Of a DNA stretch of 64,000 nt, positions 1 through 64,000 are shown piece after piece. How positions within the stretch are numbered: position 1 is the stretch's first letter; every line of letters begins with the position of its first letter. This DNA is from an uncultured Actinomycetes bacterium (GTDB lineage: Bacteria; Actinomycetota; Thermoleophilia; Gaiellales; Gaiellaceae), in contig CAVQWX010000006.1 in assembly GCA_963717765.1 (NCBI GenBank), positions 16,379-80,378 on the forward strand. The letters are read 5' to 3'. Under the pieces are notes generated by a model, which searched no databases, was not told the origin of the DNA, and saw only the letters and a list, made by a program, of their open reading frames with translations. The position numbers were made by a program, and so were the translations under genes.

Positions 1-995
1 TGGACCAGCTGGTACAGGAGCACCTCGACACGATCGGGGTCGTAGCCGAGCATGCGGGCGATGGCCGCGTACCACTTGCGGGTGCCGTGGTGGTCGGCTC
101 CCAGCACGTAGATCGCGCGGTCGAATCCCCGCTCGAGCTTGTCCACCAGGTAGACGATGTCGGCCGCCCGGTACGTCGGCGTCCCGCCGCGCTCAGGGGA
201 ACGGATGATCACGCGGTCGTCCTCGTCGCCGTACGCGGACGACCGAAGCCAAAGCGCCCCGTCCTTCTCGTAGGTATCGAGCCTCGGCAGGAACTCGGCG
301 ATGCGCTGCTCCAGCTCGCTCTGCAGCGCCCAGGTGTCGAAGTGGACGCGGAAACGCTCGAGCGTGGCCTCGATCTGGGCGAGCATGGGCGGAACGGGGT
401 CGCCGTCCAGCTGGGCCAGCGCGTTCATGTACTCGCCCCGATAGCCGTCCTCCGGCGGCTCCTCGCCACGACGGATCGCGTCGACGGATGCGCGGAACTT
501 CTCCATCTGCGCTCCGGCGTCGTTGTAGTAGTACTCGCGCTCGACGTCGTGCCCGGCGAGCTCGAGCAGGCGCGCCACCGAATCGCCGATCGCGCCGTTG
601 CGAGCCGAAGCGACCGTGACCGGGCCCGTCGGGTTCGCCGAGATCATCTCGACCTGGACTCGCTGCTGCACCGGCGGGCGAGCGGCTCCGAAGCTCGCGC
701 CTGCGCCGAGCATCTCGCCGAGCGCCTCGCCGTACCACTCATGCGTCAGCCAGAGATTGACGAAGCCGGGGCCGGCGACCTCGGCGCGCGCTACCTCGGG
801 AACCTCGGCCGCGCGCGCCGCAAGTTCCTCCGCGATCTTCCGCGGCGGCCGCTTCCGTTCTCCGGCAAGTCGCAGCGCGACGTTGGTTGCGTACTCGCCG
901 TGGGCGGGGTCGGACGGCCGGTCGAGCTCGACCTCGGTGCCCGCGAGCTCTCCCACCGCCCGCGCCAGGCGCTCGAGCGCTCTAGGAGGAGACAC
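1..995 (-). CDS. argS: arginine--tRNA ligase, N-terminal ~331 codons (3' end lies beyond window start)
   Basis: Absent from the ORF track because it runs off the window and starts at GTG 995. My minus-strand translation reads VSPPRALERLARAVGELAGTEVELDRPSDPAHGEYATNVALRLA...ISANPTGPVTVASARNGAIGD...RAIYVLGADHHGTRKWYAAIARMLGYDPDRVEVLLYQLV. The ANPTGP (HIGH-region) and GADHHG blocks are typical of ArgS. The plus-strand ORF 87..1061 is its antisense shadow. Confidence 0.85.
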   Translation of the reverse strand, partial: MSPPRALERLARAVGELAGTEVELDRPSDPAHGEYATNVALRLAGERKRPPRKIAEELAARAAEVPEVARAEVAGPGFVNLWLTHEWYGEALGEMLGAGASFGAARPPVQQRVQVEMISANPTGPVTVASARNGAIGDSVARLLELAGHDVEREYYYNDAGAQMEKFRASVDAIRRGEEPPEDGYRGEYMNALAQLDGDPVPPMLAQIEATLERFRVHFDTWALQSELEQRIAEFLPRLDTYEKDGALWLRSSAYGDEDDRVIIRSPERGGTPTYRAADIVYLVDKLERGFDRAIYVLGADHHGTRKWYAAIARMLGYDPDRVEVLLYQLV

Positions 996-2001
996 GCGCT
1001 CCGGCCGGGGCGAAGAGATCCTCGAGAGCGCGGATGTCGTCGCTCGAGCCGACGCCGATGATCACGTCTCCCGCGTCGAAGGCGGTGTCCGCCGAAGGGC
1101 GAGTGTGGTAGGCACCGCCTTTCTTGGCCACGGCGACGATCGATGCGCCGGTGTGGGCGCGGACGTGCAGGTCGCGGATGGATTTCCCGATTGCCTGGCA
1201 GCCGGCCGGAACCTCGATCTGCTCGACGCGCAGGTCCGGGCCGTCCTGCCTGGTCACGACGTTGAGGAAGGACGCGACCTGCGGCTTCAGCACGAGGTTC
1301 GCCATCACCCGCCCGGCGGTTGAATAGGGCATGACCACCCGGTCGGCGCCGGCCAGGCGCAGCTTCCGCTCGGCGTCCTCGTCGGAGGCCCGGGCGACGA
1401 TCAGCAGGTCGGGCCGGGCATTCCTGGCGGAAAGCGTGACGTAGAGGTTGTTCGCGTCTGAGTCGAGTGCCGCGACCAGGGCCTTGGCGCGGTCGAGGCC
1501 GGCGGCGCGGAGATCCTCATCCTCGATGGCATCGCCCTCGAGCGCGAGCGCGCCGTCCTCCCGAGCCGCCTCGACCTCCTCGGGATCCTTGTCCACGACG
1601 ATGTAGTCGGCCCGTGCGCGCTGGAACTCCTCCGCGATCCGCTGCCCCACGCGGCCGTAGCCGCAGATGATCGTGTGCTCGCGCAGCCGGTCGATCATCT
1701 TCCGCCTCCTTCGGTCCGCACCCGAGAACACTCCGCGAGCGATGGCCTCGACGACCGCCGCCCCGACAAAGGCAAAGATAGTCACGCCGCACAAGATCAG
1801 CGCGACGGACAACACCCGCCCACCGGTGCTGTCGGGTACCGAGTCGATCCCCGCGAGCGAAGTGGTGACGACCGCCCGGTAGAACGAGTTGACCCAGCTC
1901 TCGTCCAGGATCTGGTGGAAGCCGACCATGCCCGCCGCCAGCACGACGACCGCCGCGATTACGCCGTAGGCGATCCGTCGCGCGGGGAAGCTCTGCTCCA
2001 C
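982..2001 (-). CDS. potassium channel protein with RCK/TrkA-N and TrkA-C domains
   Basis: N-terminal TM helices and a pore-like segment, then a Rossmann motif (TIICGYGRVGQRIAEEF) and a C-terminal TrkA-C-like region. The stop overlaps the argS GTG start. Confidence 0.75.
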   Translation of the reverse strand: MEQSFPARRIAYGVIAAVVVLAAGMVGFHQILDESWVNSFYRAVVTTSLAGIDSVPDSTGGRVLSVALILCGVTIFAFVGAAVVEAIARGVFSGADRRRRKMIDRLREHTIICGYGRVGQRIAEEFQRARADYIVVDKDPEEVEAAREDGALALEGDAIEDEDLRAAGLDRAKALVAALDSDANNLYVTLSARNARPDLLIVARASDEDAERKLRLAGADRVVMPYSTAGRVMANLVLKPQVASFLNVVTRQDGPDLRVEQIEVPAGCQAIGKSIRDLHVRAHTGASIVAVAKKGGAYHTRPSADTAFDAGDVIIGVGSSDDIRALEDLFAPAGARVSS

Positions 2002-2021
2002 CGTCGTAGTATCGTAGGAGC

Positions 2022-2315
2022 GTGGAAGACGAGGCTCAGGCCCGAAATCTCAACATCCATATGGACCCCGAGCACCTCGGCGGCGTCTACTCGAACTTCG
2101 CGAACATCAGCTTCTCGCCGTACGAGTTCACGATCACGTTCGCCCGCATCGACCATGAGGTCGAGGAGGGAGACGTGCCGGGCGTCGTGGTCGCGCGCGT
2201 GAACATGTCCACGCGGTTCATGAAAGAGCTGCTGGACGCGATGCAGGACTCCTGGTCGAAGTTCCAGACGACCGAGGGCATCCGCAACCTGCCCGAAGCG
2301 CCCCCGCGCGATTAG
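2022..2315 (+). CDS. DUF3467-like small protein
   Basis: GGVYSNFANISFSPYEFTITFARID resembles the DUF3467 core (YAN...HSPYEF.LDF). Confidence 0.6.
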   Translation: MEDEAQARNLNIHMDPEHLGGVYSNFANISFSPYEFTITFARIDHEVEEGDVPGVVVARVNMSTRFMKELLDAMQDSWSKFQTTEGIRNLPEAPPRD

Positions 2316-2338
2316 TTCCTTTAAGGTGCCTCGCAGGG

Positions 2339-3073
2339 ATGCGAGTCGCCGTCATTTCCGACATCCACGGGAACCTCGCAGCGCTCGAGGCGACGCTCGC
2401 CGCGCTGGAGGACGAGCGGCCGGATGCGATCTGGTGCCTGGGCGACCTGGTCGGCTACGGGCCGCGGCCCAACGAGTGCTGCGCGCGCGTGGCCGAGATC
2501 GCCGACGTCTGCCTGATCGGCAACCACGACCTGGGCGTGCTCGAAGAGATCGCGCTGGACGAGTTCTCTTTCGAGGCGGCCGCGAGCGCGCGCTGGACCC
2601 AGGGGGTCCTGGACGAGCGGGCGCGAGACTACCTCGCGGGCCTCTCACCGGCAGCGGAGATCCCCGAGGTGGGGGCCGAGCTCTATCACGCGAGCCCGCG
2701 CGATCCGGTGTGGGAGTACGTCCTCGACGCGGGGTCGATGATGGCCGCGCTCCAAGACACCGTTCAGCCCGTCATCCTGGTCGGGCACAGCCATGTTCCG
2801 CTCACCGCCACCATCCAGGAGGGCCAGCTCAACGCCGCCCACGCGCCCCAGGGAACGGAGTCCTCACTGGCGGAGCGCCGCGTCCTCATGAATCCCGGCT
2901 CGGTGGGCCAGCCGCGCGACGGCGACCCGCGCGCCGCATTCATCCTCCTCGACCTGGGCGAGCAGGTCGCCCGGTTCCACCGCGTCGAGTACGACGTCGA
3001 GCGGACGCAGAAGGAGATCAGAGAGGAAGGGTTGCCGGAGCCGCTGGCCGAACGGCTAGCGCACGGTCTCTAG
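2339..3073 (+). CDS. metallophosphoesterase family protein
   Basis: MRVAVISDIHGN ... LGDLVGYGP ... GNHD ... GHSH are calcineurin-like phosphoesterase motifs. Confidence 0.85.
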   Translation: MRVAVISDIHGNLAALEATLAALEDERPDAIWCLGDLVGYGPRPNECCARVAEIADVCLIGNHDLGVLEEIALDEFSFEAAASARWTQGVLDERARDYLAGLSPAAEIPEVGAELYHASPRDPVWEYVLDAGSMMAALQDTVQPVILVGHSHVPLTATIQEGQLNAAHAPQGTESSLAERRVLMNPGSVGQPRDGDPRAAFILLDLGEQVARFHRVEYDVERTQKEIREEGLPEPLAERLAHGL

Positions 3074-3655
3074 AGCTTCGGCCTCGTCCTGCTGCTCGTC
3101 GTCGCCGAAGGTGATGCCCTCGCGCGCCAGCGCGAGCTGGACTTCCTCGCGGGCCTTGTAGATGCGCCACTTGACCGTGGCGAGCGTGACCTCGAGCGAG
3201 TCCGAGATCTCGGTGTAGGAAAGGCCGACGACGTCGCGCAGGAGCAGCGCCATCTTGAGATCGACGTTCAGTCCCTCGACCGCGCGCCAGACGGCATCAA
3301 TCGCCTCGAGCCGCTCGAACGGCGCATCGACCACTTCCAGCGGCGGGATGTCGTCGATCGTCACGACCGCACGCGGCCTGCGCTCGTTGGCGCGGAGCTC
3401 GTCCAGCACGCGATTCTTCGTCACCTGGAACAGCCAGGTGGTGAACCGGCAGCGAAGCGAGAACTTCGGAAGGCCCTGGTAGACGCGGAGGAAGACCTCT
3501 TGGGTCAGGTCCTCGGCGAGCGACCGGTCGCCGACGAGCCGCAGCACGTAGTTGAACACAGGAGTCTCGTAGGCACGAACGATGAGAGAGAAGGCTCTTT
3601 CATCGCCCCGTTGTGCCTTCCGCAGTACACCGGGGTCGGGTTGCGTGAGCGACAA
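3056..3655 (-). CDS. ECF-type RNA polymerase sigma-70 family factor
   Basis: Region 2 (VFNYVLRLVGDRSLAEDLTQEVFLRVYQ) and region 4 HTH (LSYTEISDSLEVTLATVKWRIYKAREE). No adjacent anti-sigma gene is visible. Confidence 0.85.
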   Translation of the reverse strand: MSLTQPDPGVLRKAQRGDERAFSLIVRAYETPVFNYVLRLVGDRSLAEDLTQEVFLRVYQGLPKFSLRCRFTTWLFQVTKNRVLDELRANERRPRAVVTIDDIPPLEVVDAPFERLEAIDAVWRAVEGLNVDLKMALLLRDVVGLSYTEISDSLEVTLATVKWRIYKAREEVQLALAREGITFGDDEQQDEAEALETVR

Positions 3656-3730
3656 GATGCACGAGTATAACGAGGGCGGAGGAGAAACGGATTCGGATTT
3701 CGGTATGAAGACGGTCGGTTGAAGGAATCC

Positions 3731-5212
3731 TTACCCCTTGACGAGACTCCGGCCTGTCATCTCGGGAGGTTGCTCGATTTCGAGTAGGTCGAGGACTGTC
3801 GGAATGAGGTCGGACAGCTCTCCGCCGCTTGGTAGAGCCACATCCGCGGAGGTGAGGATCAGCGGGACCGGGTTCGTCGTGTGCGCGGTGTGGGGGCTTT
3901 CACCATCTTCCGCGAGCATTTGCTCCGCATTTCCGTGGTCAGCTGTAATGAGCGAAACCCCGCCCGCTTTCGCGACCGCTTCAACGACCTCTTCCATGCA
4001 CCGGTCCGCCGTCTCGACCGCGCGGAGGACGGCCGGAATCACCCCGGTGTGCCCGACCATGTCCGGGTTGGCGAAGTTGACGACGCCGAATCCGTAGCCG
4101 TTTCCGATTTCCCCGGCAAACCGGGCGGCGACCTCAGCGGCGGACATTTCCGGCTTCTCGTCGTAGGTGCCGACGTCGCGCGGCGAGGGGATCAGGATCC
4201 TGGTCTCGCCGGCCCACTCGTCCTCCCGGCCACCGTTGAAGAAGTACGTCACGTGGGCGTACTTCTCGGTCTCGGCGACGTGCAGCTGCCGGATGCCGTG
4301 CCGCGCCAGCACCTCGGCGATCGTCTCGTGCACGTCCTGCTCGGCGAATGCCGCCGGGCAGTCGAGGTCGTCTCGGTAGCGGGTCATGGTCGTGAGGTCG
4401 AAGCCGCCCTCGAGCAGGAGCTGGGAGAGCTCTCTGGCCCGGTCGGGGCGGAAGTTGAAGAAGATCGCAGCGTCCTCCTGCGTGAGACGCGGACGGCCCT
4501 CGATGACGGTCGGCTCGATGAACTCGTCCGTCACGCCTTCGTCATAGCTTCGTTGCACTACCGCAACAGGTTCGGCCCCCCGGGGGGATGATGCCGGCGG
4601 ATTCGTGACGGCTTCGTATGCGCTTTGTATCCGTTCCCAGCGCTGGTCGCGATCCATCGCGTAGTAGCGTCCCGCCACGGTCGCGATCTTCTCCTGCGGG
4701 AGCTCGGCCAGGTCGTGCACGGACGAATGGGGCGAGACGTCACGTCCGTCGGTGAAGGCGTGAATCCACGTTCGCTTTTCCATTCCCTCCCGGCGCGCCA
4801 GCTCGAGGAGCGCGCGGAGATGGTCGATGTGCGAGTGGACGCCGCCGTACGAGACGAGACCGAGCAGATGCACCTCCGTCCCCCGCTCGCGCGCGCGCCG
4901 GAACGCGCCGACGAGCGCCTCGTTCTCGAAGAAGTCGCCGGTCTCGATCGAGCGGTTGATCCGCTGGAGGTCCTGGAAGAGGACGCGCCCGGAGCCGATC
5001 GTCAGATGGCCGACCTCCGAGTTCCCCATCTGGCCTTCGGGGAGGCCGACCGCAGCGCCGGATGCCTCCAGCGTCGTGTGCGGATACCGGGCCCACAGCC
5101 GGTCGAACACCGGCGTCTCCGCCAGCTCGACCGCGTTCTCAGGCCCAGGCGGAGCGCAGCCCCACCCGTCGAGGATGACGAGCGCTACGAGCGGGAAGCC
5201 GCCAGCTCGCAA
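3731..5212 (-). CDS. gpmI: 2,3-bisphosphoglycerate-independent phosphoglycerate mutase
   Basis: LVILDGWG, GNSEVGHLTIGSGR and ITADHGNAE motifs. Last gene of the gap-pgk-tpiA-gpmI operon. Confidence 0.93.
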   Translation of the reverse strand: MRAGGFPLVALVILDGWGCAPPGPENAVELAETPVFDRLWARYPHTTLEASGAAVGLPEGQMGNSEVGHLTIGSGRVLFQDLQRINRSIETGDFFENEALVGAFRRARERGTEVHLLGLVSYGGVHSHIDHLRALLELARREGMEKRTWIHAFTDGRDVSPHSSVHDLAELPQEKIATVAGRYYAMDRDQRWERIQSAYEAVTNPPASSPRGAEPVAVVQRSYDEGVTDEFIEPTVIEGRPRLTQEDAAIFFNFRPDRARELSQLLLEGGFDLTTMTRYRDDLDCPAAFAEQDVHETIAEVLARHGIRQLHVAETEKYAHVTYFFNGGREDEWAGETRILIPSPRDVGTYDEKPEMSAAEVAARFAGEIGNGYGFGVVNFANPDMVGHTGVIPAVLRAVETADRCMEEVVEAVAKAGGVSLITADHGNAEQMLAEDGESPHTAHTTNPVPLILTSADVALPSGGELSDLIPTVLDLLEIEQPPEMTGRSLVKG

Positions 5213-5895
5213 ATCGACCCGAACGTGTCGAGATCGAGCGAGGCGCCGCCGACAAGCGCGCCGTCAACCCCGTCGAGGATGAGGAGGTCCTGGCAGTTAC
5301 CCGGGGTGACCGACCCTCCGTAGAGGACGGGGACGTCGAGGAGGCTCCTGATGAACTCGTGCGCCTCGCGTACCTGGTCGGGGGTGGCGGTTTTGCCGGT
5401 GCCGATCGCCCAGACCGGCTCGTACGCGATGACGAGCCTGTCGTCGTGGGACAGGACGCCGACCTGACGCCGGAGAACGTCCTGCATCTCCCCCGCCTCG
5501 CGCTCGGTCTCCGTCTCGCCGATGCAGGCGATCACGAACAACCCCGCCTCGAGCGCCCCGGCCGCCCGCAACGCCACCATTTCGTTGGTCTCGCCGAAGT
5601 GCTGGCGCCGCTCGGAGTGACCGACGATGGCAGCGTAGACGCCGAGCTCGCGCAGCATGGGCGGGGATACCTCGCCGGTGAAGGGGCCCTCGTTCGCCCA
5701 GTGGACGTTCTGCGCGCCGACCGCGATCTCGCTGTCGGCGAGCCCTGTGACCGCGGCCGCCAGAGACGTGAAGGGAGGGAAGACGGAGATGTCCACATTC
5801 CCGGCCAGCCCGTCGACACGGCGCTTGAGCGAGCTGCAGAACTCCGCCGTCTCGCTCGCGGTCTTGTTCATCTTCCAGTTTCCGGCGATCAGCAT
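5185..5895 (-). CDS. tpiA: triose-phosphate isomerase
   Basis: LIAGNWKMN, IVGHSERR, AYEPVWAIGTG and GGASL motifs. Confidence 0.95.
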   Translation of the reverse strand: MLIAGNWKMNKTASETAEFCSSLKRRVDGLAGNVDISVFPPFTSLAAAVTGLADSEIAVGAQNVHWANEGPFTGEVSPPMLRELGVYAAIVGHSERRQHFGETNEMVALRAAGALEAGLFVIACIGETETEREAGEMQDVLRRQVGVLSHDDRLVIAYEPVWAIGTGKTATPDQVREAHEFIRSLLDVPVLYGGSVTPGNCQDLLILDGVDGALVGGASLDLDTFGSICELAASRS

Positions 5896-5899
5896 GGGC

Positions 5900-6937
5900 T
5901 CAATCCTCCGGGATAACCGCCACTCCCGGCAACTCCTTTCCCTCGAGCAGCTCGAGCGCGGCGCCGCCGCCGGTCGAGGCCCAGTCGACGCTGTCGATCA
6001 GTCCCATCTCGCTGAGCGCGCGGATCGAGTCGGCGCCGCCCACGACCGTGTAGCCCGTGCAAGCCGCAACGGCCTCGGCGACAGCGTGTGTCCCTTGGGC
6101 GAACTGCGGCTGCTCGAACACACCCATCGGCCCGTTCCAGAAGACGGTCCGTGCCTCGGCTATTCGCGCGGCGAAGCGCGCACGCGTCTCGGGGCCGATG
6201 TCGAAGCCGAAGGAGCCGGGCGGAACCTGGTCGTACGGGACCAACTCGGTGTCGGTGCTGTCGATGCTCGGCGCGGCGACGACGTCGCTCGGAAGCTCGA
6301 CCGGGAACGGAAGCCTGTCGCCGTCGCGGAGCTCCTCGGCCATCTTGCCGCCGATCAGCACGGATTCGGCCTTATCCCCGAGGTTGCGGAGGACGCCGAC
6401 CTTGTCCTTCACCTTGGCCCCGCCCGAGACGAGGACGAAGGGCCGCTCGACGTCGCCGAGCAGCATCCCCAGCTCCATCAGCTCACGCTCGAGCAGGAGG
6501 CCCGCATAGGCCGGGAGCAGCCCCGCGACGCCGACGGTGGACGCGTGCGCGCGATGGACGGAGCCGAAAGCGTCCTCGACGAACACGTCGTTGTCGTCGG
6601 CAAGCTCGCGCGCGAACGCGGGATCGTTGGCTGTCTCGCCGGGGTTGAAGCGGGTGTTCTCGAGGACCGTCAGCTCGCCGTCGAACAGCTCGCGCAGGCG
6701 CGCCTCGACCGGCTGCATCGCGAACGCGGGGTCCGGGCCCTCCGGCCGGCCGAGGTGCGAGCAGACGGTGATGGCGGCGGCCCGGCGGTCGCGCAGCAGC
6801 TCCAGCGTCGGCAGCGCGGCGCGGATGCGGGTGTCGTCCGCGACGCGGCCGTCCTCGAGCGGGACGTTCAGGTCGGCGCGAACGAGGACGCGGCGGCCTT
6901 CGACGTCCGCCTCACGCACGGAGCGCGGGTGTCTCAT
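5900..6937 (-). CDS. pgk: phosphoglycerate kinase (compact form)
   Basis: VRADLNVPL, SHLGRP, DAFGSVHRAHAS, FWNGPMGVFE and STGGGA motifs. About 45 aa shorter than typical Pgk, but both termini are intact. Confidence 0.9.
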   Translation of the reverse strand: MRHPRSVREADVEGRRVLVRADLNVPLEDGRVADDTRIRAALPTLELLRDRRAAAITVCSHLGRPEGPDPAFAMQPVEARLRELFDGELTVLENTRFNPGETANDPAFARELADDNDVFVEDAFGSVHRAHASTVGVAGLLPAYAGLLLERELMELGMLLGDVERPFVLVSGGAKVKDKVGVLRNLGDKAESVLIGGKMAEELRDGDRLPFPVELPSDVVAAPSIDSTDTELVPYDQVPPGSFGFDIGPETRARFAARIAEARTVFWNGPMGVFEQPQFAQGTHAVAEAVAACTGYTVVGGADSIRALSEMGLIDSVDWASTGGGAALELLEGKELPGVAVIPED

Positions 6938-6950
6938 TCCTCTGCGAGCT

Positions 6951-7967
6951 TCACAGCAGGCGGTCGATGAGGTCGACGCACCGGCACGAGTAACCCCACT
7001 CGTTGTCGTACCAGCCGAGCGTCTTGACCATGTCGCCGTGCGCCATCGTCGAGAGGCCGTCGAGGATGCAGGAGTACGGGTTGCCGACGATGTCGGAGGA
7101 CACGATCGGATCCTCGGTGTACTGAAGGATTCCGGCCCAGTGGTCCGAGGCGGCCGCGGTGCTGAACGCCTCGTTCACCTCGGCCGCGGTCGCGGGCGTC
7201 TCCAGGACGCAGACGAGATCCGTGATGCTCCCGTCCGGGACGGGAACGCGCAGCGCCATCCCGTCCAGCTTCCCCTTCAGCTCGGGGATGACCTCGCCGA
7301 TCGCCTTGGCCGCGCCGGTCGAGGCGGGGACGATGTTGATCGCGGCCGCGCGTATGCGGCGCAGATCGACCTTCCCCTTGCGCGTCACCGCAACCTGATC
7401 CTGGAGCTGCTGCTCCGTCGTATAGGCGTGGACGGTCGTCATGAAGCCTTGCTTGATCCCGAAGCTGTCGCGCAGGATCTTCGCCATCGGCCCGACGGAG
7501 TTCGTCGTGCAGGACGCGTTCGAGATGACGTGGTGGTTCTCCTGGTCGTACGCGTCGTCGTTGACTCCGAGGACGATCGTGATGTCGGGATCGGTCGCTG
7601 GGGCGGAGATGACGACCTTCTCCGCGCCGGCCGTGAGGTGCTGGGAGGCGCCTTCGCGGTTGGTGAACAGGCCCGTCGACTCGACGACGACGTCGACCTC
7701 CATGTCCTTCCAGGGGAGCGCGGACGGGTCGCGCTCAGCGAGCACGCGGAAGGCATTGCCGTCCACGGAGATCTCACCGTCCGAGACGTCGACCTCGTTG
7801 TCCAACCGGCCGTGCGTCGAGTCGTAGCGCAGCAGGTGCGCGAGCACGTCGGGAGCGGCCAGGTCGTTGACCGCGACGATCTCGAAGCCCGGATCCTTGT
7901 CGAGGAACGCGCGGTAGAAGTTGCGCCCGATGCGGCCGAAACCGTTGATGCCGACCCGCTTAGCCAT
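6951..7967 (-). CDS. gap: type I glyceraldehyde-3-phosphate dehydrogenase
   Basis: VGINGFGRIGR, SNASCTTN and WYDNEWGYS motifs. Confidence 0.95.
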   Translation of the reverse strand: MAKRVGINGFGRIGRNFYRAFLDKDPGFEIVAVNDLAAPDVLAHLLRYDSTHGRLDNEVDVSDGEISVDGNAFRVLAERDPSALPWKDMEVDVVVESTGLFTNREGASQHLTAGAEKVVISAPATDPDITIVLGVNDDAYDQENHHVISNASCTTNSVGPMAKILRDSFGIKQGFMTTVHAYTTEQQLQDQVAVTRKGKVDLRRIRAAAINIVPASTGAAKAIGEVIPELKGKLDGMALRVPVPDGSITDLVCVLETPATAAEVNEAFSTAAASDHWAGILQYTEDPIVSSDIVGNPYSCILDGLSTMAHGDMVKTLGWYDNEWGYSCRCVDLIDRLL

Positions 7968-8040
7968 GGTCCTCCCTCGTTGTTGGCCAGTGGTTCGATT
8001 CTAAGCGCATCGCAATGTCGCCCTCGGTTGTCTGGCTCGT

Positions 8041-8155
8041 CGCTGGCGGTGCGCGGCCGGAGCGGACAGTGTTTCCAACACGGCCGCGGAGAGCCGCGTG
8101 CCGTCAGCGGCGTCGGGCGGCCGGAGGCCCGGCTCCGCCGGGCTGTAGGCAGCCG
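8041..8155. repeat. intergenic direct repeat, copy 1 (period about 166 nt)
   Basis: cgctggcggtgcgcggccggagcggacagtgtttccaacacggccgcggagagccgcgtgccgtcagcgg... recurs at 8207. The ~70-nt core is near-identical (about 4 mismatches by hand) and the flanks are more diverged. Confidence 0.8.
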
Positions 8156-8206
8156 GCGCGCCAGCTACCTTCTCCGCGGACGGCGCTCCTCGCGCGTCTG
8201 GGGCGC

Positions 8207-8321
8207 CGCTGGCCGTGCGCGGCCGGAGCGGACAGTGTTACTAACACGGCCGCGGAGAGCCGCGTGCGGTCAGCGGTGCCAGCGGCCCCGGAGGCCGGCT
8301 CCGCCGGCCGCAGGGCCGCGG
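8207..8321. repeat. intergenic direct repeat, copy 2
   Basis: cgctggccgtgcgcggccggagcggacagtgttactaacacggccgcggagagccgcgtgcggtcagcgg... Lies between the gap start (7967) and the whiA stop (8497). Confidence 0.8.
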
Positions 8322-8496
8322 CCAGAGGCGCGAGGGAGGCGGGTGGGAGGGGTGGCTCCGAGGTCGACCCCCCCTCCGCTTTTGCCACGCTCAGGACCGT
8401 GACGACGAATGGGGTCTGTATCCGCCGCCGGAGGAGCACGGACCCGCCTTAGCGGCCAGTATGACGATTGAACCCCTGGAAAGCCAGGAAAATTCT

Positions 8497-9417
8497 TCAG
8501 GAATTCGCGAGATCCACGAGCTTTCTGAGTCGGCGGTGCACTGCAGCCTTGCTCGTGGGCAGGTCGCACTCGAGCGCGAGCTCGCGCAGTGAGAGCGACG
8601 GGTGGCGCACGCGCAGCTCCGCGATCTCCTGGAGCGGCCGGGACAGCCGCTCCAGCCGTCCTCCCCGCTCGAGCGCCCGGACGGCTGTGATCTGCTCGTG
8701 CGCCGCGCGGCTCGTGCGGACCAGGTTGGCGTGGTCGGCGTTGGCAAGCCGGTTCGCGCGCGATTTCGTGTCCGCCACCACTGCCTGCTCCTCGAAGACG
8801 AGCGCGAGGTCGTTCGCGCCCGCCAGGGCGAGCGCGCCTGCGATCGCATCCGCCCCCTTCACGTAGGCGGCCACATGGCGGCCGCGGTCGATGAGGGCGA
8901 GCTCCACGTCCTCGCGCGCGACCGTGTCCGTGAGGAACTCGGCGCCGTCGGCGGAAGCAAAGCGGATCTCCAGGTGCGGCGACCGCGGCCCACTCAGAGA
9001 CCCCGAGCCGAGCATCGCTCCGCGGAGGTACGCCCCACGGCAGCAGCTCCGGGCGACGACACGCGCGGGCGGCCGCTCCAGCGGAGCGAGCCGCGACGAG
9101 AGAACACCGGCCTCGTACAGCACCTGGAGCGCATGATCCACTCCGGGAACGTGCAGCTGGTAGCGCGTCGGCCTGTCGAAGGCGTGCTGCGTATACGTGC
9201 GGATCTCGCTCTCGATCTCGAAGCGGCGGAGCAGGCTGAAGCCGCGCCGCGCGACGGCCGAGCTGACGAGGTCGAAATGGACGGAGACGCGCCGGCCGCC
9301 CAGCAAGTGGACGGTGCCGGCCGTGTGGGCGAGTCCCGAGAGCTCCGCGAGGACATCGCACTCGCGGCGCGGTGTGATGGCGGCCAGCTCGTTGCGGAGA
9401 TCCTCAGACAGGGACAT
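8497..9417 (-). CDS. whiA: DNA-binding protein WhiA
   Basis: MSLSEDLRNELAAI... is a typical WhiA N-terminus, with a C-terminal HTH (SLRELALECDLPTSKAAVHRRLRKL). I place the start at internal ATG 9417, not track start 9501, because it matches the family N-terminus and gives a short overlap with ogt. Confidence 0.85.
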   Translation of the reverse strand: MSLSEDLRNELAAITPRRECDVLAELSGLAHTAGTVHLLGGRRVSVHFDLVSSAVARRGFSLLRRFEIESEIRTYTQHAFDRPTRYQLHVPGVDHALQVLYEAGVLSSRLAPLERPPARVVARSCCRGAYLRGAMLGSGSLSGPRSPHLEIRFASADGAEFLTDTVAREDVELALIDRGRHVAAYVKGADAIAGALALAGANDLALVFEEQAVVADTKSRANRLANADHANLVRTSRAAHEQITAVRALERGGRLERLSRPLQEIAELRVRHPSLSLRELALECDLPTSKAAVHRRLRKLVDLANS

Positions 9418-9976
9418 GGGCTCCCTCGAGCTCGAGGAGCCGCCGCTTGTACTGGAGGCCGAGCGAGCCGTACGCGCCGAGGCCGGCGGCCGCGACGACA
9501 CGGTGGCACGGGACGATCAGGCCGAAGCGGTTCTGGGCGCAGAACGTTCCCGCCGCGCGGGCTGCGTTGGGGCGGCCTGCCAGCGCGGCCAGCTCGCCGT
9601 ACGTGATTGTCTCGCCACGCGGGACGGAGCGAGCGGCGGTGACGAGCGAGAGCTGGAACGGCGTGCACCAGTCGAGGTCGATGGGAACGCCCGAGAAGTC
9701 GACCGGCTCGCCGGCGAAGTATCCGCCGAGCAGCGCGGCGAATTTCGACACGAAGTCGTCACCCACGCGTACGGAATTCGTGGATAGCGTGATCACAGGG
9801 ATCTCGGGCATCCCCTGGGGGAGTTTGGGGGCGGTTTCGGGGCGTGGGCGCGGGTGGTCGTGGTACAGGAGCCGCGACCCGTCGTGAACGACCTCGCCGA
9901 TGCCCCAGCCGTCGGCCTCGTAGCGGACGACCTGCACACGCTGAACATACAATCGCCCGGTGAGCGCGCCCGGCAT
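9404..9976 (-). CDS. ogt: methylated-DNA--protein-cysteine methyltransferase
   Basis: Active-site PCHRVV, preceded by YGELAALAGRPNAARAAG. The N-terminal start is uncertain; it overlaps divergent pruA by 17 nt. Confidence 0.8.
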   Translation of the reverse strand: MPGALTGRLYVQRVQVVRYEADGWGIGEVVHDGSRLLYHDHPRPRPETAPKLPQGMPEIPVITLSTNSVRVGDDFVSKFAALLGGYFAGEPVDFSGVPIDLDWCTPFQLSLVTAARSVPRGETITYGELAALAGRPNAARAAGTFCAQNRFGLIVPCHRVVAAAGLGAYGSLGLQYKRRLLELEGAHVPV

Positions 9977-11606
9977 CTTCCGCCTGCCCGAGCCCGTGAA
10001 CGAGCCAGTTCACTCCTACGAGCCCGGCTCACCCGAGCGGGCCGAGCTGAAGGCGAAGCTCGACGAGCTCGAGTCAGAGCGCATCGACATGCCGCTCGTG
10101 ATCGGCGGCGAGGAGATCCGCACCGGTCAGACGGCCGAGGTCGTCATGCCGCACCGTTCGAGTCACGTTCTCGCCGACATGCACCAGGGCGGCCCCGACG
10201 AGGTCGACAAGGCAATCAAGGCCGCCGGCGAGGCCTGGCACGACTGGTCGCGGACGCCCTGGGAGGAGCGCGCGGCCGTCCTCCTGCGCGCGGCCGAGCT
10301 GCTCGCCGGCCCGTGGCGGATGACGCTGAATGCGGCCACGATGCTCGGCCAGTCGAAGACCGCGCACCAGGCCGAGATCGACGCCGCGTGCGAGCTCATC
10401 GACTTCTGGCGCTTCAACCCCACCTTCATGCGCCGCATCTACGAGGAGCAGCCGATCTCGTCGCCGGGCCAGTGGAACCGGATGGAGTACCGCCCGCTGG
10501 AGGGCTTCGTCTTCGCGGTGACGCCGTTCAACTTCACCGCTATCGGCGGGAACCTGCCGACGAGCGCCGCGCTCATGGGAAACACGGTCGTCTGGAAGCC
10601 GGCGACGACCGCGGCCTACTCGGCGCACTTCCTCATGCAGCTCCTCCAGGAAGCGGGGCTCCCGGCGGGCGTGATCAACCTCGTCTACGGGCCTGGGGCG
10701 CGCATCGGCGACGCCGCGCTCGCAAGCCCGGACCTCGCCGGCGTCCACTTCACGGGCTCGACGGGCGTGTTCCAGTCGATGTGGAGGACGGTCGGGAACA
10801 ACATCGAGCGCTACCGCAACTACCCTCGCATCGTCGGCGAAACGGGCGGCAAGGACTTCATCCTCGCCCACCCCAGCGCCGACGTCGACGCGGTCGCGAC
10901 TGCGATCCTCCGCGGCTCGTTCGAGTACCAGGGCCAGAAGTGCTCCGCCGCCTCGCGCGTCTTCGTCCCGCAGCGCATGTGGCCGGGGCTGAAGGAGCGC
11001 CTGGTGGAGGACGTCCACTCGCTCAAGATGGGCGACGTCACCGACTTCGAGAATTTCATGGGCGCCGTCATCGACGCCAACTCCTTCCGCACGCAGAAGC
11101 AGGCGATCGAGGAGGCAAAGTCCGACCCCGACTCGGACGTGCTCGTCGGTGGCGATGTCGCGGACGACGAAGGCTTTTTCGTCTCGCCGACGGTGATCGA
11201 GACCCGCAATCCGAACTTTCGCCTTCTACGGGACGAGCTGTTCGGCCCCGTCGTGACCGCGTATGTCTACCCGGACGACGACTGGCAGGACACGCTCGAG
11301 GTCGTCGACCAGGGCTCGCCCTTCGGCCTAACCGGCGCGATCTTCTCCCGCGACCGCGCGCCGATCGAGGAGGCGCAGGAGAAGCTCGAGTACGCCGCGG
11401 GCAACCTGTACATCAACGACAAGCCGACCGGCGCAGTCGTCGGTCAGCAGCCGTTCGGGGGTGCAAGGGCGTCGGGGACGAACGACAAGGCCGGCTCGAT
11501 GTGGAACCTCATCCGCTGGGTGTCGCCACGGACGATCAAGGAGACCTTCGTCCCGGCCACCGACCACCGCTATCCGTTCATGGATCCGGACTCGGCCGGT
11601 ACCTAA
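9960..11606 (+). CDS. pruA: L-glutamate gamma-semialdehyde (1-pyrroline-5-carboxylate) dehydrogenase
   Basis: Aldehyde dehydrogenase fold (FTGSTGVF, ETGGKDF, YQGQKCSA) with the PruA-type N-terminus FRLPEPVNEPV.SY.PGS.ER. Confidence 0.85.
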   Translation: MSAPGIFRLPEPVNEPVHSYEPGSPERAELKAKLDELESERIDMPLVIGGEEIRTGQTAEVVMPHRSSHVLADMHQGGPDEVDKAIKAAGEAWHDWSRTPWEERAAVLLRAAELLAGPWRMTLNAATMLGQSKTAHQAEIDAACELIDFWRFNPTFMRRIYEEQPISSPGQWNRMEYRPLEGFVFAVTPFNFTAIGGNLPTSAALMGNTVVWKPATTAAYSAHFLMQLLQEAGLPAGVINLVYGPGARIGDAALASPDLAGVHFTGSTGVFQSMWRTVGNNIERYRNYPRIVGETGGKDFILAHPSADVDAVATAILRGSFEYQGQKCSAASRVFVPQRMWPGLKERLVEDVHSLKMGDVTDFENFMGAVIDANSFRTQKQAIEEAKSDPDSDVLVGGDVADDEGFFVSPTVIETRNPNFRLLRDELFGPVVTAYVYPDDDWQDTLEVVDQGSPFGLTGAIFSRDRAPIEEAQEKLEYAAGNLYINDKPTGAVVGQQPFGGARASGTNDKAGSMWNLIRWVSPRTIKETFVPATDHRYPFMDPDSAGT

Positions 11607-13453
11607 CCGCGCCCGGCCTTGTGCAGCTGCGCGTAGATCTGACGCGCCGTCTTCGGCGGTAGCTCGGGAACTCCCTCCAGCTCTTCCTGCGTCGCCGCGA
11701 GGAAACGCTCGGCCGAGCCGAAGTGGCGCATCAGCGCCCGCCGTCGTGTCGGGCCGACACCCTTGAGCGTGTCGAAGATCGACTCCTTCGCCGCCGCATC
11801 CCGACGCTGGCGATGGAAGTCGAGCGCGAAGCGGTGCGCTTCGTCGCGGATCCGCTGCAGCAACTGCAGCGCCGGAGAGTGGCGGTCGAGGACGACCGGC
11901 TTCGGGTCGCCCGGCAGGAACACCTCCTCCTCGCGCTTCGCGAGCGAGATCACCGCGACACGGGGAAGGTCGAACGCCTGCATCGCCGCCAGCACGGCGG
12001 ACAGCTGTCCCTTCCCGCCGTCCACGACGACAAGGTTCGGCGTCGCCGCGAACGAGTTGTCGTACTGCTCGGCCGTCACGTCGCGCCGGCGCGCGAAGCG
12101 GCGCGTGACCACCTCCGCCATCGACGCAAAGTCGTCCTGGCCGTCGACGCCGCGGACGCCGAACTTGCGGTAGTCCGACTTCTTCGGCATCGCGTCCTGG
12201 AAAACCACCATCGACCCGACCGGCGACGCGCTCTGCAGGTTGGAGATGTCGAAGCACTCGATGCGGATCGGGAGGCTCTCCAGGTTGAGCGCCTCGCGCA
12301 GCTCCTCGAGCGCCTCCACGCGGCGCAGGCGCCGCTGCTCAGACTGGACGGCATCCGACTCGAGGGCGATCCGCGCGTTCTGCTCGGCGAGCTCGGCGAG
12401 GCGGCGCTTCTCGCCGCGCGCGGCAGCGCGGACCTCCACTCGCGACCTGCGCCGCTCCGAGAGGAACTCCTCGAGCACGGAGGTGTCCCCCACTCCCTGC
12501 GGCACCACGATCTGCGGCGGAATGCTCGGCGACGAGCCGTAGTACTCGAGGACGAACGCCTCCAGCAGCGCGCCGAGATCCTGCCCTTCGACGTTCTCCA
12601 GGTGAAAGCTGTACCGGTCGATCAGCTTCCCGTCACGGAGCGGGAAGAGCTGCACCGCGGCCCTGTCACCCTCGGCGGCGATCCCGATGACGTCCACGGT
12701 CCCGACCGCGCGCTTGTCCGCCGCCTGCCGCTCGGCCAGGTGCCGCACCGCGAACAGGCGGTTGCGGTACCGCGCCGCCTCCTCGAAGCGCTCGTCGGTG
12801 GCGGCGTCTTGCATCTTCTGCTCGAGATCGCGCAGCACCGGCCGCGTCTCGCCCGAGAGGAACTCCATGACCTGCTCGATGATCAGCCGGTAGCCCTCCT
12901 TCGAGATGTATCCGACGCACGGCGCCAGGCAGCGTTCGATGTGGTAGTCGAGGCACGGGATCCCGGAGTGCCGGCCCGGCTTCGGCCCTTCGCACGGCCG
13001 GTAGGGGAAGACGCGGTTGAGGACGTCCAGCGTCTCGCGCACCTTCTTCGCGTTTGCGTACGGCCCGAAGTAGGCGACGCCGCGCCGGTGGCGCTCGCGG
13101 GTGAACATCACGCGCGGAAAGTCATCCTCCACCGTGACGGCGATGTACGGGAACGACTTGTCGTCGCGCAGGCGGATGTTGAAGGCCGGCCGATGGCGCT
13201 TGATCAGGTTCTGCTCGAGGTGGAGCGCCTCTACCTGGTTGCGCGTCACGATCACCTCGATGTCGTCCACGCGCTCCGCGAGGCCGCGGATCGTCGTGCG
13301 GTCGTTGCGTCCCTGCTGGAAGTACGAGCGCACGCGCGGCCGCAACGACTTGGCCTTGCCGATGTAGATCGGGCTGCCTTTCGCGTCCTTGAACAGATAG
13401 ACGCCGGGCTTCGCGGGCAGCTTCTTGAGCGTGTTTTCGAGGTCTTTCGGCAC
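11603..13453 (-). CDS. uvrC: excinuclease ABC subunit C
   Basis: GIY-YIG N-terminus (GVYLFKDAKGSPIYIGKAKSLR), UVR domain and a C-terminal (HhH)2 region. Confidence 0.95.
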   Translation of the reverse strand: MPKDLENTLKKLPAKPGVYLFKDAKGSPIYIGKAKSLRPRVRSYFQQGRNDRTTIRGLAERVDDIEVIVTRNQVEALHLEQNLIKRHRPAFNIRLRDDKSFPYIAVTVEDDFPRVMFTRERHRRGVAYFGPYANAKKVRETLDVLNRVFPYRPCEGPKPGRHSGIPCLDYHIERCLAPCVGYISKEGYRLIIEQVMEFLSGETRPVLRDLEQKMQDAATDERFEEAARYRNRLFAVRHLAERQAADKRAVGTVDVIGIAAEGDRAAVQLFPLRDGKLIDRYSFHLENVEGQDLGALLEAFVLEYYGSSPSIPPQIVVPQGVGDTSVLEEFLSERRRSRVEVRAAARGEKRRLAELAEQNARIALESDAVQSEQRRLRRVEALEELREALNLESLPIRIECFDISNLQSASPVGSMVVFQDAMPKKSDYRKFGVRGVDGQDDFASMAEVVTRRFARRRDVTAEQYDNSFAATPNLVVVDGGKGQLSAVLAAMQAFDLPRVAVISLAKREEEVFLPGDPKPVVLDRHSPALQLLQRIRDEAHRFALDFHRQRRDAAAKESIFDTLKGVGPTRRRALMRHFGSAERFLAATQEELEGVPELPPKTARQIYAQLHKAGRG

Positions 13454-13488
13454 TGGAACTAGCGTAGTGCGCCGGTACGCTTTGGCCA

Positions 13489-14178
13489 GTGGCCGGCCAG
13501 TACGTCGCGTATACGTTCTTCAAGGTCGATCCCGCCTGGCGGCGCTTGCCGATCGACGAGCGCATGGCGGGGAAGGACGCCTTCGCGGACGTGGTCGAGT
13601 CATGGGCACAGCGGATGGACCACCTGCGCGCGTACTCGGTCGCCGGCGTCCGCGCCGACGCGGACTTCTTCCTCTGGAAGATCACCAAGACCTACGACGA
13701 CCTCGGCGAACTCGGGGCGGAGCTCAACTCCACGCCGCTGGCGGGCTGGCTCCAGACGCCCTACTCGTATCTCGCCACGACGAAGGCATCCGAGTACACG
13801 GCCGCGCGCAAGCCTCGCCAGGTCGTTCCCAAGGGCTCGCCGTACCTCGTCGTCTATCCCTTCGTGAAGACGCGACCGTGGTACGCGCTTGCGCTCGAGG
13901 ACCGCCAGCGCGCCATGAACGAGCACATGCGCGTCGGTCACGAGTTCCGGACCATCACCAACCACACGACGTACTCGTTCGGGATCGACGACCAGGAGTT
14001 CATGACCGCCTTCGAGTGCGAGGAGCCGGCCGACTTCATGCACCTCATGAGGACACTCCGGGAGAGCGAGGCCAGCCGCTACACCGAGCGGGACACGCCG
14101 ATCTTCGTGGGCGCCTCCTGCGAGATCCGGGCCGCCCTCGACCAGCTGGACGGCGCGGCGACGCGCGTGAACGCGTGA
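13489..14178 (+). CDS. hemQ: chlorite dismutase family protein (coproheme decarboxylase HemQ/ChdC-like)
   Basis: YTFFKVDPAWRRL..., overall Cld-family length and pattern, and a typical actinobacterial context. Confidence 0.75.
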   Translation: MAGQYVAYTFFKVDPAWRRLPIDERMAGKDAFADVVESWAQRMDHLRAYSVAGVRADADFFLWKITKTYDDLGELGAELNSTPLAGWLQTPYSYLATTKASEYTAARKPRQVVPKGSPYLVVYPFVKTRPWYALALEDRQRAMNEHMRVGHEFRTITNHTTYSFGIDDQEFMTAFECEEPADFMHLMRTLRESEASRYTERDTPIFVGASCEIRAALDQLDGAATRVNA

Positions 14179-14552
14179 AGCGCTTCTGGCTGGACATGAA
14201 CCCGACCGTTCGCGGGTTCATCATCATCCTCGCGATCACCGGGCTAGTGGTCGCGCTCTCGCTCTACTCGACCCTCGCGGCTCTCTACGCGATCGCGCGC
14301 ATCGCATTCTTCATCGCGATCGCCGTCTTCCTCTTCCTGGTCTGGCGCGAGCGGCGCGGCGAGATCTCGCTCTGGTCGGCGCGCGCGCAGACGGTGTTCT
14401 ACGGCGCCGCGATCCTGATCGTCGTCGATCTCGGAGTGTTCTTCTGGCGCGGCATCCACGGCCCTGACGCGATCGCCTTCTTCGTCGTTCTCGCGCTCGG
14501 CCTCTTCTCCATGTGGCGCGTGTGGAAGGACGAGCACCGGTACAGTCTTTGA
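14175..14552 (+). CDS. small integral membrane protein (3-4 TM helices)
   Basis: The GTG start overlaps the hemQ stop (GTGA). Hydrophobic helices FIIILAITGLVVALSLY, IAFFIAIAVFLFLVW, VFYGAAILIVVDLGVFFW and IAFFVVLALGLFSMW. The 5' part of track ORF 13425..14552 is a shadow of hemQ. Confidence 0.6.
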   Translation: MKRFWLDMNPTVRGFIIILAITGLVVALSLYSTLAALYAIARIAFFIAIAVFLFLVWRERRGEISLWSARAQTVFYGAAILIVVDLGVFFWRGIHGPDAIAFFVVLALGLFSMWRVWKDEHRYSL

Positions 14553-14553
14553 G

Positions 14554-14997
14554 ATGGCCGTCGAGGAAGGCAAGCCCGCACCCGATTTCGAGCTGACGAG
14601 CGACTCCGGCGAGCGAGTCAAGCTCTCGGACTTCCGCGGTAAGCCCGTCGTCCTCTACTTCTATCCCAAGTCCGACACGCCCGGATGCACGGCGCAGGCG
14701 TGCGGGATCCGCGACTCCTTCGCCGACTTCGAGCAGGCAGGCGCGGTCGTCCTGGGCGTCAGCGCGGACAAGGAAGCGGCGCAGGCGAAATTCAAGTCGA
14801 AGTACGAGCTGCCGTTCCCGATCCTGGCCGACCCCGACCACGTCGCCGGCAAGGCGTACGGCGTGGAGAAGCCGGACAGCCGCTACTTCGAGCGCTCGAC
14901 GTTCCTGATCGACTCCGAGGGGAACGTCGCCAAGATCATGCGCAACGTGGACGCACGCAAGCACGCCGGCCAGGTGCTCGCGGCGCTTCCCTCCTAG
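14554..14997 (+). CDS. bcp: thioredoxin-dependent thiol peroxidase (peroxiredoxin Bcp)
   Basis: GKPVVLYFYPKSDTPGCTAQAC is the Bcp active-site motif. Confidence 0.9.
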   Translation: MAVEEGKPAPDFELTSDSGERVKLSDFRGKPVVLYFYPKSDTPGCTAQACGIRDSFADFEQAGAVVLGVSADKEAAQAKFKSKYELPFPILADPDHVAGKAYGVEKPDSRYFERSTFLIDSEGNVAKIMRNVDARKHAGQVLAALPS

Positions 14998-16148
14998 CGC
15001 GACGCGACCCCGACCGGCCGCCCGGCGCCGGCCGCCGAAGCGCTCCGCGCGGCGATGTGGTCCGCGACGTAGCCGGCGTCCCGACCCCGACCCGGCAGCA
15101 CGTCGGAGCTCAGCGAGTACTGAAACGGCAGCCCGAGGAAGTACAGACCTGGCTCCGAGGCGACGACTCCGCGGTAGTGGCGCGGCTGGCCGTCGTCGTC
15201 GAAGACCGGCAGGTCGATCCAGCTGAAGTCGGTGCGAAAGCCGGTGCACCACAGGACGTTCTCGACTTCGACGACCTGCCCGCTCTCCAGGAGCGGCTGT
15301 CCGCCCTCGACGCCGACGACGCGCGGAAGACGCTCGATTCTCTTCTCGGCCAGATCCTTCTTCCTCCGCCGGACGAGCGGCTCACCTCCGCGGCCAAGCT
15401 TCGGGATCAGCTTGCGGCCGATCCACGTGTCGACCTTGATGACTCGATGCCCGAGGAACCGGAAGACGCGGAAGCCGGGTCGGCTTCGCAGCGTGCCGTG
15501 CGGGACGGGGATCTGACCGGTGCTCGGCCCCGCGAGCAGGCACGTGCGCGTGTCGGCCAACTCGTAGGCGATTTCCGCCCCGGAGTTGCCGGCGCCGACG
15601 ACCAGCGTGTCTCCCGCAAGCAGCTGACCCGGGTTTCGGTACTCGGACGAATGGAGCTGGACGATCCGCGGGTCGAGCTGCGCGGCGAACGACGGGACCT
15701 TCGGGATCCGGAACGCCCCGGTGGCCACGATGACGTTCGAAGCCTCCAGGCGAAGCTCTCCGGCCGACACGAGGAACCGGTCGCCTGCCCACTCGACACG
15801 ATGGACGCTGACGCCGGAGCGGACCGGCAGCTCGAACTGCTCAGCGTACCGCTCCAGGTAATCCCCCATTTCGTCCTTGGTCGGGCAGTACCAGTTGCGA
15901 GTCGGAAACGGCATGCCCGGCAGCCTGCTGAAGTGGGCAGGAGTGAACAGGCGCAACGAATCCCAGCGGTCGCGCCAGGAGTCTCCAACTCGCTCGCCCG
16001 CGTCCAGGATCAGGAACGGGCGTCCGTAGCGGCCCAGGTGGTAGCCGGCCGCGAGGCCCGCCTGCCCGCCTCCGATCACGATCGTCTCCACGTACTCGGC
16101 TTCGAGGGTGCTGGTCATCTCTTCTCCTCCTTCTCGCATGACGGTCAT
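14994..16148 (-). CDS. FAD/NAD(P)-dependent flavin-containing monooxygenase-like oxidoreductase
   Basis: Two dinucleotide folds (VIGGGQAGLAAG and VVGAGNSGAEIA) plus the WDSLRLFTP pattern of CzcO/FMO-like proteins. Confidence 0.75.
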   Translation of the reverse strand: MTVMREGGEEMTSTLEAEYVETIVIGGGQAGLAAGYHLGRYGRPFLILDAGERVGDSWRDRWDSLRLFTPAHFSRLPGMPFPTRNWYCPTKDEMGDYLERYAEQFELPVRSGVSVHRVEWAGDRFLVSAGELRLEASNVIVATGAFRIPKVPSFAAQLDPRIVQLHSSEYRNPGQLLAGDTLVVGAGNSGAEIAYELADTRTCLLAGPSTGQIPVPHGTLRSRPGFRVFRFLGHRVIKVDTWIGRKLIPKLGRGGEPLVRRRKKDLAEKRIERLPRVVGVEGGQPLLESGQVVEVENVLWCTGFRTDFSWIDLPVFDDDGQPRHYRGVVASEPGLYFLGLPFQYSLSSDVLPGRGRDAGYVADHIAARSASAAGAGRPVGVASR

Positions 16149-16230
16149 GCCGCCACGCTAGGCCGGAGCCGCCGCAACCGCATCGCCGGAATCCGCCATC
16201 TTCGGGAGGACCCCGACTACTCAGTTCTGA

Positions 16231-17868
16231 CTAGACGAGCTGGTGTTCGAAGGCGAATGCGGTCGCTGCCGTCCGCGAGGAAACTCGGAGCTTGAGGAGG
16301 ATGTTCTGGACGTGACGCGCGACCGTGTGCTCGCTCACGACGAGGATCGAGGCGATCTCGCGATTGGTCTTGCCACCGGCGACGAGCCGGAGGACCTCGA
16401 GCTCGCGAGGCGTGAGCCCCTGGCTCTCGTCGACCTTCTCGCCTAGGGCTGCGTCGACTCGAGCCGCATCCGGCATCGCCCCGAGCAAACGGAAGCATTC
16501 GCGCGCCGCCTCGAGCTCGACATGCGCCGTATCGTCGTCACCCAGCTCCCGGCAGGCGAGGGCAGCAAGGACCTGCGTCCGCGCGACCTCGTACGGCGCG
16601 TCGAGGTCTTGCCAGAGCGCCCGCGACCGGTGGAGCGCGAGGAGCGCCGCCTGCGCGTCTCCGGCCGCGAGCTCGACGGCGCCGCGGGCGTACGCGGCAA
16701 TCGCAGCGAGCATCGGCCGGCCGCTCCCTGCCGCTGTTTCCTCCAGCTCGTCTGCCGCTGTCCGAGCCCTTTCGAGCTGGCCCGCCGCCAACATGATCTC
16801 CACGAACGCAGGAAGCAGGACGGCGCGCTGGAGCGGTTCCGCCGTCACGTCCGCGATGCGACCGATGGCCCCGGTCGAGGCTTCGATGTCCCCCTGCGCC
16901 AGCCGCAGAAGCGCGAGCCCCGGTTGCGGCTCCCGGCCGTAGCCACTTGCCTTGCGGTGGGCCTCCTCGGCCGCCGCGAGGTCGCCAAGGAGCCGGAGCA
17001 GCTCCGCCTGCTGGTAGTAGGCCTGGCCCGCCGCGGCGCGGTTCATCGCCTGCTCGCACCGTTCACGCGCAAGCCGCGCCTCCTCCAGCGCGCTGGTCCA
17101 ATCGCCGTGGAGTTGCTTGATGCCGGCGCGGTGGGCGAGGCACCGGCCCGTGAACGACACCAGCTGGGGCTGGGACTCGCACCATTGGGCGAGCGCGTCG
17201 GTCCACTCCCGGGCACGCCGAGGCTCGAACGCTTCCTCGCACGAAGCGATCACGCCGCAGTACACGATCCCCGCGAAGAACGGAGCCACCTCCCCGGCCG
17301 CGACCGAGACCATTGCTTCGTCCAGCAGCGCGAGTCCGTCATCGATCTTGCCCTGCTTGATGCGGGCCAGGCCTGCCACGTGCAAGGTCATGGCCAGGAG
17401 GTCGGCGTCGCTGAAGCGCTCGGCAATCGCCACTGATTCGACGGCCGCCTCGTAAGCGCCGTCGTAGTCGGCCGCGGCCTGCTGCCGGAACATCACGGGA
17501 AGCAGGAGATATCCGCGCTCGACGCAGTCTTCTCCCTCCCGCTCGACGATCCGCTGGGCGCGACCAAACCAGCCGCCCGCGGATCCGATCTCGCCCGCGA
17601 TTGCGAGGTTCATGCCGATAAAGACAGCGACGCGCGCCGCCAGGAGCGGCGCCCCGCCGTCCAGGAATGCCTGATGAGCGCGCTCGAGGGCCGCCTGGCC
17701 CTCGTGGAACTTGCCGGTAAGGAGCGCCGACATCGCCAGCAAAACGAGATCGTCGGCCGGAATCGTCGAGTTCCGCTCCGCCGCCGCGAGCGCCGCGTAG
17801 GCATCCCGCCACGCGTTCTGCGCATATGCACTACGGCCGCGCCGGAGGTCGTCGGTCGCCTCCCCCAT
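16231..17868 (-). CDS. LuxR-family transcriptional regulator with large helical-repeat (TPR-like) N-terminal region
   Basis: C-terminal LTPRELEVLRLVAGGKTNREIASILVVSEHTVARHVQNILLKL. No P-loop seen. Confidence 0.8.
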   Translation of the reverse strand: MGEATDDLRRGRSAYAQNAWRDAYAALAAAERNSTIPADDLVLLAMSALLTGKFHEGQAALERAHQAFLDGGAPLLAARVAVFIGMNLAIAGEIGSAGGWFGRAQRIVEREGEDCVERGYLLLPVMFRQQAAADYDGAYEAAVESVAIAERFSDADLLAMTLHVAGLARIKQGKIDDGLALLDEAMVSVAAGEVAPFFAGIVYCGVIASCEEAFEPRRAREWTDALAQWCESQPQLVSFTGRCLAHRAGIKQLHGDWTSALEEARLARERCEQAMNRAAAGQAYYQQAELLRLLGDLAAAEEAHRKASGYGREPQPGLALLRLAQGDIEASTGAIGRIADVTAEPLQRAVLLPAFVEIMLAAGQLERARTAADELEETAAGSGRPMLAAIAAYARGAVELAAGDAQAALLALHRSRALWQDLDAPYEVARTQVLAALACRELGDDDTAHVELEAARECFRLLGAMPDAARVDAALGEKVDESQGLTPRELEVLRLVAGGKTNREIASILVVSEHTVARHVQNILLKLRVSSRTAATAFAFEHQLV

Positions 17869-17951
17869 GGCTGAGAGAACTATTCCAGACTACGCCGGGG
17901 CGCGGGCGGTACGGGCCGGAGACATCGCGTCCCCGGCCCGTAACCGACTAT

Positions 17952-19022
17952 TCAACCGCTCGTGATCGTTCCGAAGAGCCCGTGCGACTCGTCGTCGGGG
18001 CCGGCGGTGAAGAACAGCGTGTTGGTCGGTCCGTTGTTCGCCGCACCATGACCGAACTGGAGCGCCCAGAGGCCGTCGATACGGATTTTCTTGTGCTTCG
18101 CCCCCTGGAGCGTGCCGGCATGCGCGTACTTCCCGTGGTGACGCGGCGCATAGGCATTGATCTCGCCGTTGCCGAAGTTCCCGACGAGGAGATCGCCGCT
18201 GAACCGGCCGAAATCAGCGGGCGCCAGGGCCAGCCCCCACGGCGCGTCGAGCTGCCCGCGAGTCGCGATGCGGCCCAGAAACACTCCGTTCGTGTCGAAC
18301 GCGTCGACGAAGCCGAGACCGTGGCCCTTGACATCGTCCTCCTTGGCCGCGTCCTGCTTCGCATAGCTGACGATGATGTCGCCGCCGATCTCCTGGATTC
18401 CGAACGGGGCGAACCCCTTTGGGATCCCCCGATCGACGAAGGCGCCGGGCAGCGGCACGTAGCCGAAGCTGCTGTCGAAGACGTCGACGCGCGCGTTGTG
18501 GAAGTCAGTCGCGTAGAGCCGGTCAGCGGCGATCGCCAGGCCCTTGTAGATCGCGCCTACATCCCGGTCTGCGACAACCTGTGCCGTGGTGCCGAGAGAC
18601 GAGTTCCAGGCCAGGATCTTGCCCTCCTCCGTCGAGAAGATGAAGCGGGCGGCGCCGGTGCCCACGACGAAGCCGGCGCCGGCGTTGCCGACGGCGCCGG
18701 TCGGCGCGTTCGGCACGCTGACGACCAGCGGCATCGGTGCGGGCGGCGGCGGGAAGAGCGTTCCGTCCGCGCTGTAGAGGGTCGAAACGTCCGTCCCGTT
18801 GTCAGCGACCCACCACGGGCTTGTCGCCAGCGAGGTGAGCCCCCATGCATTCACCAGGTTGGCATCGACGTGGTCCGCCACGCCGGGTTGGTCGGATACG
18901 AGATTGTGAACGGTGTAGAGATTCGGATTGGGCGGTTTCCCGGCGGCCGCGGCGACGAGCACGAGACTCGCGAGTGCTGCGGCTGCCAGGGCGAGCGCTG
19001 AGGTGTGAGACCTCATAGGCAT
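17952..19022 (-). CDS. secreted TIGR03118-like beta-propeller protein
   Basis: Start set at ATG 19022, preceded by AGGAGGAAA. Signal peptide MPMRSHTSALALAAAALASLVLVAAAAG. VSDQPGVADHVDANLVNAWGL...WWVADNG resembles the TIGR03118 family. Confidence 0.6.
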   Translation of the reverse strand: MPMRSHTSALALAAAALASLVLVAAAAGKPPNPNLYTVHNLVSDQPGVADHVDANLVNAWGLTSLATSPWWVADNGTDVSTLYSADGTLFPPPPAPMPLVVSVPNAPTGAVGNAGAGFVVGTGAARFIFSTEEGKILAWNSSLGTTAQVVADRDVGAIYKGLAIAADRLYATDFHNARVDVFDSSFGYVPLPGAFVDRGIPKGFAPFGIQEIGGDIIVSYAKQDAAKEDDVKGHGLGFVDAFDTNGVFLGRIATRGQLDAPWGLALAPADFGRFSGDLLVGNFGNGEINAYAPRHHGKYAHAGTLQGAKHKKIRIDGLWALQFGHGAANNGPTNTLFFTAGPDDESHGLFGTITSG

Positions 19023-19159
19023 TTTCCTCCTTCGCCATCGCTTTGCTTCAGACCCTCCACCTACGAGAAAGCTTCGGCTTCGGTTTCTCGCAACCGGCAA
19101 GGAGGAAAAACCTGCGCATCAGGCTCAGCCCGGTTTGCGGACGCTGCCACGATCCCCTA

Positions 19160-19243
19160 TGCGGATGAGAGGACTTGAACCTCCACGGGCTTTCGCCCAC
19201 ACGGACCTGAACCGTGCGCGTCTACCAATTCCGCCACATCCGC
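19160..19243 (-). tRNA. tRNA-Leu (anticodon CAG), class II with long variable arm, no encoded CCA
   Basis: Minus strand: GCGGATGTGGCGGAATTGGTAGACGCGCACGGTTCAGGTCCGTGTGGGCGAAAGCCCGTGGAGGTTCAAGTCCTCTCATCCGCA. It has a 7-bp acceptor stem, anticodon stem CACGG/CCGTG with loop TTCAGGT, and T-loop GGTTCAAGTCC. Confidence 0.9.
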
Positions 19244-19349
19244 GCGGGAAGCAAGTGTAGCCACGGCGATTCAAGCCTCCCAGGAGGCGTCCGAGCTGCG
19301 GCGGGCTCCGCCCGGCGCAGCTACGAGCGTCCGATCGTCAACCACTCCG

Positions 19350-19411
19350 CGGGCTTTCGCCCACACGGACCTGAACCGTGCGCGTCTACCAATTCCGCCA
19401 CACCCGCGCGG
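19350..19411 (-). pseudogene. partial copy of tRNA-Leu (5' 58 nt plus 4 nt upstream)
   Basis: 62 nt match 19186..19247 with one mismatch, 164 nt from the intact gene. It lacks the T-arm and 3' acceptor strand. Confidence 0.85.
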
Positions 19412-21909
19412 AGATCCAGTCTAGCGCCGGTACCATTTCCCCCCTGAAAAGGGGTCTTGTTCTTCTCTGCGGACTGGCGGCGCTGGCGCTCGCTGGGCCT
19501 GTCGCCGCGGGCACGCCTCGCACCGAGGTCGTCGTCACGCTCGACGCACCGTCTCTCGCGCAGGCGACGTTTCAGAGCCGGGCGCTCACCATGTCGGCGC
19601 GGACACGCAAGCTCGACCTGCGCACCCCCACGAGCACGAGCTATCTGCGCAGCCTCGCCGCCGCGCAACGCACGCTCCAGAGCCGCATCGAGAGCGCCGT
19701 CCCGGACGCGACCGTCCGCTGGCGCTACAGCATCGTCCTGGACGCGCTGGCGGTGGATCTTCCCACGGCCGAGCTCGGCCGGCTCGCCAAGCTGCCGGGT
19801 GTCGCCACGGTCTGGCCCTCCGTCCGCTATCACGCCCTTGGGCAGTCGAGCGCGACGCTCAACCAGACTCCCGCCCTGATCGGCGCCACGGCGCTGTGGG
19901 GGCCGAACCTGGCCACGGCCGGCAACGGGATGAAGATCGGCATCGTCGATGACGGCGTCAACCAGACCCATCCGTTCTTCTCGCCGGCGGGATTCAGCAT
20001 GCCGCCGGGCTTCCCCAAGGGGAATGCGAACTTCACCACCAACAAGGTCATCGTCGCGCGCGCCTTCGCGCCCGCGTCGCCGAGCTACTCGAATGCGAAC
20101 CTGCCGTTCGATCCCAGCCAGTCCGAGCACGCGACTCACGTCGCCGGGATCGCGGCAGGTGACCACGGGACGATCGCGAGCGGCGGGCTGGAGGTCTCCG
20201 GCATCGCGCCGAAGGCTTATCTCGGCAACTACAAGGTGCTGACGATCCCGACCGTCTCGGGCGTCGGGCTGGACGGAAACAGTCCCGAGATCGCCAAGGG
20301 AATCGAGGCCGCAGTCGCCGACGGGATGGACGTGATCAACCTCTCGCTCGGCGAGCCCGAGGTCCAGCAGAGCCGGGACATCGTCGTCAAGGCGATCGAC
20401 GGCGCCGCTCAGGCGGGCGTCGTGCCTGCCATCGCCGCGGGCAACGACTTCGACTCCTTCGGGCGCGGCTCGGTCGGCTCGCCGGGCTCGGCGCCGCTCG
20501 CAATCACGTCCGCGGCCGCCAGGAAGTCGAAGGTGATCTCGAGCTTCTCCTCCGCCGGCCCCACGCCGATCTCGCTGCAGATGAAGCCGGACGTGACCGC
20601 ACCGGGAGACCTGGTTCTCTCCTCCGTTCCCGCCCGAGAAGGCCTGTGGGCCTCGTGGAGCGGGACGAGCATGGCGTCCCCGCACGTCGCGGGCGCGTCC
20701 GCGCTGCTCAAGCAGATCCACCCGGCCTGGACGGTCGCGCAGATCAAATCCGCGCTCGTGCTGACGGGGACTCCGGTTTACACCACCACGAGCCACACGT
20801 CCGAGACCACCTCGTTGCGGGAGGGCGGTGGCTTCATCACCCTCCCGAGCGCAAACGACCCGCTGATCTTCGCCTCCCCGACCGGGCTCTCGTTCGGGCT
20901 CATGCGCGGCGGAACGACCGCGACGCGCAGCATCTCGTTCACCGACGCCGGGGGCGGCGCCGGCCAGTGGGCTGTCCGGGTCGACCGGCGTCAGGGCCCG
21001 GGCGGGAGCATCACCGCCCCGTCCTCCCTCCAGGTGCCGGGAACGCTGCAGGTGACCGCAAAACCACCGGCCGGCCAGCAAGAGGACGTAACCGGGTTCA
21101 TCGTACTGACAAAGGGCACGGCCAGCCGCCGGCTCCCGTTTTGGTTCCACATCGAAGCGCCGCAGCTGCCCAGGCAGCCGCACGGGAAGCTGCAGAAGAC
21201 CGGCACGTACAAGGGCAACACCAAACGACGCCGCGCTCTCGTCGCCACCTACCGCTACCCCGACAATCCAACCGGCGTCGACATTCCGGCGAACCTCCCC
21301 GGGCCGGAGCAGGTCTTCACCGTCCGCCTGACGAAGCCGGTGGCCAATTTCGGCGTCGCGATCCTCAACCATCGTGCCGGCGTGGCGATCGAGCCGCGGG
21401 TCGTCGCGAACAACGACGAGAACCAGCTGACCGGCTATCCGGCGCTGCCGATCAATCTCAACCCCTACGTGACCAGCTTCTTCCGCTTGATTCCGGCGGC
21501 AGGCGCGATCCTCCCCGTCAGGGGACGCTACGACGTCGTCTTCGACTCCTCGAGCCGTTCGGACGCCGGAGGGTTCACCTTCCGCTTCTGGATCAACGAC
21601 GTGACGCGGCCGGCGGCGAAGCTCCTGAAGAAGTCGGTCGCCGTCAACGGCTCGCTGCTGCTGCGCGTTACCGACCGGGGCTCGGGGATCGACCCGGGTT
21701 CGCTCGGCACGGTGATCGACGGCGTGGGCGTGAGAGCGACGTACTCACGCACGAAGAACCGCGTGGCCATCCCGGTCGGCTCTCTTTCCCGCGGCACGCA
21801 CCGGCTGACGTTCCAGGTCTCCGACTATCAGGAGTCGCGGAACATGGAGAACGTCGGGCCGATCCTGCCCAACACGCGGATGATCAGTACCACCTTCCGC
21901 GTGCGTTAA
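19378..21909 (+). CDS. secreted S8 (subtilisin-like) serine peptidase with C-terminal Ig-like/beta-rich extensions
   Basis: Catalytic triad contexts VDDGVNQTHP, HATHVAGIAAG and SGTSMASPHVAGASALL. Signal-like LKRGLVLLCGLAALALAGPVAAG. The track's GTG start lies inside the tRNA-derived repeat, so the true start is uncertain (possibly near 19444). Confidence 0.85.
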   Translation: MRVYQFRHTRAEIQSSAGTISPLKRGLVLLCGLAALALAGPVAAGTPRTEVVVTLDAPSLAQATFQSRALTMSARTRKLDLRTPTSTSYLRSLAAAQRTLQSRIESAVPDATVRWRYSIVLDALAVDLPTAELGRLAKLPGVATVWPSVRYHALGQSSATLNQTPALIGATALWGPNLATAGNGMKIGIVDDGVNQTHPFFSPAGFSMPPGFPKGNANFTTNKVIVARAFAPASPSYSNANLPFDPSQSEHATHVAGIAAGDHGTIASGGLEVSGIAPKAYLGNYKVLTIPTVSGVGLDGNSPEIAKGIEAAVADGMDVINLSLGEPEVQQSRDIVVKAIDGAAQAGVVPAIAAGNDFDSFGRGSVGSPGSAPLAITSAAARKSKVISSFSSAGPTPISLQMKPDVTAPGDLVLSSVPAREGLWASWSGTSMASPHVAGASALLKQIHPAWTVAQIKSALVLTGTPVYTTTSHTSETTSLREGGGFITLPSANDPLIFASPTGLSFGLMRGGTTATRSISFTDAGGGAGQWAVRVDRRQGPGGSITAPSSLQVPGTLQVTAKPPAGQQEDVTGFIVLTKGTASRRLPFWFHIEAPQLPRQPHGKLQKTGTYKGNTKRRRALVATYRYPDNPTGVDIPANLPGPEQVFTVRLTKPVANFGVAILNHRAGVAIEPRVVANNDENQLTGYPALPINLNPYVTSFFRLIPAAGAILPVRGRYDVVFDSSSRSDAGGFTFRFWINDVTRPAAKLLKKSVAVNGSLLLRVTDRGSGIDPGSLGTVIDGVGVRATYSRTKNRVAIPVGSLSRGTHRLTFQVSDYQESRNMENVGPILPNTRMISTTFRVR

Positions 21910-22158
21910 CTAACGATTCTGCTCGCGCTCTTCGATCGTCGGTAGCTGCTCGAGGTCGCGCTCCACGCTGGCGGCGAACTCTTCGCTTTCCGACCGCGCT
22001 GTCTCGGACGACTGCACGATGTGCCAGGTGGCCTTCCGACGGTCGCGCTCGCGCCGTTTGCGCGCCCCGGATCCGAAGCGACCCTCTAGGCGCGGCCATT
22101 CGGCTCCGATAAGGATCAGCACCGCCGCGGCGAGCAGGGCAATGGACAGCCAGCTCAC
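21910..22158 (-). CDS. small hypothetical membrane-anchored protein
   Basis: N-terminal TM MSWLSIALLAAAVLILIGA followed by a charged tail. No recognisable family. Confidence 0.4.
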   Translation of the reverse strand: MSWLSIALLAAAVLILIGAEWPRLEGRFGSGARKRRERDRRKATWHIVQSSETARSESEEFAASVERDLEQLPTIEEREQNR

Positions 22159-22189
22159 GACGATCAGTCTACCGCTGTAGCATCAGCCC

Positions 22190-23464
22190 GTGGCGCCCAT
22201 CCGCCGCTTCGCGCTACTCGCTGCCGCGGCCGCCGTCGGATTGGCCTTCGGACCGGCCGCCGAAGCCGCCGTGCAGACGCTCGTCTTCAAGTCCGGGCCG
22301 GTCACGGTCACGCCGTACGACGCGATTACGCGCACGGCGCTGATCGAGTCGCCTGCGGTGGACGGGTACGTCACGGGAATCAAGGCCGACCTCGTCGACG
22401 GGAGCGGAAACGTCGTCCCGAACACGCAGGTGATGCTCCATCACGTCGTCTTCGCCAAGATCGGGGCGCCCGACTACACGTGCCCGGGCACGTACGCGCA
22501 ACGCTTCTTCGCCGAGGGGGAGGAGCACTACGCGATGAGCCTGCCGAACGGCTACGGCTACCCGAACAAAGGGTCCGACCACTGGGGGCTGCTGGCGATG
22601 CTGATGAACCACTTGCCCGGGACGCACACCGTGTGGGTGCGCTACACGGTGACGTACGCGACCGGTGAGCAGCTGTTGCCCGTGAAGCCGATCTGGCTGG
22701 ACATGAACAACTGTAAGGCCGACCCGATCTACGATGTCCCCGGCACCGGACCGGCCGGGTCGACCTACTCGCGGAACGTCGACCTGACGCTGCCCGAGAG
22801 CGGCCGCCTGCTCACCGCGGGCGGACACATGCACGGCGGTGGGATCAAGCTCGTCCTCTCCGACCAGACGTGCGGGCGCACGCTTTTCACCTCGCAGCCG
22901 AGCTGGAACGGGCCGATCCCACTTCCTCTCCTGCACGAGCCGGGGCCGACGAAGATGTCGAGCTTCCAGAGCCCGCTGGGGATCCCGGTGGCCGCGCGCG
23001 ACGACCTGCGACTGACCGCTGTCTACGACAACAGCCGGCCGCATACCCGGGTGATGGGGATCATGATCGCCTACCTCGCCCCCACGCTCGTCGCCGGATG
23101 CGAGCCCGTTCCCGGCCTCACGATCGACCTGGGCACGCCCGGGCCGCCGACGAACATCGCCGTGCCGCTGCTGCAGAAACCCTCAGGCCCGCTGCGGAAG
23201 AACATCAAGGGCACCTGGGTCGGCGACTACACCTACGGTGCGCAGCGGGTGAGCGTCAAACGCGGAACGAAGTTCACGTGGCGCTTCACGGGGAGGGTCC
23301 CGCACGACGTGACGCTCGTGAGCGGTCCGGTCGGGTTCTCCTCCCCCTGGACGACCAGCGGCGGCGCGTTCTCGCACACGTTCACGCGCCCCGGCACCTA
23401 CAAGCTCTTCTGCTCGCTCCATCCCGCCCGGATGACGGAGATCATCCAGGTGCGCAAGAAGTAA
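22190..23464 (+). CDS. secreted two-domain copper protein: PHM/DBH-like monooxygenase-like N-domain plus C-terminal cupredoxin
   Basis: Signal peptide ending AEA. The pattern HH(84-85), H(141/146), HxH(213/215), M(289/292) has PHM-like spacing. The C-terminus VPHDV...YKLFCSLHPARM gives type-1 copper ligands H372, C408, H411, M415 (my numbering). Confidence 0.55.
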   Translation: MAPIRRFALLAAAAAVGLAFGPAAEAAVQTLVFKSGPVTVTPYDAITRTALIESPAVDGYVTGIKADLVDGSGNVVPNTQVMLHHVVFAKIGAPDYTCPGTYAQRFFAEGEEHYAMSLPNGYGYPNKGSDHWGLLAMLMNHLPGTHTVWVRYTVTYATGEQLLPVKPIWLDMNNCKADPIYDVPGTGPAGSTYSRNVDLTLPESGRLLTAGGHMHGGGIKLVLSDQTCGRTLFTSQPSWNGPIPLPLLHEPGPTKMSSFQSPLGIPVAARDDLRLTAVYDNSRPHTRVMGIMIAYLAPTLVAGCEPVPGLTIDLGTPGPPTNIAVPLLQKPSGPLRKNIKGTWVGDYTYGAQRVSVKRGTKFTWRFTGRVPHDVTLVSGPVGFSSPWTTSGGAFSHTFTRPGTYKLFCSLHPARMTEIIQVRKK

Positions 23465-24478
23465 CTAGTGGTTCTTTTGGCAGGCGGGCGGCGCGCCCCA
23501 CGCTTTCAGCAGCGAGAGCGTGTTCGACTGCCGTTCGACCTTCGCATGGTCGTCCGGGTCGTAATTGCCAGGATCCTCGACCTGGGTCATCACGAGAGGC
23601 GTGACTCCCGGGCCCTCGGCGTACGCCCGGTAGGCCTTTCCAGGGCCGGGATCGACCTCGTGCGGGTTCGGATAGTTCGAGAAGGTCATCTGGGGGATCA
23701 TCGCGTGGCAGAGCATCCCGGACGGGTTGCGCGCGAGGATCGCCGTGACGCGCCACCACCCCGCGCCGAACAACGAATCCAGGCTCTCGATAGCGACGAT
23801 TCGCCCGTAACCATCGCCGGGGATGCCGCCCGGCTTGACTAGGTATCCGAACACGGGCGAGCCGCCGTACAAGAGGCGAGCGATCACGTCGTGCGGCGCC
23901 GAGGCACCACGTCCGACTTCGATCCACGACGCCCACATCTCGATCTGGGCCAGCGGCCCGGTCCAGTGCGACACGTGAAACGCCATGTCGTCCTGGTAGG
24001 GAAGCCAGGGCTGATAGCCGAACAGAGGCAACCAGTTCTCCCACGCCTGGACGGCCCAGTAGCTTCCGTCGGGCGCCTTGCAGGCCACGACGACGAAAGC
24101 GAGCGCGGCGCCGTCGTAAGGCTTGCACTTGTTCTTGAAACGGGCCCAGATCTTCCTGTCCTTGCCTCGTGGGCCCAGCGGCGTCGTGTTGAACTTGACC
24201 TGAGGCGTGGTCCGGCTCGGCGTAAGCGCGTTGACTGCTCCGGTGACGAGCAGGTGCCTCGTCGCACCTTTGATCTTGTAGGTCAGCAGCGTCTTCCCGC
24301 TTCCGTTCACAGCGAGCTTGACGGCGGTGGCGTCGCGGGCAAAGAACTGCGACGCCGATGCGGGGGCACTCCACATCGCTAGAAGTCCCACGGCGGCGAC
24401 CGCAGCCAAGGCCCAACCCGTAGGGCGGCCGACTCCATGACAGTCTTGTGAACCTTCAGACACGCGGGCGGCGTGCAT
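23465..24478 (-). CDS. secreted hypothetical protein
   Basis: Hydrophobic signal-like segment WALAAVAAVGLLAMWSAPASA. Trp- and Gly-rich, with no recognisable family. Confidence 0.5.
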   Translation of the reverse strand: MHAARVSEGSQDCHGVGRPTGWALAAVAAVGLLAMWSAPASASQFFARDATAVKLAVNGSGKTLLTYKIKGATRHLLVTGAVNALTPSRTTPQVKFNTTPLGPRGKDRKIWARFKNKCKPYDGAALAFVVVACKAPDGSYWAVQAWENWLPLFGYQPWLPYQDDMAFHVSHWTGPLAQIEMWASWIEVGRGASAPHDVIARLLYGGSPVFGYLVKPGGIPGDGYGRIVAIESLDSLFGAGWWRVTAILARNPSGMLCHAMIPQMTFSNYPNPHEVDPGPGKAYRAYAEGPGVTPLVMTQVEDPGNYDPDDHAKVERQSNTLSLLKAWGAPPACQKNH

Positions 24479-24528
24479 TAGCCTTTCCTGCCTAAGTATG
24501 GGCAGAAGGGTTCGCTTTCGTCAACGTC

Positions 24529-26151
24529 TCACCTGACGGAGACGAGGGCGCAGCTCCTCCCGCTCTGATTGCCGGCCCTGTCGCGTGCGCTCAGGCAGAA
24601 CCGGACGTGCTCGATCTTGCCGGGGGCCCGCCACGTGAAGCGGTACCGGCCGTTGCGAAACGTCTTCGGCCCGAAGTGCTCGAGCTCTTTCCCCCGGCGG
24701 TAGACGCCGCCGTCCACGGACGCGCTGCCGCTGTTGTCCGAAAGCTTGAAAAACAGAATCGCAACGGCCTTCCGCCGCACGTTCGTCGCCCGCGGGCGGA
24801 CGATTGGCCGCGTCTTGTCCACCGGTGGTGGTGGCGGCGGTGGCGGTGGAGGCGGCGGGTTCCCGCCGGACGTGGCGTTGAGGGCGGCGATGACGTCCAC
24901 CCTCGGAGCGACGCGGCCGTTGCGCGAGTCCGTGACCGGCTTCCCGGTCGATTTCAGCGTCGACTCGATCTGCGCCGGGGTGAGCGACGGATTCTTCTGC
25001 AGCAGGTCGGCGGCTGTCGCCGCGGCCGTGGGGGAAGCCTGCGACGTTCCGTAATAGGTCGAGGTCCCCGAGCCCCTACCGGTCGACGTGTAGGCGGCAC
25101 CGGGGGCGAGCAGGTCGAGCGCCGAGCTCGAGTTCGAGAAGCAGGCGACCTTGTCGGCGGCGGTCGAGGAGTTGCAGAAGACCGTGCTCGTCCCGAAGTT
25201 GCTGTCGTAGACGGCACCGACCGCGACGACCTCTTCGATACAGGCCGGCAACGCCATCTCTGTCGTGGCCTGCTGGTTGCCGCTGGAGGCAAAAAGCGTG
25301 ACGCCCTGCAGGCGCAGGGAGTGAACGATCGAGGTGAAGTTGGGATTCACGCCGTCGCAGGTGCCGGGGAAGAGCGCGTCGGTGCCCAGGCTCATGTTGA
25401 TCACCTTCACGCCGTACTCCGGGTGGTCGAGGATGAACTGGAGGCCCGTGATGACCTGCGCGGTGCTGTTGAAGGATCCATCCGCCGCCAGCACGCGCAC
25501 GGCCACAACCTTCGTCGACGGAGCGATGCCGACAGGCGCGATCGTCCCGTTGCCGGTGACGATGCCGGCGACGTTCGTCCCGTGCCCGTTGTCGTCCCGC
25601 GCGGCCCCGGCGCCGGTCTGCGTGTTCAGGCCGTTCGGACAGTTGCCTCCGCTTGTCGAGCAGTATTCGGTCACCAGCGAGTCGGCGAGGTCGGGATGGT
25701 TCTCCTGCATCCCGGAGTCCAGGATTCCGACCGTCACGCCTGTGCCCGTGTAACCGGTCGCGCGTGCCTGGTCGGCATGGACGAGGGCATCGGCCTGCAG
25801 GTCTTCGGCATGCCCTGCCATGTCGAGGTAGACGCGGCTGACGTCGGGCGAAGTCGCGAGTCGCCGCAGCCCTGTGGGGGTCACCCAGCCCGCCATGCCC
25901 AGCACCGCGTTCCAATGCGTAGTCGGACGGAACGCGCCGCCGGCCCTCGCCAGGACGCGCGTGCGGACGGTGCGCACGGTCGAACGGAGGCCCGCGAGCG
26001 CTCTCGGCTGTTGCGCCGCGAACGCCACCTGCACGAACGCCCTGCCATGACGCTCGACGGCGCGCTCCACGCTTGGCCCGATCACGCCGGGATGAGCCTG
26101 CGGCGAGCCGAGGAGCAGTGCTAGCGCCGTGACTGCCTTCATCGCGATCAC
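24529..26151 (-). CDS. secreted S8 serine peptidase with 12-Pro linker and C-terminal beta domain
   Basis: LDSGMQENHPDL, HGTNVAGIVTG and GTSQASPTAAATAADLL. The Pro12 run is encoded at 24823..24858. Confidence 0.85.
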   Translation of the reverse strand: MIAMKAVTALALLLGSPQAHPGVIGPSVERAVERHGRAFVQVAFAAQQPRALAGLRSTVRTVRTRVLARAGGAFRPTTHWNAVLGMAGWVTPTGLRRLATSPDVSRVYLDMAGHAEDLQADALVHADQARATGYTGTGVTVGILDSGMQENHPDLADSLVTEYCSTSGGNCPNGLNTQTGAGAARDDNGHGTNVAGIVTGNGTIAPVGIAPSTKVVAVRVLAADGSFNSTAQVITGLQFILDHPEYGVKVINMSLGTDALFPGTCDGVNPNFTSIVHSLRLQGVTLFASSGNQQATTEMALPACIEEVVAVGAVYDSNFGTSTVFCNSSTAADKVACFSNSSSALDLLAPGAAYTSTGRGSGTSTYYGTSQASPTAAATAADLLQKNPSLTPAQIESTLKSTGKPVTDSRNGRVAPRVDVIAALNATSGGNPPPPPPPPPPPPVDKTRPIVRPRATNVRRKAVAILFFKLSDNSGSASVDGGVYRRGKELEHFGPKTFRNGRYRFTWRAPGKIEHVRFCLSARDRAGNQSGRSCALVSVR

Positions 26152-26190
26152 GTCAGGTCACCTTGGCTTCGCGCAGACGTCCCATGAGTT

Positions 26191-27315
26191 TCAACGAAGT
26201 TCCGAGCCGTCGAAGATCTTCAGCGGCAAGCTCGAGAGCTGCTCGCCGGCGTCCTTCCCGATCCGCCAGGTCTCCTGCATGTACAGGCACGAGCCGTCCT
26301 CGGCGATGACGTGTGGATGCATCGAGAAGACCATGTTCTCGCGCAGGACGGTCTCGTTGCCCTCCCCCACGCGAGGATGCTCGATCATCGTCATCCCGAT
26401 CGAGTGGCCGGTGACGTGCCCGAGCCCGTAGCCCCGGTCCCGGAACGGCTTCGAGACGGCCATGTGGACGTCGTGCGCGGTCGAGCCGTCCTTCATGACG
26501 CGCCGCGCGATCTCGCCGTACTCCGCGTAGGCCTCCATCATCGCCGCGGTCACCGAGCTCGGCGCGCCGGCCATGATCGGGCGCGAGACCTCGGCCCAGT
26601 GGCCGCTCGGGCCGCCGATCTCGAGGGAGTAGAGCAGCAGGTCGTCGGGGGCGACGCGGCGCGTCTCGCTGGGGATGACGAACTCCGGACGGGCGCCGCC
26701 GGGCGGGCCGTCCGCCAGCACCATGTTCATCGCGTGCCGCCCGGTGCCGAGCTCGACGAAGCGTGCGGCCGCCGGCGCCATGATCTCGGCCTCGGTCTTC
26801 CCCGGCTCGTAGGCGCGCAGCACCTCCCAGAAGCCCTCCTCGTTGATGCTCACCGCCTCCCGGACGGACTCCATCTCCGCCGCGCTCTTGATCGCCCGGG
26901 TTCGGTCGAAGGCCTCGTCGAACGAGACGACCTCGAAGTCACCCTCGGCGAGCGCGCGGTAGTCGCGGACGTTCATGACGTAGTCGAGCCCGTAGACGCC
27001 GACGCGCGCGGTGCCCGCGCAGCGGTCGCGGAGCCACGCGCCGGGCGTGTCGACGAAGACCCTCTCGTCCACCCAAGCCGCATCGTGGAAGCCGACATAC
27101 CGCGCTTCGCTCGGGAAGACGATCGCCGGGTCACCGTCGAGGGGGACGAGCACGTACGCGTACCGGTGGACGATGTTGAACCCGGACATGTACGTGACCG
27201 CGCCGTCGAAGCCCGTGTACTCGCTGCCGGAGACGACGAGCGCGTCCACGCCGTCGCGCGCCATCTCCTCGCGGACGCGGCGATACCTGCCCTCGATCTC
27301 GGCGCTCATCTCCAC
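26191..27315 (-). CDS. M24-fold creatinase/prolidase-like protein (metal ligands appear degenerate)
   Basis: Pita-bread fold pattern (KSAAEMESVREA ... HVTGHSIGM ... MVFSMHP). The canonical D/D metal positions read LYSLEIGG..HWAEVSR. Confidence 0.7.
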   Translation of the reverse strand: MEMSAEIEGRYRRVREEMARDGVDALVVSGSEYTGFDGAVTYMSGFNIVHRYAYVLVPLDGDPAIVFPSEARYVGFHDAAWVDERVFVDTPGAWLRDRCAGTARVGVYGLDYVMNVRDYRALAEGDFEVVSFDEAFDRTRAIKSAAEMESVREAVSINEEGFWEVLRAYEPGKTEAEIMAPAAARFVELGTGRHAMNMVLADGPPGGARPEFVIPSETRRVAPDDLLLYSLEIGGPSGHWAEVSRPIMAGAPSSVTAAMMEAYAEYGEIARRVMKDGSTAHDVHMAVSKPFRDRGYGLGHVTGHSIGMTMIEHPRVGEGNETVLRENMVFSMHPHVIAEDGSCLYMQETWRIGKDAGEQLSSLPLKIFDGSELR

Positions 27316-28217
27316 GAGTCCTCCAATGCTTTCACGAGCGCCCAGATCGCGCGGTTGAGCGGGACGGGTACCCCTTGCTCGTCCCCGCGCTCGACGATCG
27401 CGCCGTTCAGGAAATCGATCTCCGTCTGGCGGTGCGCGAGGACGTCCTGGGTCATGGAGGCCTTATGGTCATGGGCGACGCGGGCGGCGTGGTCGACCAT
27501 GTCCTCGGGATCGTGGTCGAGCTCGATGCCGAGCGCGCCCGCCACGGCCTCGCACTCGTCGATCAGGCCGCTGATCAGGCGCCGCGTCGGCTCGAAGTCG
27601 CAGATCTCCCCGTGGGCCAGGCCGGTGAGCGCGCCCACCGGGTTCGTGGAGGCGTTGAAGATCGCCTTCGTCCACTGTGCGCCGCGCGCATCCGCGAGGG
27701 CCTGCGTCGTCATGCCGGAGCGGGTCAGTGCGTCCGCAAGCCGCTCGACCTGGTCCAGCGGCGCGGGGGTCGGCTCGAATGGCCCGATCCAGGTGTCGCC
27801 GGCCGTGTCCCAGCCGACGTGGCCGGGAGCGATCACGTGCCCGGCGGGGAAGGTCGTGCCGCGGATGACGCGGTGTACGTGCACGGCGACCAGCTCCTCG
27901 TTCCCAATCCCGTTCTGGACGGAGCACACGGCGCCCTGCTCGAACGCATGCGCAGTGGCTGCCAGTGCCGCGTCTGTGTGCATGCTCTTGACCGCGACGA
28001 TCCCGAAGTCACAAGGCGGGAGCTCGGCCGCGTCGCTCGTCGCCCGCAGCCGGCCGACGAGGTCGCCAACGCCGGAGAGCCGCAGCCCGCCCGCGTTGAT
28101 CGCGTCGACGTGCGCGGCGTCGAGGTCGTACGCCCACACCTCGACGTCGTCGAGCTGTGCCAGGTGCGCCGCGAACAAGCTTCCCACCGCACCGCATCCG
28201 ACTATCGCGACACGCAC
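27306..28217 (-). CDS. ketopantoate reductase (PanE/ApbA) family oxidoreductase
   Basis: MRVAIVGCGAVGSLFAAHLA Rossmann N-terminus, VKSMHT, and the C-terminal ApbA_C pattern (SMTQDVLAHRQTEIDFLNG). Confidence 0.8.
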   Translation of the reverse strand: MRVAIVGCGAVGSLFAAHLAQLDDVEVWAYDLDAAHVDAINAGGLRLSGVGDLVGRLRATSDAAELPPCDFGIVAVKSMHTDAALAATAHAFEQGAVCSVQNGIGNEELVAVHVHRVIRGTTFPAGHVIAPGHVGWDTAGDTWIGPFEPTPAPLDQVERLADALTRSGMTTQALADARGAQWTKAIFNASTNPVGALTGLAHGEICDFEPTRRLISGLIDECEAVAGALGIELDHDPEDMVDHAARVAHDHKASMTQDVLAHRQTEIDFLNGAIVERGDEQGVPVPLNRAIWALVKALEDSWR

Positions 28218-29230
28218 GCCTGCTCCTTCGCGCGCACGAGGGCATACATCGCCTCGTGCAGTGGGACGGGGACGCCCGTGCTTGCCGCTTCGCGGACAAC
28301 GGCACCCGTGATGAGGTCGATCTCGGTCGGTCGGCCGGCCTCGATGTCTTCCAGCATGGAAGGCACGTGGGCGCTTCCGCGCTGCGTGGCGAGGACGTTC
28401 ATCTTCCAGGGATCATCGTGCAGGTCGACTCCCGCCGCAGCAGCCACCCGCTGCCCCTCCTCCACCAGCTCACGCACGAGGTGCCCGAGCGCGTCGGTGC
28501 TTCCCCGGTCGGCGAAGTGCGGGTCGTGCGGCAGATGCGTGAGCGCCGAGACCGAGTTGACCGTCGCATTGAAGATCAGCTTCGACCACTGCGCGGGACG
28601 GAGGTCCTCGAACGGCCGCGCCTTCAGGCCGGAGCGGACGATCAGCTCGGCAGTCCGCTCGACCGTCTCGTACGGCGTGTCGCCGTACGGGCCGAGCCAG
28701 GTCTCGGTGTCGAGGATGTACTCGACCTCCGCGTCGCCGCGCCGGTTGCCGCTCATGAACGTGACCGCGGAGATGAGCGGCCAGTCGCCGTAGCGGCGGA
28801 CGACGTCCTCCGCGCCGAGCCCGTTCTGGACGGTCATCACAGTGGCGCCGGCGAGATGTCCTTCGAGCGCCGAGGCCGCCTGGTCGAGGTGGGTCGCCTT
28901 GGTCGCGACGATGCAGAGGTCGGCGTGCCCGAGCTCGGCCGGGTCGGTCGTGGCGTCGAGCTGCGCGGTGAAATCGTGGCGACCGGAGACGCGGAGACCA
29001 CGCTGCTTCAGCGCGCGCGCGTGCTCCTCGCGCCGGGCGAGCACGACAACATCGGTCACCTGCGCGAGGTGAGCGGCATAGAGGCTGCCGATCGCGCCTG
29101 CTCCGACGATGCAGACGCGCGTGCCGCTACTTCGGTTCAGCCTTGACCGCCGGCCGCTTGCTCTTCCTGCTCCTTGCGTCGGCGGTGGTACTCGAGCCTC
29201 TCTTCGAACATCGCTTTCGCGCGCTTCCAC
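28202..29230 (-). CDS. ketopantoate reductase (PanE/ApbA) family oxidoreductase, paralogue; start uncertain
   Basis: VCIVGAGAIGSLYAAHLA ... SMLEDIEAGRPTEIDLITG. The first ~38 track codons have low GC3 and overlap a better-coding small ORF, so the true start is probably near 29125 (non-ATG). Confidence 0.7.
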   Translation of the reverse strand: MEARESDVRREARVPPPTQGAGRASGRRSRLNRSSGTRVCIVGAGAIGSLYAAHLAQVTDVVVLARREEHARALKQRGLRVSGRHDFTAQLDATTDPAELGHADLCIVATKATHLDQAASALEGHLAGATVMTVQNGLGAEDVVRRYGDWPLISAVTFMSGNRRGDAEVEYILDTETWLGPYGDTPYETVERTAELIVRSGLKARPFEDLRPAQWSKLIFNATVNSVSALTHLPHDPHFADRGSTDALGHLVRELVEEGQRVAAAAGVDLHDDPWKMNVLATQRGSAHVPSMLEDIEAGRPTEIDLITGAVVREAASTGVPVPLHEAMYALVRAKEQACVSR

Positions 29231-29263
29231 CGTTCCTGGGTGTCCCGATGGACTTGTGCCGCG

Positions 29264-29422
29264 CTACGGGTTGGCTTCCTCTTCCTCTTCATCCGGCTCC
29301 TCTCCAAGCAGGTAGCGGATCTCCTTCAGGTGAACCTCGATCTCAACCAGGTTGGCGTTCGCGTGGAATAGCCCTTCGATGATAGTCCGCACGTCTTCTG
29401 GCTCCATCTGCCCATGCTCCAT
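29264..29422 (-). CDS. small acidic hypothetical protein (52 aa)
   Basis: MEHGQMEPEDVRTIIEGLFHANANLVEIEVHLKEIRYLLGEEPDEEEEEANP has moderately high GC3. It is the only plausible part of track ORF 29264..30622. Confidence 0.4.
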   Translation of the reverse strand: MEHGQMEPEDVRTIIEGLFHANANLVEIEVHLKEIRYLLGEEPDEEEEEANP

Positions 29423-29469
29423 GCGCGTGGAGCGAACGCAAGCCAACTGACGGTCTTGGCACAGCTTCG

Positions 29470-30630
29470 TCACCGAGTCGCGCGAGTGACGAGCGCCCGG
29501 AACTCGTCGTCCGAGACGAGCCCGTACCGCTCGGCCGCGATCCGCTTCACCTCGGCGAGCAGATCGCGGTACTCCTCCTCCGGCACGTCCAGTCCGAGCT
29601 CGTCGGCCTTGATCCGGATCGAGTCGACGCCGCTCTTCTTGCCGAGGACGATGCGCCGCTCGGCGCCGACCAGGTCGGCCGCGAACGGTTCGATCGCAGG
29701 CGGATCGTGGAACTGGCTGGCGACCGCGCCGCTCTCGCGCGTGAACAGGTTCTCGCCCACGACCGGCTTCCAGGGCTCGAGCTCGTAGCCGGACAGCTCC
29801 TGCACGCGGCCGGAGACCTCGCGCAGCTTCTCCAGCCGCAGGTTCGTCTCGGTCCCGTACAGCGCGTGGAGGGCCATCGCGACCTCCCCCAGGTTCGCGT
29901 TGCCGGCCCTCTCCCCCATCCCGTTGATCGTCCCGTGCACCCAGCTTGCCCCCGCGCGAACGGCGGCGACGGCGCCTGCCGTGGCGAGGCCGAAGTCGTT
30001 GTGGCCGTGGAAGTGGACGGGGACGTCCGGTCCGAGCCAGTCGCGCGCCTTCGCCACCAGGTATCCGACGGCCTCGGGAGCGGCGACGCCGATCGTGTCG
30101 ACCACGACCGCCTCCTGCGCGCCGGCCTGGTGCGCGGTCTTGTAGACGGTCTCGAGGAAGGAGAGGTCGGCGCGCGTCCCGTCCACGCCGAAGAAGGCGA
30201 TCGTCATCCCGCTCTGCACGGCGTGCGAGACGGCGTCGTCGATGCGGCGGAGTACCTCCTCGTGGTCGAGTAGGAGCGCACCGAGCTTGCGCTCGCTGAC
30301 CGGCGCCTCGATCACCGCCGCGCTCAGGCCGAGCTCGAGCAGCGCGTCCACGTCGGCGCGGAGGGCGCGGGAGAAGCCCCACACTTCTGCGCGCAGTCCG
30401 GCGCCGTGGATGAGCTCGACGGCGCGCCGGTCCTCCTCCGAGACGCGGGGGAAGCCGGCCTCGATGCGGTCGATGCCGAGCTCGTCCAGGAGTCGCGCGA
30501 TCTCGAGCTTCTGCTCGGGATCGAGGACGACGCCGACCGTCTGCTCGCCGTCGCGCAGCGTCGTGTCGTACAAACCGACCCGCCCGCCGATGCGGACGTC
30601 GTCGTTCAGGTGTCCGGTCCACACGTTCAT
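29470..30630 (-). CDS. DRE-TIM metallolyase (homocitrate / isopropylmalate / citramalate synthase family)
   Basis: Start MNVW at 30630 (ATGA overlap with the upstream M24 gene). YDTTLRDGEQ and HFHGHNDFGLATAGAVAAVRAGASWVHGTINGMGERAGNANL. Confidence 0.8.
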   Translation of the reverse strand: MNVWTGHLNDDVRIGGRVGLYDTTLRDGEQTVGVVLDPEQKLEIARLLDELGIDRIEAGFPRVSEEDRRAVELIHGAGLRAEVWGFSRALRADVDALLELGLSAAVIEAPVSERKLGALLLDHEEVLRRIDDAVSHAVQSGMTIAFFGVDGTRADLSFLETVYKTAHQAGAQEAVVVDTIGVAAPEAVGYLVAKARDWLGPDVPVHFHGHNDFGLATAGAVAAVRAGASWVHGTINGMGERAGNANLGEVAMALHALYGTETNLRLEKLREVSGRVQELSGYELEPWKPVVGENLFTRESGAVASQFHDPPAIEPFAADLVGAERRIVLGKKSGVDSIRIKADELGLDVPEEEYRDLLAEVKRIAAERYGLVSDDEFRALVTRATR

Positions 30631-31766
30631 CGGAAGTCGTCCGGGTAGCGGGAGAGCTTGTCCGGGCCGTCCGCGGTGATCAGGAAGTTGTCCTCCAGTC
30701 GCAGGCCTCCGCCCCCCTCCCAGTAGATTCCCGGCTCGATCGCGAGCACCATTCCCTCGCGGATCGTGCCCGATCCGGCCTGGTGCGCGTAGGGAGGCTC
30801 GTGCGCGCGGGCGCCGACGCCGTGGCAAATCGGGTGGGAAGGCTGGCCGGGGTAGCCCGCTTCTGCGATGCCGTCGCGGACGAGCCGGTCGAGCGCGGGC
30901 AGGCTCGCGCCGTCGCGAGCATGGTCGACCGCCGCGTTGTAGACGTCGAGAAGCTGGTCGAGCAGCTCGTCGTACGCGGGCGTCAGGTCGCCGGGGCACA
31001 CGTTCTTCGTGTGGTCGCACCAGTAGCCGTCGACGCACACCCAGATCTCCAGGAGCGTCGGCTCGTGCTCCTGCACGGGACGTTCGCCCGTCGCCGTGAA
31101 GGTGCGGATGCCGGGGCCCGACCAGACGAGGGAGTAGCCTCTCGCGCGGCCGCCGCCTTCGGCGAGCACGTGGCCCTCCCACATCGCAGCGACCTCGCTC
31201 TCCTTCATGCCCGCGCGAATGTTCTGCGCGACGTGCTCGGTTGCGGACGCCGCCAGGTCGTTCGCCTCCCGCATCCGTTCGATCTCCTGCCCGGTCTTGA
31301 TCATGCGCGCCTCCGCGAGCAGCGGCGACGCGTCCTCGGCCGCGCCGAACGCCTCGAAGAACGGTTGCGTGAAGACGGTCGGTTCTCCGACCATGCGGTC
31401 GGCGACCTGGGTACCTTGCGAGAGCTCGAGGCCGATGCGCTCGAGCCCGCGCTCACGGCAGACGGCCTGAGCCAGGTCGGTCGATCTGGCCCAGGCCGGG
31501 CGCGGATCGTCCGGCGCATAACCCTTGAACGGCCGCAGATCGACCGTCCACGCCGTGCTGGAGGCCTCGTCCAGCTGCGGTTCCATCACAACCAGCGTGG
31601 GATCTCCTTCCCGGGGGAAGACGACGACGTCGTAGCCCTTCATGCACCAGTAGTTGGAGAGGTAGAGGACGTTGTCGGGGGCGCGCACCACCAGCGCGTC
31701 GAGATCGCGCTCGGCCATGAGCGCGCGCACACGGCCCAGCTTGGCGTCGTCTCGCGGCCGGCTCAT
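30627..31766 (-). CDS. M24 family metallopeptidase (Xaa-Pro peptidase/creatinase-like)
   Basis: KTGQEIERMREA, HGVGARAHEPP, LAIEPGIY and RLEDNFLIT. Confidence 0.8.
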   Translation of the reverse strand: MSRPRDDAKLGRVRALMAERDLDALVVRAPDNVLYLSNYWCMKGYDVVVFPREGDPTLVVMEPQLDEASSTAWTVDLRPFKGYAPDDPRPAWARSTDLAQAVCRERGLERIGLELSQGTQVADRMVGEPTVFTQPFFEAFGAAEDASPLLAEARMIKTGQEIERMREANDLAASATEHVAQNIRAGMKESEVAAMWEGHVLAEGGGRARGYSLVWSGPGIRTFTATGERPVQEHEPTLLEIWVCVDGYWCDHTKNVCPGDLTPAYDELLDQLLDVYNAAVDHARDGASLPALDRLVRDGIAEAGYPGQPSHPICHGVGARAHEPPYAHQAGSGTIREGMVLAIEPGIYWEGGGGLRLEDNFLITADGPDKLSRYPDDFR

Positions 31767-32506
31767 CGGCGAATTCCTTCGCGCGCGTGGCTGAGGTAGA
31801 TCGTCCGGTCGCCGAACTCGTCGAGGATCCGCCGCCGCGTCTCCACCGCGAGCTGGGGGTCCTCGTCATAGCCGAATGTCCATTCCGGGTGATCGAGCTG
31901 TGCGGGGTGCGGCACGGCGTCCGCCACAATCACCGCGTAGTTGCCGACCAGGAGGCCCGCGTGCCCGTCGTCGTGTCCCGGAAGCGGGACGACCTTGACT
32001 CCGGGCGCGATCTCGTCGCGGTCGCCGACCGCCTCGATGTCCTCGATCCCGAGGACGCAGCGATCGATGTGCACCCGCCCGGCACGACGGCGCGCAGCTG
32101 CGAGCGCATCCTCGTGCAGCAGGTACCGGGCGCGCGGAAACGTGCGGCTCCCGTCCTCCTGGGCGTTCCATCCGACGTGGTCGATGTGGACGTGCGTCAG
32201 GAAGACGATGTCGACGTCGTCGGGCTCGACCCCGTGCCGCCGCAGCTCGGGCAGCAGCTTCTCCTGCGACTCCGGCTCGGGCATCCAGTCCGTCCACAGC
32301 CCCTTGGGCCCGGCGCCTGTGTCCACCACGATCGTCCGGTCTCCCGCACGCACGAGGAAGCACATGATCGGCAGCCGCCAGTCGTTGCCGGAGACCAGCT
32401 CGGGGTAGCGGTCGCGGTACGGCGCCCAATCCGTCTCCGACATGTCCGGGAAGAGCTCTTCGAGCGGCCCCAGCAGGCCGACGCCGTCGGCGAGCGGCTC
32501 TACCAC
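31763..32506 (-). CDS. MBL-fold metallo-hydrolase
   Basis: FLTHVHIDHVGW (HxHxDH) and later LPGHDDGH. The start is either GTG 32506 (overlapping the FAH stop) or ATG 32443. The 5' part of track ORF 31763..32986 is a shadow. Confidence 0.75.
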   Translation of the reverse strand: MVEPLADGVGLLGPLEELFPDMSETDWAPYRDRYPELVSGNDWRLPIMCFLVRAGDRTIVVDTGAGPKGLWTDWMPEPESQEKLLPELRRHGVEPDDVDIVFLTHVHIDHVGWNAQEDGSRTFPRARYLLHEDALAAARRRAGRVHIDRCVLGIEDIEAVGDRDEIAPGVKVVPLPGHDDGHAGLLVGNYAVIVADAVPHPAQLDHPEWTFGYDEDPQLAVETRRRILDEFGDRTIYLSHAREGIRR

Positions 32507-33369
32507 CGCACGCGCTCGGGCGGCGGCTCTCCGTGGGCCTCCTCCCAGGAGACCACGGGGTTCCGCAGAACGCCGATCCTCTCGATCTCCGCCTCGATCA
32601 CGTCCCCGGGCTTGAGGTAGAGCGAGGCCGCATCCTCCGAGAAGCCCGCGACGCCGGAAACGGTGCCCGTGGAAACGACGTCCCCCGCGCTGTATCCGAG
32701 CGCCGAGTAGCGGGAGAGGATCTCCGGGATCGTCACGCTCATGTTCGCCGAGTGCGAGCGCTGGCGCGACTCGCCGTTCACGCGCAGCTCCATCGCGAGG
32801 TCGTGTGGGTCGCCGATCTCGTCGGGGGTCACGATCCACGGCCCGAGCGGGCAGAAGGTGTCGATCGCCTTGCAGAACGAGAAGACGCCCGACTCCATCT
32901 CGCGCCGCTGGATGTCGCGCGCCGTGATGTCGTTGAAGATCACGTAGCCGCCGATGTAGTCCTCCGCCTCCTCCGGGCCGAACCACTTGCCCGCCTTGCG
33001 GATGACCACCGCGAGCTCGAGCTCGTAGTCGAGCTCCTCGGTGAGGTGCTCGGGGTACACGACAGGATCGTCCGGCCCGATGATCGCGTCCACGTTCTGG
33101 AAGAAGACGATCCAGGGCGCGATCTTGTGCGACCAGCCGACGCGCTTGGATTCCTCCTCGTGCTCGCGGAAGTTGCCGGCGGTGTGAAAGAACTTCTTGG
33201 GGATGATCGGGGCGCGCAGACGGATGTCGGCGAGCGCGTACTCCTTCCCCGTCGTGTGTGGAACCTCGTCACGCTCGAACAGCTCGCGCATCGAGCCCGC
33301 GTCGAGCTCGGCGATCAGGTCGCCCTCGACGCGCCCGACCCTGCCTTCATCGAAGGTGGCAAGCTTCAT
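32500..33369 (-). CDS. fumarylacetoacetate hydrolase (FAH) family protein
   Basis: MKLATF... N-terminus, YELELAVVI, FNDITARDIQ and GDVVSTGTVSGVG are FAH-family patterns. Confidence 0.85.
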   Translation of the reverse strand: MKLATFDEGRVGRVEGDLIAELDAGSMRELFERDEVPHTTGKEYALADIRLRAPIIPKKFFHTAGNFREHEEESKRVGWSHKIAPWIVFFQNVDAIIGPDDPVVYPEHLTEELDYELELAVVIRKAGKWFGPEEAEDYIGGYVIFNDITARDIQRREMESGVFSFCKAIDTFCPLGPWIVTPDEIGDPHDLAMELRVNGESRQRSHSANMSVTIPEILSRYSALGYSAGDVVSTGTVSGVAGFSEDAASLYLKPGDVIEAEIERIGVLRNPVVSWEEAHGEPPPERVRW

Positions 33370-33426
33370 CGCCGCCGATGCTAATCACGCTCATCCAAGA
33401 ACGCGACGGCAAGTCGATCTGCCTCG

Positions 33427-33978
33427 TCAGCGCGCCCGAAGCCAGCTGACGACCTCGGCCGCGTTACGGTCAGGCGGAAAGACCGGGTAGAACACCTTCG
33501 CGACCGCGCAGGCCTCGATCACGAGCGTGACCCGCTTGTACAGAGTCATCCCCTCGTACTCGAACGTCGGCAGGCGCAGCGCGGCGCCCAGCTTGCGCTC
33601 GGGGTCGGCGATCACGGGATAGGGGATGTGGTTTCGCTCCGCGAACTCGACCTGCTCCTCGAGCGGCTGCGCGGACAGCCCCGCGACGGCGGCTGCGAGC
33701 TCCTCCAGCTCGGCTGTGTGGTCGCGGAAGGCGCACGACTGCGGGGTGCAGCCTCGGGCGCCCGGGACGGCGTCCCAGTCCGGGCCGACTGGGGTATCCG
33801 GGTGCCCGGTGCGCGGATAGATGTACAGCACGAGGCGGTTCATCGAGAGGGCCCGCACCGAGACCGGGCCTTGCGAAGACTCGAGCGTCAGCTGCGGAAG
33901 CATCTGCCCGAGCAGATGATCGGTCGCGCCGTCGTCCTCGGGGACGGGAAGCCCCTCCGGAAGCTGGTAGAGGCTCAT
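33427..33978 (-). CDS. peroxiredoxin/redoxin (AhpC-TSA-like) family protein
   Basis: Start MSLYQLPEG at 33978 (ATGA overlap). LVLYIYPRTGHPDTP...GARGCTPQSCAFRD is a thioredoxin-fold peroxidatic Cys context. Confidence 0.65.
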   Translation of the reverse strand: MSLYQLPEGLPVPEDDGATDHLLGQMLPQLTLESSQGPVSVRALSMNRLVLYIYPRTGHPDTPVGPDWDAVPGARGCTPQSCAFRDHTAELEELAAAVAGLSAQPLEEQVEFAERNHIPYPVIADPERKLGAALRLPTFEYEGMTLYKRVTLVIEACAVAKVFYPVFPPDRNAAEVVSWLRAR

Positions 33979-34445
33979 TTGCAGCGGAAGGAGCCGGTGA
34001 CCGCCGCGCGCCGGCCCACGGCCCGGCCCGAGAAGGATCCGCGCGTCTGCTTGTTCGTGAGCCGCAACTTCACATTGGAGACCGAGTAGCGCTTCCCTCC
34101 GATCGCCCACGTGATCACGGCGCGGCGGTAGACGCCGTCGCGCTTCGCGCTCGGGACCGTGACGCCGAAGTAGCTGTACCGCGGCTTGCCCTTTCGGCTT
34201 GTGAGCTTCCCGATGCTCATCGTGAACACACGCGTGATGCCGGCGCGCAGGCACGAGCCGTTCCGGAAGGTGTAGGTCTTGCCCGCGACCTTCACGGAGG
34301 CCGACGCCGGCCCGCAGTAGGTGCGGTAGATCACCTTGCCAACCTTGTGGGCCCCCGGCTTGCAAGCCACAGCGGCACCTGGGCCGCTTCCGGCGGCGGC
34401 AGCTACAAGCGCCACGAGCCCCGCCAGGATGAACGCGCGCTTCAC
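33975..34445 (-). CDS. small secreted hypothetical protein embedded in operon
   Basis: GTG start 34445 (GTGA overlap with the M20 stop). Signal VKRAFILAGLVALVAAAAGSG, and four Cys in the mature part. Confidence 0.5.
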   Translation of the reverse strand: MKRAFILAGLVALVAAAAGSGPGAAVACKPGAHKVGKVIYRTYCGPASASVKVAGKTYTFRNGSCLRAGITRVFTMSIGKLTSRKGKPRYSYFGVTVPSAKRDGVYRRAVITWAIGGKRYSVSNVKLRLTNKQTRGSFSGRAVGRRAAVTGSFRCK

Positions 34446-35632
34446 GTCCCGCAGATCCTCATCGCGGCGCGAGCGTACACCTCTGCCGTCTGGACGAGAC
34501 CGTCGATGTCGAGGTTCTCGCCCAGCTCCGCGCTCGGCAGTCCGCTCGACGTGCCGTAGTTGAGCGTCTCGATGCCGTAGCGCGTCAGCACGGACGCATC
34601 GGAGAACCAGCGCGTGACGTCGCGCTCGGGCTCGGCGCCGAAGACCTCCGCGTGCGCTCCCGCGACGGCCTCGACGAGCGGATGGTCGGCGGCGATCTCG
34701 GCACCCGGCGCGGTCACGTAGACCTCCGCGTCCACTCCCTCGAGCGAACGGGCGAAGTCGATCGCCTCGCGGCGCGCGTCCTGCATCGTCACGTTCGGCG
34801 GCACGCGCAGGTCGAGGTATAGATCGGTGCGGTGCGGCGTCCGCGAGGCTCGCCAGCCGAAGCCGCCTTCGATCGATCCGACATTGGCGACCCCGCGCAC
34901 GCCTTCGTAGCTCATTTCCTCCTCCCAGGCCGGGAGCCATTCGAGCACCGCATCGAGCACGCGGCGCATGCGCAGGATCGAGTTCTCGTCCCGCCGCCCC
35001 TCGCTGAAGGCGGTGTGGATGAACGGTCCGTGCGTGGAGAGCCGGAGCCAGAGCGAGCCGAAGTGCGCGAGCACGAGCTTGTTCTCGGTCGGCTCGCCGA
35101 GGATGCACATGTCCGCCACACCGCCGTGCGTGACGAGGTAGCGCGAACCGGCTGCGTAGCCGCGGAACTCGGCGCCCTGCGCGTCGCCCTGCTGCGTCTT
35201 CTCGATCTCGCCCGCGACCGCCGCGATGAGGACGTCCCCCTTCAGCCGCACCCCCTGATCCTGGAGCGCGCGTACTGCCTCGATGTACGCGGCGACGGCT
35301 CCCTTCATGTTCGAGATGCCGAGCCCGTAGATGCGGCCGTCCTGCTCGAAGCCCTGGGGCTGGAAGCCGGGGATGCCTTGCAGCCACGGCTCGCGTCCGG
35401 AGTACGACGTGTCGAGATGGCCGTTGAACATGAGCGACGGGCCGCCGCCGGTGCCCGACCACGTGCCGAGGACGTTCGCGCGGCCGTCCTCCACCTGCTG
35501 CCACTGGACGTGCAGGCCCATCCCTTCCAGTACCTCGCGCACGGCCTCGGCGCAGGCCTGCTCGGAGCCGGTGAACGACGGGATGGAGACGAGCCGGATC
35601 GCCAGCTCGACGAGGCGGTCGCGGTCGATCAT
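34442..35632 (-). CDS. M20 family metallopeptidase (ArgE/DapE/CPG2-like)
   Basis: Start MIDRDRLVEL at 35632 (ATGA overlap). SIPSFTGSE, NGHLDT and GLGISNMKG patterns. Confidence 0.8.
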   Translation of the reverse strand: MIDRDRLVELAIRLVSIPSFTGSEQACAEAVREVLEGMGLHVQWQQVEDGRANVLGTWSGTGGGPSLMFNGHLDTSYSGREPWLQGIPGFQPQGFEQDGRIYGLGISNMKGAVAAYIEAVRALQDQGVRLKGDVLIAAVAGEIEKTQQGDAQGAEFRGYAAGSRYLVTHGGVADMCILGEPTENKLVLAHFGSLWLRLSTHGPFIHTAFSEGRRDENSILRMRRVLDAVLEWLPAWEEEMSYEGVRGVANVGSIEGGFGWRASRTPHRTDLYLDLRVPPNVTMQDARREAIDFARSLEGVDAEVYVTAPGAEIAADHPLVEAVAGAHAEVFGAEPERDVTRWFSDASVLTRYGIETLNYGTSSGLPSAELGENLDIDGLVQTAEVYARAAMRICGT

Positions 35633-36651
35633 CGGAAGCGAGGGAGGACGTCTTTGCCGAACAGCTCGATCTGCTCGTGGCGGTTGTGACCCCACAGCTC
35701 GAGCATCACGTGCGTACACCCCGCGTCGCGGTACTCCTCGATCGCGGCGATGCAGTCGGCCGGCGTCCCCGCGATGGGCTTGCACTTGTCGAGAATCGCG
35801 TCGCTCACCTCGGCCTTGGCGGCAAGCCTTCCTCCCCGCTCCATCGCTTCGGCGACGGGGCGGATCTCGTCCTGGTCCAGGCCCGCGAGCTCGAGCAGCG
35901 TGTCCGCGGAGCCGCGGATGTTCTGCACCTTGTTCGCGAGATACATCCCGGCGATCTCGCGTGCCCCGTCGCGCCCCTCGTCGCGGTCGTGCCCGATGGA
36001 GGCCACGACCGTGCAGCCAATGTCGATGTCGGCGTCGACGTTCCCGCGCGTGTACCGAACGAAGGCGGGCGTCGTGATCGACGGGGTGAGGCAGCCGTCC
36101 GCGATCTCCCCTGCGAGCGCCTGCATCTTGGGCGCCGTCGCGGCCACGTAGACGGGCGGGACCTCGCGCGGCGCGTCAGCGCCATCCTGCGCGGGGACGT
36201 CGGCGCTCCACGTCTCGCCTTCGTAGCGGAACTCGTTGCCGGAGAGCACGCCGCGCACGATGGCGACCGCGTCGCGCATCGGCCCGAGCGTCTTCTTCGT
36301 CTGCATGAGCGCGTTGTTGAGAAAGATCTTCGACGTCCCGTAACCCAGGATGAAGCGGTCGGGCGCGAGCTCCTGCACGACACGGGCGTCCATCGCCACT
36401 TGCACGGGGTGGCGCGTGAACGGGGAGATGATCCCCCATCCGATCGTGAGCCGGTCGGTCGCGCGGGCCATCAGCGCGGACGTGACGGTGGAGGACCGGG
36501 CCTCCATCTGGTGCTTGCGCCACCACGGATACGCCTCGGCGAGCCAGATCGTGTCGAAGCCGGCGCGGTCGAGCGCCTGCGCCGTCGAGATCATCTCCTC
36601 GACCGGCTCCATGGTCAGCTGCATAACGCCGATGCGGAACGGAGGGGTCAC
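35629..36651 (-). CDS. LLM-class (luciferase-like) flavin/F420-dependent oxidoreductase
   Basis: FRIGVMQL...ALDRAGFDTIWLAEAY...RFILGYGTSK is the typical LLM pattern. First gene of the long minus-strand operon. Confidence 0.8.
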   Translation of the reverse strand: MTPPFRIGVMQLTMEPVEEMISTAQALDRAGFDTIWLAEAYPWWRKHQMEARSSTVTSALMARATDRLTIGWGIISPFTRHPVQVAMDARVVQELAPDRFILGYGTSKIFLNNALMQTKKTLGPMRDAVAIVRGVLSGNEFRYEGETWSADVPAQDGADAPREVPPVYVAATAPKMQALAGEIADGCLTPSITTPAFVRYTRGNVDADIDIGCTVVASIGHDRDEGRDGAREIAGMYLANKVQNIRGSADTLLELAGLDQDEIRPVAEAMERGGRLAAKAEVSDAILDKCKPIAGTPADCIAAIEEYRDAGCTHVMLELWGHNRHEQIELFGKDVLPRFR

Positions 36652-36670
36652 GAGGCAATACTGTCACGCA

Positions 36671-37168
36671 GTGGTCACCGTCCGGCGCTACCGGCCCGAG
36701 GATCTAGATGAGTGCCGCTCGCTCTGGACCGACCTCACCGAGTGGCACCGCCAGTTGTACGCGGACGATTCGATCGGCGGGCTCAATCCTGGGTCCGGGT
36801 TCGACGCGCACCTGGCCGAGGTGGGGCCGGAGCGGATCTTCGTCGCGGAGCTCGACGGACGCCTGGTCGGCCTCGCGGGAATGATCGTGCGCGGGCGCAA
36901 GGTCGAGCTCGAGCCCCTTTCGGTGCGCGCGGGTTGCCGGGGGGCCGGGATCGGCCGCCGGCTGGCGGAGGAAGTCGTCGCTGCGGCCCGGAAGGAGGGC
37001 GCGGAGCAGATCGTCGTCCGTCCCACCGGCCGGAACGCCGACGCCATCCGGATCTTCCACTCGCTCGGCTTCGACGTCGTCACGCGGGTGGAGCTGACCT
37101 ACGACCTCGGCAGCGGCGAGCGGTGGCGCGAAGGCGAGGAGTTCGCCGGCCGGACGTTCCGCATATGA
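36671..37168 (+). CDS. GNAT family N-acetyltransferase
   Basis: GTG start. VRAGCRGAGIGRRLAEEVV is the acetyl-CoA binding motif (R/Q-x-x-G-x-G/A). Confidence 0.75.
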   Translation: MVTVRRYRPEDLDECRSLWTDLTEWHRQLYADDSIGGLNPGSGFDAHLAEVGPERIFVAELDGRLVGLAGMIVRGRKVELEPLSVRAGCRGAGIGRRLAEEVVAAARKEGAEQIVVRPTGRNADAIRIFHSLGFDVVTRVELTYDLGSGERWREGEEFAGRTFRI

Positions 37169-37656
37169 AGACGCGGCAGGCGGAGCCCGGGGATGCCGGA
37201 ACGATCGCGCGGATCTACAACGAGGGCATCGAGGACCGCGTGGCGACGTTCGACACCGAGCTGCGGACGGCGGACGACATCCTCGGCTGGCTCGAGGAGG
37301 ACCATCCGGTGGTCGTGGCCGAAGTGGACGGGGAGGTGCGCGCGTGGGCGGTCGCCCATCCGTACAGCGTCAGGGCCGTGTACTCGGGTGTCGGCGACTA
37401 TTCCGTGTACGTCTCCCGCGAGAGCCGCGGCCGCGGCCTGGGACGGGTGGCTCTGGCGGCCCTCGTCCAGGAGTGCGAAGCGCGCGGGTACTGGAAGCTG
37501 CTCAGCCGGATCTTCCCCCGGAACGAGGCGAGCCTGGCGCTCGCCCGCTCGCTCGGCTTCCGCGAGGTCGGCGTCTACCGGCGGCACGGGAAGCTGGACG
37601 GCGAGTGGCTCGATTGCGTAATCGTCGAGCGGCTGCTCGGCGAAGCCACGCGCTGA
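37165..37656 (+). CDS. GNAT family N-acetyltransferase (phosphinothricin/L-amino-acid acetyltransferase-like)
   Basis: ATGA overlap with the preceding GNAT gene. IARIYNEGIEDRVATF and SRGRGLGRVALAALVQ. Confidence 0.8.
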   Translation: MKTRQAEPGDAGTIARIYNEGIEDRVATFDTELRTADDILGWLEEDHPVVVAEVDGEVRAWAVAHPYSVRAVYSGVGDYSVYVSRESRGRGLGRVALAALVQECEARGYWKLLSRIFPRNEASLALARSLGFREVGVYRRHGKLDGEWLDCVIVERLLGEATR

Positions 37657-37691
37657 GTTTCCGCGGGCCGAAGTCTGGGCACGATTCGCTC

Positions 37692-37880
37692 GTGGGCGAA
37701 AACTTCCCCGAAGGGACGAGCGCCAGCGACCCCAGCGCGGTACCGCCATTCGATCCGGAGAGCCTCGACGAGAAGCCGGACGAGGGCGCGGTCGAGGAAA
37801 GACGCGACGACATCGGTCGCGACGACCCGTCCGAGGAGATCGACGCGGAAGAAGCGCCGGAGAGCCAGCAGGCCGGCTAG
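37692..37880 (+). CDS. small highly acidic hypothetical protein (62 aa)
   Basis: GTG start. High GC3 by my count (about 85%). VGENFPEGTSASDPSAVPPFDPESLDEKPDEGAVEERRDDIGRDDPSEEIDAEEAPESQQAG. No family recognised. Confidence 0.4.
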   Translation: MGENFPEGTSASDPSAVPPFDPESLDEKPDEGAVEERRDDIGRDDPSEEIDAEEAPESQQAG

Positions 37881-38092
37881 CTGATGCCACGATCTCGCGC
37901 GTCCGGCTGCGCGATCTGGCACGCCTGGGCCGCTCCGGCCCGGATCCGGCCGGTGGAGCCGGCCTCCACCGTGCCTGCGCTTTCGCCGCGTCGGCCGCTC
38001 ACCGATGCTCCCCGGCATCGGCAAGCGTCCGCCGCAGCGCCCAGACGCACCAGCTCGCGCCCCGGAACAGGCGATCTCATGGCATCAACCAT

Positions 38093-38626
38093 CTAACGGT
38101 CGCGCACGGCCCAGTCCTCGTCGAGCAGCGCGTACAGGTACTCGTCCCACCAGCCGCCGCCCGGCGCGGGCATGCATTTGCGGAAGTGCGCCTCGCGGCG
38201 CAAGCCGAGCTTCTCCATGACGCGGACGGAGGGCGTGTTCTGAGGCTGGCAGGTGGCGACGATGCGGTGGAGCCGGAGCGTCCCGAATGCGTGCGCAAGG
38301 ATGGCGAGCGCGGCCTCCGTGGCGTAGCCGCGACCCTGGTGTGCGGGGGCGACGGCCCATCCGACCTCGTACGTTTGCGGGCCGAACCAGGGGTGGAAGC
38401 CAACGTGCCCTACGAGTTGATCGCCGTTGCGAAGCACGAGCGCGTGCTGTCGCGCGTCGCCGGCGAGGTTCTGGGCGACGAACGCCTGGGTCTCTTCCGG
38501 CGTCTCGGGCCACTCGGGGACGAACTCGCGCATGCCTGGCACGGACAGGTACTCGTGAACGCCGCGCCAGTCTTCTTCGACGAGCGGGCGAATTCGCAAC
38601 CGCGCGGTCTCTAGCTCGAGCGGCAT
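38093..38626 (-). CDS. GNAT family N-acetyltransferase (RimJ/RimL-like)
   Basis: LETARLRIRPL N-terminal signature and HQGRGYATEAA motif. Confidence 0.8.
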   Translation of the reverse strand: MPLELETARLRIRPLVEEDWRGVHEYLSVPGMREFVPEWPETPEETQAFVAQNLAGDARQHALVLRNGDQLVGHVGFHPWFGPQTYEVGWAVAPAHQGRGYATEAALAILAHAFGTLRLHRIVATCQPQNTPSVRVMEKLGLRREAHFRKCMPAPGGGWWDEYLYALLDEDWAVRDR

Positions 38627-38753
38627 GCGCTACCTGCCGTCTCCGTCTTTCACATCCCCTCCCCCGGGGCGCTCACGCGCCCGACCCCCGTTATGGAGCG
38701 TAGTCGCGAAAGTGTGTCGAGTGTGAGACTGAGTCGGGGCGGAAGTGTGACTT

Positions 38754-39446
38754 CTAGCCCTCGCCGCGCGTGGAGTGGGTCGGGCCTTCCGGGTCCTCCG
38801 AATACGTCTCCGGGGATGCGGGATGGATCCCTTCCTCCGCGCCGCCGGGCGCGGGCTCGCTCGGCCCTTCTCCCGAGGCCTCCGACCCCGAGCTGCCGGC
38901 CGGAGCCCGCTCGCCGCTCTCGGCGGAGCCGCCGGCCCCAGCCGGCTCGCCGTGGTCAGCCGGCTCGCGGCGCTCAGTCGGCTCGCCGTGCTCGGCCGGC
39001 CCGCCGGCAGCCTCTTCCACTTGCTTCTCCAGAGCGCTCAGCACGTTCCCGACCTGCTGATTCACGATCGGCTGCAGCACGCGCTGGCCCATCGAGCCGA
39101 CCGGCCCCGCGATCGAGACATCCGCCTCCCACTGCATGGCCGTCCCGCCCGCCGCCTCGCTCAGGTTGAACTGCGTGTCCATGCTGACGATCGCGCCCAC
39201 GCCCTTCCCCTTCGCAACCAACCGCGCGTACTCGGGCTCCCGCTCGTCGGTCTTTTCGAACGAGAACGAGATGGGGATCGCGCCCAGCCCGAGCGGCACC
39301 TTCACCCGAGCCGACCAGCTGCGCGCGTCCGCGATGTCGAAGCTCTCGATCCCCGGCATCAGCTTCGCCATCCGCTCCGGGTCGTTCAGGACCTCCCACA
39401 CGACCGACCGCGGCGCATCGAACGACTTCTCCCCGGAGACCTTCAC
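38754..39446 (-). CDS. coxG: CoxG/SRPBCC family protein with long acidic low-complexity tail
   Basis: GTG start 39446 (GTGA overlap with the coxL stop). VKVSGEKSFDAPRSVVWEVLNDPERMAKLMPG is a typical CoxG N-terminus. Confidence 0.75.
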   Translation of the reverse strand: MKVSGEKSFDAPRSVVWEVLNDPERMAKLMPGIESFDIADARSWSARVKVPLGLGAIPISFSFEKTDEREPEYARLVAKGKGVGAIVSMDTQFNLSEAAGGTAMQWEADVSIAGPVGSMGQRVLQPIVNQQVGNVLSALEKQVEEAAGGPAEHGEPTERREPADHGEPAGAGGSAESGERAPAGSSGSEASGEGPSEPAPGGAEEGIHPASPETYSEDPEGPTHSTRGEG

Positions 39447-41944
39447 GGGCGGTTCTCCAGCGAAACGAGCCCGCGGCTCTTCTCCGGCTCGCGCATCAGC
39501 TCCCAGATCCGATGGGACGGGTTGCAGCTTTCGTGCACGACCGCCCCACCGGCCCCGCGCAGCGCATCCTGAACGGCTGCGCATACTGCGTGGATACCCG
39601 CACCGCCGCCCTCCCCCATCCCCTTCGCGCCCAGCGGCGTGAACGGCGAGGGCGACTCGATCGACCCGGTCTTGAACGGCGGCATGTCCAGCGCGTGGGG
39701 CACGTGGTAGTCGTAGAAGTTGGCCGTCAGTAGCGTCCCCTCCTCGTCGTAGGGGAAACTCTCGTGCAGCGCCGCGCCGAGCCCGTGCGCCGTCGCGCCG
39801 TGCACCTGTCCCTCGACGATCTGCGGATGGATGCGGATGCCACAGTCGTCCACGGCCGCGTAGTCGACGATCACCGGGACGCCCGTTTCCTTGTCGATCT
39901 CGACCACGCATGCGTGGATCTGCGTCGCGTAGGTGAGGGTCAGGTTGCCGAAATTACGCTCCTTGTCCGGAACCTCGAAGGGCGGCCGGTAGACGTAGCG
40001 GCAGTTGAGCGAAACGTCGTCGAGCTCGGCCGGAAGCCCCGCGTTGTTCGCGTTGATGATCGCGCCGCAGGCCATGAACGGCAACGCGGCCTCCGGGTTG
40101 TCCTCGATCTTCGCGAACCCCCCTTCGAGGACGATCGCGTCCTTGCCGACGCCTCCGAGGATCACTCCCGCGAGCCGCTTGATCTGGTCGGCCAGCATCT
40201 CGGTCGCGCCCTTGACCGCGCCCAACCCGGTGACCGCGAACTGGCTCGCGTAGGTGCCGGAGAAGCCGGCGTGCGAGTTCCAGTACGAGTCGTGCCCGGG
40301 CCGGACGTGAATGTCGTCGGGCGAGACGCCGAGGATGTCTGCCGCCACCTGCGCCGCCACCGTCTCGTGTCCCTGGCCCTGCGGGACCGTCCCCAGCGTG
40401 AGCACGATCTCGCCGAAGATGTCGAGCTTGATGGTCGCCACTTCGTTGTTGCCGGAGAACTGGAGATCCGGGTTCAGCAGCTGGGATTGGCCGAAATTGT
40501 TCGTCCCCGAGTCGAGGGTCGAGCCGATCCCGATTCCGAGCAGCTTCCCGCGGGACTCGGCCTCACGCCGGCGCTCCTCGATGCCGTCGTAGCCGATCAG
40601 GTCGAGCGCGATGTCCAGGCAGCGCGCGTAGTCGCCTGAGTCGTAGACGCATCCGTTCGGCGTCTCGTACGGCATCTCGTCCGAGCGGATGTAGTTGCGC
40701 TTGCGCACCTCGACCGGGTCGAGCCCGAGCTGGTGCGCGACGATGTCCATGATCCGCTCGGTCAGCCACAGGTGCTGCATGCGCGAGTATCCGCGGTTCG
40801 GGCCGACCGCGGACTTGTTCGTCACCGCCTGCATGAAATCCACGCGGATATTGCGCCAGCGGTACAGGCCCGGCGTGACCTGCGCCCAGATGATGCAGCC
40901 GAGCGGCTCGTACCGGGGGAAGGCTCCGCAATCGTCCAGCGCGCGCACCTTGAAGCCGAGCATCGTCCCGTCGGCGCGCACCGGCACTTCGACGTCGAGG
41001 AACGTCCGCTCGTTCCCGTGCGAGTTCGCCGTGTGCTGGTCGGTGCGCCACTCCGTCCACTGGACGGGGCGGTTGAGCTTCCGCGCCAGCAGACAGCATG
41101 CGGTGAGCTGGGGGTGGAGGCAGATCTTGTTCCCGAAGCCGCCCCCGATGTCATGGGTGACGAAGCGGAGCTTGTCCAGGCCGACTCGGAGCGCGGGCCC
41201 CATCCAGATCGCGCCGATTCCCGGCATCTGGTGGTTGCAGAAGATCGTCCACTGCCCGGTTGCCTTCTCGTACTCGACGAGCGCGCCGGAGCACTCGAGC
41301 GGAGTGGAGGAGAAGCGGTCGAAGTGGAGCCGCTCGATCCGTACGACCTGGTCGGCCTCGGCCAGCGCCGCGTCATAGTCGCCCCAGTCGAACAGCCCCG
41401 ACCAAACGACATTCGAGCCGGCCTCCTCGTGCAGGAGCGGCGCGTCGTCCTCGACCGCGCGCTCGGCGTCGACCACCACCGGAAGCGGCTCGTACTCGAC
41501 CTCGACGAGCTCGGCCGCGTCTCGCGCGAGCTCGCGCGAGGCCGCGACGACGGCAGCGACCGGCTCGCCCATGTGCCGCACCTTGCCCACCGCGAGCGCG
41601 TAGTCCTTCATGTCCGCACCGGGGGGAGTCGAGAGCTCGAAGAACGGATCGGTGAGGATCGCGACCTCGTCGCCGGTCAGCGTGCCGTAGACCCCGCCGA
41701 GCTCGAGCGCCTTCGAGACGTCGATCGACGTGATCTTGGCGTGCGCGTACGGCGAGCGGACGAAGTGGAGGAAGCCCATGCCGTGCCGCTTCAGGTCGTC
41801 GAAGAATACGCCCTCGCCCTGGACGAGCCGCTTGTCCTCCTTGCGCGGGACGCTCTGGCCCGCCCAGCCTCGCTTGGTCTCCGTCGGCTCGACGACGAGC
41901 GCCCGCTCGAGCGTGGTGTCAGTCATTTCCGGCTGCCTTTCCAA
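39443..41944 (-). CDS. molybdopterin-binding large subunit of a xanthine dehydrogenase / CoxL-like family enzyme
   Basis: Aldehyde-oxidase/XDH a/b hammerhead and Mo-binding patterns. The active-site loop reads TNKSAVGPNRGYSRMQ, which is neither VAYRCSFR (form I CODH) nor AYRGAGR (form II). Confidence 0.85.
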   Translation of the reverse strand: MERQPEMTDTTLERALVVEPTETKRGWAGQSVPRKEDKRLVQGEGVFFDDLKRHGMGFLHFVRSPYAHAKITSIDVSKALELGGVYGTLTGDEVAILTDPFFELSTPPGADMKDYALAVGKVRHMGEPVAAVVAASRELARDAAELVEVEYEPLPVVVDAERAVEDDAPLLHEEAGSNVVWSGLFDWGDYDAALAEADQVVRIERLHFDRFSSTPLECSGALVEYEKATGQWTIFCNHQMPGIGAIWMGPALRVGLDKLRFVTHDIGGGFGNKICLHPQLTACCLLARKLNRPVQWTEWRTDQHTANSHGNERTFLDVEVPVRADGTMLGFKVRALDDCGAFPRYEPLGCIIWAQVTPGLYRWRNIRVDFMQAVTNKSAVGPNRGYSRMQHLWLTERIMDIVAHQLGLDPVEVRKRNYIRSDEMPYETPNGCVYDSGDYARCLDIALDLIGYDGIEERRREAESRGKLLGIGIGSTLDSGTNNFGQSQLLNPDLQFSGNNEVATIKLDIFGEIVLTLGTVPQGQGHETVAAQVAADILGVSPDDIHVRPGHDSYWNSHAGFSGTYASQFAVTGLGAVKGATEMLADQIKRLAGVILGGVGKDAIVLEGGFAKIEDNPEAALPFMACGAIINANNAGLPAELDDVSLNCRYVYRPPFEVPDKERNFGNLTLTYATQIHACVVEIDKETGVPVIVDYAAVDDCGIRIHPQIVEGQVHGATAHGLGAALHESFPYDEEGTLLTANFYDYHVPHALDMPPFKTGSIESPSPFTPLGAKGMGEGGGAGIHAVCAAVQDALRGAGGAVVHESCNPSHRIWELMREPEKSRGLVSLENRP

Positions 41945-41946
41945 TC

Positions 41947-41983
41947 GCCTCGACGATGTTCACGTACCCGGTGCAGCGGCAGA
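41947..41983. repeat. 37-nt exact direct repeat, copy A (relic 3' end of coxS abutting the coxL start)
   Basis: gcctcgacgatgttcacgtacccggtgcagcggcaga is identical to 42148..42184. On the minus strand it encodes [20 protein letters not shown]-stop, ending in an ATGA overlap with the coxL ATG. Confidence 0.9.
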
Positions 41984-42116
41984 CGCAGCACGGGGGAAAC
42001 CAGGTTTCCCCCGTGAACCCCCTTCTTAAACGCCCGGCGGCGTCGGTCGCCTGCGCGGGCTGCGCTCGGGCAAAGCCCGGCTCCGCCACGTTGCGCACGA
42101 GAAATCTGTCGCCCGT

Positions 42117-42587
42117 TCATGCGTCTCCACCGGCTGCGCGCGAGATGGCCTCGACGATGTTCACGTACCCGGTGCAGCGGCAGATGTTCCCCTGGATCGC
42201 CTTCCGAATCTCCTGCTCGCTGGGGCTCGGGTTGGTGTCCAGAAGGTGCTTCGCGGACATGAGCATCCCCGGCGTGCAGTAGCCGCACTGGAGCGCGTGT
42301 GCGTCGCTGAAGGCCTGCTGCAACGGATGGAGCTCGCCGTCCCGCGCCAGCCCCTCGACAGTGTCGATCGAGGCCCCGTCGGCCTGGACGGCCAGCATCA
42401 TGCAGCTCTTGATCGCGTCGCCGTTGTAGAGGACGGTGCAGGCGCCGCAATTGCCGGTGTCGCAGCCGACGTGCGTCCCGGTCAGATCGAGGTCGTCGCG
42501 CAGGAAGTGGACGAGCAGCCGCCGCGACTCCACCTCACGCTCGAACAGGTCGCCGTTGACCTCGACCTTGATCGTCTTCTCCTTCAC
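42117..42587 (-). CDS. coxS: (2Fe-2S)-binding small subunit (CoxS-like)
   Basis: GTG start 42587 (GTGA overlap with the coxM stop). CDTGNCGAC and CGYCTPGM...CRCTG cluster motifs. Confidence 0.88.
42148..42184. repeat. 37-nt exact direct repeat, copy B (inside the functional coxS 3' end)
   Basis: Identical to 41947..41983, 201 nt away. Confidence 0.9.
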
Positions 42588-43393
42588 CCGCTGCTCCTCG
42601 CGTGTGCGACCGCGCGCACTGCCAGCACCTCGGCCAGGTGGCGGCGGTACTCGGCCGAGCCGTGGACGTCCGACGGTGGGTCCAGTCCCGCTCCGCGCAC
42701 GGCTTCGCGGACACTGTCGTCGTCCGGACGGGACGTGACGAGCACCGGCACGGCGGACACGCACCCGATCGCGATCCGCGCCTCGCCGTTCACGGTCGCG
42801 GCCACGTTCACGATGCCCGTCCCCTCGTTGCCGACGGTCACGGAGTAGAAGCCGTCGCCGGTGCCGCCGGCGGCCGGGACGGAAACCCTGGTCAGCAGCT
42901 CGCCCGGGGCGACTGCGGTCATGTACACGCCGAGGAAGAAGTCCTCGGCCGAAACCGTTCGTGTGCCGCTCTGGCCCGCGATCGTCATCGTGGCGCGGGC
43001 GGCGACCATGAGCGGGGGCAGATGGTTGGTCGGGTCGTTCGAGCAGACGTTGCCGCCGACGGTGCCGCGGTTGCGCACCTGGACGTCGGCGATCCGCGAG
43101 GCTACCTCGGCAAGGATCGGCCTGCGCTCCCGCACCTCTGCCGAGCCGATCACATCCGAGAGCGTCGCCATCGCGCCCAGCTCGAGGCTCCCGTCCTCAG
43201 CGACCGTTATCGGCGTCAGCTCCTCCAGCTCAGCCAGATCGACGAGCACGTCGGGCGACGCGAGCCGCTGCTTCATCACGTTGATCAGCGTCTGACCACC
43301 CGCGAGCGCGCGGGCGTTGTCGTTCGCGCCCAGAAGCTCGAGCGCTTCGGCAACGCTCTCCGGGCGGGAGTACTCGACCTCGTTCAACAGCAC
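42584..43393 (-). CDS. coxM: FAD-binding medium subunit (CoxM-like)
   Basis: [16 protein letters not shown] ... AGGQTL ... NRGTVGGN are FAD_binding_5 patterns. Confidence 0.88.
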
Positions 43394-43553
43394 GGCGTGA
43401 TTGAACCATGCGCGGGCCGCCGCGGCCAGACATTCACCGGGGGATGAAATGCGAGGACCGGACGTGAAATCTCCGTCAGTTTTGGTACAAAGGGCGCGGA
43501 GTCACGGAAGATGCGGGAGGAAAGCCGCTTTTTCCTCCCGCTCCTAATCCTTC

Positions 43554-45530
43554 ATGCGGTCGTTCGGTAGAAGCTCACTCGTCGCTCTGGGCGCGACTGC
43601 GCTGCTGGTCGCGGCGTGGTCAGGCGACGCTTCCGGCCATCCCGCGAGGCTGGCAAGGCCAGGTCTCCATGGCTCGGGCGCCGCCTCGTCCTTGGCGCTT
43701 CGCAAACATGGCTTGATCTACCGCGGCCTCGTTCGGGCCAGGAGCGGCCCGTGCCGAGGCGTGTTCGCGTTCCCAGCGAAACACGGACCTCCAGCTTGCA
43801 CCCATGGCCCCGATCCGTCGCCGGCCGGGATCGACGTTCGCAAAGTACCGTCGCTACGCGTGCTGCGCGAGCGCGCTCTGGTCAGTCGGCGCAAGGGCGA
43901 CGCTTCGACAATGGATTGCTACCGCGGCGGAAACGCCGTGCAGGGGATCTATGCACACCAGGCCGGAACGACAGACAACCATTCGACCTACGCGGGGTAT
44001 CTGCAGGCGTACGCCGCCGCTGCAGATTCTGTCTTCCAAGGAAGCGCCGCCGAACAGGGGGGTTCGAGGCAGCTACGGTGGGTTACCGATCCGTCGTGTA
44101 ATCCGAGAATCCTCGACGTCACCATTTCACGGAGCGCGTCAGGCGATTTCAGGACGATGATCGACGAGCTCAGGGACCAGGGCTTTACGGACCCGTCTCG
44201 CAAGTACCTCGTGTGGATGGACGGCTCGAACACCTACTGCGGGATCGGACAGTACTACGGTGACTCGAGCCAGGACCAGGGCAACGACAACAACGGCGCC
44301 GTCGCAATGTTCGCGCGTGTCGACAAACCCTGCTGGGGCTTGCTGGGAGGGCCCGGTACCCACTCGGTAGAGGCGCACGAGCTGACGCACACGCTCGGTG
44401 GCGTCGAGAGCAATGCTCCGAACGCGACGCCCAACGGTCACTGCACGGACGACTACGACACCATGTGCTACGACGATGGGTCCGGCCTTGTCATGAGAAG
44501 GGTGTGCCCCGACCCTGCCCATGAGGGCTTGCTCGATTGCAACCACGACGACTACTTCGGCCTGAGCCCCGCGCCGGGCACCTATCTGGCGACCCACTGG
44601 GACACGGCCAATAGCTCGTTTCTGATCGCCGGCTCCACCCCTCCGCCGCCGCCGCCTCCTCCACCGCCTCCACCACCTCCACCGCCGCCACCACCGCCGC
44701 CACCACCGCCGCCGCCTCCGCCTCCTCCACACGGCCCGGCCACGACCATGCGATTTACGAGCGCGAGCACCGCGCTCTCCTCGGGCTCGGCGAGAGTGCT
44801 CTCCGTGGAGCTGCGCGACGCGATCGGGAACCTGACCCCGGTCGGGACGCCGGTGACGTTCACGAGGACCTCGGGGCCGGGAACGGTCACGGGCCTCGGG
44901 TCGAAGACGTCGACCGCCGGGATCGCCTCGGTCACCGTCGTCGGCCAGCTTGCCGGGCCCGTCACGATCACTGCCTCGTCGGGCTCACTCAGCGCCGCGA
45001 CGACCTTCTCCGTCGTCCCAGGCTCGGCGGACGCGAGGAGGACGACGCTTTCTGCCGCACCGGCCGCCGTCCCGGCCGACGGCGCGGCAATCTCGACCGT
45101 CATCGTGGACGTGAAGGACTCGGCAGGGAACGACCTGCAGTCGTCCGCCGGAGCGGTCGGACTGCACACGAGCCTCGGCACCCTCTCGTCGGTGACGGAT
45201 CTGCACAACGGCATCTACACGGCGGCCCTGACCGCGGGCACCCAGCCCGGCCAGGCCGCGATCACCGGTGAGCTCGGCGGTCAGGCTATCGCCGGCCGGG
45301 CGACGGTGACGCTCGAGGCGCAGTGCATCGTTCCCCGCGTCCGCGGGAAGACACTCGCCGCCGCGAGGGTCGCGCTGCGGGCTTCCCATTGCCGAGTTGG
45401 AGCGGTCAAGACCGTCCGCTCGGCCACGGTCGCCTCCGGCAAGGTCAGCTCACAGCGCCCGGCGGCGGGACGCATACTGCCGGCCGGGACGAAGGTGAAG
45501 CTGATCATCTCGCGCGGCCGCCGCCGCTAG
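43554..45530 (+). CDS. secreted multidomain protein: putative HExxH zinc metalloprotease - Pro30 linker - bacterial Ig-like (Big_1-type) domains - C-terminal PASTA domain
   Basis: Signal peptide; VEAHELTHTLGG (HExxH); 30 consecutive Pro codons; two invasin-like Ig segments (ADGAAISTVIVDVKDSAGN...). The C-terminus CIVPRVRGKTLAAARVALRASHCRVGAVK...GKVSSQRPAAGRILPAGTKVKLIISRG matches the PASTA pattern. Confidence 0.7.
   Translation: MRSFGRSSLVALGATALLVAAWSGDASGHPARLARPGLHGSGAASSLALRKHGLIYRGLVRARSGPCRGVFAFPAKHGPPACTHGPDPSPAGIDVRKVPSLRVLRERALVSRRKGDASTMDCYRGGNAVQGIYAHQAGTTDNHSTYAGYLQAYAAAADSVFQGSAAEQGGSRQLRWVTDPSCNPRILDVTISRSASGDFRTMIDELRDQGFTDPSRKYLVWMDGSNTYCGIGQYYGDSSQDQGNDNNGAVAMFARVDKPCWGLLGGPGTHSVEAHELTHTLGGVESNAPNATPNGHCTDDYDTMCYDDGSGLVMRRVCPDPAHEGLLDCNHDDYFGLSPAPGTYLATHWDTANSSFLIAGSTPPPPPPPPPPPPPPPPPPPPPPPPPPPPPPHGPATTMRFTSASTALSSGSARVLSVELRDAIGNLTPVGTPVTFTRTSGPGTVTGLGSKTSTAGIASVTVVGQLAGPVTITASSGSLSAATTFSVVPGSADARRTTLSAAPAAVPADGAAISTVIVDVKDSAGNDLQSSAGAVGLHTSLGTLSSVTDLHNGIYTAALTAGTQPGQAAITGELGGQAIAGRATVTLEAQCIVPRVRGKTLAAARVALRASHCRVGAVKTVRSATVASGKVSSQRPAAGRILPAGTKVKLIISRGRRR
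44640..44729 (+). repeat. 30-codon polyproline tract (CCN)30
   Basis: Counted directly: cct ccg ccg ccg ccg cct cct cca ... cct cct cca, followed by cac. Confidence 0.95.
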
Positions 45531-45540
45531 CTCTCTTGCC

Positions 45541-46098
45541 TCAGCCGCGCACGCGATACCTGAGGCGCGCGAACTGGCCGCCTTGCCCGAGCTCGACCAG
45601 CTCGAGCTGCTTCGCGGTGAGCCGGCGCGGAAGAAGCGGCGCTCCGGCGCCGAGCGTGACCGGCGCCACTCCGAGCAGGATCTCGTCCAGCAATCCCTTG
45701 TCCGCGAACTGGCCGACGAGATCGCCGCCTCCGACGATCCAGACGTTCTTGTCCTGCGCGGCCTTCGTCATCTCCTCATGGACGGGAGCCACGTCTCCGG
45801 AAACGAACCGCAGCGGCACCCCGGGCACTTGCGGAAGCTCGCCGTGGCCGAACACCCAGCAGGGCGTGTCACCGTAGACCGTCCAACGCTCCGGGTGGTT
45901 GAGGAGATCCTCGTGATCGATGACCCATCGGTACGTGTTGGCTCCCATCGCCATCGCGCCGACGCCCGAGAAGAACTCCGTGAACTCGGAGCCGGGGTCG
46001 TCACCTCGGTCGACCTCGAAGAGCCAGTCCAGGCTGTGGTGCTCATCGGCGATGAAGCCGTCGAGGGTCGTCGCCGTGTAGTACTGCGTGAGCGTCAC
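45541..46098 (-). CDS. dihydrofolate reductase family protein (RibD C-terminal domain-like)
   Basis: YYTATTLDGFIADEHHSLDWL ... VWIVGGGDLVGQF pattern. Confidence 0.75.
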   Translation of the reverse strand: MTLTQYYTATTLDGFIADEHHSLDWLFEVDRGDDPGSEFTEFFSGVGAMAMGANTYRWVIDHEDLLNHPERWTVYGDTPCWVFGHGELPQVPGVPLRFVSGDVAPVHEEMTKAAQDKNVWIVGGGDLVGQFADKGLLDEILLGVAPVTLGAGAPLLPRRLTAKQLELVELGQGGQFARLRYRVRG

Positions 46099-46099
46099 G

Positions 46100-46876
46100 C
46101 TACGCGGAACTTACTGCAGTCGTCGCGAGGCTGCTATCCCCACCGGCTGGAGCCTGGAGGATCGGGGAGGAGGGCCGGAACCCCTTCACGGTGCAGTAGA
46201 TGCCGAGTGACAGCTCCCACAGGAACTCGGGGATCGTCGCGATGGCCTGAAGCGTGCTGCCGCCGCTGCCATGGTCGCCGCCGAACAGGACGATGGTGCC
46301 GGACACGATGATGAGCGGCCCACCGACAAGACCCAGCCACGTCATCTTTCGCGGCACCAGGCCGGAGCGGTACATGAGGTAGCCGAGGATCAACCCGTTC
46401 CCCCAGCCGACGACCCAGCCCGGCCCCAGGAGAAACGTCCAGTCCTTGATCGCGGCAAGGGTGTAGGCAACCGAGCCTTCGGCGGCGCCGGCGACTTGCT
46501 GCTGCAGCGTGATGATTCCCAAGACGGCAACGATGCCGACGAGAATGAATGTGCACTCCACGAGGCGGGCGGCCACGTACCCGAGCGCCAACTCTTCGCT
46601 CTGTCGCCTGACGATCGGGAAGATCACCACGGCGGTGCCGATGTTCGCGATGATGAGCAGCAACTCCAAGAGCGCCCCGAAGAGGATCCGGTTGTCCTGG
46701 CCGGCGCCCGCGATGTACGCGATGGGGTGGTCCAGCACCGGCTGGTAGAGGAACGCCGCGGGTATCGACGTGGCGAAAGTGATGAGAAAGAGCACCCCGA
46801 AGATGCGCGCCCGTTGTTGATCGGATAGCAACTCTCGCGACCCCTTTCCTCGGGGGTGGCCGCAGGCTGATCCCAC
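46100..46876 (-). CDS. DUF4386-like integral membrane protein
   Basis: RIFGVLFLITFATSIPAAFLY followed by multiple TM helices, which resembles DUF4386. The exact start is uncertain. Confidence 0.55.
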   Translation of the reverse strand: MGSACGHPRGKGSRELLSDQQRARIFGVLFLITFATSIPAAFLYQPVLDHPIAYIAGAGQDNRILFGALLELLLIIANIGTAVVIFPIVRRQSEELALGYVAARLVECTFILVGIVAVLGIITLQQQVAGAAEGSVAYTLAAIKDWTFLLGPGWVVGWGNGLILGYLMYRSGLVPRKMTWLGLVGGPLIIVSGTIVLFGGDHGSGGSTLQAIATIPEFLWELSLGIYCTVKGFRPSSPILQAPAGGDSSLATTAVSSA

Positions 46877-47088
46877 GCCACCGGATCCGAATCGGCGCGG
46901 ACGCTAGCACTCGCTCCCGCGAAATCCAAATAGGCCGAACGGCCCATCCGTGCCCTGGTGCGGTCTGACCTGTTGTCGGCGATGGCGACAGGGTCGTACA
47001 TACCTCGATGAGGAGTCAGGACGAAGCCGTTAGGATCGCTTGAGGAGTAAACGAGCACGACTAGCGGGACATTTTCGTCCCGCCCGAC

Positions 47089-50000
47089 ATGAAGCAGGAC
47101 TCCACCAATGGCCTCGCGTCGATTCTTCGACGCCCTCTGCTGGAGAGCCGACTCGACGGGACGTTCGGGAAGCGCCTGACCTCGATCGTCGCGGGCGCCG
47201 GGTTCGGGAAGAGCACCTTGCTCGCAGAGTGGGCAAAGGATGTGAGCTGCGCCTGGCACACAGCCGGCTCGCAGGACAAGAGGCTGCCCACGTTTGCACG
47301 GGGGGTCGCTGCCGCCGTGCGGTCCTGCGTGCCCGATCTCCCCGCCGAGATCACTGCCGTCGGGGGATCGAGCGAGCACCAGCTGAGCGCGGAGGCATTC
47401 GCCGCCGGTCTCTGCGCATCCTTGGACGAGCTGCTCGGTCACGACGTCGTTCTCGTCTTGGACGACGTCCACGAGCTGGGGCGGCGCGGAACGGCGGCAA
47501 CGCGCCTCGTCGAGAGCCTCTGCCGCCATGCGCCCCCCACGCTTCATCTGGTCGTCGCATCCCGTGACGAGCTTCCGTTTCCGATCGCGCGCCTACGCGG
47601 CCGGGGCGAGGTGCTCGAGCTCGATGCGTCGGACCTCGCATTCACGCAGGACGAAGTCGCCGAGCTGATCGCCATCACGCTTGGCCAAGGCTTTCAGGAG
47701 CTCGCACGGGCCGTCTATGCGGCGACGGCGGGCTGGCCAGCCGAGGTTCGGATGGTCGTCGAGGCACTCAGCTCGGTTCCCGAAGGCGAGCACCTTTCCG
47801 CGCTCGAGAGCCTGCGCCGGCCTGAGGGCCCGTTGTTCTCCTACGTAGCCGAGGAGGTCCTGGAGCGAGAGCCGGGAGATGTCGTCGAACTCTTGCGGCG
47901 GGCGGCGTGGCTCGAGCGTGTGAGTCCTGCTTTGTGTGTCGCCGTCGGGCTCCCGAACGCTCCGCAGGTCGTCGCCTCACTCGTGAGTCGAGGTTTTCTC
48001 CTTCCGGTGGAAAGCCGGGAGGAGACCTGGTTCTCGCTACACGCCCTTCTGCGTGAGTTCCTGCGCGACCGCAGGCCACTACACATACGCGAGCTGCGCA
48101 CCCTCTACAGGCGTGCAGCCCGTTGGTTCGAGGACAACGGGTACCTCGAGGATGCGCTTCAGACGGCCGGTCAGAGCGGCGACTCGGCGGAGCTCGGCCG
48201 GATCCTCCGCGACCATGGAGCCCGACTCCTCGCCGGCGGCGCCATCGAGGCAGTTCTCGAAGCCGCCGCCACGCTTCCGCCGGCGGCTCGCGGTAGCCCG
48301 CTCGAGCAACTCATCGGCGAAGCGCATGCGCTCAAGGGCGACTGGGCCGAGGCACTCGCCTGCTACGAGCGCGCAGCCGGTGGACCCAAGCTCTCGCCCG
48401 GGTTGGCCTGGCGCATCGGTCGTATCTATCTCGACCGCGGCGAGCCTGAGGAGGCGCTTGAAGCCTTTGGCCGCGGCGAGCTCGACGGGGGCGACCCGGC
48501 CGACGAAGCGATGCTCATGGCCTGGATCGCATCGGCGCAACTTGGGCGAGGTGAGCTGGGAAAGAGCCGACACAACGCGGCCAGGGCGCTCAAGCGCGCA
48601 ACGGCGTCAGGCGATCCTCGCGCGGTCGCAGTCGCCAGCAACGTGTCGATGGTGCTTGCCCTTCGAACCGATCCCTCCAAGGCAGAGGAGCACTTCCGCC
48701 GAGGTCTCGAGGCCGCGGAAAGCGCAGGCGACGTCCTGCAGGCGATCCGAATCCGCTCCAATCACGTCGCACATCTTCTTCAGCAAGGCTCCTTCCATGA
48801 CGCGCTGGCCGAGATCGAGCCGGCCGTTCACGGAGGCGAGGTCGCAGGGGCCCCGAGCGCGCTCGCATTCGCCCTCCTGAAGCGAGGCGAGACGCGGTAC
48901 TACCTCGGGCAGCTCGAGCTTGCGATCGCGGACTTCGAGGCGTCACGGGGGATCTACGAGCGGCTGGGATCGAGCCGTGCCTTCGGCGCGACGATGGAGA
49001 TCGGGGAGGTCTATTGCGAGAGAGGCGATCGTGCCCTCGCGCGGGCAGCGCTCGAGGCGGCTGCTCGCGGCGCCGCAGAGACGAATGACGCTCAGGTCCT
49101 GATCTACGCGCGCGCGAACCTTGCCCGGGTGCTTGCCGGAGATGATGACGAGCGGGCAGAGGAGCTCGCCCGGTCGGCTGTCGCGCTGGCGCGTTCGTCT
49201 GGCCATGGGATCGTCTTCGCGCTGTTGGCCTGGGGCTGGGTCGCGCTTGCCCACGGCGAACGAGAGAAGGCGGCGGAGCGCGCTCGCAAAGCTGCCTCGG
49301 CCGCGCGCGAGCGTGGCGATCGAGCCGGGCTCGCCGAGTCCCTCGAGCTGGAGGCGCTCTCTGACGTCCATCCTGCGCGCGACCGCCTCGAGGAGGCCCT
49401 CGAGATCAGGCGGGGCCTGGGCAACCCTCTGCACGAAGCCGCGACGGAGCTCGCGCTGGCTCGAGTCTCCTCGGGGCCTACGGGGCTTCCGGCGGCAGAT
49501 TTGGCAGAGCACAAGCTCCGCGCCCTCGGGATGCGACTCGGCCCGTCGAGGCCTGCGGGGCTCCTGCGGGCGGTTGCGCCAGGCGCTCCCGTGCCCTTGG
49601 CGATCGAGGCGCTCGGCGGCCTTCGGGTCCGCTGCGCGGGAAACACGGTGGCGCTGGGAGAGTGGCGGTCGAAAAAGGCTCGCGACCTCCTCAAGATCCT
49701 CGTCGCGCGCCGGGGCCGGCCGGCGCCGCGGGATGTTCTCATGGAGGTGTTGTGGCCCGACGAAGAAGTCGAGGCCTTGCCGAACCGGCTCTCCGTCGCG
49801 CTGACGGCGCTCCGGACGGGCCTCGACCCAGAGCGACAGTTCGCGTCCGGGTACTTCTTGGTTACAGACCGTCACTCGGTCCGGCTCGATCTCGAACATG
49901 CCACGGTCGACGTTGAGAGCTTCCTCGCGGCTGCGTCGGCCGGTCTGCGCCTCCTCGAGCAGGGATCGGTCGAGGCCGCGACCACGTTGGAAGCCGCCGA

Positions 50001-50319
50001 GCGCCTCTACACCGGCGACTTCCTCGAAGAGGACGTGTACGAGGATTGGGCGGTTTCCTTGCGCGAGGAAGCGCGCGGTGCCTACGTCGCCGTCGCCCGC
50101 GGGCTCGCCGAAACGAGCGCAGAGGCAGGTGAGCATGACGCCGCGGTGCGGTACCAGCTCCGCATCCTCGAGCGCGACCGCTACGACGAAAGAGCGCACC
50201 TCGGGCTGGTGACCGCGCTCGCCCGGGGCGGGCGCCACGGCGAGGCGCACCGGCAGTACCGGCGCTATGCCACTTTGATGGAGGAGATCGAAGTCGAGCC
50301 GGCCCCGGTTCCGGGCTAG
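47089..50319 (+). CDS. large STAND-type ATPase regulator: N-terminal P-loop NTPase + helical/TPR repeats + C-terminal OmpR-type wHTH and BTAD (SARP-like) domains
   Basis: P-loop VAGAGFGKSTLLAEW. C-terminus IEALGGLRVRCAGNTV..WRSKKARDLLKILV...LMEVLWPD, then YTGDFLEEDVYEDWAVSLREE...RYQLRILERDRYDERAHLGLV (BTAD). Confidence 0.8.
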   Translation: MKQDSTNGLASILRRPLLESRLDGTFGKRLTSIVAGAGFGKSTLLAEWAKDVSCAWHTAGSQDKRLPTFARGVAAAVRSCVPDLPAEITAVGGSSEHQLSAEAFAAGLCASLDELLGHDVVLVLDDVHELGRRGTAATRLVESLCRHAPPTLHLVVASRDELPFPIARLRGRGEVLELDASDLAFTQDEVAELIAITLGQGFQELARAVYAATAGWPAEVRMVVEALSSVPEGEHLSALESLRRPEGPLFSYVAEEVLEREPGDVVELLRRAAWLERVSPALCVAVGLPNAPQVVASLVSRGFLLPVESREETWFSLHALLREFLRDRRPLHIRELRTLYRRAARWFEDNGYLEDALQTAGQSGDSAELGRILRDHGARLLAGGAIEAVLEAAATLPPAARGSPLEQLIGEAHALKGDWAEALACYERAAGGPKLSPGLAWRIGRIYLDRGEPEEALEAFGRGELDGGDPADEAMLMAWIASAQLGRGELGKSRHNAARALKRATASGDPRAVAVASNVSMVLALRTDPSKAEEHFRRGLEAAESAGDVLQAIRIRSNHVAHLLQQGSFHDALAEIEPAVHGGEVAGAPSALAFALLKRGETRYYLGQLELAIADFEASRGIYERLGSSRAFGATMEIGEVYCERGDRALARAALEAAARGAAETNDAQVLIYARANLARVLAGDDDERAEELARSAVALARSSGHGIVFALLAWGWVALAHGEREKAAERARKAASAARERGDRAGLAESLELEALSDVHPARDRLEEALEIRRGLGNPLHEAATELALARVSSGPTGLPAADLAEHKLRALGMRLGPSRPAGLLRAVAPGAPVPLAIEALGGLRVRCAGNTVALGEWRSKKARDLLKILVARRGRPAPRDVLMEVLWPDEEVEALPNRLSVALTALRTGLDPERQFASGYFLVTDRHSVRLDLEHATVDVESFLAAASAGLRLLEQGSVEAATTLEAAERLYTGDFLEEDVYEDWAVSLREEARGAYVAVARGLAETSAEAGEHDAAVRYQLRILERDRYDERAHLGLVTALARGGRHGEAHRQYRRYATLMEEIEVEPAPVPG

Positions 50320-50364
50320 CGCGGGATCTGCTTAAGGGTCGTTTAAGAGCAGGCCCGGAGGATG
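50196..50364 (+). repeat. direct repeat copy 1 (3' end of regulator gene plus downstream leader)
   Basis: Aligns with 62939..63106 at about 94% by hand (about 9 mismatches and a 1-nt indel). Includes tagcgcgggatctgcttaagggtcgtttaagagc. Confidence 0.9.
50331..50347 (+). promoter_or_regulatory. candidate activator box CTTAAG-N5-TTTAAG (11-nt periodic direct repeat)
   Basis: AT-rich hexamers with starts 11 nt apart, 65 nt upstream of ATG 50396. The same box occurs at 63073 and a variant at 58608. Confidence 0.3.
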
Positions 50365-50395
50365 GATCGTTGACAAGTCGACCGAAGGAGTGGAC

Positions 50396-52366
50396 ATGAC
50401 ACCGATCACCTCGACACGGCTCCTGGCCGGAACGATCATGGCGATTGCGCTGGTGACGCTCGTGCTGGCAGCGGCGCCGGCGTGGGCGGTTGCCCCGCCG
50501 GTGACGGTTACGCTCGAGCCGGTACCGGCGGGGAGGACGACCGCAACGGCGGTCGAGCGGGTAGCCAACGGGCCTGGGAATGCCGACACCTGGATCCTCA
50601 ACGCCAACGTGTTGGTGCGAAACAACAGTGCAAGTGCGATCACATGGACGCGCTCGGAGCTCAGCACGGCGGGGCAGACGAAGATCCAGATCTTCAGCGT
50701 CCAGATTCCTGCAAACAGCTCGCGCCGCGTGCAGGTCTCGTCGTCGTTCACGGGGCCCTACCCGCTGGGCTCGGTCACCGGGAAGTTCAACTTCACTGGG
50801 TTCGACCAGGCGCTTCGGACCTTCACCTTGGCCGACATCAAGCATCAGACGCCCTCCGGCGCGTACTACCTCCCCTACAAGAAGTCCGACATGCCCGCGG
50901 GGACGTTCTGGACGAATTTCGAGACGCAGACCGACCAGAGCCACCACTACGGCGACCCGGCGCAGGCGTTCGCCTATGACCTCTTCGTCGTTCGCTGGAA
51001 CGGCAGCACGTGGACCCAGCTCAAGTCCGGGACGACGGGCTCGTCGAACAGCGACTTCCTCGCATACAACCTGCCGATCTACGCGCCAGACGACGGGACG
51101 ATCCTCGAGTGCCGCTACTCACTGCCGAACCTGACCCCGGGGACGAAGGACTCGAACCACCGCTTCGGCAACTCGATCTGGCTCCGCACCGGAAGCGGCG
51201 AGGTCATGGCCTTCGCCCACCTCAAACAGAACAGCATCCCAATCAGCCTGTGTCCGACGGAGTCAAAATCCAAGTTCGACAACGGCGGCACCGCGATTCA
51301 CGCCCAACCGGTCCAGGTCAAGGCCGGCCAGTTCATCGGGCGGGTCGGTAACTCCGGCAACACGAGCGGGCCGCACACGCACATCCAGCTCGATCGAAAC
51401 GCCCCCGCCGATGTCGACGACGCCAACTCGTTGTCGATGCCCGCGCTGCCGCTGGAGTTCCATCGCTTCCAGGCAACGGCGAACCGGAACAGCACGGTGG
51501 GGCCGTCACCCTCGCTGCAGACGATCGGCGACGCCTCTGCGCACGCGCTGCCGCCGTACGGACTGTTTCTGCCCAACTCACCGTGCTCCTGGCTGATCGT
51601 CGGGCCGGGCGCGCCCGAGGCTTCGGCGGCCAACGTGTCCACGACCTGCTTCCAGTCGCAGTTCAACGACCTCGTCCGCCAGGGCTACCTGCCGACGAAC
51701 CTGGACGGAATGAAGGTCGGCTCGGCCACGGCCTTCAACATCGTGGCGCGGCCGAACCGGCCGGCGACGGTCGCCTACGCGAACATGTCGGCCTCGACGT
51801 TCCAGTCCAACTTCGACTCCCTCAAGCAACAGGGCTACCGGCTTATCGACATCGACAACTACCTCGTTGGGTCGTCGGTCGTCTATGCGGGCGTGTGGGC
51901 CAAGCAGGGCGGGCCCGGCCAGGCCGTGTACCACGGCGCCTCACAGGCAACGCACAACAGCAACTTCCAGACGCTGACCGCACAGGGCTTCCGCCCGCAG
52001 GTGGTGTCGGCCACGAACTCGGCCAACGGGTTGATCTACAGCGCGATCTACGAGCTATCCGGCGCAGGCGGTTTCGTCACGGAGGTTACGCCCGAGGCGG
52101 ACTTCCAGAACCAATTCAACCTGCGCACGGGCCAGGGTCTCCGGCCGGTGGACGTCGATGGCCTCACGATCGGGACCACGGCGTACCTCTCGGTCACCTG
52201 GGACAACCTGGCGTCCACGAACTACGTGATGCACAACGCGATGACCTTCAGCGTGTGGGCGAGCACGTTCCAGCAGCAGAACGCGGCGGGCCGCCTGACC
52301 GATTCGTTGACCGGCTACCAAAGTGGAACGAATTCAAAGTACGCCGCTATTTGGCGCTTGCCGTAG
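50396..52366 (+). CDS. secreted M23 (LytM/lysostaphin-type) metallopeptidase with N-terminal beta-rich domain and 4-5 C-terminal ~48-aa tandem repeats (BTRD1-like)
   Basis: Start at ATG 50396 (RBS GAAGGAG; same leader as gene 63189). GQFIGRVGNSGNTSGPHTHIQLD is the M23 motif. The C-terminal repeats follow F.S.F..L..QGY.P..ID....G....Y..VW. Confidence 0.75.
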   Translation: MTPITSTRLLAGTIMAIALVTLVLAAAPAWAVAPPVTVTLEPVPAGRTTATAVERVANGPGNADTWILNANVLVRNNSASAITWTRSELSTAGQTKIQIFSVQIPANSSRRVQVSSSFTGPYPLGSVTGKFNFTGFDQALRTFTLADIKHQTPSGAYYLPYKKSDMPAGTFWTNFETQTDQSHHYGDPAQAFAYDLFVVRWNGSTWTQLKSGTTGSSNSDFLAYNLPIYAPDDGTILECRYSLPNLTPGTKDSNHRFGNSIWLRTGSGEVMAFAHLKQNSIPISLCPTESKSKFDNGGTAIHAQPVQVKAGQFIGRVGNSGNTSGPHTHIQLDRNAPADVDDANSLSMPALPLEFHRFQATANRNSTVGPSPSLQTIGDASAHALPPYGLFLPNSPCSWLIVGPGAPEASAANVSTTCFQSQFNDLVRQGYLPTNLDGMKVGSATAFNIVARPNRPATVAYANMSASTFQSNFDSLKQQGYRLIDIDNYLVGSSVVYAGVWAKQGGPGQAVYHGASQATHNSNFQTLTAQGFRPQVVSATNSANGLIYSAIYELSGAGGFVTEVTPEADFQNQFNLRTGQGLRPVDVDGLTIGTTAYLSVTWDNLASTNYVMHNAMTFSVWASTFQQQNAAGRLTDSLTGYQSGTNSKYAAIWRLP

Positions 52367-52386
52367 CACAGTTCAGGTAATGATCC

Positions 52387-52412
52387 GGGCGCGGCTCTCA
52401 CGAGCCGCGCCC
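52387..52412 (+). terminator. GC-rich hairpin downstream of the M23 gene
   Basis: gggcgcggctc-tcac-gagccgcgccc is a perfect 11-bp stem, 21 nt after the stop. There is no immediate U-tract, though a T-run follows about 40 nt later. Confidence 0.45.
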
Positions 52413-52492
52413 GAGCGTGAGGTGCCTCGCCTGGGTCCAAACGAGGCGCGGCTTCTTTTTTCCGAGACCAGCGGCCTACACAGGGAGGAAAC

Positions 52493-52673
52493 ATGCGCTC
52501 GCATCAGAATGGCCATCACCGTCGCGGCGCTCGCCGCCGCGAGTGCACTGTTCATCGCTACACCGGGAGCTATCGCAACCCAGGGCCAGCCGATCCTGGC
52601 CGGCTCGCAGGGGCCTGGCCGGACAGCGGCCGCACGGCCACGCTCGCGCCGGAGATCAGCGGGCTGCTCGTAG
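52493..52673 (+). pseudogene. 5' remnant paralogous to gene 58703 (RBS, start and signal peptide only)
   Basis: ggaggaaacATG..., then (after a frame shift) MAITVAALAAASALFIATPGAIATQGQPILAGSQG. Compare 58703: SAILVAALAAASVLFIGTPGAIATQGQSVLAGMQN. Similarity is lost after about 35 codons. Confidence 0.6.
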
Positions 52674-53156
52674 CGTCGCGGACCACGCCCGCGAGCCCGG
52701 GCATGATCGGCGGCGGGGTCGGCGAGCACGAGCCGTCGGGGTCAGGGGCGCGATGCGGACGTCGGCGAGCAGGTGCGCGGCGACGCTTGCCCCTCCGGGC
52801 AGGATCGGCGTACCACCCGGGATGGCGAGCGGCACGCCGGGCGTCTGGCCATGCGGGGCGGGGTTGCCGATCGCCCCGTAGCCCGAGGCTGCGACGGCGA
52901 GCGCCCAGTCTCCGGGCGCGAGCACCGGTAGCGCGAACAGGCCGAAGGCGTTCGAGGGCAGCGCCGCGGGCGCCGTCTGGCCCGAGAGCGGCACGAGCCA
53001 GAGGCCGGCCCCGGCGAGCGGACGGCCCGTGCAGACGTCGCGCACGGCGCCGGCCAGCGCCGGCGGCGAGAGGGCGGCGACCGCCGGAGGGGCGAGTGCA
53101 ACCCCCACGGCGACGACCACCGCCAGAGCAGAGATGGTGCGAGCGGCCTTCAGCAT
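52656..53156 (-). CDS. secreted protein with carboxypeptidase-regulatory-like (CarboxypepD_reg) domain
   Basis: Signal MLKAARTISALAVVVAVGVALA. GAVRDVCTGRPLAGAGLWLVP...FGLFALPVLAPGDWALAVAASGY fits the CarboxypepD_reg pattern. The Arg-rich C-terminal tail may be non-native. Confidence 0.45.
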   Translation of the reverse strand: MLKAARTISALAVVVAVGVALAPPAVAALSPPALAGAVRDVCTGRPLAGAGLWLVPLSGQTAPAALPSNAFGLFALPVLAPGDWALAVAASGYGAIGNPAPHGQTPGVPLAIPGGTPILPGGASVAAHLLADVRIAPLTPTARARRPRRRSCPGSRAWSATLRAAR

Positions 53157-53461
53157 TGCTCCTCCTCGAGGTTTGGAGGATGCGCTCCGGCGACCCTGGC
53201 CTCGGCGACGAGGTCGCGGACGTGCAGTTCGCGGACGAGCGGCCGCAGCGGCAGGTCGTCGAAGGCGCCGCTCAGCCGTTCACGGCAGAAGCGGCGCCAC
53301 GCGCCCTCCGAGTCCCAGACGTCGATCGTGCGGAACCCCTCGTCCGTCGGCCCGGCGGCATGCAGGATCAGCCCGGGCACGCCGGGCTCCTGCAGCGCCA
53401 GCTTGACCAAGCGATAGTGCTCCCAGCTCGCCGCGACGTCTTGCACGACCGCAAACGCCAT
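53150..53461 (-). CDS. small hypothetical protein (possibly ABM/dimeric alpha-beta barrel-like)
   Basis: 103 aa, overlapping the start of the downstream gene by 7 nt. No firm motif. Confidence 0.4.
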   Translation of the reverse strand: MAFAVVQDVAASWEHYRLVKLALQEPGVPGLILHAAGPTDEGFRTIDVWDSEGAWRRFCRERLSGAFDDLPLRPLVRELHVRDLVAEARVAGAHPPNLEEEQC

Positions 53462-53561
53462 CCCCGCTCCTTTCGCTCCAAGATGCTCGGAGCATGCGCG
53501 CGCGCGATTTAGCTTCGATATAGCCTTGGCTTAGTGGCTTCTGCAGCCCGAGGATAGGACC

Positions 53562-56375
53562 GTGCTTGAGTACCGGATTCTCGGCCGGCTCGAGGTGGTG
53601 CGCGACGGCGAGGACGTCGCGCCGACCGCGGCGAAGGTCCGGTCGCTCCTTGCCGCGCTCCTGCTTCGTGCGAACGACGTGGTGTCAATCGATCAGCTCG
53701 TCGACGCGCTCTGGGGCGAGCGGCCCCCCGAGTCGGCTGGGAAGCTCCTGCACGTGTACGTGTCGCAACTTCGCTCCGCTCTGGGAGCGGACGAGCTCGA
53801 GACGGTTCCACCGGGCTACCGCCTTCGGGTCGCACCTGAGGCCTTCGACGCTGTGCGGTTCGAGCGACTTCGCGAGGAGGCTCGTCGCGCTCTCGCGGAC
53901 GATAACCCCGAGCTCGCAAGCGGGCTCGCAGGGCGCGCCCTCGGGCTCTGGCGCGGCGAGCCGCTGGCCGACGTCGCACCTACAGGGGCCGCTCAGGTGG
54001 AAGCGGGACGACTCGCCGAGCTGAGGATCGAGTGCCGCCTCGACCGGCTCGACGCCGAGCTCGCGCTTGGACGTCACGGCGTTGTGCTGCCGGATCTGCA
54101 GCAGCTGTGCGCCGAGCATCCTCTCCGGGAGCGCGTGCGGGAGCGCCTGGCGCTCGCCCTCTACCGCGGCGGCCGGCAGGCCGAGGCGCTCGAGGTCATC
54201 GCGGAGGGTCGCCGGCTGCTCCGTGACGAGCTGGGGCTCGAGCCAGGGGAAGGGCTGCGCCGGCTCGAACGGGAGATCCTCAACCAGGACCCCACGTTGG
54301 GAAGCCCGGCCACCACTCCAGGGCCGAGCCCCAGGATCCCGGTGCCGAGCTCGCGGTTGGTGGGGCGCAGCAAGGAGCTCCAACAGCTCACCGCGCTGGT
54401 TACGCGCGAGGACGTTCGGATCGTCACGATCAGCGGGGCGGGCGGAAGCGGCAAGACCCGGGTCGCGCTCGAGCTGGCGAGGACGGCGGGATCGGCGTTC
54501 GCCAACGGTGCAGCGTTCGTCGAGCTCGCGTCCATCCGCGATCCGACAATCGTGATCGCCACGGTCGCGCAGGCGCTCGGTGTCCCGGAGACCGCCGACG
54601 AGGGCCACCCCGCGTCGCTCGCGCGCTGGCTGACCGGCCGTGAGCTCCTGCTCGTCGTCGACAACCTCGAACACGTCGTCGACGCTGCCCCCGAGCTGGC
54701 GCGTCTGGTGAACGAAGCTCCGCGGCTGACGGTGCTCGTCACGAGCCGTCGAGTCCTGCACGTGGGCGGTGAGTACGTGTTCCCGCTGCAGCCGCTGCCC
54801 GAGAACGACGCGGTGCGCTTCTTCGCCGACCGAGCTGAGGCACGCGATCCGACGGCGGACGGCGGGCGGGGCGACGAGGAGACGATCCGTGCGATCTGCC
54901 GTCGGCTCGACTGCCTGCCGCTCGCGCTCGAGATCGCCGCGGCGCGCACGGCGACCCTCACCCCGAGCCTCTTGCTGGCGCGTCTCACGGAGGAGGTGAC
55001 GGCACTCGGCACCGCCCCCCGGGATGCGCCGGCGCGCCAGCAGACGCTCGCCGACACGCTCGCCTGGAGCACAGACCTGCTGGCCGAGGACGAGCGGCGC
55101 ACGCTCGCGCGACTCTCCGTGTTCGCGGGCGGCTGCTCGCTCGAGGCAGCTGAAGCGGTCTGCGAGGCGACCCTCGAGACTGTCGGCGCGCTCGTGGACG
55201 CGAGCCTGCTGCAGCGAACCGTGTCGGCCGACACCGTCCGCCTGACCATGCTGGAGACGGTGCGCGAGCACGCTGCCGAGCTCCTCGAACGCGCGGGCGA
55301 CCGGGCCGCTGTCGAGAGCGCACACGCCGCGTACTTCGCCGCGCTGGCCGAGAGCGCAACGGCCAGCAGCCGGTCCACCACGCAGCCATTCGACTTGTTC
55401 GACCTCGAGCTCGACAACTACCGCGCGGCGTGGGACCGCGCCGACTCGACCGGTGACGACGAGACGGCGCTTCGGCTCGCGACGCCGCTCTACTACTACT
55501 GGTACTTGAGTGGCTACCTCCGCGAGGGACGTGACCGCATCCGCCGTCCGCTCGACCGCGGCGCGGGCGACGGACGGCTGCAGTCGCTGGCACTTGGCGC
55601 GCTGGCGGGCCTGACCTGGCTGCTCGGAGATCCCTGCGAAGCCGAGAAGTTGGCGAAGCGTGGCATCGCGGTCGGAACGGCAGCCGCCGCACTCGACGCC
55701 GTGATGCGCTGCCACACCGTGCTCGGCATCGTCGCACGCGACCGCGGCGAGCTGGCCTCGGCGGCCGCGCATATCGAGCGGAGCGGTGCGCTCGCGGAGG
55801 AGCTCGGGCTCGAGGAGGCTGTGACCACCGCCAACACGAATCTCGCCGACCTGGCGCTGATGGCCGGTGACTTCGGCCAGGCGCGGCGCAGATGGGAGCA
55901 CACGCTCGCCCAGAACCGCGAACGCGGGCTCCACACCACCGTCATCCACGCCACGTCGAAGATCGAAGACTCATTTGCGCGACTCGGGCTTGGAGCGGTC
56001 GCCTATTACGAGGGACAGCTCGAGGAGGCGGCTGACCATTTCTCGCTGGTCCTCGAGCTGTCGGAGCGAGCAGGGTTCCGCCAGAACGTCGCCCTCGCGC
56101 TCGTCGGGCTCGCGGCTGTCGCCGCCGCACGCGGAGAGCACGTCGAGGCAGCACTCAAGCTCGGGCGCGCATCAGATCTGATCGCCGCCACGGGAGGAGA
56201 TCTGACGGGTGCGGAGGCCGATCTGTACCAGCGGGCTGAAGCTTCGGCCCTGGCGGGCCTCGGCGCCGAGCGCCTGGCCGAGCTGCTCGAGGAGGGACGC
56301 AACGCGTCCGGCGTGACCCCGAGAGCTCGTAGACTCGGCCACATGCCGCCGCCGAACTCCCCCCTTCGCTCATGA
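53562..56375 (+). CDS. AfsR/SARP family regulator: N-terminal wHTH + BTAD, central NB-ARC P-loop ATPase, C-terminal TPR
   Basis: MLEYRILGRLEVVRDGEDV...VRSLLAALLLRAN..VSIDQLVDALW; BTAD (LWRGEPLADV...RLDAELALGRH); P-loop ISGAGGSGKTRVALE. Confidence 0.88.
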   Translation: MLEYRILGRLEVVRDGEDVAPTAAKVRSLLAALLLRANDVVSIDQLVDALWGERPPESAGKLLHVYVSQLRSALGADELETVPPGYRLRVAPEAFDAVRFERLREEARRALADDNPELASGLAGRALGLWRGEPLADVAPTGAAQVEAGRLAELRIECRLDRLDAELALGRHGVVLPDLQQLCAEHPLRERVRERLALALYRGGRQAEALEVIAEGRRLLRDELGLEPGEGLRRLEREILNQDPTLGSPATTPGPSPRIPVPSSRLVGRSKELQQLTALVTREDVRIVTISGAGGSGKTRVALELARTAGSAFANGAAFVELASIRDPTIVIATVAQALGVPETADEGHPASLARWLTGRELLLVVDNLEHVVDAAPELARLVNEAPRLTVLVTSRRVLHVGGEYVFPLQPLPENDAVRFFADRAEARDPTADGGRGDEETIRAICRRLDCLPLALEIAAARTATLTPSLLLARLTEEVTALGTAPRDAPARQQTLADTLAWSTDLLAEDERRTLARLSVFAGGCSLEAAEAVCEATLETVGALVDASLLQRTVSADTVRLTMLETVREHAAELLERAGDRAAVESAHAAYFAALAESATASSRSTTQPFDLFDLELDNYRAAWDRADSTGDDETALRLATPLYYYWYLSGYLREGRDRIRRPLDRGAGDGRLQSLALGALAGLTWLLGDPCEAEKLAKRGIAVGTAAAALDAVMRCHTVLGIVARDRGELASAAAHIERSGALAEELGLEEAVTTANTNLADLALMAGDFGQARRRWEHTLAQNRERGLHTTVIHATSKIEDSFARLGLGAVAYYEGQLEEAADHFSLVLELSERAGFRQNVALALVGLAAVAAARGEHVEAALKLGRASDLIAATGGDLTGAEADLYQRAEASALAGLGAERLAELLEEGRNASGVTPRARRLGHMPPPNSPLRS

Positions 56376-56377
56376 CC

Positions 56378-56686
56378 AGACCGAGGCGCTCGCGCTCGAT
56401 TTAGGCCCGGTCTACGGGCCGCTCGTCGTATCGCGGCCGAGACGGGGCCTCAGGACAAACGAGTGGACGTCGCTCGAGCGGCGCGATGTCGACGCCGCGG
56501 TGCAGGCGCTACCGCCGCGGCTGGACACGCCGCTGCTGTTCTCCTCGACGCGTGGCGGGCACATTGCGCTCGACAACTGGCGGATTCGCGAGTGGTATCC
56601 GGCGCTGGACGCAGCCGGGATCGAACGGCGCGGGCCCTATGCGCTCCGGCACACCTTCGCGACCGAGGCGCTCGCCTGCCGGTAGC
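56378..56686 (+). pseudogene. tyrosine recombinase (phage-type integrase) fragment, frameshifted and truncated
   Basis: ...RRGLRTNEWTSLERRDVD... and ...GPYALRHTFATEALA are catalytic-domain boxes. The upstream part is out of frame, and the H and Y boxes at the C-terminus are missing. Confidence 0.65.
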
Positions 56687-56689
56687 TAG

Positions 56690-57760
56690 TTGTCCTACCC
56701 ACGGACGTTGTGAACGCGGCTGATCGGTGGCCGGTCTCCGAGTGAGCTGTGCGGCCGTCGCCGGTTGTAGTAGTCGAGCCAGTGTGGCAGAGCGGCGTTG
56801 CGGTGTCGATGGGTGCGGTAGGCGAGACCGTAGGCCCACTCGCGGGCCATCGTCTGGTGGAAGCGTTCAACCTTGCCGTTCGTTCGCGGCCGATACGGCT
56901 GAGTGGTGAGGTGGCGGATGCCCTGGCGGGCGAGCAGCTCGGCCAGTGAGCGGTTGCGGACATAGCTGAAGCCGTTGTCGGTCATCAGCCGTTTGGCGAC
57001 GATCCCTCGCTCGGCGAAGAAGGCGAGCGCCCGCTCGACGAAGGCGGTCACCGTGGCTGCCTTGTCGTCATCGTGCAGCTCGACGTAGGCGATCCGCGAG
57101 TGGTCGTCGACGATCGCGTGCGCGTAGTCGTACCCGACCCTCGTCTCCGGGCGCATCCACTGTCGGCCGCGCTGGGAGCGGTCGCCGGTGAAGCGGTGTC
57201 CGGGCCGCAGGAAGCGCGCGTAGCGGCTGACGTCCATGTGCAGCAGGTCTCCCGGGCAGGGCCACTCGTAGCGGTTGGCCGGCTCCCGCGCGGGTGTGCG
57301 CGGCCGCGAGATCCCCGCACGCTTCAGCACCTTCCACACGGTCGAGTGGGCGAAGCCGGTCGCCCCGGCAACCAGGCGCGGCCCCCACCCGGTTCGGCGC
57401 CGGCACTCGCAGATCGTCTCGGCGAGCTCGCCCGAGAGCTGCCGGGGCGATCGGTGCGGCCTGCTCGAGCGATCGAACAGGCAGGCCAAGCTCGCCCGTG
57501 CCTCCTCGCCCGCCTCCAGCCAGCGGTGCCACCAGCGGTGTGCCGTCGCGGGCGAGACGCTGAACGCGGCCGCGGCCGCCTTCAGCGACATCCCCTCGCC
57601 GATCGCGCATACCAGCGCGTAGCGGCCAGCCAGTCCGAGCTTGGCGTTACGGTGAAACGACATCCGAGCCCTCCTTTGGGCGTAGGTCCGGGAAGACCCA
57701 CAGCCTCAAAGGAGGGCCGGATATCACCTCAACCGTTCACAACCTGTATAGGCGGGACAG
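56690..57760 (-). mobile_element. IS481-family insertion sequence (1071 bp) with imperfect terminal IRs and CTAG flanking duplication
   Basis: Left end TTGTCCTACCCACGGACGTTGTGAACG. The reverse complement of the right end is CTGTCCCGCCTATACAGGTTGTGAACG. CTAG lies directly outside both ends (56686..56689 and 57761..57764). Confidence 0.85.
56695..57663 (-). CDS. IS481 family transposase (HTH + rve integrase core, DDE)
   Basis: WHRWLEAGEEA, LLHMDV, DDHSRIAYVEL, TDNGFSY, YRPRTNGKVERFHQT and YNRRRPHSSLG. Confidence 0.9.
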   Translation of the reverse strand: MSFHRNAKLGLAGRYALVCAIGEGMSLKAAAAAFSVSPATAHRWWHRWLEAGEEARASLACLFDRSSRPHRSPRQLSGELAETICECRRRTGWGPRLVAGATGFAHSTVWKVLKRAGISRPRTPAREPANRYEWPCPGDLLHMDVSRYARFLRPGHRFTGDRSQRGRQWMRPETRVGYDYAHAIVDDHSRIAYVELHDDDKAATVTAFVERALAFFAERGIVAKRLMTDNGFSYVRNRSLAELLARQGIRHLTTQPYRPRTNGKVERFHQTMAREWAYGLAYRTHRHRNAALPHWLDYYNRRRPHSSLGDRPPISRVHNVRG

Positions 57761-57764
57761 CTAG

Positions 57765-58316
57765 TAGCCGTAAGCGCTGGCCCGGTGGTGCCGTTGCGCC
57801 ACACCTTGCGCAGGATCGTGTGCGGCGGGTAGTCGGGCGTAGGCTCGCTCGCTGCGAGAGGCTGTGGCTGCATGGGCTCGGTGAGTTGAAAGCCGCTGCG
57901 GTAGCGCTACGACGGCGTGTGGTCGCCGCTCCCTTGATGGGGACGCTCGTCGTTGTAGTGCTGCCTGAAGCCGTCGAGGAGCGCCTGGAGCTCGGTGAGG
58001 TCGCCGGGCACCTGCTGCTCTGCGAGCCACTCCTTGAGCGTCCGGTGGACACGCTCGAGCTGCCGAGCGTCTGGGGATGCGCGGGAGCCGAGGTCAGGTG
58101 CTTGACGCCGGCCTTGGCCAACTGGCGCTCGAAGGGAACAGTGACGTCGTGCCGACGGCCGGTGGAGCAGGCGTGGTTGTCTGAAGGCAGCTGCCGCGGG
58201 AGGCCATAGGCCGACGCCGCCTGGCGGAAGCAGCCCCAGGCCGCCTCCGCACTCGGACTGCGGCAGTGGCGCTCGCCGTCGACGACCTCGAGCTGGCCGA
58301 GTACCCGGTACTCCAA
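57765..58316 (-). pseudogene. older rve-type transposase remnant (frameshift plus internal stop), fused to the first ~16 codons of a destroyed SARP gene
   Basis: YGLPRQLPSDNHACSTGR...FERQLAKAGVKHLTSAPAHPQT, frameshift, then ERVHRTLKEWLAE...YNDERPHQGSGDHTPS-stop-RY.... The 5' end LEYRVLGQLEVVDGER (TTG start at 58316) looks like a SARP N-terminus. Confidence 0.65.
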
Positions 58317-58607
58317 CTGCCTGCCTCCTGACGTCTTCGCGAGAGCAGCGCTCGACCAAGCCTCGCTCGAGCAAGTTTAAGGCTGCACATGCACGCGGCA
58401 CCCGCAACCGCCCGTGTCCTTCGGCCGACGCTGGATTAGCGCTGTTCTGCGAATGAAGATCCAGGTTGTGGGCTGGAAGCAACCATACGAGGCGGCGCAG
58501 TAGACGTCTCCCATCCGTCACGTGGAGATAGGGCAGGTAGCCGGCTGATGCATGCGACGTCTCCTGCCGGACGGGAATGGCCGCCTGGCACTCGGTTTTG
58601 GGCGGCT

Positions 58608-58624
58608 CTTAAGCCGGGCTAAAG
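58608..58624 (+). promoter_or_regulatory. candidate activator box CTTAAG-N5-CTAAAG
   Basis: Same 11-nt spaced hexamer pair as at 50331 and 63073, 95 nt upstream of ATG 58703. Confidence 0.3.
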
Positions 58625-58702
58625 CGGAGACCGGCACTCTCCGCGGTGCGCTTCAGCACTTGAACGGCATGTGCGCGGCGGTCAAGAAGGCAAGGAGGAG
58701 AC

Positions 58703-59650
58703 ATGCACACTCGCACGAGATCGGCAATCCTCGTCGCAGCGCTCGCAGCCGCGAGCGTCCTGTTCATCGGCACGCCGGGGGCGATCGCAACCCAGGGTCA
58801 GTCAGTGCTGGCCGGAATGCAAAACACCGCGGCGAGCTCGACCATCGTCGTGAATGAGACCTATGTGCCGGCGTCCGAGTGCCACCCCAGCGACAGCGCG
58901 GTCGGCTTGGTCGCATGTGGCCTGCTCGGCGTTTGGGGCTTGAGTCCGTCTTCGTTCGGCGTCGGCATCGAGGGTGATGCCATAGGGTCGAACGGGATCG
59001 GCGTCGGGGGTTATGCCCACGGGTCGAACGGCGTCGGTGTCTGGGGCTTCTCAGCGAAGGGCGACGGGATCGAGGCGCTCACGCGAGCCACGAACAGGTC
59101 GGCGCTCTTTGCCCACCATGACGGGTCGGATCCCGGCTACGGGGTGTTCGCGCGCGCGAACGTCGGCACGGGCATCAGCGGAGGGAGCAGCTCCGGAGAC
59201 GGGATCGAAGGCGTCACCTCCACGCTCGACAAGTCTGCCGTGTGGGCGCATCACGACGGTTCGAGTTCGGGCTGGGGCGTCCATGCGAACGCGCAGGTCG
59301 GGACGGGCGTCCACGCGGAAGGCAGCCTCTACGGGCTGTACGGCGTGACGACGACCGCAAGCGGGACCGGCGTCCGCGCCGTCAACTCGGCGCCGGGCGG
59401 GACTGCCCTGCGGGTGGACGGCAAGGCGAGTTTCAGTCGCAGCGGCATCACCACGATCGCGGCGGGCACAGCATCGATGACGATCAGCCTTGCCGGAGTG
59501 TCCACGTCGAGCATGGTGGTCGCGACCGCGCAGCAGAACGGGGACGTGTTCGTGAAGGCGGCCGTCCCTGCGGGAGGGTCGTTCAAGCTCTTCCTGAGCG
59601 GCAACGCACCCGCGGGGGGTTTGAAGGTGGCGTACTTCGTCTTGAACTAA
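58703..59650 (+). CDS. secreted Gly-rich repeat (beta-helix-like) protein of unknown function
   Basis: RBS AGGAGGAGAC; signal ending AIATQGQ. Repeated G-x-G-V/I-x-G units (GVGIEGDAIGSNGIGVGGYAHGSNGVGVWGFS...), and a C-terminal beta domain ending KVAYFVLN. Confidence 0.75.
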   Translation: MHTRTRSAILVAALAAASVLFIGTPGAIATQGQSVLAGMQNTAASSTIVVNETYVPASECHPSDSAVGLVACGLLGVWGLSPSSFGVGIEGDAIGSNGIGVGGYAHGSNGVGVWGFSAKGDGIEALTRATNRSALFAHHDGSDPGYGVFARANVGTGISGGSSSGDGIEGVTSTLDKSAVWAHHDGSSSGWGVHANAQVGTGVHAEGSLYGLYGVTTTASGTGVRAVNSAPGGTALRVDGKASFSRSGITTIAAGTASMTISLAGVSTSSMVVATAQQNGDVFVKAAVPAGGSFKLFLSGNAPAGGLKVAYFVLN

Positions 59651-59665
59651 CCGATCGGAGGGGAA

Positions 59666-61336
59666 ATGAAGCACGCTTTGCATAGACAACCAGCAGCTTG
59701 GCTGGCGGGAGTGTGTACCTGTCTCGGCCTGGCGCTAATCGCCTCGCCGGCCTTTGCCGGCGACGCGCGCTCGAGCGCCGGAGCCCCGTGGCTGACGACC
59801 GGAAACTCGATCAACTCGAACGACTGGCTTGGAACGCTGAACAGCGCCCCGCTCACGTTCAAGACGAACGACGTCGAGCGCATGCGCATCACCAACGCGG
59901 GAAAGATCGGGATCGGCACGAGCTCACCCGCCGATCCCCTGTCGCTGAAGACGGCCACGAACAGCTACGGCTTGACGCAGACCGACGGGACGACCACGGT
60001 CGGCACCTGGGTTGGCGCCGGCAACAGCGGCACCTCGAGCGGCTGGCTCGGCACCAAGACGGATGACCCGCTGCAGTTCTTCACCGGTAACGGAGGCACG
60101 CAGATGACGCTCGCCACGAACGGGAACGTGGGTGTCGGCACGACGACGCCTCCGGACCGGCTCACTGTGAAGACCGCCTCCGGCAGTTACGGACTGACCC
60201 ACACGGACGGCTCGACGACCGTGGGGACGTATGTCGGCGGCGGCGGCGGCTGGCTCGGGACGAAGTCCTTCAGCCCGCTGCACTTCTTTACCGCCGACGG
60301 CGTGCCGTCGATGACGCTAACCACGAACGGGAACGTGGGCGTCGGTACGACGTCGCCCAGCGACAAGCTGAGCATCAGGACGGGCACGAACAGCTACGGC
60401 GTCACGCAGTCCGACGGGACGACTACGGTCGGGACCTGGGTCGGCGCCGGCACCAGCGGCATCCGGAGCGGCTGGCTCGGTACGAAGACGAACCACCCGC
60501 TGCGGCTGTTCACGTCAAACGGATCCGCGCCGCTGAACATCTACCCGAGCGGCGAGGTCGGGATCGGATCGTATTACCAGTACGGGGTCAAGCTCAGCGC
60601 TCGCAGTGGGACTACCGCCGATGCGGGGCGCTTCGAGAACACGACGTCCGGGCGGGCGATCACGGCGACGAGCGACAGCGGGGACGCGATCCTCGGTCGC
60701 TCGTATTCGACCAGCGGCTTCGGCGCGTCCGGGGGCGTCGGCGTCGACGGGGAAGCGCAGAACGGTGTCGGCGTCTACGGGTACGCCGCGCGGGGCGGTG
60801 TCGGAGTCTACGGAGCGGTGGGCAACAGCGGAGGATGGGCTGGGCTATTCCAGGGCGACATCGGGGTCAGCGGCGACGTTATTCAGACACAGGACAGTCC
60901 GCTCGACCCTGCAAACAAGACCCTTTCGTCCGCGCCGGTCGACGCGAACGAGCGGCTCAACGTGTTCAGCGGCAACATCGTCACAGGCCGCGCTGGGAAG
61001 GCTCTCGTCCGGCTGCCGGGCTACTTCTCGGCCGCCAACACGGATCCGCGCTACCAGCTGACGGTCGTAGGGCAGTTTGCGCAGGCGATCGTGGCACGCA
61101 AGATCGATCACAGCACGTTCGTGATCCGAACCAACAAACCGAAGGTCGAGGTGTCCTGGCAGGTCACCGCCGTCCGCAACGATCCCTGGTCCAAGGCACA
61201 CCCGTTCCGGGCCGTGCAGGACAAAGCAGTGGCCCAGCGAGGTAAGTACTACACGCCGTCGGCCTACGGAAAACCGGCGCGGGACAGCATCGCGCCATCT
61301 CCGAACGCCGATGCCTCGACGGGGACCCGACCGTGA
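59666..61336 (+). CDS. secreted tail-fibre-like repeat protein with conserved uncharacterised C-terminal domain
   Basis: Signal ending AFAG. Three ~72-aa modules contain NVG(I/V)GTT.P.D(K/R)L, as in phage tail-fibre/endosialidase-chaperone-associated repeats. Next comes a Gly-rich GVGVYG segment. The C-terminus is DPANKTL.SAPVDANERLNVFSGN...RYQLTVVGQFAQAIV...VSWQVTAVRNDPW. Confidence 0.8.
   Translation: MKHALHRQPAAWLAGVCTCLGLALIASPAFAGDARSSAGAPWLTTGNSINSNDWLGTLNSAPLTFKTNDVERMRITNAGKIGIGTSSPADPLSLKTATNSYGLTQTDGTTTVGTWVGAGNSGTSSGWLGTKTDDPLQFFTGNGGTQMTLATNGNVGVGTTTPPDRLTVKTASGSYGLTHTDGSTTVGTYVGGGGGWLGTKSFSPLHFFTADGVPSMTLTTNGNVGVGTTSPSDKLSIRTGTNSYGVTQSDGTTTVGTWVGAGTSGIRSGWLGTKTNHPLRLFTSNGSAPLNIYPSGEVGIGSYYQYGVKLSARSGTTADAGRFENTTSGRAITATSDSGDAILGRSYSTSGFGASGGVGVDGEAQNGVGVYGYAARGGVGVYGAVGNSGGWAGLFQGDIGVSGDVIQTQDSPLDPANKTLSSAPVDANERLNVFSGNIVTGRAGKALVRLPGYFSAANTDPRYQLTVVGQFAQAIVARKIDHSTFVIRTNKPKVEVSWQVTAVRNDPWSKAHPFRAVQDKAVAQRGKYYTPSAYGKPARDSIAPSPNADASTGTRP
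59894..60547 (+). repeat. three tandem ~216-nt coding modules inside gene 59666
   Basis: Modules begin NAGKIGIGTSSPADPLSLKTATNSYGLTQTDGTTTVGTW, NGNVGVGTTTPPDRLTVKTASGSYGLTHTDGSTTVGTY and NGNVGVGTTSPSDKLSIRTGTNSYGVTQSDGTTTVGTW. Confidence 0.8.
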
Positions 61337-61347
61337 GCTGACCGGAA

Positions 61348-61385
61348 CGCCGCGCGCGCCGCCGATCGCACCGGCGCGCGCGGCG
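61348..61385 (+). terminator. strong GC hairpin after gene 59666
   Basis: cgccgcgcgcgccg - 10-nt loop - cggcgcgcgcggcg is a perfect 14-bp stem, 12 nt after the stop. No U-tract (I-shaped type). Confidence 0.5.
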
Positions 61386-61486
61386 GACATTCGGTTACCA
61401 CTAGGGACTTCCCCGATGCGCCGGTCGCACCGGCGGCGTAGCGTGGTGGTCAAAGGGCGTGATTGGAGGAGAAATGAGACATCTCT

Positions 61487-62737
61487 TTGGAGAAAGGCGA
61501 AGCGCCACGTACTGGCTGGTCGCGCGCCTGCCTCGGCCTGCTGCTGGTCGCTACGCCGGCGCTCGCCGGCGGCGCCCGGACGAGCGCAGGCGGGCCGTGG
61601 CTGACGACCGGAAACTCGATCAACTCGAACGACTTCCTGGGCACGCTGAACAGCGCCCCGCTGACGCTGAAGACAAACGGCGCCGAGCGCATGCGCATCA
61701 CGAACGCGGGGAAGATCGGAATCGGCACGAGCTCACCCGCCGATCCCCTCTCGCTGCACACCGCCACGAACAGCTACGGCCTGACGCACACGGACGGCTC
61801 GACCACGCTCGGCACCTATGTCGGCGCCGGCAGAGGCTGGATCGGCACCAAGTCGAACAGTCCGCTCAGCTTCTTCACGAACAACGGCGGCCCGCTCATG
61901 ACGCTCCTGGCCTCTTCGGGGAACGTCGGGATCGGCACGACGCTGCCCAACGACAAGCTGGCCGTGCGGACGGCCACGAACAGCTACGGCGTCACCCAGT
62001 CCGACGGGACGACGACGGTGGGGACCTGGGTCGGCGCGGGCGGTAGCGGCATCCCCAGCGGCTGGCTCGGCACGAAGACGAACCACCCGTTGCGACTGTT
62101 CACGAGCAACGGATCCGCGCCGCTCAACATCTACCCGAGCGGGGAGGTCGGCGTCGGCTCGTACCTCCAGTACGGAGCCAAGCTCAGCGTACGCAGTGCG
62201 ACGGGCGCCGACGCCGGACGCTTCGACAACACGACTGCAGGGCGCGCGATCACGGCGACGAGCGCCGCTGGGGACGCGATCCTGGGTGTCTCCAGCAGAC
62301 GGATCGACCCCGCACACAAGACCCTCTTGTCCGCACCGGTCGACGCGAACGAGCGGCTCAACGTGTTCAGCGGCAACGTCGTCACCGGCCCCGGTGGCAA
62401 GGCTCTCGTGCCGCTGCCGGCCTACTACTCGGCCGCCAACAAAGATCCGCGCTACCAGCTGACCGTGGTCGGGCAGTTCGCGCAGGCGATCGTCGGACGC
62501 GAAATCGAGGGCAACACGTTCACGATCCGCACGAACAAGCCGAACGTGAAGGTGTCCTGGCAGGTGACCGCAAAGCGGAACGATCCCTGGTCGAAGGCGC
62601 ACCCGTTCCGGGCCGTGCAGAACAAGACCGCGGCTCAGCGAGGCAAGTACTACACGCCGGCGGCCTACGGGAAAACGGCGCGGGACAGCATCGCTCCACC
62701 TCCGAACGCAGTCGCGTCAGCTCCAAAGAGGCGGTGA
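61487..62737 (+). CDS. secreted tail-fibre-like repeat protein, shorter paralogue of 59666
   Basis: Same N-terminal, module and C-terminal domain sequences. It has two modules and lacks about 65 aa of the Gly-rich segment (junction ...AILGVSSRRIDPAHKTL...). The track start is TTG 61487. The ATG at 61474, with RBS GGAGGAG, is out of frame with the body. Confidence 0.75.
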   Translation: MEKGEAPRTGWSRACLGLLLVATPALAGGARTSAGGPWLTTGNSINSNDFLGTLNSAPLTLKTNGAERMRITNAGKIGIGTSSPADPLSLHTATNSYGLTHTDGSTTLGTYVGAGRGWIGTKSNSPLSFFTNNGGPLMTLLASSGNVGIGTTLPNDKLAVRTATNSYGVTQSDGTTTVGTWVGAGGSGIPSGWLGTKTNHPLRLFTSNGSAPLNIYPSGEVGVGSYLQYGAKLSVRSATGADAGRFDNTTAGRAITATSAAGDAILGVSSRRIDPAHKTLLSAPVDANERLNVFSGNVVTGPGGKALVPLPAYYSAANKDPRYQLTVVGQFAQAIVGREIEGNTFTIRTNKPNVKVSWQVTAKRNDPWSKAHPFRAVQNKTAAQRGKYYTPAAYGKTARDSIAPPPNAVASAPKRR

Positions 62738-62748
62738 CATTCAGCGCA

Positions 62749-62780
62749 CGCTGCGCGCCGCCCACCGGCGGTGCGCAGCG
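62749..62780 (+). terminator. GC hairpin after gene 61487
   Basis: cgctgcgcgccgcc-cacc-ggcggtgcgcagcg gives a 14-bp stem including one G-U pair, 12 nt after the stop. Confidence 0.45.
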
Positions 62781-62854
62781 GCCCCGCACTGGTCGGGCGC
62801 ATCCAAACAGGTAGGTGGATCAACAGCAAACCGCTCGGCCTGGCCGAGGTGCAA

Positions 62855-62938
62855 GGTGCCACGAACGAGCCCCCGTATCCGACGGAGTTTCGCCGAGAGG
62901 CGGTCCGGCTGGTCAAAGAAAGCGGCAGGTCGCAGCGG
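62855..62938 (+). pseudogene. short fragment of an IS3-family OrfA (HTH transposase) N-terminus
   Basis: PYPTEFRREAVRLVKESGRS resembles the OrfA pattern YS.EFK.EAVRLV.ESG.S. Only about 25 codons, abutting the regulator-remnant repeat. Confidence 0.4.
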
Positions 62939-63106
62939 GCACCTCGGGCTGGTGACCGCGCCGCTCGGGGCGGTCGCCACGGTGAGGCGCACCGGCAGTA
63001 CCGGCGCTATGCCACATTGATGGAGGAGATCGAGGTCGAGCCGGCTCCGGTTCCGTGCTAGCGCGGGATCTGCTTAAGGGTCGTTTAAGAGCGGGCCGGG
63101 AGGATG
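62939..63106 (+). repeat. direct repeat copy 2 (3' remnant of a second BTAD regulator gene plus leader)
   Basis: Encodes ...GEAHRQYRRYATLMEEIEVEPAPVPC-stop, followed by the same gcgcgggatctgcttaagggtcgtttaagagc leader as at 50319..50350. Confidence 0.9.
63073..63089 (+). promoter_or_regulatory. candidate activator box CTTAAG-N5-TTTAAG
   Basis: Identical to the box at 50331, 116 nt upstream of ATG 63189. Confidence 0.3.
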
Positions 63107-63188
63107 CCAGGTAGCGACCCTCGGCTCCGCCTTAGGGCCACTGAAGGCCGCTTTTTAGCATCGCTGACAGTCGACCGAAGGAGTGAAC

Positions 63189-64000
63189 ATGATGAGGCGC
63201 CTGTTCCTACTCACCGCTCTCTGCCTCGGCACGGCCATTGCCGCGCCGTCCCCCGATGCCGCGCGAGCCTCGTCGGTCGAGATCACCAGCGGCCAGCTTC
63301 GCTACCTCGCCGACAAGGCCGAAGACGGCAGCGAGGCAAACCACGTCAACATCTGGCTCGACGACGGCACGATCTACGTGCAGGACTCGACCGGCATCGA
63401 CCACAACTTTTCGAACGTCTGTTGGTACGACACTTCGATACGAGTGCTCTGCTGGGCGCCGGCTGTCTCCTCGCTCGAGGTTTCGACGGGCGGCGGAAAC
63501 GACTACGTGGCCGTTTCGGAGACGATCTCCCTTCCCGCCAGCATCTACGGGGGCGGGGGCAAGGACACCATCTACGGCGGAGCCGGCAACGACCACATCG
63601 AGGGCGGGGACCCGACGGGGCACGAGTGGGGCCCTATCGCCGGGGACGACGTGATCTATGGGCGCGGCGGGAACGACTTCCTGCGCGGCACATGGGCTAC
63701 GAACGTCCTGCACGGCGGCAAGGGAAACGACACGCTCTGGAACGAGAACGGCGACGAGGTTCTCTACGGCGACGAGGGCGACGACACGCTCGAGAGCTCC
63801 TTCGACCAATGTCCGCAGCCGTCGTCCACCTCCAAGCACAGCTATTTGTCGGGCGGGCCCGGGACCGACACGGCGGCCTACAGCGCCTACGCTAACGGGA
63901 CGTGCGACTCGACCGACGGCGTCGTCGTAACGCTCGACGGCTACTTCAACGACGGGGTCGCCGGAGAGAACGACAACGTCCAGACGAACGTCGAGATCGT
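63189..64000 (+). CDS. secreted RTX-like calcium-binding repeat protein, 5' part (runs off window end)
   Basis: Not in the ORF track. My translation: MMRRLFLLTALCLGTAIAAPSPDAARA... with GGxGxD-type nonapeptides (YGGGGKDTIYGGAGNDHIEGG, YGRGGNDFLRG, HGGKGNDTLW, YGDEGDDTLE, GGPGTDTA). Open to position 64000. Its RBS/start GAAGGAGTGAACATG is shared with gene 50396. Confidence 0.75.
   Translation, partial: MMRRLFLLTALCLGTAIAAPSPDAARASSVEITSGQLRYLADKAEDGSEANHVNIWLDDGTIYVQDSTGIDHNFSNVCWYDTSIRVLCWAPAVSSLEVSTGGGNDYVAVSETISLPASIYGGGGKDTIYGGAGNDHIEGGDPTGHEWGPIAGDDVIYGRGGNDFLRGTWATNVLHGGKGNDTLWNENGDEVLYGDEGDDTLESSFDQCPQPSSTSKHSYLSGGPGTDTAAYSAYANGTCDSTDGVVVTLDGYFNDGVAGENDNVQTNVEI

Follow-up and report, generated by a model that had tools for sequence, protein, structure and literature searches.

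Putative exported MAT-like fibre proteins ending in a widespread, undescribed C-terminal domain

The window, a 64,000-nucleotide stretch of DNA, contains three neighbouring genes, here named g1, g2 and g3. We propose, with a probability of roughly 0.6, that g2 and g3 encode cellular, non-phage, secreted and probably trimeric adhesive fibres, rather than virion parts. The closest known counterparts are the mosaic adhesive trimeric (MAT) fibres of Bdellovibrio, which are trimeric, surface-displayed and have either S74 or non-S74 tips (Caulton et al., 2024; PMC10769870). In our model, signal peptide cleavage would leave a mature chain that begins directly with shaft repeats, homologous to the trimeric beta-helical MAT shaft. 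At its other end the chain would carry a ~115-aa beta-sandwich, a homologue of the domains that end some phage tail fibres. A fibre would probably be formed by three such chains. As an independently folding cap, the sandwich (which in g2 follows a GVxG segment) would fix the trimer register and replace the S74 chaperone of sister fibres. The cap would also present a distal, probably glycan-binding, surface. Hence, the fibres could serve for adhesion or recognition, either outside the cell or on its surface.

Three genes predicted to encode exported proteins

The three open reading frames are on the forward strand at positions 58703-59650 (g1, 315 aa), 59666-61336 (g2, 556 aa) and 61487-62737 (g3, 416 aa when read from a TTG codon). 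Each product begins with positively charged residues, then has a hydrophobic core and an AxA cleavage motif. These make up Sec-type signal peptides, which, as read from the sequence, are conserved among relatives in both families. No further hydrophobic segment, and no LPXTG motif, was found in any of the three proteins. The signal peptides point to export, as a previous sequence-only reading of the window had suggested.

The same reading described an operon of three genes. The 15-nt spacer between g1 and g2 (59651-59665) carries the g2 ribosome-binding site, GGAGGGG, and RNA folding found no structure within it. This spacing supports the g1-g2 part of the suggestion and the two genes are probably co-transcribed. 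Conversely, a 150-nt spacer with a strong hairpin separates g3 from g2, and elsewhere g1-like genes show no regular linkage to fibre genes. The hairpin (61348-61385) has a perfect 14-bp GC stem and a 10-nt loop (−41.2 kcal/mol; z = −3.95 compared to shuffled sequences) and is nested within a longer helix (61337-61399). A second hairpin, 3' of g3 (62749-62780), also has a perfect 14-bp GC stem, with a 4-nt loop (−40.8 kcal/mol; z = −3.1 compared to shuffled sequences). Both lack a U-tract and neither was called by a simple terminator scan. The hairpin following g2 is likely to be a terminator without a U-tract, or an attenuator.

The g2 and g3 shafts are related to MAT fibres

The g2 protein consists of a signal peptide (aa 1-31, cleaved between AFA and GD), a half-unit head (aa 32-66), three shaft units, a transition unit (aa 284-345), the GVxG segment (aa 346-405), the C-terminal domain and a tail. 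The three shaft units, each of ~70-74 aa, occupy positions 59864-60085, 60086-60292 and 60293-60514. They share the motif ERMRI..G.VGIGT..P...L...T...YG.T..DG.TT.GT.VG...GWLGTK...PL.FFT. In g3 the signal peptide (cleaved between ALA and GG) is followed by two such units (61673-61879 and 61883-62104), the transition unit and the C-terminal domain (62297-62713). The GVxG segment is absent. Hence, the "beta-helix-like Gly-rich units" described previously conflate two distinct repeats: the ~70-aa shaft unit and a GVxG unit of 10-12 aa.

When a profile of the shaft unit was compared with the PDB, only four structures matched, all of MAT fibres (8ond, 1.2e-9; 8oml, 9.8e-7; 8ol4, 1.2e-3; 8ojn, 4.5e-3). 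MAT fibre structures were also recovered by a single-sequence PDB search. In addition, the repeat modules matched PHROG tail-fibre families (E = 5e-10). The motifs quoted from the sequence alone are present and the modules are indeed tail-fibre-like. The proteins do have known relatives: the shaft is homologous to the structurally characterised Bdellovibrio MAT fibres, and the C-terminal domain to phage tail-fibre C-termini.

The MATs of Bdellovibrio bacteriovorus, such as Bd2133 (PDB 8OND) and Bd1334 (8OML), share with g2 and g3 a signal peptide and the shaft motif ERMRI..G.(V/L)G(I/L)GT..P...L. In both, the C-terminal tip is modular and can be swapped (in MATs it is either S74 or a non-S74 beta-sandwich), each genome has several paralogues, and the genes are chromosomal and outside prophages. 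Differences are also evident. MATs are much longer (~600-2000 aa, compared to 416-556 aa) and are defined by a conserved ~130-aa N-terminal domain, thought to anchor them on the cell, that g2 and g3 lack. The g2 and g3 tip is a different domain, without a solved structure. Finally, trimerisation and surface display, established for MATs, are at most predicted for g2 and g3, whose host is a high-GC bacterium that shows no sign of a predatory lifestyle.

The export signals are accompanied by neither an anchor motif nor an N-terminal docking domain, the composition is rich in Gly, Ser and Thr, and other lineages have multiple tandem copies per genome. These features would suit structural matrix or coat fibres, such as an S-layer-like array or biofilm scaffold, instead of specific adhesins. 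We consider this improbable; Pfam and NCBIfam searches matched the proteins to no SLH (S-layer homology), S-layer or other family, and all relatives of the shaft with a solved structure are adhesive fibres.

A common C-terminal domain shared with phage tail fibres

The conserved C-terminal domain and tail motif of g2 (60854-61315) were delineated by homologue searches, alignment, AF2 modelling, Foldseek and HMM comparison. The domain contains the motifs RYQLTVVGQFAQAIV and VSWQVTAVRND, and the conserved tail motif is RGKYY.P..YG.P. It is predicted to be an all-beta sandwich (mean AF2 pLDDT 86; 94-98 in the core). No Pfam or NCBIfam model, and no PDB sequence, matched. Even so, 9,517 relatives were found at E <= 1e-3, counted among representatives clustered at 50% identity. 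The domain had been recognised, by eye, as recurrent in many unannotated bacterial proteins, and the homologue search strongly bears this out: it is widespread, conserved and belongs to no described Pfam or NCBIfam family. Furthermore, it is almost always C-terminal (ending a median 15 aa before the end of the protein).

The phage proteins with this domain include gp19 of Arthrobacter phages Mufasa8 and Sonali, PSSM2_295 of Prochlorococcus phage P-SSM2, and its P-SSM5 counterpart. A consensus-like family member, P0269, is 38% identical to Mufasa8 gp19 (7e-11) and 31% identical to the P-SSM2 tail fibre (2e-7). The window's own copy is more divergent and had no tblastn match in 50,697 phage genomes. 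Its position in these proteins is C-terminal, as it is in g2 and g3. In Mufasa8 gp19, a minor tail protein of 352 aa, it covers residues ~189-299, about the last third of the chain; in the P-SSM2 fibre it is at the extreme C-terminus. Structural comparison agrees. Foldseek searches of BFVD gave 21 matches with E < 1e-3; every one was a phage tail protein, a fibre protein or an uncharacterised protein, and the match to the Mufasa8 protein had E = 6.6e-9. Thus, a very common, undescribed C-terminal domain is now linked to the distal ends of real phage tail fibres.

Resemblance to solved structures is weaker. The best PDB superpositions, for the C-terminal modules of both g1 and g2, are on the C-terminal sandwiches of tailspikes and pyocin fibres (Pam1 7EEA, phi297 4RU5, Sf6 2VBK and pyocin R2 6CT8/6CL6). 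Foldseek E-values were only 0.009-0.1 across the two modules, and all above 0.02 for the g2 domain, with no sequence similarity. Tailspikes also have enzymatic beta-helices, which g1 and g2 lack. The tailspike sandwiches matched by Foldseek are mostly assembly domains.

Other proteins whose shaft is of this kind terminate instead in the intramolecular chaperone Peptidase_S74 (PF13884). On related shafts S74 and the g2/g3 C-terminal domain take the same position, are mutually exclusive and never co-occur; this suggests that their capping roles may be equivalent. However, g2 and g3 have no Pfam match to S74, no SDxxxK motif and no sign of self-cleavage.

It is conceivable, though we favour it less than our main proposal, that the domain serves chiefly to cap the fibre for folding and trimerisation, as a functional S74 substitute that is not cleaved, with any ligand specificity residing in the shaft or GVxG part. 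The strict C-terminal position and the exclusion of S74 are consistent with this, as are the superpositions on tailspike sandwiches (76 columns at 2.6 Å for 7eea; also 4ru5). Conservation is unusually high (50-58% identity across phyla), which is atypical of a receptor-binding tip and fits better with a structural role for the cap or with a ligand that is universal. Moreover, beta-sandwich tips of MATs "substitute for the S74 chaperone" (PMC10769870). Conversely, the invariant polar residues of the alignment (R63, Y64, Q65, T67, S98, T102, R105, D107 and K121) could equally form a binding site. R-pyocin fibres, in which the C-terminal region is the receptor-binding part, are also among the Foldseek matches. 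Our preferred reading remains a cap that would also bind a ligand.

The genes lie in a cellular context

Given the phage homologies of both shaft and tip, g2 and g3 might be stranded virion tail-fibre genes, left by a degraded prophage or tailocin and with no present cellular role. The mobile-element debris upstream (an IS481 element and an rve fragment) and the damaged start of g3 would fit such an origin. Several observations argue against it and we regard it as very improbable. Virion fibres lack signal peptides, whereas g1, g2 and g3 each have one; the phage proteins above have none and are encoded in tail modules beside tape-measure or tail-fibre genes. The open reading frames scanned, from about 38 to 64 kb of the window, include no gene for a capsid, tape measure, baseplate or lysis; here the neighbours of the fibre genes encode regulators and surface proteins. 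The close homologues also have ordinary cellular neighbours, none from a phage structural family; nor does such a family occur among 148 genes flanking cellular loci, and tandem paralogues are present at 13 of 80 loci. The C-terminal domain is overwhelmingly cellular, with at least 599 loci in cellular genomes, compared to 5 in IMG/VR and 18 of 50,697 phage genomes. The dN/dS ratio of 0.34, described below, also argues against stranded genes. We therefore retain the cellular fibre reading.

Upstream of g1, on the reverse strand, 16 codons (58269-58316; LEYRVLGQLEVVDGER) resemble the N-terminus of an intact SARP (Streptomyces antibiotic regulatory protein family) protein. They are fused to a transposase fragment in an open reading frame (57729-58316) that carries rve/rve_3 fragments. 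This is possibly the remnant of a divergent regulator gene, as had been suggested; its control of the fibre genes is conjectural. The window also contains a SARP-type gene that is intact (53562-56375). An intact IS481-family insertion sequence (56686-57764, reverse strand) was identified by its transposase Pfam matches, IS481 relatives and 31-nt imperfect terminal inverted repeats ending CTAG. It is one of several remains of mobile elements that have accumulated on the upstream side of these genes.

g3 is a shortened paralogue of g2 with a damaged start

The g2 and g3 proteins align with a BLASTP E-value of 3e-104 and are 66% identical in the N-terminal part and about 77% identical in the C-terminal domain. 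Compared to g2, the g3 protein is missing 5 aa, a single 68-aa shaft module and 63 aa from the Gly-rich segment, matching the losses previously estimated. In its C-terminal domain the first strands are missing too, as are certain residues that are invariant elsewhere (D-x-P; N to H). We suggest that g3 arose as a tandem duplicate, shortened by in-register loss of a shaft module and the GVxG segment.

Alignment of the 5' ends located the g3 Shine-Dalgarno sequence, GGAGGA (61465-61470), and ancestral ATG (61474-61476). Because one extra base, relative to g2, follows codon 3, this ATG is out of frame. The first in-frame start, and that of the open reading frame, is TTG at 61487, as had been noticed. 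The spacing from GGAGGA is 3-4 nt for the ATG and 16 nt for the TTG.

These lesions raise the question of whether g3 is on the way to becoming a pseudogene, with ribosomes starting at the out-of-frame ATG and making little or no full-length protein. The insertion, the spacing, the loss of the GVxG segment and the losses from the C-terminal domain are all compatible with this view. However, the frame is uninterrupted over 416 codons, a plausible signal peptide persists downstream of the TTG and the extra base might reflect a mistake in the assembly. Furthermore, dN/dS between g2 and g3 is 0.34 in every region (dS 0.44), which points to purifying selection. The decay proposed earlier is thus unsupported over the history of g3, and the start lesion is either recent or tolerated. 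On balance, we think it unlikely that g3 is becoming a pseudogene, although its domain losses and damaged start may mean that the protein is poorly produced.

g1 has similar logic but a different C-terminal module

The g1 signal peptide (aa 1-29) is cleaved between GAIA and TQG, so that the mature N-terminus has the conserved sequence TQGQ.VLAG. About 11 G[VI]x[GA] (GVxG) motifs follow, between aa ~75 and 232, with a period of 10-12 residues. The protein ends with its own ~85-aa beta-sandwich (HMM match at 59390-59647; AF2 pLDDT 89-97), terminating in KVAYFVLN. Sequence comparison confines the resemblance between g1 and g2 to the GVxG repeat style. Hence, repeat counts, family alignment and modelling uphold the view that g1 combines this style with a different C-terminal beta module. 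Like the g2 domain, this module superposes best on 7EEA (75-76 residues at 2.6-3.0 Å across the two). The g1 family is small and separate, with 83 proteins, all annotated as "hypothetical". We suggest that g1 may be a third, shorter exported protein of like logic, in which GVxG repeats lead to a different, tailspike-like C-terminal sandwich.

Three adjacent genes encode exported-looking proteins

The three fibre-like genes, g1, g2 and g3, are neighbours on the forward strand. Our ORF scan agrees with the sequence-only reading in placing g1 at 58703–59650 (315 aa), g2 at 59666–61336 (556 aa) and g3, which starts with TTG, at 61487–62737 (416 aa). The 15 nt gap between g1 and g2 contains a ribosome-binding site, GGAGGGG. 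Hairpins with perfect 14 bp G+C stems are found 3' of g2 (61348–61385; fold −41.2 kcal/mol, z = −3.9 versus shuffled sequences) and 3' of g3 (62749–62780; −40.8 kcal/mol, z = −3.1). Because neither has a U-tract, both are missed by a simple terminator scan.

Signal peptides were read from the sequence. The three N-termini have positive charge, a hydrophobic core of 12–15 residues (Kyte-Doolittle 2.2–2.7) and then an AxA site. Cleavage is predicted between AIA and TQG in g1, AFA and GD in g2, and ALA and GG in g3. There is no second hydrophobic segment anywhere in the three proteins. Searches of Pfam and NCBIfam, SLH and S-layer models included, gave no match for g1, g2 or g3, and no PADLOC defence family matched at E ≤ 0.01. 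The nearest approach to an LPXTG sorting motif, absent from all three, is LASSG of g3, which is mid-protein and not C-terminal. Thus, g1–g3 differ from Gram-positive wall-anchored and S-layer proteins in having no LPXTG, SLH or S-layer domain. Likewise, g2 and g3 differ from trimeric autotransporter adhesins; they have no YadA-type anchor (no Pfam match and no hydrophobic segment) and end with a predicted soluble β-sandwich and a polar tail. Identities involving an autotransporter anchor, LPXTG, an S-layer or a defence system are therefore unsupported by the domain searches, PADLOC or our reading of the sequence.

g3 is a shortened paralogue of g2

In g2, a signal peptide (residues 1–31) is followed by a head (32–66), three shaft units (67–140, 141–209 and 210–283), a transition unit (284–345), a Gly-rich GVxG segment (346–405), the conserved C-terminal domain (~406–520) and a tail extending to residue 556. 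The sequence of the head resembles the latter half of a shaft unit (DWLGTLNSAPLTFKT versus the half-unit GWLGTKTDDPLQFFT), and only ~35 residues separate the cleavage site from the first full unit. The layout of g3 is that of g2 minus 5 aa, one complete 68-aa shaft module and 63 aa corresponding to the GVxG segment plus the first strands of the C-terminal domain. In g3, the first shaft unit is chimeric between units 1 and 2 of g2, suggestive of in-register recombination. The two proteins are 66% identical over their N-terminal parts and ~77% identical over the C-terminal domain.

Compared to g2, g3 has one extra base directly 3' of codon 3. The ATG at 61474, located 3–4 nt behind GGAGGA, is out of frame; the first in-frame start is the TTG at 61487, 16 nt from the Shine-Dalgarno sequence. 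When the extra base was deleted in silico, g3 read MRHSLEKGEAPR..., in register with MKHALHRQPAAW... of g2. From these changes, diversification or decay of g3 had been proposed. The lost module, lost Gly-rich segment and out-of-frame ATG are all present, but the substitution pattern gives no support for decay over the history of the gene. The dN/dS ratio between g2 and g3 (Nei-Gojobori) is 0.34 overall, with dS of 0.44, and 0.24–0.44 by region, indicative of purifying selection on both copies through most of the time since duplication. The start lesion is one of three things: recent, tolerated or a sequencing error. Full-length g2 beside shortened g3 is a small natural experiment within the window.

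The shaft is homologous to that of Bdellovibrio MAT fibres

The repeat region of g2 and g3 matches the PHROGs tail-fibre families phrog_9942 and phrog_18345 (~5e-10). In a single-sequence search of the PDB, g2 found just two chains, 8ond (Bd2133) and 8oml (Bd1334). A shaft-unit profile (A3), built from the five full units of g2 and g3, matched 8ond (1.2e-9), 8oml (9.8e-7), 8ol4 (1.2e-3) and 8ojn (4.5e-3). All four are mosaic adhesive trimeric (MAT) fibres of Bdellovibrio, and no other PDB sequence matched. The motif ERMRI..G.(V/L)G(I/L)GT..P...L aligns between these fibres and the shaft units. Hence, homology of the g2/g3 shaft with MAT fibres is established.

MAT fibres have a signal peptide, surface display and a trimeric β-helical shaft; their C-terminal tips are swappable, being either an S74 chaperone/protease (Peptidase_S74, PF13884) or another domain (PMC10769870). 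g2 and g3 resemble MAT fibres in their predicted signal peptide, shaft repeats and non-S74 β-sandwich tip. By extrapolation from the shaft, g2 and g3 are probably homotrimeric. In AlphaFold2 monomer models the Gly-rich parts are coil, an expectation for intertwined trimers. Sharing the MAT shaft, g2 and g3 may well work in MAT fashion.

An ~130-aa N-terminal domain is common to all 21 Bdellovibrio MAT members (PMC10769870). Unlike these, g2 and g3 have no room for such a domain, with ~35 residues judged from their sequences. Thus, they should not be classed as MAT members in the strict Bdellovibrio sense. MAT-like proteins from other predators and predator-associated bacteria are listed in the supplement of the MAT paper; the C-terminal domain of g2 and g3 is absent from that list (PMC10769870).

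The C-terminal domain defines a large unannotated family

We compared g2 residues 400–556 with 1.84 billion cluster representatives in an exhaustive phmmer search. There were 9,517 relatives at E ≤ 1e-3, 8,128 at E ≤ 1e-10 and 1,277 at E ≤ 1e-30. Identity is typically 50–55% and the host proteins are 160–1,450 aa in length. The domain has no Pfam or NCBIfam match and, as the sequence-only reading had recognised, occurs in many unannotated bacterial proteins. Precomputed Pfam families were absent from the 120 short carriers listed, and the 65 longest representatives contained collagen repeats in two cases and essentially nothing in the others. Source names are 'hypothetical protein' or, for some relatives from JGI, 'trimeric autotransporter adhesin', which is wrongly applied to carriers of this domain.

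Among the fetched proteins, the domain stops a median of 15 residues short of the protein end, is present as one copy in every protein but one and never occurs together with S74. The consensus is FKIDHPLDPANKYL.HSFVESPDMMNVYNGNVTTD..G.ATV.LP.YFEALN.DFRYQLTV.GQFAQAIVA.KI..N.F.IRT.KPNVEVSWQVTG.R.D, directly followed by a conserved tail, ERG.YL.PE.FG.P. g2 and g3 gave no match to PF13884 at E ≤ 1; the relative P0075 matches at 1.7e-17. Hence, in contrast to S74-terminated fibres, g2 and g3 have a β-sandwich tip with no PF13884 match.

No PDB sequence was matched by the C-terminal-domain profile. AlphaFold2 (85 sequences) confidently predicts an all-β sandwich, with a mean pLDDT of 86 and a core of 94–98. 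The sequence-only reading had suggested structural comparison with phage tail fibres and tailspikes. In the PDB, Foldseek found nothing below E = 0.02; the best of these uniformly weak matches were C-terminal parts of phage depolymerase, tailspike and R-pyocin fibres, and 76 residues could be superposed on the Pam1 tailspike (7EEA) at 2.6 Å. BFVD gave 21 matches below 1e-3, the first being the minor tail protein of Arthrobacter phage Mufasa8 (6.6e-9) and others including a P-SSM2 tail-fibre-like protein. The proposed likeness to phage tail and fibre proteins was thus recovered in BFVD, but only weakly (E > 0.02) for tailspikes and fibres in the PDB.

Two other identities for the domain were considered. 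PF26696, a newer Pfam family, is ruled out since the domain is absent from 13 of 16 PF26696 carriers. A T9SS sorting domain was rejected by reasoning alone: there is no Pfam match, and some phyla with the domain are not known for T9SS. PF26696 was itself seen on the shaft relatives P0009, P0011, P0014, P0021 and others. Many long carriers of the C-terminal domain (alignment A5) have in common an N-terminal motif, WL...........R..L..VPYAL.A..A, which g2 and g3 lack. This may be a conserved N-terminal, perhaps anchoring, module of the wider family.

The domain is related to phage fibre tips and is overwhelmingly cellular

With the window's own copy of the domain, tblastn against 50,697 phage genomes gave no match. 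With P0269, a consensus-like member, 18 records were found in the same genomes. Hence, the earlier negative was a limit of sensitivity and the notion that phages do not have the domain is overturned. The P0269 matches include gp19 of Mufasa8 and Sonali (38% identity, 7e-11), tail-fibre proteins of P-SSM2 and P-SSM5 (31%, 2e-7) and several cyanophages besides. In Mufasa8, the domain forms residues ~189–299 of a 352-aa protein, the third minor tail protein after the tape measure; in P-SSM2 it is the extreme C-terminus of a 1,170-aa fibre. IMG/VR contains just 5 loci with the domain. Two of these (L092 and L093) are on contigs binned as giant-virus MAGs (GVMAG), through either mis-binning of cellular DNA or genuine occurrence in a virus.

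Our scan of cellular genomes, using one per GTDB species, yielded at least 599 stretches with the domain, 591 of them confirmed. The best 80 of these loci are from Acidobacteriota, Chitinophagaceae and other Bacteroidota, Ignavibacteria, Chloroflexota, Abditibacteria, Zixibacteria, Chthoniobacterales and others. Taken together, the P0269 matches and the phage and cellular counts indicate a domain that is truly akin to phage tail-fibre C-termini yet overwhelmingly cellular. Among the best 80 of at least 599 loci, 13 have a pair of domain-encoding genes no more than 6 kb apart, in most cases in the same orientation (L010, L036, L047, L053, L060, L076, L078, L081 and others). Hence, tandem paralogues like those in the window are usual. 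Several MAGs have copies on separate contigs (e.g. L005/L081 and L050/L061) and, together with the paired loci, this points to multi-copy gene families within genomes. The g2-type shaft unit was found in just 2 of the same 80 loci, so the shaft-tip pairing of g2 is a minority architecture.

The homology to phage proteins raises the possibility that g2 and g3 are virion tail fibres. The resemblance comes from the PHROG families, BFVD, Mufasa8 gp19 and the P-SSM2 fibre. Unlike virion fibres, which are assembled in the cytoplasm, g1–g3 all have predicted signal peptides. They are also outside any tail-morphogenesis module; no phage structural gene was seen in the ORFs scanned (~38–64 kb of the window), where regulators, surface proteins and IS elements surround the fibre genes. 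Around close g2 homologues, the genes are ordinary cellular ones and include no phage structural families. Similarly, the 148 nearest flanking ORFs at 40 cellular loci, identified by crude ORF calling in genomes that are in part related to one another, contained no phage families; among them were TPR proteins (12) and assorted cellular functions. TPR proteins were the only recurrent neighbours (flanks of L004–L052), which may reflect shared ancestry of related genomes. At 12 of 148 ORFs, they do not amount to a conserved neighbouring gene, and this possibility was rejected. Five ORFs in the same flanks have T9SS sorting domains.

g1 belongs to a second family

The g1 family has 83 matches, all 'hypothetical' and chiefly from soil metagenomes. 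Members share a predicted signal peptide, a mature N-terminus reading TQGQPVLAG..NT, a variable number of GVxG units and a nearly invariant C-terminal module with the exact end ...GGLKVAYFVLN. In g1 there are 11 GVxG units, with a period of 10–12 residues, and an internal duplication of ~45 aa. In the AlphaFold2 model, the final ~70 residues form a confident sandwich (pLDDT 89–97) and the Gly-rich part is coil. The best PDB superposition of the C-terminal module was weak, and involved the C-terminus of the Pam1 tailspike (75 residues, 2.9 Å, E = 9e-3). Alignment of the g1 family (A2) with the g2 C-terminal domain (A1) by hhalign gave a probability of 8%, which is not significant. Homology of the two modules was thus rejected at the sequence level; the weak structural match to 7EEA is common to both. 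These data fit the earlier description of g1 as having the GVxG style and a C-terminal β domain of its own. The GVxG style also occurs in the segment before the C-terminal domain in most members of that family (median of 6 motifs).

We found no regular linkage between g1 and the fibre genes. One of three g1 homologues was beside an S74-ended fibre gene, one was beside an integrase gene and one was without a fibre neighbour. In addition, none of the best 80 of at least 599 fibre loci had a g1-like neighbour. Hence, g1 is not an obligatory partner. A 1,657-bp contig from Logan run ERR11718635 (L088) encodes an identical g1 protein, then the start of the next gene, so that sample contains the same organism or a very close one.

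A possible S74-independent fibre cap

We favour the reading that g2 and g3 are secreted or surface MAT-like adhesive fibres. They would be exported by Sec and assembled as homotrimers, with a tip that caps the fibre, binds a ligand or does both. In the proposed mechanism, the conserved C-terminal sandwich would nucleate and cap the trimer in place of S74, and would also display a conserved binding surface. That the tip is so highly conserved favours a structural role or a universal ligand over a diversifying receptor-binding site.

More broadly, the C-terminal domain may be the hallmark of Sec-exported fibres that descend from phage tail fibres and form a very large class, as yet unrecognised. 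Free-living bacteria of many phyla would have such fibres (Acidobacteriota, Chitinophagaceae, Ignavibacteria, Chloroflexota and the high-GC organism of the window). A domain rare in phages would have been adopted by cells as an S74-independent trimerising cap for one conserved ligand, with the g1 family as an independent second case of like design. This joint reading is tentative and we give it roughly three chances in ten. If it is true, non-predatory bacteria would gain phage-like recognition of other cells or polymers.

To our knowledge, Bdellovibrio, a predator, is the only organism in which cell-made fibres resembling phage tail fibres have been characterised. That work, published in 2024, described cell-encoded adhesins that are phage-fibre-like and have swappable tips (PMC10769870). 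What is new is the very large unannotated C-terminal family tied to phage tail-fibre C-termini, the mutual exclusivity of this domain and S74, its pairing, in a high-GC bacterium, with a MAT-type shaft that lacks the N-terminal domain of MAT fibres, and g1 as a second family of similar design. Rather than a new type of system, g1–g3 offer annotation and structural work a useful lead. The locus and the ~9,500 sequence clusters with the domain suggest that soil and water bacteria from many phyla commonly make fibres of this design. For the domain itself there is no Pfam model, solved structure or named function. Given how conserved it is, a single structure and a single binding study would suffice to annotate thousands of 'hypothetical' proteins. 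Such work could also show if conserved caps are assembly devices or ligand-binding tips.

Regulators and insertion sequences flank the fibre genes

The region on the upstream side of the fibre genes, 43554–56375, contains a series of genes for regulators and for proteins that are secreted or on the surface. The genes encode an Invasin_D3/Big_1/PASTA protein (43554–45530), a 1076-aa TPR-BTAD protein with the bacterial transcriptional activator domain (BTAD) unusually placed at the C-terminus (47089–50319), a Peptidase_M23/BTRD1 protein with BTRD1 repeats (50390–52366) and an intact 937-aa regulator of the SARP/AfsR type (53562–56375; SARP, Streptomyces antibiotic regulatory protein). At 56500–56685 (+), the sequence looks by eye like a tyrosine-recombinase C-terminus (..LRHTFATEAL..), with no Pfam match at E ≤ 0.01.

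An intact IS481-family element (56686–57764) has 31-nt imperfect terminal inverted repeats ending in CTAG. Its transposase gene, identified by Pfam, is at 56695–57663 on the reverse strand; the closest plasmid-borne relatives are just ~43% identical. A frame-broken rve/rve_3 transposase fragment, also on the reverse strand, occupies 57729–58521. The ORF at 57729–58316 (reverse strand) opens with 16 codons like those for the N-terminus of the SARP at 53562 (LEYRVLGQLEVVDGER versus VLEYRILGRLEVVRDGE). This ORF has the look of a regulator gene that was cut short and joined to IS debris, with nested insertions. In the sequence-only reading, a divergent SARP gene that presumably controlled the fibre genes had been destroyed by a transposon. 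The SARP-like start fused to a transposase fragment is consistent with this, but the remnant is just 16 codons.

Downstream, the stretch at 62771–63061 (+) resembles, by eye, an IS3 OrfA fragment (..YPTEFRREAVRLV..), with no Pfam match at E ≤ 0.01. Beyond this, from 63189 to 64000 and past the window end, the forward strand encodes an RTX calcium-binding repeat protein (HemolysinCabind, 7.7e-17) with a predicted signal peptide.
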